64,000 nt of DNA from Raillietiella orientalis (lineage: Eukaryota), in the NCBI GenBank assembly GCA_036172245.1, contig JAYWIR010000054.1:682001-746000 (forward strand), read 5' to 3'. Positions 1 to 64,000 of the stretch are shown here, piece by piece. Under the pieces are notes generated by a model, which saw only the letters and a program-made list of their open reading frames with translations, made no database searches and was not told the origin of the DNA. Every line of letters begins with the position of its first letter. Position 1 is the first letter of the stretch. Both the position numbers and the translations under genes were made by a program.

Positions 1-810
1 CTGCGACACCCCTCCGCTGCTTTCCGGAAGCTTTCGCCCAATTCTTCGAGCCGCGGTTCTCGGAGGTCTTGCACTAAGGTGCCCCAGCAGATCGTGTTTG
101 CTCATGAAGATGAAAGATGCACGCGTGTTTTCTTACGGATACATCCGAAGATTGGATTTCGGGAACTGTTGGAAAGAAATGAGGATGCGGGGAGATTGTC
201 AGGAAAGGTCCGACATGAACAAATCATCAGTTCTTCCTTCGTGCGTTATGGAATGCTTCCATCAGCGAGGCTCGATGAGTTCCTCGAAATGCGAATGCAA
301 ACAAGTGAGGAAAATTCTCCATAGCAAAAGTGCTTGGCAATCTCTGTCTTTAACGTTTGAACCAAAACGATGATTACCAGGAAGGTAGTCTAAGAAAGAC
401 TTCGAAAGTCGCGTGTGGTTAAGTTTTCCAGGAAAAAGCGCCTTGGATATTTGCATCTCAGGCAGCAATGCCAACACATTAGGACGGCTTTTGTAATCGA
501 ATGAAGCAAAGAATCGGGGGTTGCACGTTACAACCCTTCCGATCTCATATGAACCTCCAGTGTTCGTCACTTCCAAGACCAAATCATGCCTGTTCGTCTG
601 TCCTTGTGGCTCTTGAGTGCAGTCCAGTGTCTTTCTCCCAACTCAGTTCTATTTGAAGACTGCTCCTTTCTGAGAACACGGCGTTTCTGGGGAGCAGGGA
701 GTTCGAAGTGAATTTTTCACCTTTGTTGGTTTGGGCGAAGGGAATTATTAGCATGCCTTTCTGGAGGTCAGGACAGTTATCGACTCCCAGTTGACACACA
801 ACCAATATTT
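1..810 (-). mobile_element. Highly decayed non-LTR RT fragment
   Basis: CPDLQKGMLIIPF..KG and QISKA..KLNHTRL resemble the RT motifs P..WK.G.I.P..K and D.SKAFD.V.H..L. Many lesions. Confidence 0.45.
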
Positions 811-2426
811 TCTATTTTTTTTTTGTCCAAGAATACACTGATCTTAAAAAGTAACTAAACTGCTGTCAAAACGGAGGGGGACGGGGGGAGGGGGGGTTTG
901 GTTTGACATTTGGGAATAATTGCAGTTGATCAAATTCGTGGCAAACGACCTTGGCAAAATTTTCAGATAAACAGTGGATCAGTTAAGATCATTCACACGA
1001 ACACGGAACATATGTAACACGATAAAAAGGCAAATAGAAAGAAGCACGTGTTCAGTTCTGTTCAGTTCATGTGTTCAGCACTGTCCAGCAGTGAAGCAAA
1101 GTGTACACGAGAAACTGTTGCATCAGAAGTGAAATGCAACGCTTCATAGAAATGCCTCTTCAATTATACATAAGACATGCAACCTATTAGATGTAAAGCG
1201 TCGAGGAGAATGAATGAAAAAAGTCTCATTCATTTCTTGAAGAATTTAAGACCCGACCCTCTGCTAAATGTTTCAATGTGGGAGCGTCAACAGGGGAGCA
1301 GTTGAGACCCCAAGAACCCATTTTCCTGTCAGATTACTCCAAAGGGAACTGGCAGCAGTATAAAACCAGCAAGAGCTCGCGGGCTGCAAAGACTGGGAAC
1401 GAAGGGCTGATGTGCCTGCCCCATTTTACGTGGAATAAGATGTGTAATTTCTCTGGACCTCCTTCACAAACCCAAAAACCCGAGCGCATCCTGAGAGGAC
1501 TGACGAAAGGTCTGCCTTTGTCTTTGCCGTTTGAGGGATAATAACCCCCTGCCTGTTCTTCGGAAGGAACGAAGCAGAATGCCACGAGGATTCGTGCAAA
1601 GAGACATGGAGGAAAAAAAAAACAAAAGAAAAAAGGTTGGTACTCCCCGTATAGCGCGCGGTCAAGCAGCCCCGTACAACGCTGTGTGGATAAATTTCAA
1701 TGTCTGCTGTACGGCGTAAGCTCACCTGCTTTTTTTTTTCTTTAAAAAAAAAAAAAAAAACAGAAACACACGATTCAAGTAGATCGTTGTGAATTTGCGT
1801 GAATGGGATGGCTCAAGAAGATACATTTTCAACAGCGAGAATGGAAGAGCGGAAGCTGCAGATGTGTCTGAATCTCAACAAAACACTCTGAAAACCTTTC
1901 TTCCTTTTTCAGTTTAAGCCACGTAGTAAGTAAGTATTTTTATTTTTTTTGGCTTTAGAGTGTGGCAATAAATGTCTGCTGCTATGGCGTTTAAGACATA
2001 TCATGCGTTTTTATGATTACTGCCACACGTTTTCCCATGTGCGACACATATCACACGAGTCCCCCACATTGTACTTGATTTATCATGAGGATGCTAACGC
2101 ACGAACTACGATTATTTTATTTTATGACATTACTGCAGCCCAAGTGAGGCAAAAAAGAAATTTTTTTAAAAATGAACATGTAATTCCATATAACAAGGAA
2201 AAAAAACATGCTATTTCCGTACTTTTGGCTTTGCGTTCGAAAAAGGAAAGAAACAAAAGCTTCTCAGAAATGGAATAACGAATAAAATTATTTCGTTTAA
2301 GAAATGGATCGGGATAGAAGCAAATAATGATAACAACCACAACCACAAAAATCCTCTGGTGGACACAAAAACAAGGCATTAAATTCTCCCCCCCTTCCCC
2401 CCCCAGTTCGAAAGCAGACTCGAGTT

Positions 2427-3128
2427 CAGGGTTGCCAATAGAACTCCATGGAATCCCAATCTACATGGACTTCGAAAACCCGTGATTCCCCCCCAAATTC
2501 TCCAGGCTTTAATACCCGGGAATTTATGATGATTAAATCATGTGATGTCATGTCGTCTTCGGATTCGATAGTACAGGAATAACATGCAAACCCACAATCC
2601 ATTGTTGATGACGTGAAATTCGTGCTTTGAAGTTACACCTCTGCACGTGTTCGGTACTGCCGGTCTCAGTGCCCACAGTCCAAAGAAGACGTGAGAACAG
2701 TACACGCTTCGGCTGTGCATACACTAAAATTGGAACGGTATCTGTAAATTGTGATGGAACACTCAAGCGAGTTGCCGATGTACCGCAACAAGCGCAGCTT
2801 TAATGGGAAAGTGTTTTAAGAACAAGGAAGTCGTTGTCCTCTACAGTCTTCATTGGCGTTACGGTAATTTATTCATGGGACTCGACATCCTCGAAGACGG
2901 GAGCAGGGGTGGATAAGACATCCGGGATTCGATTTCAGGCTTTTTCACGATGATACTATCCACGATGGAACACTTTGCCCTGAAGCCATGAAAAACCCGT
3001 TAACTTCGGCGGCCAGCGATTTTAAAGCCGCAATTGATTCCCGCTCAGCGGGATGAAATATTCTGAGCCGCTAGGCGGCTTGCAGAAACGCTGGATCTAG
3101 AGGGGAAACCGGCAAATTGGCAACTCTT
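2427..3128. mobile_element. Possible non-autonomous TIR element (hAT-like end)
   Basis: CAGGGTTGCCAAT at 2427 and ATTGGCAACTCT at ~3116-3127 form an imperfect ~12-bp inverted repeat. No matching TSD was seen. Confidence 0.3.
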
Positions 3129-3892
3129 CCGTGCAGCTCGAGCTGCATGAAGAGTGATTAGTAGCTACCTAGCTTGTAAAAGAGACAATTTGAAGGCTTT
3201 AATTGCTTAAAATACGCGTCGAGCGAACGGAAGAATCTTATTTGTTCGCTCTCAAATGCACTTGAAATCCAGTCGCCGGCACTGGAAAAGTCCAATCGTT
3301 GACCGCTTACCCTGTAGTAGAATCGTTCTTCGTCAAGGTGGCACATGTTGCAGGTCTGCGAAGCACCAAAAAAATAAATAAATAAATAAATAACGAGGGT
3401 GATTCATCTTTCAACTGAATGCTTTGCCAGTTTGGCATTCGCAACCCATCCAATCACAACAACCGACCTGTGCTGCTGCAGAGATCGTGCTCTTGATTTT
3501 CAGCCTTTAGAATGCTCCTTCGGAAAGAAACGCAGCTGGCTTTTCCAGACTTTTCGCGCGAACAGCGAAACTCGAGAGCAAAGACTACAGGATCCTTCTT
3601 CTTCTTTGGGGATGCTCACTCTCTCATTTGGAAACATTCCCTTTCCTGGTTCGGTCTTACAAAGCCAAAGGGAGAATCCAAAGTTAAGGTGTAGTGGACA
3701 ACTGACCTCGGATTCTGCAACAGGGCCGCCGAAACGACTTCCACTGTCTCCACTTGCTCCAGAAAAAAATAAATACCAAACGCAAGAAAGTCTAGACCGT
3801 GTAAAGATCTGTGATGATGATCGTTTATCGCGCTAGTGAAAATACGCGTCTCAGCTGTCATTCTTTTCTGCTTTGACTTGTGACTTTCTTTA

Positions 3893-4860
3893 TTTCACCC
3901 GGTCACTCTGGGGCGTTTATTGTATAAGAAATATTTACAAAAAAAGTCATATAGAATATTAAAAAATGTCTTCCTTCGTAGTGGCTTCGCATCAACACTG
4001 AGAAGGGAGATGCCTCGGAGGCGTTGCTTCTCTTGAGCGGCTAATTCGATGAGGTTCGCACAGGAGGAGTGGGGGAAGGAGTAAACACACAGAAAAAGAA
4101 ACACAAGGATTCAGCTTAAAAGAAATGTTGGGGAGATCGCAGACTGCTTGCTGGCGTCCTCGGCATCCTCTGGAGGATGTTGGCAACTTCCTCCTTTTGT
4201 TGGCAGAGATGTGGCCATCTTTTCGCCTTCCAATGAAAAATCAGGCGGTTCCGATGACCTCATCGTTCGACTGACCCTTTCGGCGAGGCTCCTCGCCGCC
4301 ACGATCCTGCAAAGGCAGCACAAGGGCTGCAAGGGAAGCTGCAGGCGACGCCGAGTAGCGCGCGAAGATACGCGCCAGACCTCCTTGCCGTTGCCCATCG
4401 GGAGTGGGAGATCCGCAGAGTAGCGTTCCCGGACGCCCAGGAGGGACACACAAGGAAGGCCTTAGGGGCACTGTCGCAACGCAGGGTCGGGGAAGCACGC
4501 GGATGGTCGCGGCGCGTGAACCGGCATTGCAGAGACTCTTCCGGAGTGTCTTCTGGCCGAAGCAGGGCAGCTTCCAGGCGGTTTTCCGCACCTTCTCGCC
4601 TCCCCGTGCCTGGCACATCAGAAGACTGCACCGATGACCTGGGAATCTCCCGGGCGCGAAGAGCAGCGCCCCACGCTGCCACCCAAAGGAGGAGATCCCG
4701 TGCTCCTGTGGGAAGGGTGGGCGACTTTTTTGCGTGGAACCTTCGGGCGTTCCGTCAAGCGGAGCAGCTGGGCATCGCCGCGTCGACCCGTCGCTCAGCG
4801 GCTTTCTTTACGAAAAATTCTTGCTCAAGGCAATCAGTTTTGGTCCCTGATTGTCACCAC
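3893..4860 (-). mobile_element. Family A-related LINE 3' fragment (diverged subfamily)
   Basis: LPLPMG..LCCLCRIVAA resembles the family A ORF2 C-terminus. The terminal motif AATAAACGCCCCAGAGTGACCGGGTG is on the minus strand at ~3896-3921. Confidence 0.75.
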
Positions 4861-5589
4861 GTGTTTTAATTTTGCCGTGCTGCGGAGCACTTGTGACGCA
4901 GAACGAAGAAGCAGAAGAAAATTCAAGATTTACGGAATTGGAATGCATTTTGGATCTGTGAGGAACACGCTTCCCTCAGCACGAGCTTCCCCCCAAAGCA
5001 GCCAAACTACCCAGCTCCCCTCCAGAGATGCACGAGATGCGCCTCGTTTGGGAGATGCTGAGGGTTCGGATGCGGAGCAGTTCGGCTGGACCGAGCCCTG
5101 CAGCTTCGCGTGTGCTTGGCTTTCCTCACCCAACTCCCACGCTACAGAGCCGAGCCACGAGTGCGCTACTGCTTGTACCGTCGAGGAGCTCGCGTCCGGC
5201 TTGCTTCCAGTCAAATGGAAGGCGTCATTCGAAGAGGCGACTAGGATCGCCATCCTGCGTGCTCCCTGAACGGTGAGAGCTATCCCGACCAGCGGCGAAC
5301 GTTCGAGGCGACCCGCCAAGTGCCTCTTTTCTCCCTCATGCAGTCGGCAAACTCCAACATCCTTAAGGAATGCGCCGTTTGTGGGTTTCCCGAAAGCCAG
5401 CGGGCCGATTGTGAGAGGCACGAAAGAGACATCCTAGAGGCAGGAAACTCTGGAAGTGAGCCCAGAGGAACTGAGACCTCTGCAGCATCTCATATGCAAA
5501 CCGCTGCGAGATCTCCTGCAGGATCAGACGCAGTGGTCCCGGTTAGCCATCACACTCCTTATTGCAGCGCTGTCTGCCCTCAGGGAAAG

Positions 5590-6470
5590 AAACGACAGCA
5601 GCCAAGTGGAATAATGGGAGTTCTGCAAAACTACAGGGGTTGAGAAACTCCTGGACGGCTTCAAGACGAGCGAGTTGGCGGACGCCTCCACTTCTCGTTT
5701 CCGGACAACGGGACTCTTTCAGTGGAGTGACCTGCTCTGTGTGTTCCCCTCGAAGAACTCCTGGTTCCTCCCCCGTGCGTGGGAATCTCCGTATTCCCCC
5801 TCTGGTGGAAGGAGGATATCCTGCTGTTTCTGCACCACGATTCCGGGAAACCAGCGCTGGCACCTGGTTTCCGGTGGAGTCGCCTCCCGAAACTGTTCCA
5901 GGTGCGGGCAACTGTTCCAGGTGTCGCTCCCGCACCTTCTTTTGTAATGCGGTGTCCTGGAGGACTTGCGGCGGAGACTCACTTCGGCGCTCCATCGATC
6001 CCAGGACGCCTCTTTGGACTCGCTGCGACGCTTCTTCACAGGGGGCGGGCTGAAGAGGAACACTGTGATCGTAACGAGATGATTCATCCGCGCCGTAGTG
6101 ACAGCCTGTCACGAGCAGGAGTCGGGTTCGCAAGAAGAGAGGCCACTAGCATGGCAGTAGCCTTCATGAAGACGCTAGCAAGGTGGCCTCATCTGCCTGA
6201 AGGAGTCGTCAGGGAGATCGCCACCATCTGGAGCCGCTTCTAGAAGGAAAGGAACATCTTTAACCAAATATCCCTGTCCCCACCTTCCCGTCTTTTTTTA
6301 TTTCTTCATTGTCCCACTTTCCGTTCCCCGTTTTTCGGAAGATGGTCTACGTGAATAGGTCACCCTCAAGAGCTTTTAGGGGTAGGAGGACCTTTCTTGC
6401 CTTTGAGGGGTTCTCCTCTCCTCTAACTTGCCCTTCTAAATAAACGCCCCGGAGTCGCCAGCTGAAAACC
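5590..6470 (+). mobile_element. Family A-related LINE 3' fragment
   Basis: ELADAST..GLFQWSDLL and PLWWKEDILLFLH match ELADAATP..GIQRWGELL and PLNWQETALLLLH of the long copy. The terminal AATAAACGCCCCGG motif is at ~6439. Confidence 0.75.
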
Positions 6471-6499
6471 GAAAGAGACATCGAGCGCGCGTTTTCTCT

Positions 6500-6682
6500 T
6501 TGGTAGCGCAAGGTGCGGCTGCGGGACTGAGGTCTCTTTGCGCGCGTGGCACCACCAGGAGTCACAGGTTCCGATCCCGCCCGGGGAAAGATTGACGCCG
6601 AGAGCGGAGGGTGCGTCGTGGCTTTCGAGATCTCCCAGCAAGATGACGCTGGCTGGTTCATTCGGGTACGGCGCTGGTAGAC
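6500..6682 (+). mobile_element. tRNA-derived SINE-like unit
   Basis: B-box-like GGTTCCGATCC at 6567-6577, upstream TGGTAGCG..GGCTGCGG, and body GTGCGTCGTGG…AAGATGACGCTGG shared with five other copies. Confidence 0.7.
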
Positions 6683-7381
6683 ACCTGGTCACACCGAAGC
6701 GTTTATTTGTAAAAACAAACCAACACGTCTGTGGCAGGACGTTTGATCCTGTCATGTTACGTATAACTGCAAGGAGGAACCTGCCGGGAACTGGTCCGCA
6801 GGCCAACGGAGTTCACCTCGGCAGCACGAGGGAAAGAGAGACAAACCAAAAAAATATTTAAAAAAACAAAAAATATACAGTCAAAAAATTGGGGGGTCGG
6901 TAAGGTATCACTGTGTGCTGAAGGGCGTCCTCTGCATCCTTGTAAGAATGCCGGCAAGTTCCTGTTTCAAGACTCCCAGATGGAACCATCTTGACGTTGT
7001 CCTCATGAAGAGGACAACAGAATAGATAACTTCCCTGTGTTCTGACCTCCTCTGGCGTTGCTCCATGCAGCCACGGTCCCGCCGCGCGGGCAGCAAAGTG
7101 CTGCTAGGGATGCGGCTGGCATGAGGGCGTCCCGCACAAAAAGAAGTCCCACGACGTCCCTGGGGTTGCCGCCGGGGGTTCCAATGGTCGCGGCAAAGCA
7201 CCCCACAGGGATCAAAGGGGAGCAGAGTTCACTAAGAGGTGCGGGAGGGATTCGCGCTCCCCTCACCTTGCACAATTAGGGTTCACCCCCTCCTCCCGTG
7301 TCCAATGATGCCAGAGGGCGTTGCACGAAAGGCTCCAGTGCAGCAGCAGCATCAACGCCGACTCCTGTCAATTAAAAGAGA
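6683..7381 (-). mobile_element. Family A LINE 3' fragment with diverged TSD-like flanks
   Basis: GNPRDVVGLLFVRDAL..LAALCC, a structured 3' UTR and the terminal motif. On the minus strand it is flanked by GTCAACCAGTGTCGCACCC and GTCTACCAGCGCCGTACCC. Confidence 0.85.
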
Positions 7382-7399
7382 GGGTGCGACACTGGTTGA

Positions 7400-8020
7400 C
7401 ATCTGGTCACGTCGGGGCGTTTATTTCTAAACCTACATGTCTGTAGCAGGACGTTTGATCCTGCTACGTTACTTATGAATACGAAAAGGGGTCTGCAGGG
7501 ATCTGGCACGCAAGCCAGCGGGGTTCTCTTCGGCAGCACGAGGGAAGGGAAGACAAACAAAAAGAGAAAAACGAACCAAAAAAACTTCAGTCAAAAAGGA
7601 TGGAGGGAGGGGGGGGAGGGTTCGGGAAGGGATCACTGTGTGTTGAAGGGCGCCCGCTGCATCCTTGTAAGGATGCCGGCAAGTTCCTATTTTATGGTTC
7701 CCAGATGGGGCCATCTTGATGCTGTCCTCATGTAGAGGAAAGCAATATGGATGGCGTCCCTGTTCTGGCCTCTGGCGTTGTTCCATGACGCCACGATCCC
7801 GAGTAGGCAGCCCAGTGCTGCTAGGGATGAGGCCGGCGAGAGGGCGTCTTTCAGGAAGAGGCGCTTTAAAACGTTTCTAGTGCTGATGCCGGGGGTTCCA
7901 AGGGCGGTGACCAAGCATCCCCAAAGGGGCCGGAGGGCAACACGCTATCAGGAGGTGCGGGAAGGACTCCTGCTCCTCGCACCATGCACAGTTTGGGTTC
8001 ACACACCCCCTTGTTCCCGG
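7400..8020 (-). mobile_element. Family A LINE 3' fragment, in tandem with the 6683-7381 copy
   Basis: LKRLFLKDAL..LAALGCLLGIVASW, the same 3' UTR, and the terminal motif at ~7400-7426. Confidence 0.85.
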
Positions 8021-11000
8021 CCCTGCTGACGATTCGGCTCCCATGGAGGAAGGAGAACCGGTGCGCTATGCACCCCCTTTTCCTAGGGTCCCGCCCGACC
8101 AGGTGGCGGGGATTTGGTGAGGGGACCCTCAACGAGAGGGCGTATTTGCACGCCCATCGTTACGCGAGGGCCCCTAACGTCCGTCGCTTGACCGAGTACA
8201 AAGCCGGAGCCGAGCGTCAAGTCTGGCAATCCGGGTCGCCCAGCGTGCTGGACGACCTGGACCAGGAATACTCGGACCCGGCATCGATACGTCGCCTCGT
8301 GCATGGATTTTACTCCTCCCTTTACGCCAGGGCACCTGCGGACTGGGACGCCTCGCGGCGCTTGTTCCCAGATGGAGCCCCGGCCATAGGGGAGGAGGAA
8401 AAAGAAAGCCTCGACGAGCCTTTTACGACCGGTGAAATCATCACCGCGATTAAAAGGCTCAAGAGGCGTAAGGCGCCAGGGGAGGACGGCTTGCCGGCGG
8501 AGTTCTTTCAGTGTATCGCCGCAGAGCTGACTCCCCTGGTGCTCGAGTGGACACGGCTCATCCGAGACGAAGGCGATGTTCCCTCCTCGTTTCGGTCAGC
8601 CAGGGTGGGGCTCCTTCCGAAGGGAGGAGAACTCCGTAAATTAAGCAACTGGCGTCCGATCACAATTGTGAACACGGACGCCAAGTTGCTGGCTGGACTG
8701 TGGGCTGCGCGACTGGGGCAGGTATCCGACAGCTTCATCAGCCCGGAACAGACTTACGCTATTCCCGGGCGAAGCATAGAAGCGAACCTGTTCCTCGCCA
8801 GCACATGGTTCCATGTACAAAGGGAAGAGAATAAGGGAAAAAGAATTGTCGGTAACTCTGATTTGGGGGCGCCAGTGGGGCAGGTGAGGGGCGACCGGGT
8901 AGGGAAGGGGGCTCTAGCGATCGCAGTCGATCTGCATAAAGCGTTCGATTGCGTAGACCAGCAACTCCTTCTGGAGCTCCTGGATCGCATGGGCTTCCCG
9001 GACACCTTAACGGCCTACCTGCGCGCCTGCTGGCCCAATGCGATCATCAACTTGTTTTTCAGAGGACAGCACGTGTTCGGCGTGCCGGTGAGGCGCGGCA
9101 TCCGGCAGGGCGACAGCCTGAGTCCCCTGCTCTTTAGCACCTATTTCAAACTGGTGCTGAGAGCATACAGGGCGGCATTGGCTGCCCTGCCGAGCTCGTG
9201 TCCTGGCACGCCTGAGGTCGTCAGCGTATGCTGACGACCTTCTGCTCCTGCTCCCCGGGTCCGCCCCGGCATCGGCGCTCGAGGATTTCTTCAAGTTGCT
9301 GCGCCACGGGACAGGCTGGAGGTGAAAAGGACGAAGTCGTCGCTGGTTGCGGACTCGTCGCGGGCAGGACGACCTGACTGGATCCGCCTGGGGATCCCCA
9401 CGAAGAGGTACTTCAAGTACCTCGGTGTTCCGTTGGGGGACTTCTGCCAGAAGTCCCCTTCTATCAGAAGCCTGGTCAGGTCGTCTCCAAAAAGTGGAGT
9501 CAGCGATCGGCCCGTTCCTGGAAGGCAAGCTTCACTTGCCGGAACATGCCGCGGTGTGGAACGCGTTCGCGGCCCCCCTCCTTCTCCCTCTGCTTTTTGT
9601 TTGCCCCGTACCCCGTGAACTGGAAAAAAGAACAAAGGACCTCCTACGCATCGCCCTGTGGGACGGCGGGAGGCCTCGTGTGCTTTTAAAGGATTTGTGC
9701 GCTCCACGTCGGGACGGTGGTCCTAGCGTCCTGACGCTGGAGCGCGTGGAAACGCAGCTGCGGTGGCGTACCTTGGCCATCGCGGCGAAGATGTGGAGCA
9801 CCCCTTGGGGCGTTCCAGCCCGCCTCCTCGCCAAACGTGTGTCCGGGACTGAAGGACTCGCGTCTTTTCTTCTGTGCCCCGGCCGGAAAATAAGAAGATG
9901 CAGACTTCTCCTGGGACGCATGGCCACCTCGGCGAAGGAGAACGGGTGGATGGCCTGCAGCCCCGCCAACTCCAGCGCATGGCTGGAAGAAACGGTTGGA
10001 ACGTGGGCAAAGTTAAAAGACATCAGCGGAGAATCCTGCAACCGCCTGCGCACCGGCATCTACACCCGCTGTACGCTGCGGAACATGATCGTGTGTCCCG
10101 CCAGAGGCACTTGGGCGGAGACGACCCCACTGGCCACGGCGCTGCCCTTCCTACGAAGGGCGCTTCAAAACAGCCGGAAGCCGAGATGGCAAGTCTCCTG
10201 CCGGATAGCGGGCAAGGAGAAGGATCTAAGCGGGTGGACGATGAGGGAACTGGCAGACGCCGCAACCCCAAACGTTCTCCCGCGAGGAATCCAGAGATGG
10301 GGCGAGCTGCTTGGCATCCCGGCGGATGACCTAGAGTGGCCCCCGTTGTTCATAGACTCATCCACCCTCCCCCTCAATTGGCAGGAAACGGCGCTGCTGT
10401 TGTTGCACTGGGGTCTTCCCTGCAACGCGCGCCGCCACCACTGGACGTTGGGGAACGTGGGACAGAACTGTGCAGTGTGCGGGGAGAAGGGATCCCTCCC
10501 CCATCTGTTAGTGGACTGCGCTGCCCTCCGGCCCTTGTGTAAACGTTTTGCTACGACCCTCCCTATGCCGGTCGGCAGTACCCCCAGAGACGTTGTGAGA
10601 CTCCTCTTCGTGCGAGACGCCCTGCCAACAGCCTCAACCCTGGCAGCGCTCTGCTGCCTCCGAGGGATTGTGGCCGCCTGGAGCGCAGCCAACAGAGGGC
10701 CCATCGTACACGCGGGTCGCTACCTGCGAATCGCGATCAGCTGGTCCCATCTGGGAGCTATGACGACGGACCTCGAGGGCATCCTGGAAAGGATGGTCTC
10801 TTCCTCCAGAGGGTTGTGATCCCTTTCCGGCCCCCCAAATAGTTTCTTTTTGTTATTTCATTTATTTTTCTTTTTGTTTTACCCCCAATTCCCCTCCCCT
10901 TCTCCGCTGCGGAGGAGAGTCAAGCCGGTCTGCGAACCGGCTTCCTGGCAGGTCCCAGGAACTATTGGCCGTAGCAAGGTCTAGTACCGCAAATGTAAAG

Positions 11001-11036
11001 TGTTTATTAATAAACGCCCCGGCGTCACCGGGTGAC
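8021..11036 (+). mobile_element. 5'-truncated non-LTR retrotransposon, L1/Tx1-like (family A): RT, C-terminal CCHC zinc knuckle and 3' UTR; frameshifted
   Basis: ORF 7984..9234 has KAPGEDGLPAEFF, NWRPITIVNTDAK, DLHKAFDCV and RGIRQGDSLSPLLF. AYADDL follows in a shifted frame at ~9224-9241, then KYLGVPL (ORF 9322..9618). ORF 9347..10819 has LCAPRRDGG and CAVC-x6-HLLVDC. At least three frameshifts. A U-rich 3' UTR ends in AATAAACGCCCCGGCGTCACCGGGTG. Confidence 0.92.
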
Positions 11037-11044
11037 AACTCCCA

Positions 11045-11240
11045 GGCGTTTTTCTTTTTTTGTTTTGTTTTCTTCTGTTTTTCCCGCCCCTGCACCAGTG
11101 AAGAGGACCTTACCGGCCTGCGGGTCGTTAAGGACAAGTGCCCCAAGACAAAAATCATGACGACACAAGAAGACTTTATTATGAAATTTTTCCTTGTAAA
11201 AATTTTAATAATAAAAGCCCCGGCTCACCCGGGTAAAAAA
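11045..11240 (+). mobile_element. Additional family A-type 3' UTR fragment
   Basis: U-rich tract, a degenerate CCGGCCTGCG hairpin, and AATAAAAGCCCCGGCTCACCCGGGT followed by an A-run. Confidence 0.65.
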
Positions 11241-11930
11241 CCCCGCTGACTGGCCGGAACTCGAAGTTGACCCTCCGGGATCCTTCCAGGAATCAAGGAG
11301 TTGGTTCCCTCCGATTGTGCAAATGGAGCATCCTATCCCTAGAGGGGGCAACCCTCGAGGGGGAGACTTGCGCTTGGAGCTGGTCAGCACCTCTTCGGAT
11401 TGTGTCAAGAAGCTCACTGTTCCCTTCGGTGAGCGACCCTCCTAGGAAATGGGGAAGCGTCTCTTCGAGGTCCTTTTCAGAGGGGGAACAAGGAGCAGTT
11501 TTCTTGCGGATTCCTTTCGGAGACAACCAGAGCAAGGATTTCCTTCGGTGTTCCCTCCCAGGAGTGGGAGGAACGGATTCCTTTCTCTGGATCTCTCCTG
11601 GATTCATAGGGCGGTCCCCTGCTGGGGCACCTCCAACTTGAAGAGTTACTGCAGACACTCTCGTATGGCGTGGACAGCATTAAAGAGCTTCGTGAGCCCC
11701 GGATGATTGGTTCTCAAGTACTTAACGAATCCATTCCAGGGACTTTCTGGTCCGGCAACAGCAATTTCCATCATCCCCTTGCCGACGCGACACTTTTGGG
11801 TAGCGTCGCGACTGCGTCGTGCCGCGATGTGTGTAGGCGAGAACACCCCATAGGGTGATCCACTACACGGGATGAGGTCCCCATACCGCGCTGCTTCCAC
11901 CTCAGGCGAAAGGCCGAGTAGCAATCAGTA
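11241..11930 (-). mobile_element. Family B 3' block
   Basis: WNGFVKYL..LTKLFNAVHAIR and the conserved CTCCTTGATTCCTGGAAGGATCCCGG (LLDSWKDPG). Confidence 0.75.
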
Positions 11931-12129
11931 GACACTTGAGCATCGCAGAGAGTTCAGTTTTCCCTGCAGCCTTGGCGATGGAACGGAGCGCAAAAGATGG
12001 CCCATCCGTGTACCGGAAGCTGGATCTTCGTGGAACGATGAGAACGTCGAATCCGGTGGGCCCAGCCGTGCGTATGTCGGACGGAGTTCAGGATCAAGGC
12101 CGAATGGGCAGGCTCATGTCGAATGAATA

Positions 12130-13200
12130 AAAACAGAATGCAAAAAATTGGGAGGGTTAGGGAAGGGATCGTCGTCCGCTGGAGGGCGTCCTTCCCATCC
12201 TCTCCAGAATGCCTTCAAGTTCCATCCCAGTATGCCCCAGGTAAAACTACCCTGCTGCCATTCTCAGGAAGCGCAGGGAGGAGCAGGTGACGTCCCCATC
12301 ATGCTGTCCTCAGCTGCAGGAAGCCACGACCCCATATAGGCAGTGAAGAGCTTCTGGGGATGCTGCAGGTGACTGAGCATCGCGCACGAAGAGGCGCTTC
12401 CACAAATCCCTGAGATTGTCCGTCGGCGCACCAAGGGCCGTTGCGTAACGCAGACACAGGGGTCAGAGGGCAACACATTCCACGAGCAGGTGTGGGAGCT
12501 GGGACTTCCGTTCCTCACACCTGAAACAGTCCGGGTCCACAGTCCCCCGGGTTTAGTCAGATCAACGGGCGTCGCACGGGGGACCCCAGTGCAACAACAG
12601 AAGTACCGACTCCTGCCACTTCAGGGGGAAGTTCCTGTTCTTCTTCAGCGCTAGAGGGACCACTCGAGGTCTTCCCATGGGATACCGAGCAGCTCACCCC
12701 AGAGCAATAATCCTTTCGGTGGAGCGCTTGTGATGGCAGCGTCCGTGAGCTGGCCCGTAGTCCAACCACCTAATCCCTTCTTCCTTCCTTCCTTTTTTCT
12801 TTCTTCTTTCCTTCTTCCTTCTTTCAGAACTCACCTCCCATTTGTCCGGCAGTTCTAAGAGGATGCCGATGAGCTCCCCAGCGGTGACTGAGATTGAGAA
12901 GTATTGAGAAGACCATATATATATATATAAAAAGGAACAGTTATAATAAACCAATGGTGATGGCCGCACGCATTGCACGGGAATCATCATCATCAGCACC
13001 GATTGCTGACCACTGAGGGGAAAGAAAGAGCTCTCCTGACCACTAAGGGCACCTCCAGCTCCTCAGGTGGAATGCTGAAGAGCTCACCACAGTGCGAAGA
13101 AGTCCTCTGGGAAGATTCTTTGCTTGTTGCTAAATCAGCAACCTGCCGCTCAGTCCGGCAACCTGGGGCTTTCCTGTGAACCCCCACCTTGCCGGGGAAG
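12130..13200 (-). mobile_element. Two decayed family A-related ORF2 3' fragments (~12130-12760 and ~12950-13200)
   Basis: Minus-strand CTGGGGTCCCCCGTGCGACGCCCG (WG.PC.AR-like) and VADLAT..GELFSIPPEELEVP. Confidence 0.6.
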
Positions 13201-13479
13201 ACTGACGCCATGAATGTCGTAAACGGCGAAGGAGGTGGCCGTCGGGCAGGTCAGCTTGCTCAGCTCACATGCCCTCCGCCTCCTCTGTTCTTCCGACGTT
13301 TCTGTGGAATTAGCTCACGTCTGGTAGCTCCATCAGGCGATGAACTTGGGCGACCCTCGAGAGTGGGTTGGCATCAAGGTATAGTCATGGCTTGCTTGTT
13401 CCTGTTTCGGAAAGTAGATGACTTGAAGTCACCGTAGTTGTCAAGGACTCCATCCGTTTCACTGAGTTGCTTGCTTGGG

Positions 13480-14132
13480 CTTGCTGGTTCATCCTAAGGT
13501 CGCTACTGGCCTTAGGATGATGGAAATCCTTTCTTTTCTGTCTTCGCAGTTCTTGGACACGGTTCCACGCCACCCGAAGGTGGATAATTCTTCAAGATAG
13601 GGGGTACCCCGGGAGAGTCCGCCCTATGAATCCAGGAAGGAGTCGGAGTCCGTTCCTCTCACGCCTGGGGAGGGATCCCCGGAAATGGAGATTACCTCCA
13701 CCTTGGTTGTCTGTGAAAGGGAATCTCGAGGGGTATCTCCTTCCTTATTCTCTCCGGGGGATCCCGGAGGGACGCTCCATTTTTTCTTCTCTGAAGGGAA
13801 CCCGGAAAGGATCTGATCCTGGAATTTCTTCTCCAGAGGGATCCCTCGCAATGGATCCGCTCCTGTTTACTCCTCTGAAGAGAACCCCGAAGGGACGTTT
13901 CCGAATTTCGGAAGGGCGCTGCTTTCCCCGAAGGTATCGGCTCGCTTCTCTGCACTCTCTGGAGAGATGGTGGCGACACACCTTCTCCATCAGTACGACT
14001 TGGAGGGTCGCCCCGGGATGGGGGGTTCGCTCCTTCACAACCGGAGGGAGTTCCCACTCCGTGATTCCTGGAAGGACCCGGGGATCGACTCCCATTTGTC
14101 CCGGCCCTCATCGGGGCATCCGGTTTCAACTG
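13480..14132 (+). mobile_element. Family B 3' block
   Basis: CCCTATGAATCCAGGAAGG…GTGATTCCTGGAAGGACCCGG…GGGGCATCCGGTTTC. Confidence 0.75.
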
Positions 14133-14300
14133 CTACCAGTGCCGCACTTGGATGAATGTAAGCCGACCAGCGTCATCTTACGGGGTGAATTCGAAACCAA
14201 CGACGCACTGCGTCGATTCAGTTCGGAGTATTCGCACCCACGACGCTTGGTGGTGCCACGCGCAGAGACCACCGCAACCACACGGCCTGCGACGCGGGCT
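14133..14300 (-). mobile_element. tRNA-derived SINE-like unit
   Basis: Minus-strand GTGGTTGCGGTGGTCTCTGCGCGTGGCACCACCAAGCGTCGTGGGTGCGAATAC plus the shared body. Confidence 0.7.
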
Positions 14301-15369
14301 GTGGCTCTCAAAGTTTCACCAAATAGGACAGCGCATGAAGCCCAAGGGAATGTGGTAAGGAAGAGGTATTTTTTGATTTTACATACTGTTAATTTAATTG
14401 TTAAAGAATGGTTAATTTTAGTAAGGGTCGTGGGTTTATGAGTGGAATGTAGTATGAAGGGAATGTTAATGGATAAAAAAAGTTTAGATGTGTAGATAGA
14501 ATTTTATGCTGTGGTAATGTTCAATTATAGACTTATTTTGGGAATAAGTTTGATTATTACGTATTGTTTGTTTTAATATGGATTAGATGAATTTTGCTGC
14601 AAGAGACAAGAAAGCTCTTCATTCATCCTCTGCGAAATTCGAGAAGTTTGGTGATTGCAGATGGGAAGTGCTGCGAAATTCGTCAATCGAAAAGTTCCTC
14701 CAGTCGCTTGTTTCTAAGTGTGAAATGTCTCACAGGCAGTTCATTCCCTCCTTCTCTGCGGTTAACTGGTGCTTCGTGGCATGGTGCTTACTAAATGTCG
14801 TGACATACAGGTTTCTTTAAGACGCTCCTGAACAATCCTTGCAACCACTGTTTGCCTGTCAAGCTGAAGAAGCCATCAGTAGCAGTCGAGGTATCTATTC
14901 GGCAACTCACGTGCTTGCGCAAGGAGCCAGCTGCGGAAAAGACAACCTTTCTTGCAAGTAAATGGAGCAAAGAGCAATTGGGAAAGATTTACCGCAAAAG
15001 CTGGTGGTTTATGAGGCCGGATGCCTGCCTGGAAGGTGGGAACTGTCGTCCGATGTGTTGCATGCACAGTTTCAGTCAGAATGCAAAAGTGTGCTGCCAG
15101 TCGTTTGCAGAGATCTTCCAAATGCAACGTTCACAACAAGCGCCTCAAACGTTGATGGTCCAGCGCCAAGTTGCGTTCCAGAGACTAAAATGGCCGTTGT
15201 TGATTAGCATAAAAGGAGCATCTTCTTATCAAGCAGCATTTTCTGAACATGTAAATCAACGAGTGTCAATGGTTTGCTGTGACCGTCGATGGCTAGAGCA
15301 ATTCCGAGTCCGTGTGGGTGAGCCTCCTCTCCCGGTTGAGCGGAGGCGTTTGATGACCTCGGAGAAAAA

Positions 15370-15900
15370 GGAAAACCAGTCCAAATGCGTGCCGAGTTGC
15401 CGGTACGCGGACCGGCAGAGTCCTCCTCCGCAACAGGGGCAAATGGAAGAATAGAAATAAGCAGAATAGAAATAAGTAAATAAATATCAAAACTGTGAAC
15501 TGTTGGAAGGTTCCGGAAGGGGCCACTGGCTGTTGCGGAGCGTAGGACAGTGGGGGCAAGTTCCATCCAAAGGTCCTTATCGCCGCGATCCACAAGCATC
15601 AAACCGCGAAGTGGATGGACTGCTTCTTCCGGCAGCGCTCCGCGAAGGCGCCGAGCGGCTGCCGACGGCTCGGCTGGCTGCAGCGCATCTCGCACCAAGT
15701 GGCGCTTCAGAACGTCTCTGGGGTTGTCAACGCAGATGCGGAGGACCACGGCAAAACGTTCCCAGACAAGCCGGAGTGCAACACAACCCACGAGAAGGCG
15801 AAGGAAGGACTCCTTTCTTTCCGCACCAGGATGGAACTTTCTAGAGCTGAGTGTACGGGAAGTCCGGATTTTTAATGAGCTGTACACTAATGAATCCCTC
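15370..15900 (-). mobile_element. Family A-related LINE 3' fragment
   Basis: ORF 15204..15956 contains LLVGCVALR..NPRDVLKRHLVRDALQPA. The hairpin GCCGGT-CCGCGT-ACCGGC lies in the UTR. Confidence 0.75.
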
Positions 15901-17849
15901 ATCTGGGAGGAAGCTGCTTCCGTGGGATTCGTATTTCTTGGAATTTGAGGATTCAAGGTCTACGGAGTTACTGTAGCCCCCCGAAGTCCAACTGGAGCAG
16001 AGGTGCTGTCCTGCCGGCATCACGGTAAGCGCTATTTGCACCCATCAAGCGCACGCAACGTGACTCAGCACGTACAGATCCTATAGTTGGAAAGTTTTCC
16101 AGTTCCATTCCATCACCCTGACAACGCACTGGAAACCACGAAATCCGGACGGATTAAGAACTTGCTTCTCAAGCAACCTAGCGGAAGCGCGAAGGGCAGC
16201 TCAAAACTTTGGGAAAATTCAGGATTTCTTAAGGAAATGGGGTCTGGGATTCGGACGGGATCGCAAAAATCTTAACTATCGGGCTGCAGGGCCATGACAT
16301 TCGGTCGCGCGTGCTTCCGTACTTCTTATTTGTGGGCTTTCCGCTTATCTGTTCGCCAGCAGCTGCCATACTTTCCAGTGACCACAACAGCATGAAGAGA
16401 TCAACGCAGCTGTTCCTGAACCGCACTGCCAGTAGGAGCTGACTCCTACTGGCAATGCACCCAAAAGAATGCAACCCAATGCTCGCTTTGGGGCGCATTC
16501 TGCATAAAGCAACACTCTCTGAATCGGGAATCACAATATACCTCGCATTTCATCTCATCCCATCTTTGCAAGCATCAGCTATTGTCATTCAATAGTTCGA
16601 GGCAATGTTTAGCATGCTTTTCACTCCAGAACAGTACAACAGGAATTGCTTGGATCATTACATCCGTACAGAACGGTCAAGGAGGGATTGGGCTTCCAAG
16701 GACAGAGAGCTTGAAGTATTGGCGTCTGCGTCTCCTATTAATGCATTTTGCTATGCAAAGTAGAAAATCACCATTAGATGATCGTGGAATCGAAAATGCA
16801 ACTGGTGACTGCAAGTTAAACGTGACCGAGAATTGGGCTTCTCGAATCCTCGAGGAAATAACGGAGCTACGAACCAGATCGATATGCATCATTAAAAGAT
16901 ATTTAATCCATTTCGTTTTGGAATTAATAAGGAAAGCCGTTTATTACTTTTTGCTGTCGACTCCTCGTAATCTCCTGAATTTCACAATTGCTTGAGAGGA
17001 GGGAGGGAAAAGAAAGTGAAGAAGAAAAGGTGAGTACAACTCACGGGTCGCATTCAACATGCGGTCACCAGCTGCATTTCCAAATGCCAGTCCTCCTCCC
17101 CTTTAAAAATTCCTATGTTTTTCTACGTCCATTTGATGATGAGAAATCCATTCCATTAATCCCTAGACCCTGTTACTCAACTGTAGTTCCTTGATGTGAA
17201 ATCTTGCTTGCTCTTCACTTCATCTTTCTCTTGCCAAACCTACGCTGTTTCATCTGGGGTTACCTAATTCCACGAGGAAGATGGTTAAAAGTTGTTTCAA
17301 GATAGTAAATCCAGCTGTGGAGTCTTACATGTTTCCTGTAAATGATCCGATAAGTCCTTCAAGTTAGATATGAAGAGCTGTTCGTGCAGCTCCGATCTAT
17401 ATACTTTTTTTTTTTTTTTAATGTCATGTTTCGCCATACCGCCGGTTGCTTAGCAATCGCTCGAGTATATGAAAACACTTGCTACCACGTATCATTGCCT
17501 AACGTTAGATCCGTGAAAGCTCTCGGGACGTTCTGAAATTCATCGGACCGCCTCAACGAATAAAATCTGCATCCCAAGTCTATCACTTCCTGGAGAGTTG
17601 CCTTATGGGTCGTTGTTTTCGAATGACGTCGACTGGGCTCCTTTCGGCTCTGGCCTCTCGAAGCGCCGCTGAGAGTCCTTCTGACGCCAATTCAGTTCTC
17701 CTTCGACAGAGAGATCCGGAAAAGTGGCAAGCACACAGCGGTTGTCATTCCTTCCTTCTCTATGCAGTCAGGGAAAGCGAAAAATTCGCAATGGATCTCT
17801 GCGTCTCTTGTTTTAGTGATGGCGCACCATTGGAAACTGTTTCTGCTGT

Positions 17850-19300
17850 TTCTCACCCGGGTGCGCCGGGGCGTTTATTATGAAACTATCCAGGAACAAA
17901 GTCCCCGGACAAAGGGTGCAGAAAAACGTAGGGAGAAAACCCCGACACGCAGATCGGTAAAACTGAAAGTCCGGAACGGGAGAGAGGGGATCACAACTAG
18001 ATGTATCAAAAAATATACATAAAAACATGGGGAAGCTGGGGACAGGGTCTTTGGTTTAGACCGTTCCTTCTTTTCAGAACCGGAGTTGCATGCCGGAAAT
18101 CTCCTTCCTACAGTCTTCTGGAAGATGATGCCACCCGGCAACCGACGTTCTTGTCGGCTATTCCAGTGGCCTTCCGACTGTCGAATCGCCTGGGTCTCCA
18201 GCTCTCGGTGGGTTTTGTCGATGGCGCGGGTGCAACAGACCGTTGCGATGACAGCACCTAACGACAGGCCGCCTGGCGTGAAGAAACGGCGAAACAAATC
18301 CCTTGCGGTGTCCCTCTGGTGCAGGAGAGCTGAGACCAGCCTCCGCCACAGTCCTAGGAGGACACCGCAGTAGAAAAGCAGGTGCAGGAGCGTTTCCACT
18401 TCTCTGCACCTTTTGCAATTCGGGGAGACAACTCCCCCGGAAACAAGATTCGCGCGCTAGTTTCAATGGAAGCCCCAATGCACCAGCAGGATGACGTCCT
18501 GTTTCCAAAGCAGGGGGAGCACTGAGGTGTTCACGCACGAAGGGGGGACTACAAGTTCTTCGGGGGCCACATTGAGAAGTTCATTCCACCGAAGCAGTCC
18601 TTTAGGAATGTTGCGAGGCGTGGCGGCGTCTGCCAGCTCGCCAGTCCCCCAGCCGCCCATGGGTCGGGTTGCACCTACGATCGTGCAGGAGACCTCCCAC
18701 CTTGCCGGTAAGCAACTGTTTCTTCTTGCCCTTAGGGCAGATAGAGCCGCGGCAAGAGGCGTGAGGGCCAGGTTCGTCCATTTGACCTGGTCTAGCATCA
18801 CATCTTCCAATGGAAGATAAGGGGAAAGGTGCACGCAACGAAGTTCGATTAGCAGCACTTTTTGATGCCTCGCCCAGGACGATTACGCTTCCTGCTGCCT
18901 GGCGTTAAAGTTCGTCCTCGGTTGGCGTCGCTCTACACCACCAAGATCTTGCGGGGGCTGCGATTGGCTGCAGGGCGTCCCTCACAAAGAGGAGTCGCAC
19001 AACGTCCCTGGGGTTGCCTCCGGGGGGTTCCAAGGGTAGCAGCCAAGTGTTCCCGAAGGGGTCGAAGGGCAACACAGCCCGCGAGCAGGTGCGGGAGGGA
19101 TCTCTGCTCCCCGCACCTGCCACAGTCCTAGCTCACCTTCCCCAGCATCCGGTGGTGTCAGTGTGCGATGAAGGGGGAAACCCAAAGAGCTTCCATCATT
19201 TTCGGTTGCGAGGAAGATAGGACGCTGGTCCCTAGCAACCAACCGCTCGCTGGAGAATGTAGGAAGCGCGGAGACACCTCTGCTGGTTCCATGCTCTTGT
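17850..19300 (-). mobile_element. Two family A LINE 3' fragments (~17850-18860 and ~18900-19300)
   Basis: RWEVSC..GWGTGELADAATPRNIPKGLLRWNELL..LVHWG, ETLLHLLFYC and GNPRDVVRLLFVRDAL. The terminal motif is at ~17854-17879. Confidence 0.85.
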
Positions 19301-19499
19301 CATCAGGACGAATCTTCGAAAGTGGAACGGCAGCTCCATCTTTTTCCATGTTAAGTCCAGAAGGAAAGGGAGACGCTGGGACTACTCTAGCCAGTTTCTG
19401 TTGTCGGAACGCGCCGCAATTTGTGCCCCTCCTCCTACGTGTCTTGACTTTTGTTTGTGCTCCGCCCTATGAGGGGGAAAGAGAAGGCAGGGACTTCCC

Positions 19500-19840
19500 T
19501 AGAAAGCCCTGCGGGGGAGGCACGAAGAGGTCCTGTTGGCTCCGCGTCCCAATGCCGGACTCGGTGTCTTGACCCTGGAGATACCGGAAACGCGGGAGCA
19601 CCTCCTCAGACCGTCGCTGATAGCCCGCCAGAGGAGCCGACACCGGCGTGTGCCCTCACGCAGCTTGATTAGGCCCGCGCCCGACTGCGAGGTAGCAGCA
19701 TCTCTCGTCTCCCGTAACCGCAACCGGTCGGAGGACTTGGAGCCGCTCTGCTGCCCTTCGATCTTCGCAGGAAGGCCAAGAGCGAAGTCCGTCCTGCTGC
19801 GGACACGCTTAGATGCACTCAGCCCCTGAATTACAAAGCG
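19500..19840 (-). mobile_element. Decayed APE-endonuclease N-terminus of an L1/Tx1-like element
   Basis: QGLSASKRVR resembles N..GL….KR, and a later LIKLRE may be a degraded LQET motif. Confidence 0.35.
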
Positions 19841-22249
19841 GAAGCAGCCCGAAGTTACCAATGCATGCTCACGTGTCTCGGTCCAGTCCGGACATTTGTG
19901 TATTTAATTTCTGGGCAGGGCACATATACTTATTTTTATTGTTTGTGTATTTATTTTTAATAACCTGGACAATATATGTTAACTCTTTGAGTGATGTGGA
20001 CGCATATATGTGTTTGGCAAATGTTTTTTCCCTTGTACACGCGACATTAGTCAACAGTATCCACGTTTGAAATGGACCACACACTTACGTTCCTATAGTT
20101 TCCTTAGCAACGGCAGTAAACAAAATTCTAATTATATCGCCTAACTGTTCTCGGTTTCTCTCGGTGTCGTACAGAATTTATTGTATGGTATTTCACCTCT
20201 GTGATATCCTAAAAATGTGAATGGTTTTTTCAAATTATAACGATCGATTTGAAATAAATAACGTATGTGTTTCGGAGAAAACAAACGATTCTATCCAATG
20301 TGGTGTGAATAAACAATTACAATGGCAAATTGAATCAGCACTTTAGAAAGTCGGTCGGTACCTCTGATAGAGCGCGCGAAAGAGCGTTCGGTCCACGGAG
20401 GTCGCGGCTGCGACCTGCGTGCCGTCGACGCAGAAGAGTTTCAATCTGATGAGCTCCGCATCCAAAAGGTTCATGTAAACATTAGTATATATATATGTAA
20501 ATTTATATATAAATATAGATTAAGCATATGTATTTATTTGTAAGGTCTTTCGGGGTTCAGATCGGCAGCGATGTAAAGAATTCTATAGTTTCAGTTCCCT
20601 CGATCTCGTTCTTGAGCAGTTCCATTCACGAAAATGAAACAGAATGAAACAAATTCGTTTGAATAAAACAGAGCCCAACCTACTTAAGCTGTGTTCGTGT
20701 TCTTTTCGAAAACAGATGAATTCGCTCTGTACAGCAAAACTGAAATGCATCCACATAGAGTTGTATGGTTTGATTTACCACGCTGTACGGGAATAACTGT
20801 CGGCCTTTTTTTTTGTCGCGTTGTATGAATCCGTGTTATACAAGGGTCCGCGATATCTCAAGGTTTGAAGGGGAACAGGTCATCGATTCTCCATCACTTT
20901 CTTTTTGAATTTCACTTGGAGAAAGAGGAAGATTCATTTGGATGTGTCCATATTGTGATGTTTTTAGTGGATCCAAGTGGCTATGTTTCGCTAGGATCGA
21001 GTCCTCCTTGGGGATGAGTTTCTGGATCTGAGCAACGGGACCCTCTGCAATCGCTTCTCCCTGAAGTGCGCCTCCCAGAAGTCCTCCATTCGAGGGATGA
21101 AGGCGAGGATGGGAAGCAAATTGTTCCTTTTGCATTCGCATTCACAGGAAAACGCAGAGCTTTTGGCACGAGGAGCAATCGTGGATCCACGACAACCGCA
21201 GATCGTTATAACGATCCAATAAGCCATGCATGGTTTCTTGGACTCCCGCAACCGGCTTCCCTTGTGCCGCGGCATAGGTCGCCTCGCGAGCTACGGAGGA
21301 TCCAGTCCAGCGACGGTCAGCCGGCCCGAAGAGGGTTCCCTTAGGGAACGCAGGCCATTTGCTCATTGCTCGCTCTCTGAGCGCGTGTTCCGCCCCTTCT
21401 TGCGGACCATCCCTGACCAAACAGAAGCTGATGAATCCCGACAGCCTCGAACTTCACCCGGACACCTCGAGGCAGTGGATCGATAATCTTTCTTCCGGGA
21501 TCCAAACGAGATCTGGCTTGCTTGCGATGAGGCGAATGTAGAGAGATCTCCGGAAAAAAAGGTTTTTTCTTGCTTTTCTTGGAAGGGAGGGAAGAAGGGG
21601 GGGGGGAAGGAGGGGAGATGAAGAACAGGTGAAGTTGCATTTTGCCCTCTAATGACCTCTGACCTCCCGAAGGACTACAGAACCACGTCTCGTGCAACTG
21701 CGATTTGGAAGGAGGGAACGAGCACGGTCTTCTCCTTTTGCGTGCATCCATCCTTAGAACTTCTCTGCATTTGGCCCCCCATGTTTTATTGTGGCCACCT
21801 GAAAGTCCGGGAAGCATAGCAGAGCCGCCTCTCCGAATGGGGCCGGACGACCAGCGAAGTTCTCGAGGTAACGTAAAGCGGCTGCCATCATCTCCAGACT
21901 GCACATCCTTGAGGGCGCACAAGGGAGGCTGCGCATCTCCTTCACATGATCGTAGGCGCGCGCGTGCAGGACGGTGTGCGCAGTCACGCGAGCTCGCCAA
22001 GAGCGTGTGTGGAGCGCCTCCCGATCCTTGGCGACAGAGCGCCAGCACCGCGCTCGTTCCGAGCCGTCCATCAGCGTCGGCAAAATCCAACGAGCAACGA
22101 GAATTCATCTCAGGGCGTGAGGAAGGGACAACGGCGTCGGTAAACCGATTGCTGGACACCGGTTGCGGTCGCTGATGGGTTTGCTGGAACCGAGTGGACG
22201 TCTTCGGCACGCGAGAACGCACAGGTCACGCGCTGCCGCGGGAAAGAAC

Positions 22250-22710
22250 CGCACTGACATTGCTTCAAGGTCACTCCACGAAAGACATGGATGTGTTAAC
22301 CCCAGTGGAAGTGAGGTCGGTTCTCTGTGGACTTGTCACACTCCCCATTGCCCAACTCAACTGACGCATGAGCTCCTGGTGCTGCACGCACGACAGCAAA
22401 AGTGAGGGGTCAAGAACGCATCCTTGGGCCATGCGGCCACCGCTTCCAGGAGCAGAGACAGAGGGCGAGGGGTCGCCTTCGGAATATCTCGCTTCCAGGA
22501 AGAATAGCCAGACGCCTGAGATGCTCCAGGATAGAAGAAGGTTGCTATTCTTGTCCAGAGGATGAGACGCTGGCGACCCCTGTCGACACCTCCGAGGCAA
22601 GAAACTGGAAAATCCCGCACCTGCAAGAAGGAGAGCAAGGGTGCGTCCAGCCCGATGGTAAAATTCAACATCAGGAGGTGGATCTCCGATGTCTCTTGCA
22701 CTGCAGACAG
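22250..22710 (-). mobile_element. Decayed non-LTR RT core
   Basis: In order: LLMLNFT..LLSFL..FP, MAQGCVLDPSLL, and TTCGTGGA(G)TGACCTT, which reads FVDDL if one base is removed (~22257-22273). Confidence 0.65.
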
Positions 22711-23696
22711 AAGAAGCGTTGTAGAAAGACGAAAAGAATGCCGAGTACGCTCTCCTTCTCAGTCAGCTGCCAATTCTCACACGCCTCAGTGTCACCAAGG
22801 GCAGACCTCCCCACCCCATCAACAAGGGAGCAACGCAGAAGAATAAGGAACAATCGAAGAAGAAGATCACGGGACAACAGGAGGGAGCAGCAAATGCCTC
22901 TAGAATTCTTGTCCTGCTTTCTCTTTCTCCACATCCACTGAATTCCTCCCCGTTTCCTCCTACCCTGGACACCGAACTACCCACGCACACAACCGCACGC
23001 CTTTTCCTCAAGAGCTTCCCCACTCATCCACCATCAAAGGGGTGTCAGCAGTGCGAGGCCACTAGCCCTCTGCTGACACAGTTAATTCCGAGGTCTCCTC
23101 ACGCTCACACGCGCAACACGCGACAAAGAAGCAGCCACCGAACAAACGCGAAGAGATTCTTCCTTTGGGTCGGGAAGAAGCGTCCGGTGTCAGGGCAGCG
23201 GGAGAAGAGCATGTAGAGCAACTGTCTCCGGGCAAAGATCGCCTTGGCAGGAGGCGAAAGGACAAGCCCGCCATCATCTCGGACATCCGTACGTCCAAGA
23301 TGGTCTCCGTCACTCTATCCGTCTCACCGTTGCTCCTAGAGACGCGAGTGCCGCGGAACAGGTGAGGACGCCAGCGACCCTACGACTCCGGAAGCACAAC
23401 CTCACGACTAGGCGGCTCCCAGTTTGCGCACCGATGGCTGTTATTCTTCAGATGCACGAAACGCTGACGTGATCGGCCCAGCACGCGATGCGACTCGCTT
23501 GCTGCGGAACATCTTTCGGAGCCCTGTCCACTGCTGTCAAGAGGCTGCTGATACACTTCCCGACATCCGCCTTGCGAAAAGTCTTCAAGAACGCAGGCAA
23601 GCATAACCGAGGTCAACTACGCGGGGAAAACGCAACAATCGCAAGAATGGAGCGCGCAGCGTTCTTCCCAAGCGATCGAGTAATAGTGGAATCGCC

Positions 23697-23777
23697 CTGA
23701 GGCGACCACGGAGGTACCTCCCGGCGGTGCATTCTGAGGCGACCACGGAGGTACCTCCCGGCGGTGCATTCTTAGGC
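23697..23777. repeat. Perfect 37-bp tandem duplication
   Basis: CTGAGGCGACCACGGAGGTACCTCCCGGCGGTGCATT occurs twice (23697, 23734), with a partial third start. Confidence 0.95.
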
Positions 23778-24319
23778 AGTCCCAATGGGAAGCAGTGGCT
23801 CCGAGAAAACCATCATCTGCAGTGCACATCTTGCATCAGCAGAAATCTCAGGGTGAAGCTAGCCGGAATCACCGCAAAGATGGTAGAAAACTATGCCCAA
23901 TCGCGAATTTTTTTCTCAGGGTGGTCCCAGCCCATGCGACTGGATCGTGCGCAGAAGACATACCATACTCTTCCGAAGAACTCACCACTGAGACCTCCAG
24001 AGCACCTCCAATCGCTTGAACCTATGAAGAAATACTTTTCTCGAGAGGCGCGACGTCTCATATGGAGCGCCTCGCCGACTCCGCAGCGGCAAAGCTCTAG
24101 TCCCATCGATTCTGCGGGAGAGAACGTTTCGTTCCCAAAGAACAGTCCTGGAATCACATGACCTAGCGCAGCATCCTAGGATCTTTTACAACGTTGACCC
24201 TCCCTCCCTTCGTAGAACAGAGTAGCCGTGTATGGATGTGATGGAGCATCGAAAAAGAGATGAGAAACAGCGTGACAAGCGGCGGGAGGGCATCGTCCTC
24301 AGCTTCTTCCCAGGCAAAC

Positions 24320-26116
24320 TGGAAAGATGGCCACGGGCATTCTGCCTCCCGCCGATCAGTTCCTCGCCACCTGTGACCCTCCAGAATGCCTTGCCGACCC
24401 GGTCTCCGCCAGCCAACGGAAACTCCACTTGCGCCAGCGGCCACCTCGGATGCCGCCCAGCGACTTGTCCGCAGACGCGCTCCTCCCATCGATCCCACAG
24501 CCTCCCCTGCTCGGAGCTGCAGAGCGCTCCACCCTCTCTCCGTTCCTCTCACAAGTTACACGCTGCCCTCTTCTGACGGCTCTCGGAAGCACGCCTCAAG
24601 GTCGTTCCAGGCTGCTCCTCGCAGGTCCACGCACGTCGCAACGGGCACGCCCCACCCGAAAGTCGTCCCACGCAGCCACGCCACCCCAAGAGCCGGAGGT
24701 AGCTCGGTCACTTGCCTGACCGAAAGTGCAAAGGGAAAGACCGAACGGCCTTCTCTCCCTTGGCGCGACGATTCGCCGGTGCGGCCCGCGGAGAGAAGAA
24801 CCCTTGGCTCCCGGCTGCCTGGCCGAGTGATGCGCGCATGCGCTCCCTGCGAGCCCGACCGCCGCGCTTCCACGGCGACCACCAGAAGTGGTGGCGAATC
24901 GCAAGCCACGCTGCTACGAGCGTATGGAACAGTCAGCGTTTTATTCAGGTTCTGGACGTTCCACTGCGTGCTAGTGCTGGGCGGCTCGCACGCGACCAGG
25001 GTCAGCTTGTACTGCTCCTGCTCCTTGCTCACTCCTAGGCACTTCTGGCTATTCTCGTGGCGCAGCTGGGAAGTCTGCGCGCGCGCGCGCGTGCTAGTCG
25101 CTGCCCCTGCGCTTCCCTCTTAGCCCTCCTGTCAACGAGGGCCAAGGGCAAGGAAGCCGCCCGCACGGTCGCAGGCGGAGCAGCAGCCCCATGCACCACA
25201 GAGGAGACGCGGGACGGTCCGCAGGCAGCCCCAGGCTCGCCCTCCGATCTCTTCACGCCTCCTGTCACGCGCCAAGAGTCCCTTCCAGTCCTGCACTTGC
25301 TGCGACTCCCTCGGTCGCGATCGCGTGACGTGACCGCGCTGCAAGCGGACCGCCGCGGGGACGGGCGCCCTTCCGTGCAGGAGACGTGCTGGCTGATGGC
25401 CACTTCCTCGGCGCAACGGCTCCGAGCAGGGCTGGGTGCCTCCGAAAGGCAGTACTCCTGGACTCTTGGTGACGCCTGTCCTCGGACGTCCCAGGAACCC
25501 CCTGATTGGCTGCTGAGAAGCAGGGTCGCGAGCCTTTTAGTGCTCGGCATTCCCCCTGCTCGCCGACAGCCACGTGACCCGGGAGAGCTGCTGCGCCGCC
25601 CGCATCCATGCGGGGCGCGTCCCGCCGCATCTCCTCCTCGTCGTCGCCGACAGTCGACGGCAACGGCGCTGTCGTCGTCGTCACCGTGATCTGTAGCGAT
25701 AGCTAGCGTCGGCGCCGGCGCCAGAGGTGTTGCGGTTGCGATCGTTCCGATCGGCATTATCGTTGCCGGGAGCGGCTTCTTGGTCGCCGTGAGTGCGAGC
25801 GTCAGCGACGGCCCGCCTGTGATTGCCGTTGTTGTAAACAGTATCGTCGCTGATGGTACGATGGCGAACGCGACGTCACGGTCGTGCGAATGGTCGTCGC
25901 GGTCGCGGGCTATCTTGGAACTCGCGGGGTACCTGGAGCGCTTCTCGTCACGGAGATGCGTGACGCCGGGGAAAATGGCCTGCAAATCCCGTCTGAACCG
26001 CAGGATCCGAGTCTCCAGGGAGAGCAGCAGACAAAAAGGAAATGAGCCATGTGTGGAATGGGTTCGACGGCCCTGAGGGCTCTTGCCGCATGCGGGACGC
26101 TGACAGCGGAGAAGGT
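24320..26116 (-). pseudogene. Inverted partial duplicate of the GALNT 3' region (intron 5 segment fused to intron 9 end, exon 10 and 3' flank)
   Basis: 25101-26116 is the reverse complement of ~47727-48742, and 24320-25100 is the reverse complement of ~50605-51385. ORF-track translations are essentially identical (25035..25985 vs 47858..; 24556..25032 vs the tail of 50376..51149). Confidence 0.95.
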
Positions 26117-26799
26117 GCGTCCTAGCAGCGAACCTCCCTCTCTCCTACGCCGCGCACTTGGTACCTTTCCCGGTGACTCACGCCACGCCTGGCGGCCCGA
26201 CGCGTTTGCGTCCCCGGGAAGCAACGTGGGAGGGGGAGGGGGAGAGAGAGAGAGAGAGACTCCTCTACATTTCCCTCACTTGACGCGATGCGGTGCATCC
26301 TTCGCGCGCCGTTTCCAAGGAGATAAGACCACGAGGTGCGCTCATGTTTGGCCTCTCGCGCCGCCCGGGATTTGGTTCGGTGAAGGAAGGAAGGTAGCAC
26401 CTCCGGGCGGCGGTGACCCAAGGATTCAGACAAACGATAGTCGGCCCCTCCCCTTCCCCCTCCTCGCGTCCCGTGTGCAGCGCCACAAACGAGCATGTGA
26501 AGAGGCAGCCTCGCCGAGCATCGCGGAAACTGCGCTCAGGTACGTTTCCTACGTGACTGTCGGCTCCGCGTCCCTCTGTCTCAGGGCTTGATCCGCTTCT
26601 GCCGATCCGCCCGACCATTTCCGCGGAAGGTCAGGCCCGCCCGGGGGTGGTCCGGCGCAGCTCGGGAGACTGCATGCGGGGGCGTCCCGTGGTCGGGAGA
26701 GCGAGCGAGCAGGGCTTTGGGTCGGGGGGAAAACTGACGCGAAGACCTCGGAGTTCGGTCCTGCTGTTTTCCCTCCAATCACGGGTTGACGAAGAGTTG

Positions 26800-28100
26800 C
26801 CGAAAATCATGTGGTCGCAGTTCTTTGCCCCCTCTTCCCTTTCCCTTCTCCTTGGCCTTGCTGATTTCCATCTTCATTTAGCGACCATCACCTCTGTCTG
26901 TTCGACGGTGTCTCGCTCGACTGAGGTGTATGGCAGCTAACACTCGTCCGCTCCTTCCCTTCAAATGACAGACCACCCTCGATACTCGCTGCATGTTAAC
27001 CACGGAATGATGATTCCGGATGCTTAGCATTCAACCTTCATTCCTTTCCCGGTTTTCATTAGAAGTGGAGTATCCTTTCTTATCTCCCGTCGAAATGACG
27101 CAGCAAGGATACTATTGATTTTTAATCTTGTTCTTGCAGTGAATGTTGGAGGACACTATCCTCAGTTTCCTTTTTCTTGTTGTTCTATCCGAGGATCTCT
27201 CGCAGCTGCTCATGCCGTACGGTGACCCCGGATGCGTCCCAAAACGTGCAACAGCCGTGCTGGATGCCGTTCGCGCCGCCTTCCTCTTGCGTTCCCCCTC
27301 TTTTGAGCTGCCATCTTGTTCTATCCGGGGATTGCTCGCTGCTACTCGTGACGTCAAGGATGTAGGAATGGGCTTTTCGGAAACAGCACTTACCGAAGTC
27401 TCCTTGACATCTCCTTCAGGGATGACCTTTCCAAATTCACCTTTGTGACCTTTACAGGTCTGCAATATAAGCCTTCGCGCTTGCTTGCAAATTTCCTTTC
27501 GAACCGGATCCACAATACGCGAAGCTGTATTTATCCAATTGTGGTACATGAAATACATCTTAGAGACAAGGGAAATTCTTTACGCTTCCTGCCATCTTGT
27601 TGTTCTATCTGAGGATCGCTCACAGCTGCTCATGCCGTACGGTGACCCCGAACGCGTCTTAGAACGCGCCATGGTCCTGCTGGACGTTGGCTCCTCTTGC
27701 TTCACCGCCTTTTCCGTAGAGCACCTCACCGTTCTCCGTCTCTTGCGGAGCCCACTGCTGATGCCCTCAGCGCTGCTCTTTCAGAGAAACGGGACGGACA
27801 GCTCCCTATGTTTGGTCTCCTTTCGTTGCCATGCCGCGCTGCCGCGTCTTCGCGAGGGGCAGGGTGACGTCGGCTCGTTCCTCGTCCCGGACAACCAGGT
27901 CCAGGCGTAGCTGCAAGCCGTCTCCTGGGGCGTTTCCGGCGCAACCGTCGGCTCCCCGTTCCTGCCTTCCTCGGATCAGGTTGGCCAGATCTCTCTGCCT
28001 CCTGACGATGGAGCTGGAGCTCCGCACTCAGAGAATGAGGGTGAGCGTCGGCGACGAGCACTGTGGCGCGTTCGGCCAGCACCCGCTCTCACGGCGGTAG
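26800..28100 (-). mobile_element. Decayed LINE ORF1/ORF2 junction region
   Basis: KLRIVSSNIH at ~27140-27170 resembles the start of an APE domain (L.I.SWN). A charged, possibly coiled-coil segment lies upstream, and there is an internal ~90-bp duplication (~27175-27270 vs ~27595-27690). Confidence 0.4.
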
Positions 28101-30719
28101 ATCCAACCGAGCACGAAGAGGCAGAACCGCAGGTGACCCCCAATATTCAGGAGGTGGCTGGACGCATCTGGGTCTTTCTCGATGCATGAACTCACCTGAA
28201 GGCGAAATCCTCGAGTGTTATTTAAGATCTACCGTTCGCCAATGACCGGAGCGCTTGATGCTCGGCGAACTCACTGTGTATCCTCCTCATGGGCAGCCTT
28301 GTCGTTCCGAGAGTCTTGGTCACTAAGCAGAACTCCTTTGCCACATCGCCTTCGCAAGCTTGGTCTTCTGGGTCGACGGATCGTTGCAGGCACTTTATCC
28401 GGAGAACACCTCTGCTTCGCGGACCACCGATTTATCCATGAGGCATCCCTCAACTTTGCGCCTGTGTGTGTGTGTGGGGAGGGGCATTATCCCAAACAGG
28501 ATTAAGAAGAGGAGGCGATCGTACGGGGGTCAGGCACGCATTTGATCTGTTAGCGGCATTAGAATAGGCGAGGCACAAGAAGGGAAACAGGAGTCGAGGA
28601 CCTGACTCTCCACGGAGACCGCCGCAGTTTCTTTTTCCTGGGATGCTGGAATTCGACGGGTAAAGAAGCAGAGAGCAGGCAGGCGACTTCCAAAAAAGTA
28701 ACATGGAAACACCCGATGTTGGAAGCAGCGGGCCGGGTCACCACCCTCAATGGAAGAAGAATCGCAGTCTCGTCTCTTCGAGGACGGGTTGAACAGGCAG
28801 GCTGAGGAGAAAGTCGAAACGCGCCTTCCCTCTTCTTCCCTGATCGATCTGTTCATGTCCGCTCTTGCAACGCCATTCTCTCCGAGAAGTTCGCAGGATT
28901 TCTTTTCCTCCCTCATTCTTTAAAGGACAGTTCCTCAGGAAGATCAAGGAACCCCACTCAAAGAAATGGTCTGCAGCCCCGTGGCACTCGAAAACGAGCG
29001 TGAGATCCTTCTCCAACTCCGTCGTCCTGGATCCGAAGGTGGGATTTTCCGGCACCCCGCCTTCATCCAGAAGGACTCGCCTTGAACCTGGCCTCCAAGA
29101 TCTGGACGTTCTGATAGACTGACGAGCGAAACCTTCGGATTGAAGCAAACAAAGGAAGGGAAAGGGAGAACTCTCGGTGGTTTCGTGCATACGATGCGAC
29201 GCGAAAGTGTCAATGACGAAAGAACGAAGGCTCTGAGATGGGAAGAGAATCAGAACAAGTGAGAGACCCTTGGGCGCTCGAATTTCTTCAAGGAGGTCGC
29301 GGTGTTTACCACTTGGAGTAGGCAGCGCGAAGGAACTCCTCCTGGAGGGTGATGTGGAAGTTGGAGGGCTGGCTTCGGGAGACAGAGATGCCCGGTAGAT
29401 CAGGGCAATTGGTAGTTCCGAGGTCGGTCCCACGTTCCGAAGCTGGGAAATTTTTCAGGTGGGAGTTGCGGGACTCCGCGCTTTGAGCCTCAGGCGGAGG
29501 GATCGCTGCGGTTCGGAGCCTCCTCATGAAAGGTGGAGGGAAGCGCGTCGGTGGTGAGTCCCGCCGCACGCCCTACCCCGGCGGAAGGCGGCGTGGCCTT
29601 TGGGAGCCAGCATGACGCCAAAGCTCTAGCGGACTCTGTCGTGCAATGAATGAGGGGAAGAACTCCGTGCTCCCAGAGACCGAGCACGGTACAGACTCCC
29701 GTTCCCGGTGTTGGTGTTCTTCGCCGTTGTGCTTTGAGTAAGAGTCAGCAGGTGTCTGAGTGGAGCCCGACGGGAGCGCGCGAGAACGCTAGCTGTCGGG
29801 TGGGAGGGCGGCAGCGGGTGCGGAGGCAACGACTGGGATTTTTTCCCACAGCGCCCACTGCTGAGGAGGCTCCCAGAAGCCTCCGCACGCCCATCTGGGT
29901 CTCGCTGAACTCTGGATCGCTGCTGTTAGACGACGCGGCGATAAGAAGCGTACTGAAAACAGCGGTCCACCCGGGCGGTTGCGTGGCAACTCGGCGACGG
30001 CACAGCTGGCTTCCCACGGAGTGCTACTGGCAACTTCTCAAGGGAAACAGGAGCTTACGAGAGGCTCAAACCGGAATTTCGTAGCTGCGAAGGTCATCGC
30101 CCGTGGCAAGGCGCGTCCTTGTGCTTGGGGGAGCACTTGGTCTCACTCCTTGGTAGGGAGCTGAGTAGCTCCTGTGATGCTCTTTGCAACTATGGAATTG
30201 CAGCTCTGTGCGGTTCAGAGGTCAACTGGCTGCCTGTCCCCCCTCCCCCGGTCCCCCGGAGGAACTCACTTCTCCCAGTCGGGCAGACCAGAAAGAAGTT
30301 CAAGAGACCCGGCAGTGCGCTACCTTGGTTCAAATCGAAGAAGGGATGGTCGCTCTAGAAGACATCGCGTGGCGGAGTCTAGATGTTCGCAGCGTGATAC
30401 TAGTGTCCCTTCCGACCAGCATCCCGCGCCATCTTCCGAGGTTGGCATCGCCCGAATGCCGAGCCTGTCGTCCTGAGGATGGTGTGACCGAGTGCAGCTG
30501 ATCAACTGTGCTTGTGCTATCCCTCCCCTGAGAGGATCCCTCGATGTCAAAGGTTCCTGAAGGAGTGGCCGCCATGCGTTTCTGTTCCATAAACCGCGCC
30601 TTCCGAGGTACCCGAAGACAATGCCTGTCGGCGGCCGTGTGGTACCGGGCATTGCGAATTCGAATCCCAGCCAGGAAGGGACGGACGCCGACGTGGGATT
30701 TGCTGTTGCAGGTTTCGAG

Positions 30720-31110
30720 TTTCCTGCAGGATGGCGCTGGGGCCTCCAGACTTGTGCAGGCTGGAGATCGGGTGCCACTCCTTCACCAGCTGGAATCGGG
30801 AGTACACTCTCCGGGACCCTTCCAAAAATCTCTTTGCGCCGGTTCCCTTCGGAGTTTCCCAGCTGTGCCAATGGAGCCGACTCGAGCGGGAGGCCCTCCA
30901 CCGTATGCCCTGGAGCTGGTTTATCCCCTTCGGAGGGTGCCTCTCCAGAGTGCGTCAAGGAGCACACTACTCCCTCCGGGGTTCTCTTCAGAGGAGCAAA
31001 CAAGGAGCAGTTCCCTTGAGGGTTCACTCCGGAGACAACCAGGTTCCTTTCGCAATTTCCTGCCAAGCGTAAGAGAATGGGACTCTTCCCTTCAGGACTT
31101 TCCGGATCAA
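30720..31110 (-). mobile_element. Family B 3' block (partial)
   Basis: Minus-strand TTCTCTTACGCTTGG, TGGTTGTCTCCG, CTCCTCTGAAGAGAACCCC and GGAAGGGTCCCGGAGAG are shared with other copies. Confidence 0.65.
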
Positions 31111-31113
31111 GTT

Positions 31114-31620
31114 TTTCACCTGGTCACTCCGGGGCGTTTATTTCATAAAAAATGAACTAGTTGGGAACATGCTGGTTCCCAGCCGACTATAAGAAGAAAC
31201 GAAGGGGAGGGTTTGCCGGCACGTAGGCCGGGAAAACGGAAAGTCCGCAACGGGGGAGGGACAAGCGGAGAACAAAAGCAAACAAAATGGGTGAGAAGAA
31301 CTTTGGTTTCGCTCCCTCTACACAAGGATGAAAACAAACAGCACTGGGAAAGTTTCCTGAATAAAGTGGGATGACCCTTACGGAGTTGCCCCCAACTGAG
31401 TTATACGCACCTTTGAATGGCACCGACGGTCTTTAAAGAGCTTTGAGAGCCACCATGTGGAGGAAAGGTCGAGCTCCTATGATGCACCTCCCAAGGATGC
31501 GAACGATTCTGCAGGAATTGGGGCGAACCCTAAAAAGAAGACGGCCATCAGCGGGTAAGAGGAGTGTAAGTGGGGGAGCAGCCACGAGTTCCTCTCCTTC
31601 GCTTTTGCTCTTCCCTAAGC
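31114..31620 (-). mobile_element. Family A-type LINE 3' end
   Basis: Terminal AAATAAACGCCCCGGAGTGACCAGGTG plus an A-run on the minus strand, preceded by a CCGGC-CTACGT-GCCGG hairpin and a U-rich tract. The 5' extent is uncertain. Confidence 0.65.
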
Positions 31621-31837
31621 AGGCATGACGGCACAGATGAGGAGCCTGAGACTCTGTCGATAGTCGCCTCTCGTTATCCTGGAGAGAGAGCAGAGCAACA
31701 TACTTAGTCTTGTCCACCTCTTGCCCCTACCCCCGTCACTGCCCCTATGATTTCCTATTCTCCCAGGAGCTCCCCTCCCTACCTTCCCTATTCCCTGAAA
31801 GTCTCTGCGGGAATAGGGAAGGAGCAAGAGGAGGATA

Positions 31838-32520
31838 GGTTTTGTTAGAAAACTGAATTGGTTAGGATGGATTAGATTAGGTTTGGTTAGGTTAGGTAGG
31901 CGCTTTTCGAGGAGCTAGGATCGCTTAGATAGGTTAGGTTAGATAGCTGGGTTAGTTAGGTTAGGCAGACCTCGTTAGGTGGATTTGCGAAGTTCAGGTA
32001 GTGCAGGTTAGGTGGAGGGCTGCAGCAGGCAAGGTTTTGTTAGCTGAAGTAAGGTAGGTTATGTGGGTTAGGTTAGGTAGGGTTTGTTTGGCTAGGTAGA
32101 TGAGGTTATGTTATGTAGGTGAGGTTAGGTCGGGTTAGGTAGATCACGTTTGGTAGTTTTTCATAGTTCAGGTAGTTCATCTTGGGTAGCGGGCTTAGGC
32201 AAGTGAGACGTCGTTAGCTGAGGCATAGTAGGTTATGTGCGTTAGGTCAGGTAGGTGGGTTAGTCAGTTTAGGAAAGTATCGTCAGATCAGTTGGCCTTC
32301 ATAGACTCGATTGCTGAAGCTAGGTGGGGTAGGGTGAGTCATGTGGAATAGGTCAGGTAGCTGGGCTAGTTAAGTTGGATTAGTTTGTCTTCAGTTGGAT
32401 TAGGCAGGTGAGGTTAGGTAGCTTTGGATGGATTAGGGTTGGTGGATTCCTTTTGATTCTCTGGGTGAATTTAGGTTTGGTAGGTTGGGTTAGATGGACT
32501 GGACTGGTTTGGTTACTTGG
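31838..32520 (+). repeat. Degenerate (TTAGG/GTTAG)n tract
   Basis: Dense GGTTA/GGTAG/GTTAG pentamers with a C-poor + strand. Confidence 0.9.
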
Positions 32521-32599
32521 GGCTTCTCTTTCCTTTGGATCCCTCATAGATTTACCGCGTACGCAGCCTCACTGCTCCTCGCATCTGTCATTCGTCTTC

Positions 32600-34440
32600 T
32601 TTTGAGACGATTTCTCGGGAGATCTTTCGCAGTTCTGCTGGTGAGGCCGAGCCAATGTCGTGAAGGCACTGACTCGAAAGTCTTCCGAGGAAGTGCACTC
32701 GTCCAGCTTGCGGTGAAGATCTCACACTCACTGCGATCGCAATATGAGCCATCATGGATTTCGAGGCAACCGCGGTTTCGAGATGCATCTGAACGGAATT
32801 GCAGTCGTCAACCAAGGTCTGGCTTTCGGTAAATTGGAAGGAACCCCCCCCTTGGTTGCTAAGTCTCCAGGCCGGAGCGCATCGGCATCTGACTTTTGCT
32901 TTTCCTTTCGAAAAGATCGCTCCCGATGGGGATAGGGATCTTGAAATCAGGTTCGATCAAAGACGCGCTCCTTGCCTGGGAGGATGTCATCGACGTTCGG
33001 AGCCGGCGGAAGGACTGGGCTTTACAGCAGGGTATGGCAAGAGAGGAGGGAGGAGAGTATGTGCGGATGTTTGGGCGGGAAAGAATGCAAAGGTTAGCGT
33101 CACGAACGATCTGCTGGCACCACACGAGACGACCCTTTCTCCGCGGCAGCGGCATCGCCCCCTCGCCGCTGCCTCCAGAACACCCACGGCCAGAGAGAAC
33201 TGCCAGGAGATTTCCCCGCCACTCAGAAAACTTTGTTAGCTGTTCCTGGAACACAAGCACGCAGGATTCAGGATCTTGGTCACGGAAAGATAAGGAAGAA
33301 GCGATTCCATTCTTCAATGTAGCAGCATCAGGAAATATGGGGGTCGGACTTGGGAACTCTCTGGAAGAACTGATGTCGGGTCAGTCGGACTGACGAGCGT
33401 CCGTCGGCAATGGAAGTTCAAGCGTCCCGCACCGAGCAGTAGCAACCGGGAGGCTCTGCGCGGAACGCTAAAAGAGTTGTCGCAGCCGAACCGGATTCAG
33501 ATCGCAGACCCTTCGGCAGGGCTTAGGACGGATTTCGGATGCTGTGACTTCTTTCAGACGAGCAAGCGCCTCGGTCCACGAGCATGAGTGTCGACATCAG
33601 CCCACTCCGAGAGTTCAGGAGAGTGGCAGAGACTCCAAACCCTCCTTGCACTTCCTTTCGGCGGATTCTTGAACTTCCGGAGAGCTCGAAATTCCTTCGC
33701 GCGCGCACACTTAGCCTCTGCCGGGGGAGCAATTCAGTTTTTTTTAATCCCAGAGAATGAAACTGGAAGAGTCCGAGAACATCCCCAGGGAGAATGGGGA
33801 CTTCCTGAAGCTTCGTGTGGAGAAGGTGCGCGCGCACTCACCTTTATGGTCGGAGCCCTCAGCCAGACAGAGGCGGCCCCTGGCACACACTGAGAGTCTC
33901 GGGGTAGCGTGTGGAGAAAGGTGGAGAGAAACATAATCACGTCGGAATCCCTAGGAGAAAATATGAGCTCGGTTTCCAGGTGGCTGATCAAGAGAACGGG
34001 GATATCTTCTGGATGGAAACCAAGGAGAGATCCACGCGCGTCCCGTGTTTTTGCTCAAGATTTCTTCATCTACGACAAACAATAGCTGCATTGTACTGAT
34101 CTTCAGGAATGCCGTGGCAGAGAACGCTCGCGATTTCCGAGGTTCAGGTTGCATGCATCGTGAGACGTCACACTCGAGAGCTGGCCCAGGCATCTAGAGA
34201 GAGACTGTTGACGTCGTGTCTCATCCTTGCACTGCCACGAGACTTTTCTGAAAGTGCCCCAAGGAGTTCACCAAGTCTGGGAAGCTGGATCTCAGAGATC
34301 GACGTATCGCTCCCAACATCAGAATGAGAAGATTCGATTTGCGAGTGATCAGCTCGAGTCGTCTGGACCGAGAGCAGGAGCTCCAGAAGCAATCTCCGAA
34401 ACGAGTGATTCATGTACGAATGCCGAGTCGGAGACAGGTC
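32600..34440 (+). mobile_element. Decayed retroelement ORF1-like segment between TTAGG-like tracts
   Basis: IKDALLAWEDVIDV is reminiscent of RRM-like LINE ORF1 segments. The frames are fragmented. Similar relics lie at ~29700-30300 (+), ~37000-38300 (-) and ~40600-41300 (+), with degraded Cys-knuckle-like remnants (SRCG in the latter two). Confidence 0.35.
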
Positions 34441-34445
34441 AAGCT

Positions 34446-35070
34446 ATAGGTTAGGGAGGTTAAGTTGGTTGATTAGGTTAGATTAGGTTAGGTAAGTTGG
34501 TTGATTAGGTTAGATTAGGTTAGGTAGGTTGGGTTGCGTGGTTGTAGTTTGAAAGGCTGGGTTATTCAGGTTAGATAAGTAGACTAGTTTCGATAGGTTG
34601 TTAGGTTATTTTGGTTAGGTTAGGTCAAGTCAGTTTAGATAGGCTGGATTGGTTAGGTAGACTTATTTGGATCATGTTAGATAGGCGTGGATAGATAGGC
34701 TGGTTAATTAGGTTATCTTAGATTGTTCAGGTTAGGTAGATCAGTTTAGATAGGCTGTGCTGGTTAGGTTAGCTTAGGTGGTTGTGGTTAGAGAGGCTGG
34801 GTTAGTTAGATATGTCAGGCTAGTTAGGTAGGTTATGTTAGGTGAGATTAGGTAGGGTAAGTTAGGTAGGTTAGGTTTGGTTTGATAGGTAGGTTAAGTG
34901 AAGTAAGATTTGGTTAGGGGTAGGTCTGGTTAGGTATGTTGGTTGAGGTTAGGTTGGTTAGGTGACGTTGGATAGGTAAGGTTAGGTAATTTAGCTTATG
35001 TTGGGTTAAGTGGTTTTTGCTAGTGATGCTGTTTTTGGTTTGTGTTAGGTACGCCGGGTTAGGGTATGTG
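34446..35070 (+). repeat. Degenerate (TTAGG/GTTAG)n tract
   Basis: Same composition and strand as 31838-32520. A local duplication of TAAGTTGGTTGATTAGGTTAGATTAGGTTAGG is present. Confidence 0.9.
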
Positions 35071-38000
35071 AGACTAGGCACACATTTATTTTACTTATTA
35101 ATAAAGTTTGTTGCTGATCGATTGTGGCACCAGTAGGCAGTCAGGAATGAAGAGGAAGATGCGAGTTGAAGCAGGGGATGTCAAGAAGAGTGAAAAGCAA
35201 AAACATGAATTCTAAAAAACCGTGTGTCCTGGGTGTATATCTCTTGTTCGTCCCTGATGCTGGAATTGTGGATTTCCAAGATCTCTACCTTAAGAAGGAA
35301 TACTGCTTATAACGGTAACGGGAGTCTTTGCGGAATGACGAAAGGGAGGCAGACTTGTAGACTCTGAAGATCGACTGAGGTCGGAAGGTCGAACCTTTAG
35401 GTTACAAAGGAGGTCTTCCGATAGATGTCTCCTAGTTATTGGCACGCAAATGCCAGAGACCTCTCAGCAATTATTGAAGCAGTGGTGGCATCTCAAATTT
35501 GTAGCTCATGTGATAAGCATGGTTGAAAGTTGCATGTAGTGCCAGAAATTCCTTATGTTGGAAGCTGAATTCTTTCCGCTTTCGTGTGGGAGTTTCCATT
35601 TCTTTCACTTGTCCACATGTGTTTTCCGCTTTAGTGTTTGTTGCTGTCACGTACCCCGTGGCGCTTCCGTTGCGAGCACCTGGACGTACTTCTCCTGTAG
35701 AGTGCCCCCTTCTAGGAAGCTCTCACGGGAGGACACCTCCTTGCTTCTGAGGCTTGCTCTTCAAGATGGCGCACGGCTCGCGGACGGAAAGGAGTCATTG
35801 CGCCATTCGGCCTTTTCCCCGGCCTCTTCCAGTTTTCTCTGGTCTCGGGATGTGCTACCACCTGAGCAGAGCTTATCCATCGTCGAGATATGGGCACGTG
35901 TCCTGCAAACGTGTCTTTTCCTTCGCTTTCTGGTCTTCCAGGGAGGACCCGTCTGGGAGGCGGATTCTGAATCCCTTCAGAGGTGGGAGGCCCTCAAGGA
36001 CGAGCTTGGAGGCAGCGGCTACTTCCACGGGGGCAAGCGGTGCACACGGGACATAAGGAGCCCAGTGCACCGACCGCGTCCGTTTCAGTCACCTCTCCCC
36101 TCTTCCCGTGCGTCGTTCCAGCAACGGAACTCGCAACAGGAAGGCGAGTTTCCAACAATTTGGAGAGTGGGGAGTTCTGGAGTCTGGGGTGCGGTGCGCG
36201 GATGGGGCTGGGCGGAGAGGACTGGAATTCTTTCTTTTCCTGATCAGGGACAGAGGACCTGCTCGCCTTCTCTGGAGCACCCGAACTGCCTGCTCCATGG
36301 GACGTGCGCGGGTGCAGGAAGGAGCTCCCAAGAGGGCGGGCTTTCCGCTCGCTCTGGAGCGTATCTTGTTTCCTGGGAGTCTGCCTTCTGGGTTGTCAGG
36401 GTTTTCCTAGTTTCTTGGCGCGGAAAGAGGGAGCGGCGCTTGGCAATATTCCCGCCATCCCCTTCTGCAACATCTTAGAAACTCCTTCACACGATGGGGC
36501 TGGTCCTTTCGACCACCCTGCAAAAAGTGGTATGTTCTCCTGCCCGTAATAAAGGGTCTCGAAGGTCACTGGGGTTGTTGCCGCCTGGCTGCGTTGGTGG
36601 AGCCCATTGAGGGCTGGCTATCCCGAAACCAAGGAACGCACTTATTCCTCCCACTTATTCCAGAGACAGGCCCTCCGAATCGCTATGAGGTCTGTCGACT
36701 CCACCCTTATTTATTTATCCACTCCTCCCTACTCACGCTCTCTTCCTCCTCAGTTCTCCTCCCGATGAAGTTTGACCTTTTCCGTTTTGAGCAGGCCCGT
36801 ACACACTGCACCACGTTTTCTCATTTATTTTAAACAAATGGTTTAGCAATCCGGGATAAGAAGGTCACGTGGAGGAGACTCGTTGAAATCGGGACAAGAG
36901 AAGAAGGTCGGACACTGGGTCCTGCGCGATGCCTAGAGCCAAGAAGGTCCGACAAGGCGCCATCTCGTTACCCTTGCCAAAATAGTGATGGGTGTCCGCT
37001 TCGCCGCCCCCAACAGCAGAGCTTAGAGCGTTGCTGCCATGCCTCTTTGGACCCAAGACGCTGTCGCAGCCCCTCCCGCAGGAGGACCCACGAAAAAACG
37101 CTCTTCAGCGAGTCCCTCGGAGCGTCCTCCAGTTGCAGAAGGGCTTTAGCGAAGAGCGCCCACTCTAGCGCAGAAGCCAGAGGAGTTTACTGACGCCAGT
37201 CGAAAAGACACAATGCCTTCGCCGAGGGTGCTTGGTACGGTCCCCCCGCCACTGCTCGGTTGCCTCCCGCGTAAGCGGCGTTTCTCTTCTGAGCGCTGAA
37301 GATTCCTTATCGGCTTGGTTGGGCAGACCATCCTGCGTTGCTTGGAGCCCACATCGTGAAACCGCAGCTCATGCTGCAGAAGGCATATGTCCTCCTGCAC
37401 TTCCCCATTGATGATGATCGTGTGCTCGCTGTAGTGGGACGGGCTAAGGTGCGCTAGAGGACCTCACTCGGGAGGCAGAGTGTGATTGACACGGAGTTGC
37501 TCGAGATACCAACATACCTACAGCTTTCTCGGTAGCATTCCCGCTACTGGACTTTACATCCATCACCGAACGCGACAGCAACACATCTTTCAGTTTTCCA
37601 TCTCCTAGCAACAACGTGGGGCTGCACGCGTTCCCAAAGCTTCGGGAGCACCACTCACTTGCTGGTCGGCTGCCAACCGAGGTCTTTATCGGGTCGAGCA
37701 CTGTCCCCCCGATAGCCTCAGACTGAAGGCAATGAGAGAGAGCGGCAGCAGCCTGCTCGGAGATGCCCCTGTGGCAGGAGGCTGTCAGTTGCACCTAAGT
37801 GAACCGCTTGAGCACAGCACCTGGAGATGACCTCTGCGTTCCTCAAGATCTCCGTCTCTGGGCGTGTCCGTTGGCGGCGAACGGCACCTCAGATGCGATT
37901 CCAGGTATCGGCGAATGTCGATCTCCCTCACCACAGTGGCACAGTTCTCAGGGACGCCCACCTCGCCCTTTTTGATAGAGCATTGCGCGGGACGGAGCTG

Positions 38001-38572
38001 AGTCGCCGACTGCAGCCACCTGAGCAGGAAAGCGGAACTCTCCGCGCAAACTGGGGCGGACCAGTAACGCGGGGGAGATGTCCAGTGGGTCTTCCCGGCG
38101 TAGTGTTACTCTGGAATGGGCTTCCGAAGTCTCGGAGTCGGTCAGCAGGCGTGTCGACCGAATAGTCTTCAAGGAAACTCCAGAGTGCGTTCCGCGAATC
38201 CCCTGCGACGGAGGTCGCAGGCGGAGGCTGAGAAGGAGACTTCCGTAAAGCACGCATTCCAGCAAAGAATCTCAAGCGAATCTCCTCTTTGGATCAGCGT
38301 TTCGCTCGCGTGCAACGAATAAACGCAGTGCAGTTTAGAAATGCTACAGGGCGAGCCACTGGAAACCGGCCTTGCTCAAGTACGGCAACACGATGTGACG
38401 TCAAGGCGAGCAATCGGCATAGCTGTCTGCAATGCAATCCAAAAATGGAAAGTGAACGGCTTGAAAACCGTCCCTCTCCAAGCACTGAAGTCTCTCCTTG
38501 TTCCCCTTTCCTCACCCTATGCGTGGGCACCCTCCCTTTGGTCGCAAGGCCGGGTTTGAGGAGGGCCGGTGT

Positions 38573-38757
38573 GAAGCCGCCCACCGTGTATTTTTAGGTC
38601 GCATTGTTGGATGACATGCTAATCGTGCACGCTGACGTCACGCCGCGGAGCCGGACTCGAGGCGGCCCGATCGGAAGCCGCTCACAGTGTATTTTTAGAT
38701 CGCATTGTTGGATGACATGCTGATCGTGCACGCTGACGTCACGCCGCGGAGCCGGAC
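38573..38757. repeat. Direct repeat, ~84-bp unit with a 101-bp period
   Basis: GTGTATTTTTAG.TCGCATTGTTGGATGACATGCT.ATCGTGCACGCTGACGTCACGCCGCGGAGCCGGAC at 38586 and 38687. Confidence 0.95.
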
Positions 38758-41700
38758 GCGAATTGGGCTGGTTTCAAATGGCTCGCCTTGCTACTTTGCA
38801 CCTGGGCAGTATCGTAGCTCATGAGATTCATCTTCTATAAAAAATGGAAAAAACATGAAGCGAATTATTGAATACATAAATGTAAGGCAGCTTTAATTTC
38901 GAACGATTGAATAAGTGAGTGGTATTAGATTAGTGCAACACAGATCCTTCTCTTTGCTGCCATCGTGATAGATGGTGTTTACATTGCGTGCTGTTGATCA
39001 ACTGGGATCTGTTGATTTTGTGGACCACATACTCTGGAAATGGACCCTCTTTTTCTATCTGCTGATGCCGTGAACCCATGAGCAGATGGTATCATTGCCA
39101 CTTGCATCTCCTGTGAAAATGTGGAAGATTCTCTTGGCACTCCTTAATCGGGAAGCTCATTGCACCGCCGTTCCGTTTCATGTAAGGGAACGCTGCCCAG
39201 TATGCTTTCAGGGCAGCGCTATCTTAAAGAAAGGTGGATTTGGGGAATAAGAATTTTGATGATGAGAAAGATGAATGCTTGCAACTTGCGGAAGTCGAAA
39301 ATCCTTATTGTGTTTCTGAGAACAGTGGACAATCAGGAACTCAAGAAATGCTGCATACCAAGGATACAACTGCATGTTGTCACATTCTGGAACTCTGTTT
39401 GCCATGCACGATTTGTCTGGGATTTCGATAAGCGACCAAGTTTAAAGTGTCCTCTCAAGAATCGTTGGAGGCATCGGCATCATCCAATGAATCTAAAAAA
39501 CTATCTCAAGGATTATCTTTGAATACCAAAAAGCATATTGATCTTCCGTGTCTAGAGCAACTTTGTGCTGCACGTGGCTACTCCCTAGAGATAGAACTGA
39601 TGCAGCCTTAGGTGCCACAAGACGCCTTTCCGTTTTGCGGGTCCCAAAGCTCTGAGCTTCAGATTCTGTTTTTTACCATAATTCTCAATTACTGGCTCAG
39701 CTGACAGCCGCATATTGGGACGACAATCCAGTTGAAAAGGGCAAAAAGCCGTGGCCTTTACTGGAGCACCAACACAAAGCAATACTCCCTATCCGCGTGA
39801 GACATGAGGTTTAGGAGGACAGACTTGCGATTGGGGCTGCCCAAGGCTTGGAGAGGTGCGGTTCTTCGCGAGCGGAAACCTTCAGAGACGTAGCTCGGCC
39901 TCCAGGCATTCTGCTAAGGTGCCTCATCCTACCCGTCAGCGAACGTTGAGAAAATCCTTATTGTGTTTCTGAGAACAGTGGACAATCAGGAGCTCGTTAA
40001 GAAAGTGAGCACGAGATCGGAGATGTTGAATTCTGAGGGTCATGGAATAAGAGAGAGAATAAGAGCGGAGAAGACCACTTCCCACATCGTTGCAAGCTAG
40101 AAGTGATCTTTTCCTCTCTTTCGCGACGGCGCGGGCTTCATCCGAATCGGAAGACAAAAGCGAAATGCGGACACCAGGGTGGAGGAGAAGAGGTTTCGAT
40201 CGACAGCAGCAGGATCTTCATTAAAGAGTCGCGACGACATCGGTCTGAGCGGGGATGCAGCAAGAAAACAGCACCAGGGGAGAGCGAGCTGCCCCCCCTG
40301 GTGCTGTTTTGGTGGTGTCTTACAAGCTACCAATCGCAGGAGTTTTATGTACACATCTCAATGGGTCAGTCCCTTTTGTCGGTCGACGCGCTCTGGGAGC
40401 ATTCAGAGAAGCACGCGAACGTAGACACGGAGCGAAGCGGCGCAAGACCTGCAGCAGGCGCGAAGGCGGTCTGTAGTTAGTAGCGGTCGGAAGAAATCAG
40501 AGATTTGAAATGACCTCACACACCTGGAAACCAATAGAAGACCGGAGCGAATCTAAGGGTTTTATCACGAAGCTAGCTCCCGGCACTTGGTGCTCTGGTG
40601 CCTAATGCGATCTCCCTGCAGATCCTCTTTTCTCTGACACCTCGGAGAGTGGAAAAGGGAGAGAAAGAACAGTTGCAGATGACGTCCTGTCGCTCTTGAA
40701 GGAGTTCCACAGATCACTCTGGAAGCCGCCGTTTCGCGCAGGAGGGAATCCTCTGGAGAGGGAAGCGCTGATAGGTTGGTTGGTTTGGTTTCTGGTAGCC
40801 ATCTTCAGGGTGGGTCCACGCGTCCATCTCTCGGTGGCTTGCAGTCCGCAGATTCTGGGAGTTCGATACACACCCTGCCCTTTCATGGCGTGAACGCTGT
40901 GCCAAGATAGGGACACCCTTGTGTCCACCTAGGCCGAGTCCTTCGCCGGCCGAACCTTGGGCTCTCGCCGAAGATGGCCACTGCTGCCGGGTAGGTTAGT
41001 CTGGAGAAGTTCTAGTCTAGCCTAGACTGGCGGCTTTGTGCAGAAGGGTCTCCTCCCGGTTCGAACTTTGGTAAGGATGGACTGGGGTGGGCCCGCGGAG
41101 TCTCCTGCGATCGGTGAGGAAGGGTGTTCGGTCTGCCAGCTTTTTCATTCTCACGATGTGGAGCTTTGGGACCGAAAGTTCGGAGGTGGCGAGCAGATCC
41201 GGCCCTGACTCGTCGCCATCAGATTTTACCCCAGAGGAGAGGCAGATGATCCAGGCAGACTCTTTCCGGCCTAGCCGTCCCTGATGTACAGATGCCCATT
41301 CCCTTTGGGGTTGGTTTCATGCAAAGAACTCTCTGCAAAGCACCACTGTATCCCCTCCGCAGCACACGACTCCCTCTCTATTCATCCGCAAAATTACCCC
41401 TACGGCTATTTCAGAACGCTTGAGGATCGGCAGGCGGGAGCGGATGACGTCACGAGCGAGGTTGATCTCCTGAGATCGAAGTGCGCACGCCTCCCTCAGC
41501 CTTGAAACGAGAGCGAAGCCGCAGATTGGAATTCGCTCTGACGACACGAAACACTCCAACGTCCGACCTCCGTTTCCCAGAGTTTCGGTCAGATGTCGGA
41601 GAGGGGTGAACCGACTGCTTTGGAAGGCGAACGAGCCTCGCTCGGCCCCTAGGGGCTAGTCGGAAGGTGGTTCACAAAGGCGCAAGTCAGGTCGTTAAGT

Positions 41701-43070
41701 CCCTGGCAAGGCAGACGACCTCTCGGCTACCGCAACGAGGCGTGCTCGCTACGTGTCCCTCGCCGATCCCACCGATCGCAGTCGCGCCTCTTGGGTCAAA
41801 GTGGTGCTAGACTGCGTGCAAGAAATCCGCTGCCGGTGACTGACTAAGACCGGGACGTTCCCACGCCGCGCGGTGTGGCCGCCGAATTCCGCCCGGCACG
41901 TGATCCAGAAAATCATTTCGGAGCGCCTGCGCCCGCGGTTGCTGTCCACGAAGAGGTACTGTTGTTTCGATGCATTGCTTCCGTTGCTTCTGCTTTGTAC
42001 GTGCGCGAGTGCGTGTTGGTTCCCGCAAAAGGGAAGTCACGCGGGGGTACTGCGCTCCAGTGGGGAAAAGTTCAGATCGACGATCACTGGTCCCGCACTT
42101 TCTGAACCCCGGTTCGCCTTCCCGAAAGCCATACCGAAACCTCTCGAGAGCCCCACTAGTCGAGTCGCCGCGGAGCATTCCATAGGTAAAGGGTTAGTCG
42201 TGAAGAAAATAAATAAATAAATAATAAACCTGAGAAGTCTCTGAGGAGCCGGGAGTATTTCAGGAGTCAACCTCCCCACCGACCTCACCAGAGACGTTTT
42301 CAAGGTCGGCAAGCTATCCAGAGTTGGACGATTTCAGTTAAGAGGGAAGGAAAACAAGGAAAGGGAGGGGGGAAATGGACTGAAAAACCGCGCTAAAGAG
42401 CTCCAGGAACTGCTGAGATAGGCACCAGAGGCGTTAGTTGCAGGATCATTTCCACGGGCCACGTGTTACGCGTTGGCGCAGGCAAAAGTTTTTGCGATTC
42501 GAAAACCAAATGCGGTTCACGAGGGCTGAGTCTCCGTGCTGTCGATTAGCAATTGTTTGGCAGCAGCTCGGGATGCTGGGAATAGAGAGTCTCTCTCTCT
42601 CTCTGTTTCCCTGTTCGAATGCCGTGGGGTTTCTCAGCAGCTCTTCATGAATGCTAATTTGAAATTAGGGACCATGTATGGATGGCAGGGCATTTCCGTA
42701 ACCAAGGTAGTGTTCGCGATCTCAAATACTTCGCTCGGAATACTTAGAGAGACATGGATAAAAATAGCCTCGAGAACGTCAACAATGCCACATTCTCCGA
42801 CTCGTTCTGGGAAGAAAGCATCTATTCGGAAAGGCAACAATGTTTCATTCTTTAATTCGTTGCGATTTGGCTCGCGCGAACCAATGAGATTCCCTGTCTC
42901 GGACTCACGAAAATGGTCTCAACTGACGAGGGCTCATGACATCCACGCGGCATCAACGCTGTCGTCCTGCGGACAGCGACAGGCGGATTAAGGATGATGC
43001 GAATGTTCCCAAAATGAGGAAGGTACTGATGTTAGACTTTGCAGGCACTCCTCCGACGCGGGCTATAGAA

Positions 43071-46000
43071 ATGGGGAAGAAATCCTCCCACGTGTGCAAC
43101 CTCCTCCTGATTGTGCTGTGCTTCTCCATCCTGTGGCTCCTCATCCTCAATCTGAAAGCTCCTACGCTTCACGACAACGATCTCGAGGAAGAGATCATCA
43201 GAGTCTTGAGGAAGCAGCGCAGCCTTTTCCGAGACGTTGTCAAGCAGGTGCATCTGGAGCGCGAGGCTGCTAACAGAGTGGACCTCACGACCCATGCCGG
43301 GGACAAGAAGGCAGTGCAGCGCGAACACGGAGCCGTCCTGAGTCCACCGAACGCGGACAACAACTACGGCGCCAACGGCGAACCCGTGCACATACAGGAC
43401 AAAGATTTGACGGCAGAGCAGCGGCAGCACAAGGACACTCTCCACGAAGCTTACAAGTTCAACGCGTACGTGAGCGAGATGATATCTCTGCGCCGCTCCC
43501 TGCCTGACTTCAGAGATGAAATGTAAGTCACGAGATGAGTACCCAGATCAAATGCTGTGAGCATGCGGCTCAGAGAAGCACTGGTGAGAACTTATCGTCT
43601 TCGGGAACCGAGTCTGTGACATTATCCCCTGACCTTTCTTAATCCTTATTCCGCGGGAGAGGGTTGGGACGTAAGCTCCATCCGGTCGCAGCTCTAGAGC
43701 CGCTTCGATCTTCCTGTAAGTCCCGCGTAGTAGACGCGCAGCGAAGCCCTCGTTTTTTCTCTCCCCGAAACTGGCGGCTCCAGTCGGTCTCGTTCTTCCC
43801 CCGTACCCGTTTGGCTGCACCCTAGCGGGAAGACTTCTGCGCACCTCCGCGGATTCACCAGGCCAGCAGTCCATCCGTGTGCAGTATACAAGCAGAAGAC
43901 CTGAAAGGGACCGCGCGCTTGCTCTGTAAAACCTCACGGACTCGTCCTCCGATGTTGCTGGCTCTGTTGGCACCAGAAAGCGACGTAGGGTTCCTCTTTT
44001 TGTCCTCTTACGCATCTCGATAAGAGAACTGGACGGGCGGGTGAGAGAACCCTGGAGCACGCAAGCACTCATCCAAGATGGGAACCACCTAAGAGACAGG
44101 AACGTGTGCGAGCAGAAGGAGGATAAGAGGAGGAATCGGCAAGATCGAGGCAGCTCTTTGGAGAACGGAGGTGGGCAAGCAGTACGGTGGCGTGGGTGGG
44201 CGGAGGGACTCGGATTTTGGGTCCGTCGGTAGCGCAGTCGTTGGACTCTTTCATTTTTTTCGGAACAGGTCATTCGCTGCGTGCTCCGTTGCCATAGAGT
44301 CCGGCGTCGCGATCCGGCGAATAATGATCCGCGGTTCCTTCCTCATCCCAAGGGCACTGATGCGTGTGCTTTGTCTTGCTTGCCGTAGCCGCCGCTGAAA
44401 GACACTGCGCGCACTCTCCGGATTCAGGAAATCAATTTCGCAGTCTGAGGAAGATGTGTGAAGGAGGAAGGCGGAAGAGAGTTCTGGACCAAAAGGTTCC
44501 CAGGACGGTTGTTGCGTGAGTCCATCCTGGAAAAACAAACAAACAAACAAGGGCAACAGTAGATCTCACTCGCTCCTCAGAGTGTCCCGCTTTGCGTACG
44601 CTTCCGGGACCGAGCCAAACTTCCTCCTTCTTTCCCCATCTTTGCAGCGTCCGGCTAGCGCTGCTGGAAACCACTTCGCCCAGAGCGAAGAAGCGGGAGG
44701 AGGGCACGCCACAGGGGATACAGGCGTCCGCTAATCGCGCGCGTGTGCTCATCTCTCCCTCATCCTCTGAGCTGCCTCGCTCTTCGCTTCCTCCTGAACT
44801 TCAGTTCGGGGCTCTTCTTTCGAAGGGAGGGGACCCCTCGTCTCTGAGGTGAGGGGGAGGTAAACGCCCCGAACACCTGGCGGCGCATAACCCGGCAGTG
44901 GATGAGCAACGCTTCCGCCTGCCTGGGTCGGTTGGCCCCGTGAATCGAAGATCCTTTGCTTACCCGCAGCCTCCGGACCGGAATCGCCGCCTCGCGCGAC
45001 TCACTCCCCCACTGCCCTCCCTTTCCTTTCCGCCGCCAGCCTGGAGTCCGCTTAGTGCGTCCTCACCCCGCTCCAAGGAACTTTGGTTCCCCATCCCAAG
45101 CTCCGACGAGCAGGCGCGACCCTTTCCGGTGACTTCCGAGAAGAGGAGCCTAGGAGTCACTCTTCTGGGCGAGGCGAGGCGAGGGTCCTTTCCTGGTGTG
45201 TTCTTTGATGGGAAAGGGTACGGAGACCAGGCGGCTGCTGTCGCTGTTCTTTCGGGAAGAATTCTCTTACTACTATGACCGATGATTCTACTACTCACGA
45301 TCAAGATAATTATACAACTACTACTACTGGTACGAATTCTGTTCTTGCTGCTACTACGACTGATGATTCCAATTCCATTACTACTGGTACTACTGATAGG
45401 AATACTGTTACTGATGCTACTCTTGATCCTGCCCCTGCTGCTGGTACTTTTAAGGTTCCCTGCTCTATTGTTAGTGCTGCTATTGCTGCTGCTGGGACTG
45501 ACTCTGCTACTGTTAATACCTTTGTTACTACTACTACTGGTACTAATTCTGTTCCTTTTGCTACTGCTATTACTGATACTAATTCTGGTCACTTCTACTG
45601 CTAAGGACTACGAATTCAAATTCTATTTCCAATTTTACTACTACTATTGTTAGTGCCATTACGAATACTACTGCCGCCACTGCTGCTGCCTTTTCTACTA
45701 CTGCTGCTACTAGTAGTGATAGTAGCACTACTACGACTGATACAATTCTGTTACTGATGCTGATACAATTAGCACTGCTGCTGCCAATAACAGTACTGCT
45801 ATACTACTTGCCATCCTTACTACTAATGCTACTACTATTTCGACTATTGATGCTGATTCGAATACAAGTAGCGATATTATTGCTACTCTTACTGCTGCTG
45901 CTGCTGCCAGCACTAGTGCGAGCGCCGATATCGATGCCATTTCTGCCTTTTACTGCGTCCGGTGGATATTCAGACCGCCTTCTTGCGGCCGCGAGGTCCT

Positions 46001-49000
46001 TACGGTACCCGCCGAAACGCTGCCTCGTTCTTCCAGATGCAAGACTCCCGGCAGGTACCCTTCGAACTGGACGAAGGCTTCGGTCATTGTCTGCTTCCAC
46101 AACGAGCACCTGGTCACCCTCCTAAGGAGCATCCACTCGATCCTAGATCGCTCCCCCCCGCACCAGCTGGAGGAGGTCATCCTAATCGACGACGCCTCCA
46201 ACATCACCCGGCACCGTAAGAGCGCGGCGCGCTCTCCAAGCGGGCCATGGGCTGGGGGGTAACGCGACCCTCACGTTCGTCGTCCTGCTCAATCAGAACC
46301 GCAGTGTTGACGACCCCCCCCTCTTTCACTTGCCCCCGCCCTCCCCATGGGCTCCAATCCCTCTCGCATGGAGCGTTTCAGCGGAGCTGGGCACTCAGCT
46401 GGAGAATTACGTGTCCTCCCTGAAAAAGGTGACCCTGATGCGGATGCAGCAGCGCCAAGGGCTGATTCGCGCGCGGATAGTCGGGGCCAAGGCGTCCAAG
46501 GCGGACTACCTGATATTCCTGGACTCCCACATCGAATGCACCACAGGTAGCCTGCGGCTAGGGACGTGCCTGCGCAAGCATCTCTTACTTCCTCCGCCCC
46601 GTAGGCTGGATGGAGCCTCTCATCGACTACATGATGAAAAATCCGGAAGCTGCAGTGGCACCCATTATAGCAACTATCAACGACGACACCTTCGCCTTCA
46701 CCTCGGGCAAATGCAAGCACCAGAGCATTGGCGGGTTCAACTGGGGCATGGGCGTGAGTCATTTCGCGGTGCGCGGGTAACCCTGTGGGCTGGCGCGCAG
46801 GTCCCAGCAGGAGTCTCAGGGGGGAGGAAGGAACCCTCAAGAACCGGAGGCTTCCAGCAACGTTCGACTTCTCGAATCCTCTCCCTTCTTTCTCTCTTCC
46901 GTCTCTACTTCCTCCCCTCTACTGCTCATCCTCTGTTTCTCCTTGACTTCCTCCCTTCCTCCTATTCCTTCACTTCCTTCCTTCTTGCTCCACTCCGCCT
47001 TGCTCCTCTTCCTTTTGTTCTCCTGCTCTCCCGCTCTTGAAGTTCCCTGCTCGCTCCAAAGAACAGGGGCGAGCAGATTCTGCGAGACGCATCCAAGCGA
47101 CACGCCTTTTGAGCGAGGCCCACGACTCTCGGCTACAACGCAGGCCGCGAGCGCCTATGCCCGCGACCTGCGTTCCCACCCTCCCATACCCAGCCCGGCG
47201 CGTGGGCGGCGGGTCCGTGGTACAGCGGAACGACTGTTTGCCAAAATCCCCGCCATCCGAAGAATTCTGACGTTTCTCCAGCGACGAGCCGATGGACAGA
47301 AGAAATCGCGAGGAATCCTGAGTTGCCAGCGCAAGCGGAGGAGGCGAAGTCGACCTGTTCCCTACGCGCCAGGGGGGGCAGCAAATCGAGCACTCCCTGG
47401 TCTTTCCTAACTCATCCTTCTTTGTTGCAGTTCGATTGGGTGCCGGTGCCTGACCGGATCTGGAACAGCCTTTCCAACCCCTGTGACCCACTCCCATCGC
47501 CCACGATGGCTGGCGGCCTCTTCGGAATCGGCAAGCGCTTCTTCGAGAAGCTGGGATACTACGACGACAAACTGGACGTCTGGGGAGGAGAGAACCTAGA
47601 GCTGTCCTTCAAGGTGAGCCCACCGCGGGTCACGAGGGAATTCGGACGGCCGGAGATGTCGGACACGACACCCCATGGGGCATCCCGCGACGCAGGCGCG
47701 CGCGACCGCCGTAGGGTAGCCGCGTGACCTCCTCCGCTGTCAGCGTCCCGCATGCGGCAAGAGCCCTCAGGGCCGTCGAACCCATTCCACACATGGCTCA
47801 TTTCCTTTTTGTCTGCTGCTCTCCCTGGAGACTCGGATCCCGCGGTTCAGACGGGATTTGCAGGCCATTTTCCCCGGCGTCACGCATCTCCGTGACGAGA
47901 AGCGCTCCAGGTACCCCGCGAGTTCCAAGATAGCCCGCGACCGCGACGACCATTCGCACGACCGTGACGTCGCGTTCGCCATCGTACCATCAGCGACGAT
48001 ACTGTTTACAACAACGGCAATCACAGGCGGGCCGTCGCTGACGCTCGCACTCACGGCGACCAAGAAGCCGCTCCCGGCAACGATAATGCCGATCGGAACG
48101 ATCGCAACCGCAACACCTCTGGCGCCGGCGCCGACGCTAGCTATCGCTACAGATCACGGTGACGACGACGACAGCGCCGTTGCCGTCGACTGTCGGCGAC
48201 GACGAGGAGGAGATGCGGCGGGACGCGCCCCGCATGGATGCGGGCGGCGCAGCAGCTCTCCCGGGTCACGTGGCTGTCGGCGAGCAGGGGGAATGCCGAG
48301 CACTAAAAGGCTCGCGACCCTGCTTCTCAGCAGCCAATCAGGGGGTTCCTGGGACGTCCGAGGACAGGCGTCACCAAGAGTCCAGGAGTACTGCCTTTCG
48401 GAGGCACCCAGCCCTGCTCGGAGCCGTTGCGCCGAGGAAGTGGCCATCAGCCAGCACGTCTCCTGCACGGAAGGGCGCCCGTCCCCGCGGCGGTCCGCTT
48501 GCAGCGCGGTCACGTCACGCGATCGCGACCGAGGGAGTCGCAGCAAGTGCAGGACTGGAAGGGACTCTTGGCGCGTGACAGGAGGCGTGAAGAGATCGGA
48601 GGGCGAGCCTGGGGCTGCCTGCGGACCGTCCCGCGTCTCCTCTGTGGTGCATGGGGCTGCTGCTCCGCCTGCGACCGTGCGGGCGGCTTCCTTGCCCTTG
48701 GCCCTCGTTGACAGGAGGGCTAAGAGGGAAGCGCAGAGGCAGGCGAGCGCATGCGCCGTGCTAGCCGCCGCGAGTAAGGCCGGTCGCGGACGGGATGTCA
48801 TCGCGCGCGAGCGCCGCCGGGCGTGCTGGCGACTCGGAAGGAATGCCAGAGTACTGTCGTCGCCAGGTGTGGATGTGTGGATCCGGACTGTACCAGATCG
48901 GATGCTCCCACGTGGGTCACGTGTACCGAAAGACCAATCCGTACGCCAAGCAGTCGGCGCTCATCTTTGGGGAGTTCGTGAAGAAGAACTGCTACAGAGT

Positions 49001-51149
49001 CGCCATGACGTGGCTGGACGAGAAGCACAAGGAGGTCTACCTGCGGATGCAGGGCAGCAGCAACACGGTGAGGGCACTCTTTGCAGCGCGGGCGCGGGCG
49101 GTACCGGAAGGGTGTCCGCACGGGTGGTCGCTGGGGCAGTGCGTCGGGGTGACCTCCGCGCTCTCCGTGCCCTGCTCGTCCGGACGAGGAACCGCCCCAG
49201 GTCGTCGCCTCCAAGCGACGCCCAGGCGCCCCGTCGGCACGTGCGTACGTAGGGAAGCGAAGTTGCGCGGACTGGGTGGCGCCGACCTCCGGAAGCGCTT
49301 GCTCGCCGCCTTCTCCGTGCGCCTTGCTCGGTCGCGCCGCCACGCATCCGCTAGTGGCCCGTGGCGGATAGCGGAGGCGCCGCAGCGACCCGCCGGCCAG
49401 CAGTTCTCTGGCGCGGAGCGGTGCCACTCTTTGCGCCTGCACGTTTACTCCCTGCCTCCGCGCGCACCTTCCTGTCCTTGGTCGGCGCCAACGTTTTCTT
49501 CTGCGGGCGACGGTCGGCTCGTCCCACAGGCGTGCGCCGCGGCTCGCTGCCGCTGCTGGCTGGCCTGCAGGGGTAACGAGCGCTTGTGCTACCCCCAGGC
49601 GTCGCCGGACCTGTACGGCGATCTGACATACGTGCTGACGAAGAAGAAGGAGCTCGGCTGCCGGTCGTTCGAGTGGTACCTGCACACCGTGATCCCGGAG
49701 ATGTACGTTCCCGGGGACGGCCTGGGAAACGGAGAGGTATGCGTTGCCGACGGCGTTGCTCGAGGCAGCTGATTGCAGATCCGCAGCCAGCACTTCAAGG
49801 ACCAGTGCTTGGATGCCCTTGAGAACCACAAGCGGAAGCCGGTGGGGCTATACTCTTGCCACGGCACGGGTGGACACCAGGTGAGCGTGCGTGCGCCGCG
49901 ACGCCTGCTGGTGGCCGACCACTCCTCGTGCGTCGGTGCGAGTCGTCGAGTAGGCACTGCGTAGCCGGCAATGCCACGCGCGGGAGCCAGAGCGACGCGT
50001 ATACGATCGCCAGGCGAAGGACAGAAAGGTTTTTCGCGTTGCCCGCGCACGCCCGGCTGCCGGGCGGTTCGCCAGCGCCGTTCGTTCGTGCCCCGGCGGT
50101 TGTGAGGTGAGCTAGAAGCGAGCGAGTGCTCGTCACGCCATCTCCCGACTACCCGTCACACCTCTCGAGCGAGTGGAAGTGCGCCAGCCTTTCCAGGACA
50201 CACGAGCGCCCGGACGCGCCAGCAGCCAGCTGCTTCGGACGTTGGCGCGGCGGCGTCGGGGCAACGCGTGGTCGGAAGATATGCAGTCGCCCGAGTCTGG
50301 GCCGCAGGAACGCTCGCGCGCAGCAGGAAGGTGGGAAGTGCGCGTTCGCACGGCGCGTGACGACGGCGGGCCAGGATGGCGTCGGCGCCAAGCGAGCAGG
50401 GCGACGGATGCTCTCTGGCCGGTGCGATCGGCGGATTCCTCTTGCAGTACTGGGACCTGACCTACCAGAATCAGGTGCGAAACACCGTAGGCTGCTTGGA
50501 CTACGACCAGGTGAATGCCCCGCAGCTGTACGGGTGCCACAACCAGGGCGGCAACCAGAACTGGACGTACGTGGTGCAGGTGAGAGGCTGCGTAGGAAGG
50601 TACGCGACTAGCACGCGCGCGCGCGCGCAGACTTCCCAGCTGCGCCACGAGAATAGCCAGAAGTGCCTAGGAGTGAGCAAGGAGCAGGAGCAGTACAAGC
50701 TGACCCTGGTCGCGTGCGAGCCGCCCAGCACTAGCACGCAGTGGAACGTCCAGAACCTGAATAAAACGCTGACTGTTCCATACGCTCGTAGCAGCGTGGC
50801 TTGCGATTCGCCACCACTTCTGGTGGTCGCCGTGGAAGCGCGGCGGTCGGGCTCGCAGGGAGCGCATGCGCGCATCACTCGGCCAGGCAGCCGGGAGCCA
50901 AGGGTTCTTCTCTCCGCGGGCCGCACCGGCGAATCGTCGCGCCAAGGGAGAGAAGGCCGTTCGGTCTTTCCCTTTGCACTTTCGGTCAGGCAAGTGACCG
51001 AGCTACCTCCGGCTCTTGGGGTGGCGTGGCTGCGTGGGACGACTTTCGGGTGGGGCGTGCCCGTTGCGACGTGCGTGGACCTGCGAGGAGCAGCCTGGAA
51101 CGACCTTGAGGCGTGCTTCCGAGAGCCGTCAGAAGAGGGCAGCGTGTAA
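43071..51149 (+). CDS. GALNT: Polypeptide N-acetylgalactosaminyltransferase (GT27, GALNT/pgant family), 10 coding exons, ~739 aa as modelled
   Basis: Manually spliced exons: 43071-43522, 46037-46215, 46382-46546, 46605-46753, 47431-47613, 48867-49067, 49599-49736, 49779-49880, 50448-50579, 50631-51149. All introns are GT-AG and all phases are consistent. Motifs seen: N-terminal TM anchor ([17 protein letters not shown]), [52 protein letters not shown] (DxH), [48 protein letters not shown], and three ricin-B repeats (CLD..CH..GGHQYW; CLD..CH..GGNQNW; CLG..C..QW). Paralogue number, start codon and C-terminus are uncertain. Confidence 0.93.
45266..45920. repeat. Degenerate (ACT/GCT)n trinucleotide low-complexity tract in GALNT intron 1
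   Basis: CTA/CTG triplet periodicity, giving poly-Leu, poly-Ser and Thr/Ala-rich ORFs. Confidence 0.9.
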
Positions 51150-52267
51150 CTTGTGAGAGGAACGGAGAGAGGGTGGAGCGCTCTGCAGCTCCGAGCAGGG
51201 GAGGCTGTGGGATCGATGGGAGGAGCGCGTCTGCGGACAAGTCGCTGGGCGGCATCCGAGGTGGCCGCTGGCGCAAGTGGAGTTTCCGTTGGCTGGCGGA
51301 GACCGGGTCGGCAAGGCATTCTGGAGGGTCACAGGTGGCGAGGAACTGATCGGCGGGAGGCAGAATGCCCGTGGCCATCTTTCCAAGTTTCTAGGGAAGG
51401 AGTTACCCTGGTTGGGAGGTGCTTTCGTGCTGGGAAAAGAAGCTTTTACCTGCGAGAGCGGATGACAGGTGGCTGCCTGGCCTCCTCTTTTGGATTCAGG
51501 AGAGGCCTTTTTTCGAGGAGCACCTTCATGAAGGGGGTGCTGGGAATCTGCTTCATGGCCTGTTCCTCAAGAGCCCCGTGAATCTTTTCCCGGATGCTCA
51601 TGGAAAAGAATTTTAAAGGCGGGTCAATGTTGGCGTATGGTGAGAGCGATCGCTGAGACTTTTCGACTTCCATGCTGTTCGAAAGAGGGAAGGAGAGATG
51701 CCATCTCTTCCAGACGATGGAATGCTCTGGTAAGCTCTTCCAGAGCGCTCCGGTTCTCAGTGCACTCTAGAGCAGTGCATCACTTCCCAGGTCGTTTCAC
51801 TGGAATGGAGAAGTAGGGCGTCATGTTCCTGGCTTCCCAATCGTCTTGGAAGTTTCTTACATTTCCCTGCAGCCGCGAAGCTAATCAGTAGTTCAGGGAT
51901 CCGTGAGAAGCTTTCTACGCTCTCACGCCAGGGCGTTTTCCAGAGAACGACTAAGTTGGAAACTCGGTTTCCAAGGGAATCACAAAAGGAGTTCAAGGGG
52001 AGGGTCCACCGACAGTCAGGTCGTCCACTCTAAAAGTCCAGAACGGGTGGGAGTGGACAATAAATAAATAAATAAAGATAGGACGGGATAATTCGGCCGT
52101 TCCCTTGTCCTAGAACCGGCTCTAGGTGCCGTAGATCCGTGTCCTGACTTGTTCTTCCAGGTGGGGTCACGTAGCGGCGGTCCTCATGTAGGCCGCTGCT
52201 GCTCGGGTGAGCCCTCCCTTCTCTGAGCCTGCCTCTCAAAGAGGTCTCCAAGAAGACCGCAGCCACC

Positions 52268-52435
52268 GCGTTGGCAGACATGTGGCTGCGGTCTCCGCTC
52301 GTGGGCGCACCAAGTGCTGTGGGTTCGAATCCCCTCCCAGGGTAGGACCGACACCGAGAATGGGGAGTGAGCCGTGGACTTTGAGCTTCCCCCGCATGAT
52401 GACGCCCGTTGGCCCGTAAGTTTCCGGTGCCACCC
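52268..52435 (+). mobile_element. tRNA-derived SINE-like unit, solo copy with no LINE end attached
   Basis: GTGGCTGCGGTCTCCGC…GTGGGTTCGAATCCC (canonical B box at ~52322-52332) plus the shared body ATGACGCCCGTTGGCCC. Confidence 0.75.
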
Positions 52436-54229
52436 TAGAGGAAGCGTCATCGTGGTGAAGCCAGGCTGCTCCTCCATGGTTCGCGAGGAACGCCGCGGTC
52501 CAGAAGCGAGTGTTGAAGAAGGTTCGATCGCCTCGCACCTGGAAACAGTTCGGGGAAGCAGCTTCCCCGGAAACGAGGTTCCAACACTGATTGCACCGGA
52601 ATCAGAGCGAGATGAAGGTAGAATGGAACACTGCTGAGCAGCTTAGCAACCAGTTTTCTGCTCCTTCTCGGATGAATGCGAATGGTTGTTTGGATCATCA
52701 TGAGTAATTTTGAATAAATGGTTTCTTCCTACCAGAGAAAACTGGTCGGGAAGGCCGACCAGCTGCCTTTGTGCGATTGCTGTGAATAGTGCCTTTGAAT
52801 AAATAGTGCCTTTGGTGAGAGGAAAACTGTACTTTCCAAGAAATAGTGCAACGATCGGTACAAAAGAGCCACATGTCCATGGGTGAATTCCCGCGCATCT
52901 CAAGAACACCTGCTTTGCTTGTTCAATTGATACCCCAGTGGATACGTTTGATGGTTTCAGAGTCTTCGCCTGAGGCTTTGGGGAAGTTTGCTGAGCTGCC
53001 AACGACAGCCCTGAAGACCCTTGTCTTCAGGGCGTCTGCGTGGTGGACAGGCAGGGCATTTTAGTTACATTTTTCTCCTGTCAGGACGTTGAAGGGCCGC
53101 AAAGGGGTTGGTTCCTCTCTGAACTCGTCATTTCGGACCACCATCAGGAAGATACGTTTCGTCTGCAAAGCATCTTTTGTACTTCCTGTCGAATAACAAC
53201 GCATGCAGCTTCTTTGAGTTTCACAGTATCGATGGAAGGTCATCACGAAGTTCGGTTCACTCCAGTGACCGTGAGCCACTCTTATCGCGCATTACTGTGT
53301 CGTTATTGACTCATTGTTTCATCGTAACCGCGAGATAAGGTGCTCACTGCTGTTGATAGGGTGCTGCCAACTGCTTGTTGTTTGGTGTATTATGGGTCGT
53401 CGTGCACTTGGAGTGAAACGGAAGGCAAAGGAAATGAGCGGTTTCCTTTGGTCAGGGAAGCCCAGCTTTCATTGTCCACTCGGGGCTATTGGTGGAACTC
53501 GCAGCTGCTTGCGCGGAAGAGTCTTCATGATCATCCATCAGCAAGCAGGCGGCCATGAAGACAAACACGGGCTGGTGTTACATGAAGAGTCGTATGTTTC
53601 AGCTTCGTCTCGCTAGGGTCCTGGCTGGCGTCCCAACCCGAGAGCGACCGAGAGGGCACCGTCCGCTCCCCCTCCCCTCCCATGCGTTCTCCATTCACCA
53701 TCCCCTGGGTCACCGCTAGGAGTCGATCCTTACTTCATCTTGCCTCCTCCAGATCCTCATCAGGAACAGATCGCGCGCCCTCTGCCGCTGCTCTCCCGCC
53801 GCGGCGGAGCACCGGATCTGGCAGCATCAGCCCTGGGTCTGCTCCGGGAGTGCGCTGGTCAGAGACTGCGAACCCTCATTCTTCTTGCGTGGCCTCCTCC
53901 GTCCGGGCTGCCGGACATCCCCCTCGACGAGTCGTCTTCCCTCGTTCCCGATGCGATGAGTGGGGGTGTGGCGGAGGGGCCACTTCCTCAAGCACCACCT
54001 GCGCGTGCGGTGAGTGGCTTCCCTGGGGGGTGCCTCACGCGCTAGCATCCCACTGAGCCGCGCCGCGCGAACCAACCAGTGATGAGGAAGAGCCTGGGAC
54101 TGTTTTCCTTTTCCGCCGCCGAAGGAAAAGTTCCCGGAAGCGCTATGCTGTCTCTCTGAGGAAGTGACTTTCGGTTCCGGTGCTCCTAAAGTATTGGAGA
54201 CGGGAGTTTTCGCTCTTTCTTCTGGGGAC

Positions 54230-54775
54230 CCAGGATGGCGATATCCTGAAAGACCTGGAAGGCCGCAGAACGTAGCACTGTTCCACGGCCACTCGAGGGT
54301 GCGTGTTAACTCTTCAAGTTAGGGAGTACCCCGGGAGGGGAACTAACCCATGAATACAGGAAGGGCTCTCGAGAAAGGTGTCTGTTCTTCTCACGCTTGG
54401 GAGGGAACCTCGAAGAGAACTTCCCATCCTGGTTGTCACCAAAGGGAACCACTGCCTTATTATCTCCGGAGGGACCCCCCTGAAAAGATCATCTCCCTGT
54501 TTCCTCCTTGGAAGACGATCACGAAGGGACTCTCCCCAATTTCTCTGGAAGTCGCTCCCCGAAGGGAGCAGAGCACACTTCTTGACACTCTGGAGAGCTA
54601 TCAACCCACCGACCCCATGGTGCGAGATAGAGGATGCAACCCCCGGTGGGAGAGGAAACGACTTTATTTGTACAAAATTAGGGAACCACCCAAAGAGCTC
54701 CTCGATTTCCGAAAGGACCCCGGACGGTCAACTTTCAGTCCCGGCCAGTCAACCGGGGCAACCAGTTTCCGCCTT
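54230..54775 (+). mobile_element. Family B 3' block
   Basis: CTCTTCAAGTTAGGG…CCCATGAATACAGGAAGG…CCGGCCAGTCAACCGGGGCAACCAGTTTCCG. Confidence 0.78.
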
Positions 54776-54802
54776 CCACCAGTGGCACTATTGGTGCACC
54801 AC

Positions 54803-55043
54803 CAACAGACAGTGATCCCTTCCCAAACTCCCTCCATTTTTTCTACTGTATGTTTTTGTTTAATTTTTTTTTCTCTTTGTTTGTCTCCCCTTCCCCTGTG
54901 CTGCCGAGGCGAACCCCACTGGCCTGCGTGTCAGCTCCCGGCAGGTTCCTCCTCGTTGTTACAAGTAACGTGGCGGGATCAAACGTCCTGCCACAGTGTT
55001 GTTGGTTTATTTTATAAATAAACGTCCCGGTGTGGTCGGGTGT
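54803..55043 (+). mobile_element. Family A 3' UTR-only insertion
   Basis: Starts near CAGTGATCCCT (compare the ORF2 stop context GTGATCCCT at 10816). It has the full structured UTR and ends AATAAACGTCCCGGTGTGGTCGGGTG. Confidence 0.85.
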
Positions 55044-55205
55044 CAACCAGTGTCGCTCCCGAAGCCCGTGAGCCAACCAACGTCATCTTACGGGGGAACT
55101 CGAAACCCAAGACGCACCCATTTTTCTAGCTTCGATCCTTTACGAAACCGCGACGCCTGGTGGTGACATGCTCGGAGACCACAGCCACGCGGCCGCCAAT
55201 ATGGG
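55044..55205 (-). mobile_element. tRNA-derived SINE-like unit
   Basis: Minus-strand GCGTGGCTGTGGTCTCCG…CACCACCAGGCGTCGCGGTTTCG plus the shared body. Confidence 0.7.
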
Positions 55206-55555
55206 TGAGCCCGGCAGTATGACGGTGGGCAACAAAGGTGAGGCATCTGCCGGACTGACCTCACTCTAAATGACCGAGCACAGAAGTGTGCCGAAGTCCA
55301 ATTTTGGCGCCTCACAAACGCCGATGACCAGCGCAAATGAGTGGGAACCCGGAAATCCCAGAATGAAGAGAAAAAATAGAAAACCATAAAAGCATCCGGG
55401 TCTACAGAGTCTTCACCATGTTGTGTATGTATTGTTAAATGCATTTCTTGAAGTCGAAGTTTGTGGAATCGCTTCATCCCATTTGGGGCACCCACTTCCC
55501 TTAGTCGGTAGTAGGTCTTCTTGATCGTCGATATTCTGCGCAATTCTGCTAGGTT

Positions 55556-56040
55556 GTCTGGGAACGCTTCTCTGCGGACCTCCCACTCCCGATGGGCAAC
55601 GGCAAGGAGGTCTGGAGCGTATCTTCGCGCGCTACTCGGCGTCTCCTGCAGCTTCCCTTGCAGCCCCTGTGCTGCCTTTGCGGGATGGTGGCGGCGAGGA
55701 GCCTTGACGAAAGGGTCAGTCGAACGATGAGGTCATCGGAACCGCCTGATTTTTCATTGAAAGGCGACAAGATGGCCACATCTCTGCCAACAAAAGGAGG
55801 AAGTTGCCAACATCCTCCAGAGGATGCCGAGGACGCCAGCAAGCAGTCTGCGATCTCCCCAACATTTTTTTTAAATTGAACTCTTGTGTTTCTTTTTCTG
55901 TCTGTGTTTACTCCTTCCCCCACTCCTCCTGTGCGGACCTCACGAGAAGCAGCGCCTCCCTTGCAGTTCCTACCCTTCTTAGTGGTGCTGTGAAACCAAC
56001 ACGAAGGAATACACTTGGATACCAAAGAAGACTGTTTTTT
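55556..56040 (+). mobile_element. LINE 3' fragment, close relative of the ~4050-4430 segment (inverted)
   Basis: ORF 55592..55879 is nearly identical to ORF 4111..4449. Confidence 0.85.
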
Positions 56041-56414
56041 TTGTAAAAATTCTTTCACAACAAATGCCCCTCCGGAGTGGAAGGTTGAAAACGAACCGTC
56101 CAATGCCTCTCTTTTTTTTTTTGGATTTTCAAGTAGAACAGTCAAGTCTTGGATCCTGGAGGTTCCTGATCATGACGCTGTGGTACTCTTTCCTTTCTTT
56201 CCCTCGTCACGACTTCAGAAAACCAGGAATCCTTCGTAGCTCCAGAAAGGCAGAAGGAGTTTTCGCCAGGTTTCCGCATGCTCCTAATGCGGGAGCGGTC
56301 GAGATCCAAAGTCCTTGAAGGGCACGGCGGCTTTGAGGATTTCGAAAAGAAGAAAAGAAAGCTATCTATTTCGAAAGCCAGCGGCTATGTCCTCAGCTCG
56401 AGTTCTGGGCATTC

Positions 56415-56565
56415 GTGCCAGAGTTGATGACGGTGTGGCTGTGGTCTCCGCACGTCGAGGGTTCGAATCCTCCCGTAAAGGATGGACTCCGAGAAATGGG
56501 GTGCGTCGTGGGTTTCAAGTTCTTCCTCAAGATGGCACTGGTTGGCCCATTCGAGTGCAGCACTC
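56415..56565 (+). mobile_element. tRNA-derived SINE-like unit
   Basis: GTGTGGCTGTGGTCTCCGC…GGTTCGAATCC (~56460-56470) plus the shared body. Confidence 0.75.
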
Positions 56566-56569
56566 ATGA

Positions 56570-57090
56570 AAACCGGAAACCGGATGCCCCCGTTGACCAG
56601 CCGGGATTCGAAGTTGAGCTTCCAAGGTCCTTCCAGGAATCAAGGAGTTTCGGAGTTCCCCCTGGGTTGCGGAAATGGATCGTCCATCCAGTACCATGGA
56701 GCTGATATATCCCCTCTCCTCCCCTCCCCCGGTGTCTGCCTCTCCAGAGTATGAGAGGCGCCTTTCAGAGAAACTGGGAAGCGTCCCTCGGTGTTCTCTT
56801 CAGAGGAGGAATGAGGAGAGGTTCCCTTGCTGGAAGTTCCGGAAACGTCTTCTTCCGGCTGGTCCCTTCGGAGAGAATGAGGAAGAGTTCCCCTCCGGAG
56901 TTCCCTCCCAAGAGTCAGAGGCACGGACTCCTTCCTCCGGAGCCCTTCCTGGATCCATAGATTGGTCCCTAAGGGGTTACCCCCTGCAGCTTGATGTGTC
57001 ACGCGCGCCCTCAGATGGTGTGGACAGCGTTCAGGAGCTTCGCGAGTCCTGTAAGGAGGCGAACGATTCTTCAGCACTTGGCGAATCAAA
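56570..57090 (-). mobile_element. Family B 3' block
   Basis: The same block on the minus strand, ending GGGGGCATCCGGTTTCCGG next to a tRNA-like unit. Confidence 0.78.
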
Positions 57091-58269
57091 GAAAAGGACA
57101 ACCCGCAAAAAAAATAAAATAAAAAATGGAAGGAAAGCAGCAAAAACGGGAAAATCCAGAATGAATTTCAATTCTCGGGACATCCATTTAAATTCAACCA
57201 GCCGTAGTCAGGAGCAATTCTGCGGTTCGCTCCCTGATGAAGTTTTGCACACTCGCGAAGAACGTGACTGTTTGGCTCCTCATGAAGCTTCGTTCCCAAG
57301 GAGATCAGTATGTTGACAGAGGAGCCACAGGGACTCTGGAGCGGTGTTATTTGCCAGGGACTTTTTCTCTCGGTTTTCATTCAGGAGTAAGCGTGTTGAT
57401 TTATTGCTCGTTTGCGCGTTCTAGAATTCATTTCGTCTTCCTGCGTTGGCTTGAAGTCCGCACAGGGAGAGACCCCATTTGTTTGCTTCTCGGTTTCGAA
57501 TACCCGGAGGCTCTTCTCAATTTCCTTCGAACGGAGCGGAGTCTGAACCAAAAAGCAAACAAATGGGACCACTCCCTGTGGGGACTTCAAGCAAGCACAG
57601 GAGAACGAAATGAATTCCAGAAGATGCGAAACCTGGAGGGGTGAAGGTGGCAGTCTATCTGCAAGGGACCAAATGATCCCGGGCCGCTCCTTGGTTCCCT
57701 CCACCTATCGGGGCAACTGAGACAGAAAACTGAAAGGGAAGCAAAGAAACAAATGGTCCAAGAGGTGACGTTGAGACGAACATCGAGGGAATTTCGATGC
57801 CCCGGATTTCTCTGGATGTTTCCAGGACGGATCCCTTCCAACCAGGCAGGGACGAAGGCAAGCCGCGAAGTAAGCGGTTTCGCATGCCGATGTTTTCTCT
57901 GCACCTGCGGGAAATGTCGCAGGAATCGCATCCGACATCACTTGATCATCTGCTTCAGCAAAAGAAAGCTGACACGATATGTGCCCTTTATCGAACATCT
58001 GCATTGCGTGTTCCGGAAGTTGGATTTTCGTTGCAAGGAGGGGCGCTTAGAATGCAGCGGCGTCTAAAAGTTTCCACGAGTCCTTCTGGAAAGTTCGAGC
58101 GAGGTCCGAGTCCGCAGAGAGAGAACATTCCGCTGGCAGGCGGTCAGCAACACGATCACCTGCCGTAGGATGAAACCGGAAGCCACGTCAAGGAACAGGC
58201 AACGTGGATGCGCCTTCGGGATGCACCACGACGAGAAAATTCCAGTCTGATCGAAACCCTGGTTGTCGA

Positions 58270-58730
58270 TGCTGCTCCTCGTCACCCGAGGGTGCGTGCT
58301 GGCTCTTCAAGTTAGGGGGTAACTCCAGAGGACCACCCCATGAATCCAGAAAGATTCCAGAGGAAGGAGTTCTTTCCACTGATGCTTGGAGGGAACCCCG
58401 AAGAAAACCTTTTCCTTATTCTCTCCAGAGGCTTCCTCCGGAAAGAATCCGCTCCCAGAATTTCTTCCCCGGAGGGAACTCTCAAGGGAACCGCTCCTCG
58501 TTTCTTTCTCTGGAGAGAACCACGAAGGGACGCTGCCAAAGTTCTGTAAAGGGCGCTCACCGAAGAGAGCAGTGCACTTCTTGGAACCCTGGGGAGGTGT
58601 CAACCAGTTCCCTGGTAGGCGAATGGCTCCCTTTGCACAATGACGGGGAACCCCGAAGAAACCGACTCCTTGATTCCTGGAAGGATCCCGGAGAGTCGAC
58701 TTCCGATCTCTGCCAGTCAACGGGGAGGAT
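58270..58730 (+). mobile_element. Family B 3' block
   Basis: CTCTTCAAGTTAGGGG…CTCCTTGATTCCTGGAAGGATCCCGGAG…GCCAGTCAACGGGG. Confidence 0.78.
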
Positions 58731-58829
58731 TCAAGAGCCAAGCGCAGAACAGGTGCAATATTTACTGTACGCGTGCAACCACAACTGCACGAAGATTCTG
58801 GAATATCTCATGAAGAGTGAGTAAGCAAG

Positions 58830-59787
58830 CAGAACCTTTCTCACCGTCGCACTACCCTCCCTTAGGAAACACATGGACAGCAGCCTTACGACTAGATGGG
58901 AGGTCGCTGTGGAAATCTCCGAAAGGAGGAAGGGACCGAGCGAGTGGACGACGGGCCAGCTCACCGACACTGCGATCCCGATTGCTCGACCTCATGAACT
59001 TTTGCGCTGGGACGTGCTATTGGGTATTCCAGAGGAAGAACTGCAGTGGCCCCCGGCGCTCATGAACACCCGCCCCCTCCTCTTAAAGTGGCAGGAGTCG
59101 GCATTGATGCTGCTAGACTGGGGTCCCCCGTGCAATGCCCGCCGGCATCATTAAACACGGGAGTGGGGTGGGGTGTGTGTGGACCCGAACTGTGCAAGGT
59201 GCGCGGAGCGCGAATCCCTCCAGCACCTCCTAGCTGACTGTTCTGCCCTCCGACCCCTTTGAGTACGCTTTGCCGCGACCCTTGGAGCCCTAGGGGCAAG
59301 GCCAGAGACATTTTAAAGCGCCTCTTCCTGCGCGATACCTTCATGCCGACCGCATGCCCAGGAGCACTTTGCTGCCCGCGCGGCGGGACCGTGGCTGCAT
59401 GGAGCAACGCCAGGGGAGTACAGAACGACAGAGACGCTATCTATTTTGCTGTCTTCTTCATGAGGATTACGTCAAGATCTGGCCCCATCTTGGAACCACA
59501 AAACAGGAACTTGCGGACTTCCTTACAAGAATGAAGAGGACGCCCTCTAGCACACAGAGATCCCTTCTCAGACCCCCCTTTTTTTTGACTGTATGTTTTT
59601 TGTTTTATTTTTTTTTCTTTTTGTCTGTCTCCCCTTCCCATGTGCTGCCGAAACGAACCCTCTGGCCTGCGTGCCGGATCCCGGCAGGTTCCTTTTCGTA
59701 TCCATAATTAACGTGGTAGGATGAAAGGTCCTGCGACAGATGTGTGTGTTAATTTTTTTATAAATAAACTCCCTGGAGTGACCGGGT
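58830..59787 (+). mobile_element. Family A LINE 3' fragment
   Basis: ORF 58873..59154 reads RWEV..WTTGQLTD..LLRWDVLLGIPEEELQWPP..WQESALMLLDWGPPCNARRHH. The structured UTR and terminal motif (~59763-59787) follow. Confidence 0.88.
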
Positions 59788-59975
59788 GTCAATCAGTGCC
59801 CCCGATGAGTACAGACGGACCAGCATCGTCCTGTGTGTTTGTGTGTGTGTGGGATTGGGACTGGAAACCCACGACACAGCTATTGCTAGGCGTGCATCCT
59901 TTCCCGGGAGGGATTCGAACTCGCTACTCTGGGTACAACGCACGGAGACGGCAGCCACGCTACTACCAACGATGG
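59788..59975 (-). mobile_element. tRNA-derived SINE-like unit with an internal (TG)n expansion
   Basis: Minus-strand TGGTAGTAGCGTGGCTGCCGTCTCCG…GAGTTCGAATCCC. Confidence 0.72.
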
Positions 59976-60297
59976 CCACAATTCTCTCTTCCTCTCAGGA
60001 ACGTAGCGCCAGTCCTTACGGTCACCAGGGTGGACCGCTAGGATCCCAATTTTCCAAGGGCGACGGCGTTCTGAAAGAGACGAAAGATTTCATAACGCAC
60101 ACGAACCACCTCGGGCAAGATGATGGTGTGTTGCAACGCCCAGTGAAGTCGGGACATTTACTGGACCGTCCAAAGGAGGAAGTATTTGTCTCGACATCAG
60201 GAACTATTCGTGACATTTCCATTGCCTGCGTTGCAATTCTCCTCCCGGCAGAACGACACTAGTTGGCCCACAGGCCTCGGGTGTGACGCTGGTGGTG

Positions 60298-61900
60298 GCC
60301 GGAAACCGGATGTCCCTATTGATAGGCTGGGATTCTCCAGGGGGGTTCCAGGGGTTCTTCCAGGAATCAAGGAGTCGATTCACTTCAGGGTTCCCCTCGG
60401 AGAAGAGCGACCCTCCATTGAGTACCATGGAGCCGGTTTTTACCTCTCCGGGGTTTCAGGAAGCGCGCTGCTTCCTTCGAGAAGCGCTCTCCACAAGAAT
60501 TTGGCAGCGTCCCTTCGTGGTCCTCTTTAGAGGAGGAAGAATAAGGAGCTGCTCCCTTGCGGCTTTCCTCCGGAGAAAGAAATCCAGAAAAGGATCCTTT
60601 CCGAGGGTTCCTTCAGAGAGAATAAGGAAGAAGTTCCCTTCGGGGTTCCCTACCAAGCGTGAGAGGATCGACTCCTTCCTCCGTATCCTTCTTGAATTCA
60701 TAGGGCGGTCCCTACGGGGTTACCCCCGTAACTTGACGAGTCACGCACGCCCTCGGGCGGTGCGGACAGCATCCAAGAGCTCCGTGAGCTCCTAGGCGAA
60801 CGTTTCTAAGTACTTAGCGAGCCCATTCCTGAATCCTTGAGGGAAGATGACGTCACAGCTGCTGGCCAGTGAGGTTCGCCTTGGGAGTGTCATTTCCGTG
60901 TCTGTCCACTTCTCAAGAGGGAAAGCAGGTTTCAGAGGTCGTGCGGATCTGGGGTTGTGCAAAGTTGAGCACTCACCAGCAGCAGGTTTGGTTGCAGAAT
61001 TCTGAAATCTGGAGGCGAACCTCGTGCAGAAGAAATGTCGAACCGCTCCAGCACTCTTCTCGCCTTTATCCTCAGTGTTTTCCCGAGATATGCGATCCAG
61101 GACACTGGCTAGTAAGCGGACGGAAGCACTTAAGAGGAGCACGAGCCAGTCTTCACGAGAGGCAACCCACGTCCCAGGAGAATAATGGAAGGCTCAGCAT
61201 TCTTGCCCGACGTCTTCCATAAAATAAAACAAAATGGGGCGGAAGATCCTTGAACAAGATGGTAGAATCCAAATCCCCAGTCCATTTCGGTATTGTGGCT
61301 CTGTACACAAGGGCTGTGCTTATAACCCGGCAACTTTCATAGGGCCTCGTACGTTCCTGGAGTTCCTTTCTCACTTTTCCATTTGTTTTCCTTCGGAAAG
61401 ACAGATTAGCAGAACAGTTATGTGGAGCTGGAGATCAGAGGCTCCAGTTGCGGTACCCAAGGTCGTTAGGGTTCAGAAAGAGAACTGATATCGTTTCGGT
61501 TACAGCAAGCACGCGTGGGTTGCAAGCAGCTGGAAGTACCGCGTGGGCTTGAGAAGATGATTTATCGGATCAGGCCACCTCAAGATGATCCGCTCTGTCC
61601 AATAAGGCTCCTGGCTTTATAAAAATCGGAGACAGCTTCCTTATGAGGTTTCCATGGCTACGTTCAAGAAGCTTCTTTGCGGAACCAAGTGGGCGGGATT
61701 TCACGAAAGCGTTGAATCCATTCACCAATATTAAGCGGAGACTCGCTCCGGCTCTTGGAACCTCAGGACCCCGCGCTTCGGACTTGCTGAGACGTTTCTT
61801 CACCAGAGGCGGGCTGTGATTTCACATCCGGGTGTTCTGGGGCGTTTCTTCCTCTTGCAGGTATCGATGGAGCCAAAAGGCTAACCAATTCCAATTATTA
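60298..61900 (-). mobile_element. Family B LINE-like element, longest copy (decayed ORF2-like region plus ~500-bp 3' block)
   Basis: Minus-strand LCTEPQYRNGLGI (resembles the post-RT GGLG motif) and NGLAKYL..ELLDAVR, followed by the recurrent block containing CCTATGAATTCAAGAAGG…CTCCTTGATTCCTGGAAG…CATCCGGTTTCC. Confidence 0.6.
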
Positions 61901-61959
61901 CATTACGAAAACAAGAGGGAGAGCCGGAGAGATCCATCACCTACACGAAGGGCAAGGGG

Positions 61960-62950
61960 TACGAAACAAAATTCCAACAAGAGGAAAAAAAACCTAGAAA
62001 AAACCGAACCAAGGAAAAAATTTAGTTTGGGGAAGGGAAAGCATCACGTTTCATGAGGGGTGGGGCCTCTGCATCCGTTGAAGGATGCCGGTGAGCCCCT
62101 CCTTCTCCCTTTCCAGGTGGGGGCATCCCAAAGCTACTCGCAGGAAGCAGATGGCGTGCAGGACACCCTCCCCCCGTCGCTTCGGCCTCCCTCGGCGTCG
62201 CACTTTGCCGCGACGACACGGCTCACGCAGCACAGCGCTGCGATTGCGGCTGCAGGTGTCATGGCGTCCCGCACGAATAGGGGTCTCGAAGAGTCTCTGG
62301 GATGGTCCGCGGGGTGAGGAAGGGACGTCAACATTCCCGCAAGACTCGGAGAGCGATGCACTGCCGGCGCGCATTGCACGGAAGACCCAGTGGAGTATCA
62401 TCAGCGCCGATTGGTGCCACTTGAGGGGAGGCAGCTTTTTGTCCATAAACACGGGGGGCACTTCCAACTCTTTGGGCCGAATGGAGAAGAGTTCGCCCCA
62501 ACGTTCCAGTCCTTTGGAGACGGGGGTTCTTGCTGTTGCCGCGTCAGCCAGCTGACGCGGCAACAGCAAGGCCGAGTCCAGCCACCGATAGTCCTTTTGC
62601 GTGCGAAGATCTTGCAGGAAACCTCCCACTTCGCCGGTAGGCAGGCGCCATGTACCCTGATAGAGGAGGACACTGCTGCGGCGAAGGGGATGGCTGGTAA
62701 GTAGGCCAACATGGTCAACTCACTACCCACCGTCCCCAGTGTTCTTCCACTGTTATTCCAAAACTCGCTGCAGCGGGTAACTTCCGGCGGGGCCCGGGTA
62801 AGCTGGGATCACGTCCTTACTTTCTCCTGCCGCCAGGACGGAGTATTTGCAGGGCGTCAGCGAATCCACGTGTTCGCTCTCAGCAGAGCAGCGACACACC
62901 AGAGAGGGAAGCCGCGGGATGGGGGTCGGCGGTGTTGACACGCAAACAGG
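61960..62950 (-). mobile_element. Family A-related LINE 3' fragment
   Basis: LPAKWEVSC and QLADAATAR..GLERWGELFSIRPKELEVPP..LKWHQSALMILHW. Confidence 0.8.
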
Positions 62951-63149
62951 TTGCGAGTCCTTCGCCACTGCCCTCCAGCTGAGAGAGCAAACGTGCAGGG
63001 GCGCACCAATGGGTGGTCCAGTTGTGTGCTACGAAGGCCAGTCTTTAGAAGCTCAGTTAAAATAAATGCGCTCCAAAGTCAGGGCTCCAAGTCCTCCATC
63101 GCGGCGAGGAGATGAATCCTGTGACTGCAGCACTCTGCTGCATCCAGTC

Positions 63150-63525
63150 CGTAGTGACAGCCCGCCGCCTGCTGGAGTCAGGTTCGCGACGAAGAGAGAC
63201 CATCAGTATGACAGCAGCAGTTTTCATGAAGACAGCAGCAAAGTGACCTCATCTGCCAGCAAAATTCGCCGGGAAATCGCAACCGACCAGAGCTGCTTGT
63301 AGAAATGAGGAACGTCTTTAACCAAAGACCTCTGTCCTCACCTTTGCGTCCTTTATTTATTCATTTATCGTCTCTTCCCTCCGTTCCCTACTTTTTGGAA
63401 GGCGGCTTGCATGCCGGTGGTTATCCCAGATGAACTTCCTTTTTTTCGTTTTTTGCTTTCGAGGAGTTCTTTTTCCCATCTTACTTGTAGTTCTTTAAAT
63501 GAACGACCCGGCGTCAACCGGGTGG
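63150..63525 (+). mobile_element. LINE 3' end related to the 5590-6470 copy
   Basis: GGAGTCAGGTTCGCGACGAAGAGA and TCTTTAACCAAA blocks are shared with ~6117-6270. It ends AATGAACGACCCGGCGTCAACCGGGTG. Confidence 0.7.
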
Positions 63526-64000
63526 AAACCAGTATCAAGATAGCAAAAGGGAATAGAAGATGCAGACAAAATGACATTGCAACATCGCGATCAGAGAGAC
63601 GCAGTCCTTCTGTTATTCATTTTCTCTAAATTGGAACCCATGGAAGGATAATCTCTTCTGTAACTGCATTCTCGATGAAAAGCTTGCTCGAGACTTTATT
63701 GAAAATCTTGCATGCGTAGGAGCATGTCATCCGGTCCTTCGAGCCATTCACCACCTTTTAAGGAGTTCTCAAGTGTTGGGAAGCATTCTGATGGGAGGCT
63801 GCCACTTGCAGGCATGTTCAAGAGTTGGCGAAGCGTTCCAGCAATTCGAAAGCAGCATGACACATGGGGATCCTACCTCTCCAAGTTCTTTGCGAGACAG
63901 TGTTTCGATGGGGCGGAACGTTTTTCCTTCGGCTTACAGTCCGCAACCCGTTTTCCTTTTACAGATTTTCAAATCAAAGATGCTGCGTTCCGACAGCTTG

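Follow-up and report, generated by a model that had tools for sequence, protein, structure and literature searches.

In a 64,000-nt stretch of eukaryotic DNA (the window) rich in old retroelement debris, with copies 65–80% identical to each other, the 3′ ends of four copies of one LINE subfamily (A1) adjoin the same nucleotide of a dispersed repeat of ~740 bases. These copies share their junction and orientation, differ in 5′ truncation, include two with target-site duplications and a tandem double insertion and, judged by divergence, are younger than the repeats that they entered. The best reading, to which a probability of a little under 60% is assigned, is that A1 represents a target-specific LINE lineage of L1/Tx1 type for which the dispersed repeat would be the landing site. 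All evidence for A1 targeting comes from this one 64-kb window, with four A1 copies in three host units. The original prediction had proposed that two LINE families, A and B, repeatedly end at one site of a tRNA-derived, SINE-like unit; its observation was partly confirmed and its interpretation partly supported. Use of the repeat as a landing site by family A was supported within the window for subfamily A1 (4/4 ends) but not for the sister subfamilies (0/8).

Eight copies (E1–E8) of the unit were found in the window, and the unit profile has 736 positions. The unit consists of a head of ~180–215 nt, which carries a T-arm/B-box-like motif, and a body of ~550 nt that continues it in constant register. 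Three copies are occupied by A1:

E4, 54273..54794, reverse strand: body ("family B"), restarting at unit-model position 159
E4, 54776–54789: left-hand copy of the target-site duplication
E4, 54799..55042, forward strand: A1 3′ fragment, 244 nt, LINE model 912–1160 (nhmmer with the LINE 3′ model; 3′ flank)
E4, 55043..55226, reverse strand: head, which stops exactly where the A1 3′ end lies (unit-model position 178)
E4, 55043–55056: right-hand copy of the target-site duplication
E5, 58261..58726, reverse strand: body, restarting at unit-model position 194
E5, 58716..59788, forward strand: A1 3′ fragment, 1073 nt, LINE model 85–1160, including degraded ORF2 C-terminal coding sequence
E5, 59789..60001, reverse strand: head, which stops where the A1 3′ end lies (unit-model position 177)
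E6, 6489..6683, forward strand: head, which stops where A1 copy 1 has its 3′ end (unit-model position 179)
E6, 6682..7387, reverse strand: A1 copy 1, 706 nt, LINE model 443–1160
E6, 7382..7399, forward strand: second target-site copy, 18 nt, between the tandem A1 copies
E6, 7400..8029, reverse strand: A1 copy 2, 630 nt, LINE model 519–1160
E6, 11241..11744, forward strand: body, unit model 195–735, with four LINE insertions between head and body

The heads thus end at model positions 178 (E4), 177 (E5) and 179 (E6), beside LINE ends at 55042, 59788 and 6682, and the fourth A1 end (7400) adjoins the 18-nt copy of the same target site. Each end (55042+, 59788+, 6682−, 7400−) is followed by TCA or TCT and then by ACCAGTG-like sequence, placing the insertion point, on the unit strand, after ...CACTGGT and ahead of GGAGG... 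(model position 178/179), with A1 antisense to the head at all four loci. The four family A junctions and their tail-to-tail arrangement were accordingly borne out, as was the order of B, A fragment and head at 54273–55226 and 58261–60001. The chance of such a coincidence is ~3e-4 per event by our arithmetic (~7 units × 5 nt × one strand / 2 × 64,000 positions), which makes three further coincidences by chance negligible and leaves targeting, or events that were not independent, as the real alternatives.

Sequence around the inserts bears on this choice. In E4, unit positions 159–178 occur on both sides of the A1 insert with near-identical motifs of 13–14 nt, and both of the motifs predicted to bracket the A fragment, at 54776 and 55045, are present. 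The site copy between the tandem A1 copies of E6 measures 15–18 nt and is identical to the head-side copy at 12/15 positions; the 18-nt segment at 7382..7399 is the duplication that A1 copy 1 generated, and it served copy 2 as landing site. In E5, ~15 model positions are lost in a small target deletion, and the A1 5′ junction is without duplication. Duplications sought at the A junctions were thus found at E4 and E6 copy 1, with a small deletion instead at E5. The A1 5′ ends lie at LINE-model positions 912, 85, 443 and 519; the truncations vary as had been predicted, although the nhmmer lengths of 244 (E4), 1073 (E5), 706 and 630 nt (E6) replace earlier figures of ~240, 960, 700 and 620.

The bodies of the three occupied units are separated by K2P distances of 0.41–0.46 (95% bootstrap intervals 0.32–0.56) and their A1 inserts by 0.22–0.28 (intervals 0.16–0.36), a gap which stays when CpG sites are removed (0.37–0.42 versus 0.21–0.25). 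Provided that LINE and unit sequences accumulate substitutions at the same rate, this comparison indicates that the A1 inserts are younger than their hosts, which argues against a single amplified chimera. Under that explanation, A1 would have entered a master unit once, the chimera being amplified by retroposition or segmental duplication and later deletions giving the different lengths; junction and orientation would then be common to all A1 copies by definition. Also in keeping with it, the two loci inside the original finding are alike (an occupied minus-strand unit facing an unoccupied plus-strand unit), and no two A1 copies are closer than those of E4 and E5 (K2P 0.22). However, the host bodies are ~1.6 times more diverged than the inserts, the E4 and E5 heads differ by 0.46–0.56, and the tandem copies of E6 are no closer mutually (0.31) than to other A1 copies. 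E4 has a duplication and unit segment 179–193, both lacking in E5, but its A1 insert is 829 nt shorter than that of E5, and therefore neither is derivable from the other by a single deletion. The shared 5′ breakpoint and flank expected of such a chimera were not seen; the 5′ ends differ, and no similarity was found between the loci outside the elements. Non-independence thus appears already disfavoured within the window and is considered very unlikely. Varied 5′ truncation, the duplications, the tandem double insertion of E6 and the younger inserts instead suggest that A1 entered the unit in at least four separate events.

Specificity for the site appears to be a property of A1 rather than of the LINE family at large. 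A profile of the LINE 3′ end detects 12 ends in the window, 11 of which are its seeds and match by construction; one, at 63524, is new. The four ends at the repeat site probably represent one subfamily, as they have a common 3′ UTR (n=4) that includes a second hairpin absent from the other ends. At the A1 terminus a conserved CCGG-stem hairpin is followed by TG and, after it, TCA; sister subfamilies have a short A-tail in this place. Distances among A1 copies are K2P 0.22–0.31 with short tree branches (0.08–0.15); the tree does not separate A1 as a clade but joins its copies and three sister copies on long branches in one polytomy. The target site is used by 4/4 A1 ends versus 0/8 other related LINE ends (Fisher exact p = 1/495, our arithmetic), and these eight have different flanks and lie elsewhere in the window.

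The same counts bear on the idea of a hot spot without element-encoded specificity, whether a fragile site, a loose preference of the LINE group or a region of piled-up surviving nested insertions. LINE ends are generally enriched in or beside units (~6/12 versus ~1 expected at 8% coverage, our arithmetic), and nesting bias therefore adds to the targeting signal. In addition, the end at 63524, which belongs to an unrelated subfamily and lies outside the units, is followed by GAAACCAGTAT, with the 7-mer AACCAGT in common with the A1 flank, and there is a recurrent breakpoint at unit positions 194/195. A hot spot would nevertheless have to be reconciled with a site that none of the eight non-A1 ends uses, with a non-A1 insertion within a unit (E8) that fell at ~590, and with four A1 hits in the same orientation at the same nucleotide within 2 nt; it is regarded as quite improbable.

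Coding evidence for the class of family A comes from a sister copy, A2, behind which a further fragment lies in tandem:

A2, 8191..11034, forward strand: 5′-truncated LINE of a sister subfamily, retaining its 3′ end, the ORF2 C-terminus and a remnant of reverse transcriptase (RT), the only one in the window
A3, 11048..11234, forward strand: short LINE 3′ fragment in tandem behind A2, its A-tail adjoining the E6 body at unit-model position 195

The RT region of A2 (8191–9138) matches Pfam RVT_1, and also human L1 ORF2p at E ~1e-39 versus ~1e-12 (2e-12) for R2; in tblastn with five LINE proteins, it is the only part of the window that matches. The window's only RT, that of A2 rather than A1, is thus L1-ORF2p-like; the window contains neither an A1 RT nor an endonuclease remnant. 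The best relatives of the A2 RT carry RVT_1, Exo_endo_phos and often zf-RVT, and because this set includes an APE endonuclease domain, family A is presumed to belong to the L1-like non-LTR retrotransposons of APE type.

The nature of the host repeat is apparent from the copies that A1 has not entered:

E1, 13540..14332, reverse strand: uninterrupted head and body; target site intact and empty at 14132–14146
E2, 56382..57090, forward strand: uninterrupted head and body; degenerate target site at 56554–56568; A-rich after 57090
E3, 60241..60835, forward strand: body with the last 55–70 nt of the head only; site at 60280–60294 empty
E7, 52233..52449, forward strand: head only, resembling the unit as far as unit-model position 181
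E8, 30640..31453, forward strand: missed by the original prediction; head from head-model position 76; head and body contiguous through the site
E8, 31117–31350, reverse strand: LINE of a different subfamily in the body, which it splits at unit-model 585–596 (~590)

A heads-only model built without E3 matches that copy from position 160 of 229. The LINE in E8 has an A5 tail and a ~12–15-nt duplication, and therefore shows the style of target-primed reverse transcription and the duplication length typical of the LINE group. E7, which bears out the solo head predicted at ~52268, sits inside an antisense LINE fragment (52013–52235 and 52493–52601) that lacks 167 model positions there.

Since head and body are collinear and contiguous in E1, E2, E3 and E8, in the same register, the three junctions attributed to family B ends (~14133, ~56565 and ~60297) reflect internal continuity of the unit rather than LINE ends meeting a SINE; of the seven LINE/SINE junctions proposed, the four A ends stand. 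"Family B" would then be the body of the ~740-nt unit and not a second LINE. No Pfam match was found in five long ORFs across five B copies, queries from five LINE proteins and from the ORF2 pieces of the window itself gave no tblastn match in B, and no DNA homology was detected between B and the 1160 nt of the LINE 3′ model. The seven bodies cover nearly the same model range, with ends at 674–735, none longer and none much shorter; randomly 5′-truncated copies with a common 3′ end, as expected of a LINE, were not seen among them, and none of the seven is without a head. A copy of the site was found within 160 nt past the far end in 0/6 copies (best 7–9/15, p 0.46–1.0), and no head-like sequence was found there. 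A LINE identity for B was accordingly not supported, there being no RT or endonuclease coding signal, a unit length, and invariable continuation of the head.

The predicted tRNA origin of the head was not supported either: ARAGORN called 0 tRNA genes in the window, a window-wide Rfam search returned no tRNA at E<=1, nor did searches with two single heads at E<=10, and only a T-arm/B-box-like motif of GGGTTCGAATCCC type is visible. A MITE-like non-autonomous DNA transposon was also considered for the unit; no terminal inverted repeats pairing its termini were found in the three copies examined. Whole-unit target-site duplications above chance were absent from 7 copies, which are old (K2P 0.4–0.5), and an A-rich stretch follows the unit in E2 only. 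An alternative within the original prediction, in which head and B are one element parasitised by A, comes closer to these findings.

The full model of the original prediction is more elaborate, with a Pol III-type SINE head (~180–250 nt) serving as a landing pad both for LINE A1 and for a 550-nt non-autonomous B, tail-to-tail at one nucleotide, and with a related CCGG-stem hairpin at the B 3′ end. A head-only copy exists in E7, where similarity ends 2–3 nt from the A1 site, and this stop (within 3 nt), together with two other unit breakpoints at 194 and 195, leaves room for such a modular origin. The far ends of B vary (model 674–735) as the 5′ ends of retroposed copies would, and head and body distances disagree in some pairs (E1–E2: head 0.34, body 0.57, intervals non-overlapping). 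When B is read on the other strand, its end forms a CCGG-TTT-CCGG hairpin, a few nt ahead of ACCAGTG, that by eye resembles the CCCGG-loop-CCGGG end of the LINE; however, the LINE 3′-end profile matched no unit even at E<=1000, and the likeness is therefore without statistical support. Against separate mobility of B stand its constant association with the head (0/7 without), its failure ever to reach coding sequence, and far ends lacking both the site copy (0/6) and head-like sequence. Furthermore, E3 and E8 look like 5′-truncated copies of head plus body, a form that retroposition of the entire unit from the far end of B would predict. The model is therefore held to be unlikely, and the preferred reading remains that of A1 targeting a single unit.

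As a LINE at one site of another dispersed repeat, the A1 arrangement would resemble Tx1L in Tx1D, or Tx1-Mar in Mariner-N4_AMi. Tx1-type LINEs insert into other interspersed transposons at fixed positions, frequently in antisense and in tandem around a duplication; Mariner-N4_AMi of crocodilians is one such target, used by Tx1-Mar LINEs and SINEU (Kojima 2015, PMC4494074). As described there, Tx1-Mar matches A1 in being a LINE lineage whose insertions occupy a fixed position in a different interspersed repeat, in its one preferred position and direction opposite to the target, and in tandem insertions around a target-site duplication as in E6; a rival "hitch-hiking" explanation was likewise raised and tested with independently truncated copies (PMC4494074). 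The two also differ: the target of Tx1-Mar is a DNA transposon (PMC4494074), whereas that of A1 is a SINE-like unit without terminal inverted repeats; specificity of Tx1-Mar was established on hundreds of copies genome-wide (PMC4494074), versus four copies in one window for A1; and SINEU shares the Tx1-Mar target, whereas A1 is without a demonstrated SINE partner. Tx1L in Tx1D of Xenopus laevis is another Tx1-type example named there, as are the Tx1-clade elements Keno, Kibi and Koshi, specific for U2 snRNA genes and microsatellites (PMC4494074). Insertion of these last three is sequence-directed into multicopy targets, as proposed for A1, but the targets are RNA genes or simple repeats rather than an interspersed retroposon-like unit. 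Tx1L is a LINE of the L1 group with an APE-type endonuclease, as A1 is presumed to be, and its copies likewise sit at one site of a non-autonomous dispersed element. Its endonuclease specificity has reportedly been demonstrated biochemically, whereas that of A1 is putative, and Tx1D is a piggyBac-type DNA element, in contrast to the SINE-like target of A1. TRE3/TRE5 of Dictyostelium are steered by the Pol III machinery to genuine tRNA genes, near which their landing positions vary. They share with A1 a roughly constant distance from a B-box-type motif, but the A1 junction lies at the same nucleotide of a sequence motif that is duplicated, and the host head contains no recognisable tRNA gene. 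Two heads have indels between the B-box-like motif and the junction, and the junction sequence is still the same.

In the mechanism proposed for A1, target-primed reverse transcription would start after a sequence-directed nick of the bottom strand immediately ahead of ACCAGTG in LINE-strand orientation, and a second nick 11–15 nt downstream would produce the observed duplications. Specificity could derive from A1's own endonuclease or from pairing of its RNA with the target, and the same pattern may hold genome-wide. The A1 hits at one nucleotide of a ~740-base repeat look like site-specific targeting, for which there are precedents elsewhere.

Alignment of the loci revealed that the sequences originally described as a tRNA-derived SINE and as a second LINE family ("family B") are collinear and form parts of a single dispersed repeat unit of ~740 nt, in which a head (~180–215 nt) is followed by a body. 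The window was searched with a 736-position profile of this unit, and a heads-only model (229 positions) was built without copies E3 and E8.

Copies of the repeat unit in the window (unit positions are those of the 736-position profile).
E1, 14298-13540, uninterrupted unit, found with the 736-position profile
E2, 56417-57090, uninterrupted unit, found with the 736-position profile
E3, 60150-60835, uninterrupted unit, found with the 736-position profile
E8, 30642-31107 and 31351-31453, copy missing from the original prediction, found with the 736-position profile
E4, split unit, head stops at position 178 and body resumes at 159
E5, split unit, head stops at position 177 and body resumes at 194
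E6, split unit, head stops at position 179 and body resumes at 195
E7, head-only copy, stops at position 181

The junctions assigned to family B at ~14133, ~56565, and ~60297 lie in the interior of this one collinear unit, and the far ends of all seven bodies fall between unit positions 674 and 735. E3 and E8 start within the head (positions 160 and 76 of 229 in the heads-only model), which is the appearance expected of entire units that were retroposed with truncated 5′ ends; the mode of spread of the unit is one we infer. Terminal inverted repeats were not found in the unit, flanking duplications were not detectable for whole-unit or head-only copies, and there was no strand asymmetry of T-runs that could fix its Pol III sense. 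The head contains a GGGTTCGAATCCC-type motif, with a 5′ hairpin in two copies, and was not recognized as a tRNA in either window-wide or single-head searches; the proposed tRNA derivation is not supported. The best-conserved 20-mer of the unit, used in an exact-motif scan, had no match in genome contigs; in metagenome contigs, a single 30-nt match was found and is put down to chance. Just downstream of E2 lies a 77-nt inverted repeat (57419-57495/57546-57622; 84% complementary, 50-nt spacer).

The bodies (e.g., 13521-14441, 54347-55021, 56618-57316, and 58174-58824) are open for 130 to 300 codons in several frames on both strands, and they stay open despite ~30% divergence between copies. Long ORFs spanning five bodies had no Pfam match, LINE protein searches found no match in the body, and DNA homology between the body and the 3′ 1160 nt of the LINE was not found. 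Nothing here therefore shows family B to be a LINE, and its open frames appear to reflect base composition (a scarcity of stop-forming triplets) and not coding capacity.

The remaining family, A, is taken to belong to an L1-like LINE group. The sole reverse-transcriptase remnant in the window (8191-9138, + strand) has its closest relatives at 28 to 34% identity, in proteins that combine RVT_1 with an endonuclease domain of the APE type and in many cases also carry zf-RVT, and among solved structures it matched human L1 ORF2p (E ~1e-39) far better than R2 proteins (E ~1e-12). A search of the window with a 3′-end profile built from the last ~85 nt of family A recovered 12 LINE 3′ ends, 11 of which were seeds of the profile, the sole non-seed end being that at 63524. 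A terminal hairpin (AATAAACGCCCCGG..ACCGGGTG) is common to all 12. Eight run on into a short tail rich in A, beyond which the flanks are unrelated. At the other four (55042+, 59788+, 6682-, and 7400-), TCA or TCT comes next and then an ACCAGTG-like sequence; these four have in common a 3′ UTR that contains another conserved hairpin, and they are here termed subfamily A1. A1 copies differ among themselves by a K2P distance of 0.22 to 0.31 and have short branches in a tree that places them in an open polytomy with three long-branched sister copies. The shared site was used by 4/4 A1 ends and 0/8 other LINE ends (Fisher p = 0.002, our own arithmetic for this window), and the chance for a random insertion to fall, on the given strand, within this 5-nt window in any of ~7 units is ~3e-4, likewise by our own arithmetic.

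Other LINE copies in the window show further arrangements. A sister-subfamily fragment (31117-31350, − strand) lies inside the E8 body (30640-31453) at unit position ~590; its end at 31117 has an A5 tail and a 12- to 15-nt target-site duplication, and it is a clean reference for the normal insertion anatomy of this LINE group. The youngest LINE pair of the window (3896-4445, − strand, and 55559-56084, + strand; 86% identity over ~530 nt, rising to 95% in a core of 350 nt) forms a separate, well-supported subfamily whose 3′ ends lie in unrelated flanks. A 3′ end of another subfamily (63439-63524, + strand), outside any unit, is followed by GAAACCAGTAT, which has the 7-mer AACCAGT in common with the A1 landing site; this match could be a sign that the cleavage preference extends more widely in the LINE group.

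In E4, E5, and E6, the unit is split by an A1 fragment that is always antisense to it and whose 3′ terminus lies at unit position 178 ± 1. The A1 5′ ends lie at positions 912, 85, 443, and 519 of the 1160-nt LINE 3′ model, giving lengths of 244, 1073, 706, and 630 nt. Unit positions 159 to 178 flank the insert of E4 on both sides, with a 13- to 14-nt duplication formed by the motifs at 54776-54789 and 55043-55056. At the 5′ junction of E5, ~15 unit positions were lost instead of duplicated. E6 holds a tandem A1 pair with an 18-nt copy of the site between its members, identical to the head-side site at 12/15 positions; this copy is the duplication from one A1 element and, at the same time, the site where the other landed. 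Tandem SINEU-3 insertions of crocodilians have been described with the same arrangement (PMC4494074). The 5′ junction of the second A1 copy of E6 is masked by two LINE inserts that run the opposite way (8191-11034 and 11048-11234); past them, the body restarts at 195. A candidate continuation of the unit behind this copy (8046-8130) scored 31 against 26.4 ± 4.8 for shuffled sequence and was rejected as not significant. The two opposite inserts have tandem 3′ ends at 11034 and 11234, the latter adjoining the unit body at position 195, and their flanks ACAACTCCC and AAAAAACCCC resemble a degraded duplication, which suggests that 11034-11241 is a second double insertion at one spot.

The original prediction named amplification or segmental duplication of a single chimera as a finding that would undo it. 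No similarity was found between loci outside the elements. The occupied units E4, E5, and E6 differ from one another by K2P distances of 0.41 to 0.46 in their bodies and 0.32 to 0.46 in their heads, while their A1 inserts differ by only 0.22 to 0.28, and this gap remains when CpG sites are left out. A single deletion cannot turn E4 into E5 or the reverse. Between the tandem A1 copies of E6, K2P is 0.31, which is no lower than their distances to the remaining A1 copies. Together, these results argue against one amplified or duplicated chimera. Segmental duplication of two pairs, each of an occupied and an empty unit, was also considered and is rejected on the divergence figures. These comparisons fit a history in which A1 would have inserted repeatedly into units that had already diverged.

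The similarity of head-only copy E7 to the unit ends 2 to 3 nt from the A1 site, unit positions 194 and 195 are the places of two further, unrelated breakpoints, and unit segment 179-194 resembles the LINE terminal hairpin by eye. These features keep alive a landing-pad model that we consider unlikely. In it, a short Pol III-type SINE would be a dedicated, dispersed safe harbor where an autonomous A1 and a 550-nt nonautonomous B, both with related CCGG-stem 3′ hairpins, land tail-to-tail at the same nucleotide; the abundant head-plus-B unit would then itself be a product of targeted insertion. Tests on copies that are old and few do not support this model: a duplicated target site past the body far end was seen in 0/6 copies, no head-like sequence lies past the body far ends, none of the seven bodies lacks a head, and a LINE-tail profile matched in no unit, so that the hairpin likeness of segment 179-194 has no backing from that search. 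E7 itself sits inside an antisense LINE fragment (52013-52601) from which 167 model positions are missing at this point; a short head-only element was inserted there with target deletion, or else one deletion took the body together with adjacent LINE sequence.

The observation of LINEs ending at one site is partly confirmed and its interpretation partly supported: one candidate target-specific subfamily, A1, is retained, and the second, B, is not.

The surrounding DNA is eukaryotic (G+C 44–67% across the window) and crowded with old repeats of 65 to 80% mutual identity; window-wide searches found no tRNA genes or Rfam families. Two long inverted repeats stand apart from this range (25101-26116/47727-48742, 1016 nt, 100% identity; 24303-25101/50604-51402, 799 nt, 99% identity). 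They bracket ~21 to 25 kb, and their source is either an artifact of assembly or a segmental duplication in inverted orientation that happened very recently. The sole nonrepeat coding trace is an open frame (46186-47037, + strand) with a Glycos_transf_2 match, whose top relatives are polypeptide GalNAc-transferases; ACT/GCT-rich imperfect repeats lie just upstream (45317-45731). The style of the repeats prompts no more than a guess at a coccidian source such as Sarcocystis (PMC4337577). Degenerate G/T-rich arrays of TAGGT/TTAGGT-like words, with a strong GC skew that reaches 0.26, occupy 31900-32460 and 34497-35011.

LINEs with site specificity offer a natural model of how genes can be inserted at a chosen target, and they show how landing in other repeats limits harm to the host. 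A1 appears unlike TRE-type elements with Pol III-guided targeting: its junction goes with a sequence motif, which gets duplicated, and the junction sequence is unchanged in two heads that have indels between it and the B-box-like motif. It works like the target-specific LINEs of the L1/Tx1 group, although A1 is known here from one 64-kb window, and unlike their targets, its own is a SINE-like unit without inverted repeats. That L1/Tx1-group LINEs can select one constant position of a different interspersed element is established (PMC4494074). For annotation, the head and family B should be modeled as one unit, with the A1 pieces treated as insertions nested in it, since false chimeric families would otherwise enter repeat libraries. 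If the reading of A1 is true, a SINE-like retroposon would join RNA genes, microsatellites, and DNA transposons as a new target class, and the system would supply a candidate recognition sequence that is compact, because the tandem insertion in E6 suggests that ≤18 nt on one side is enough for A1 recognition.
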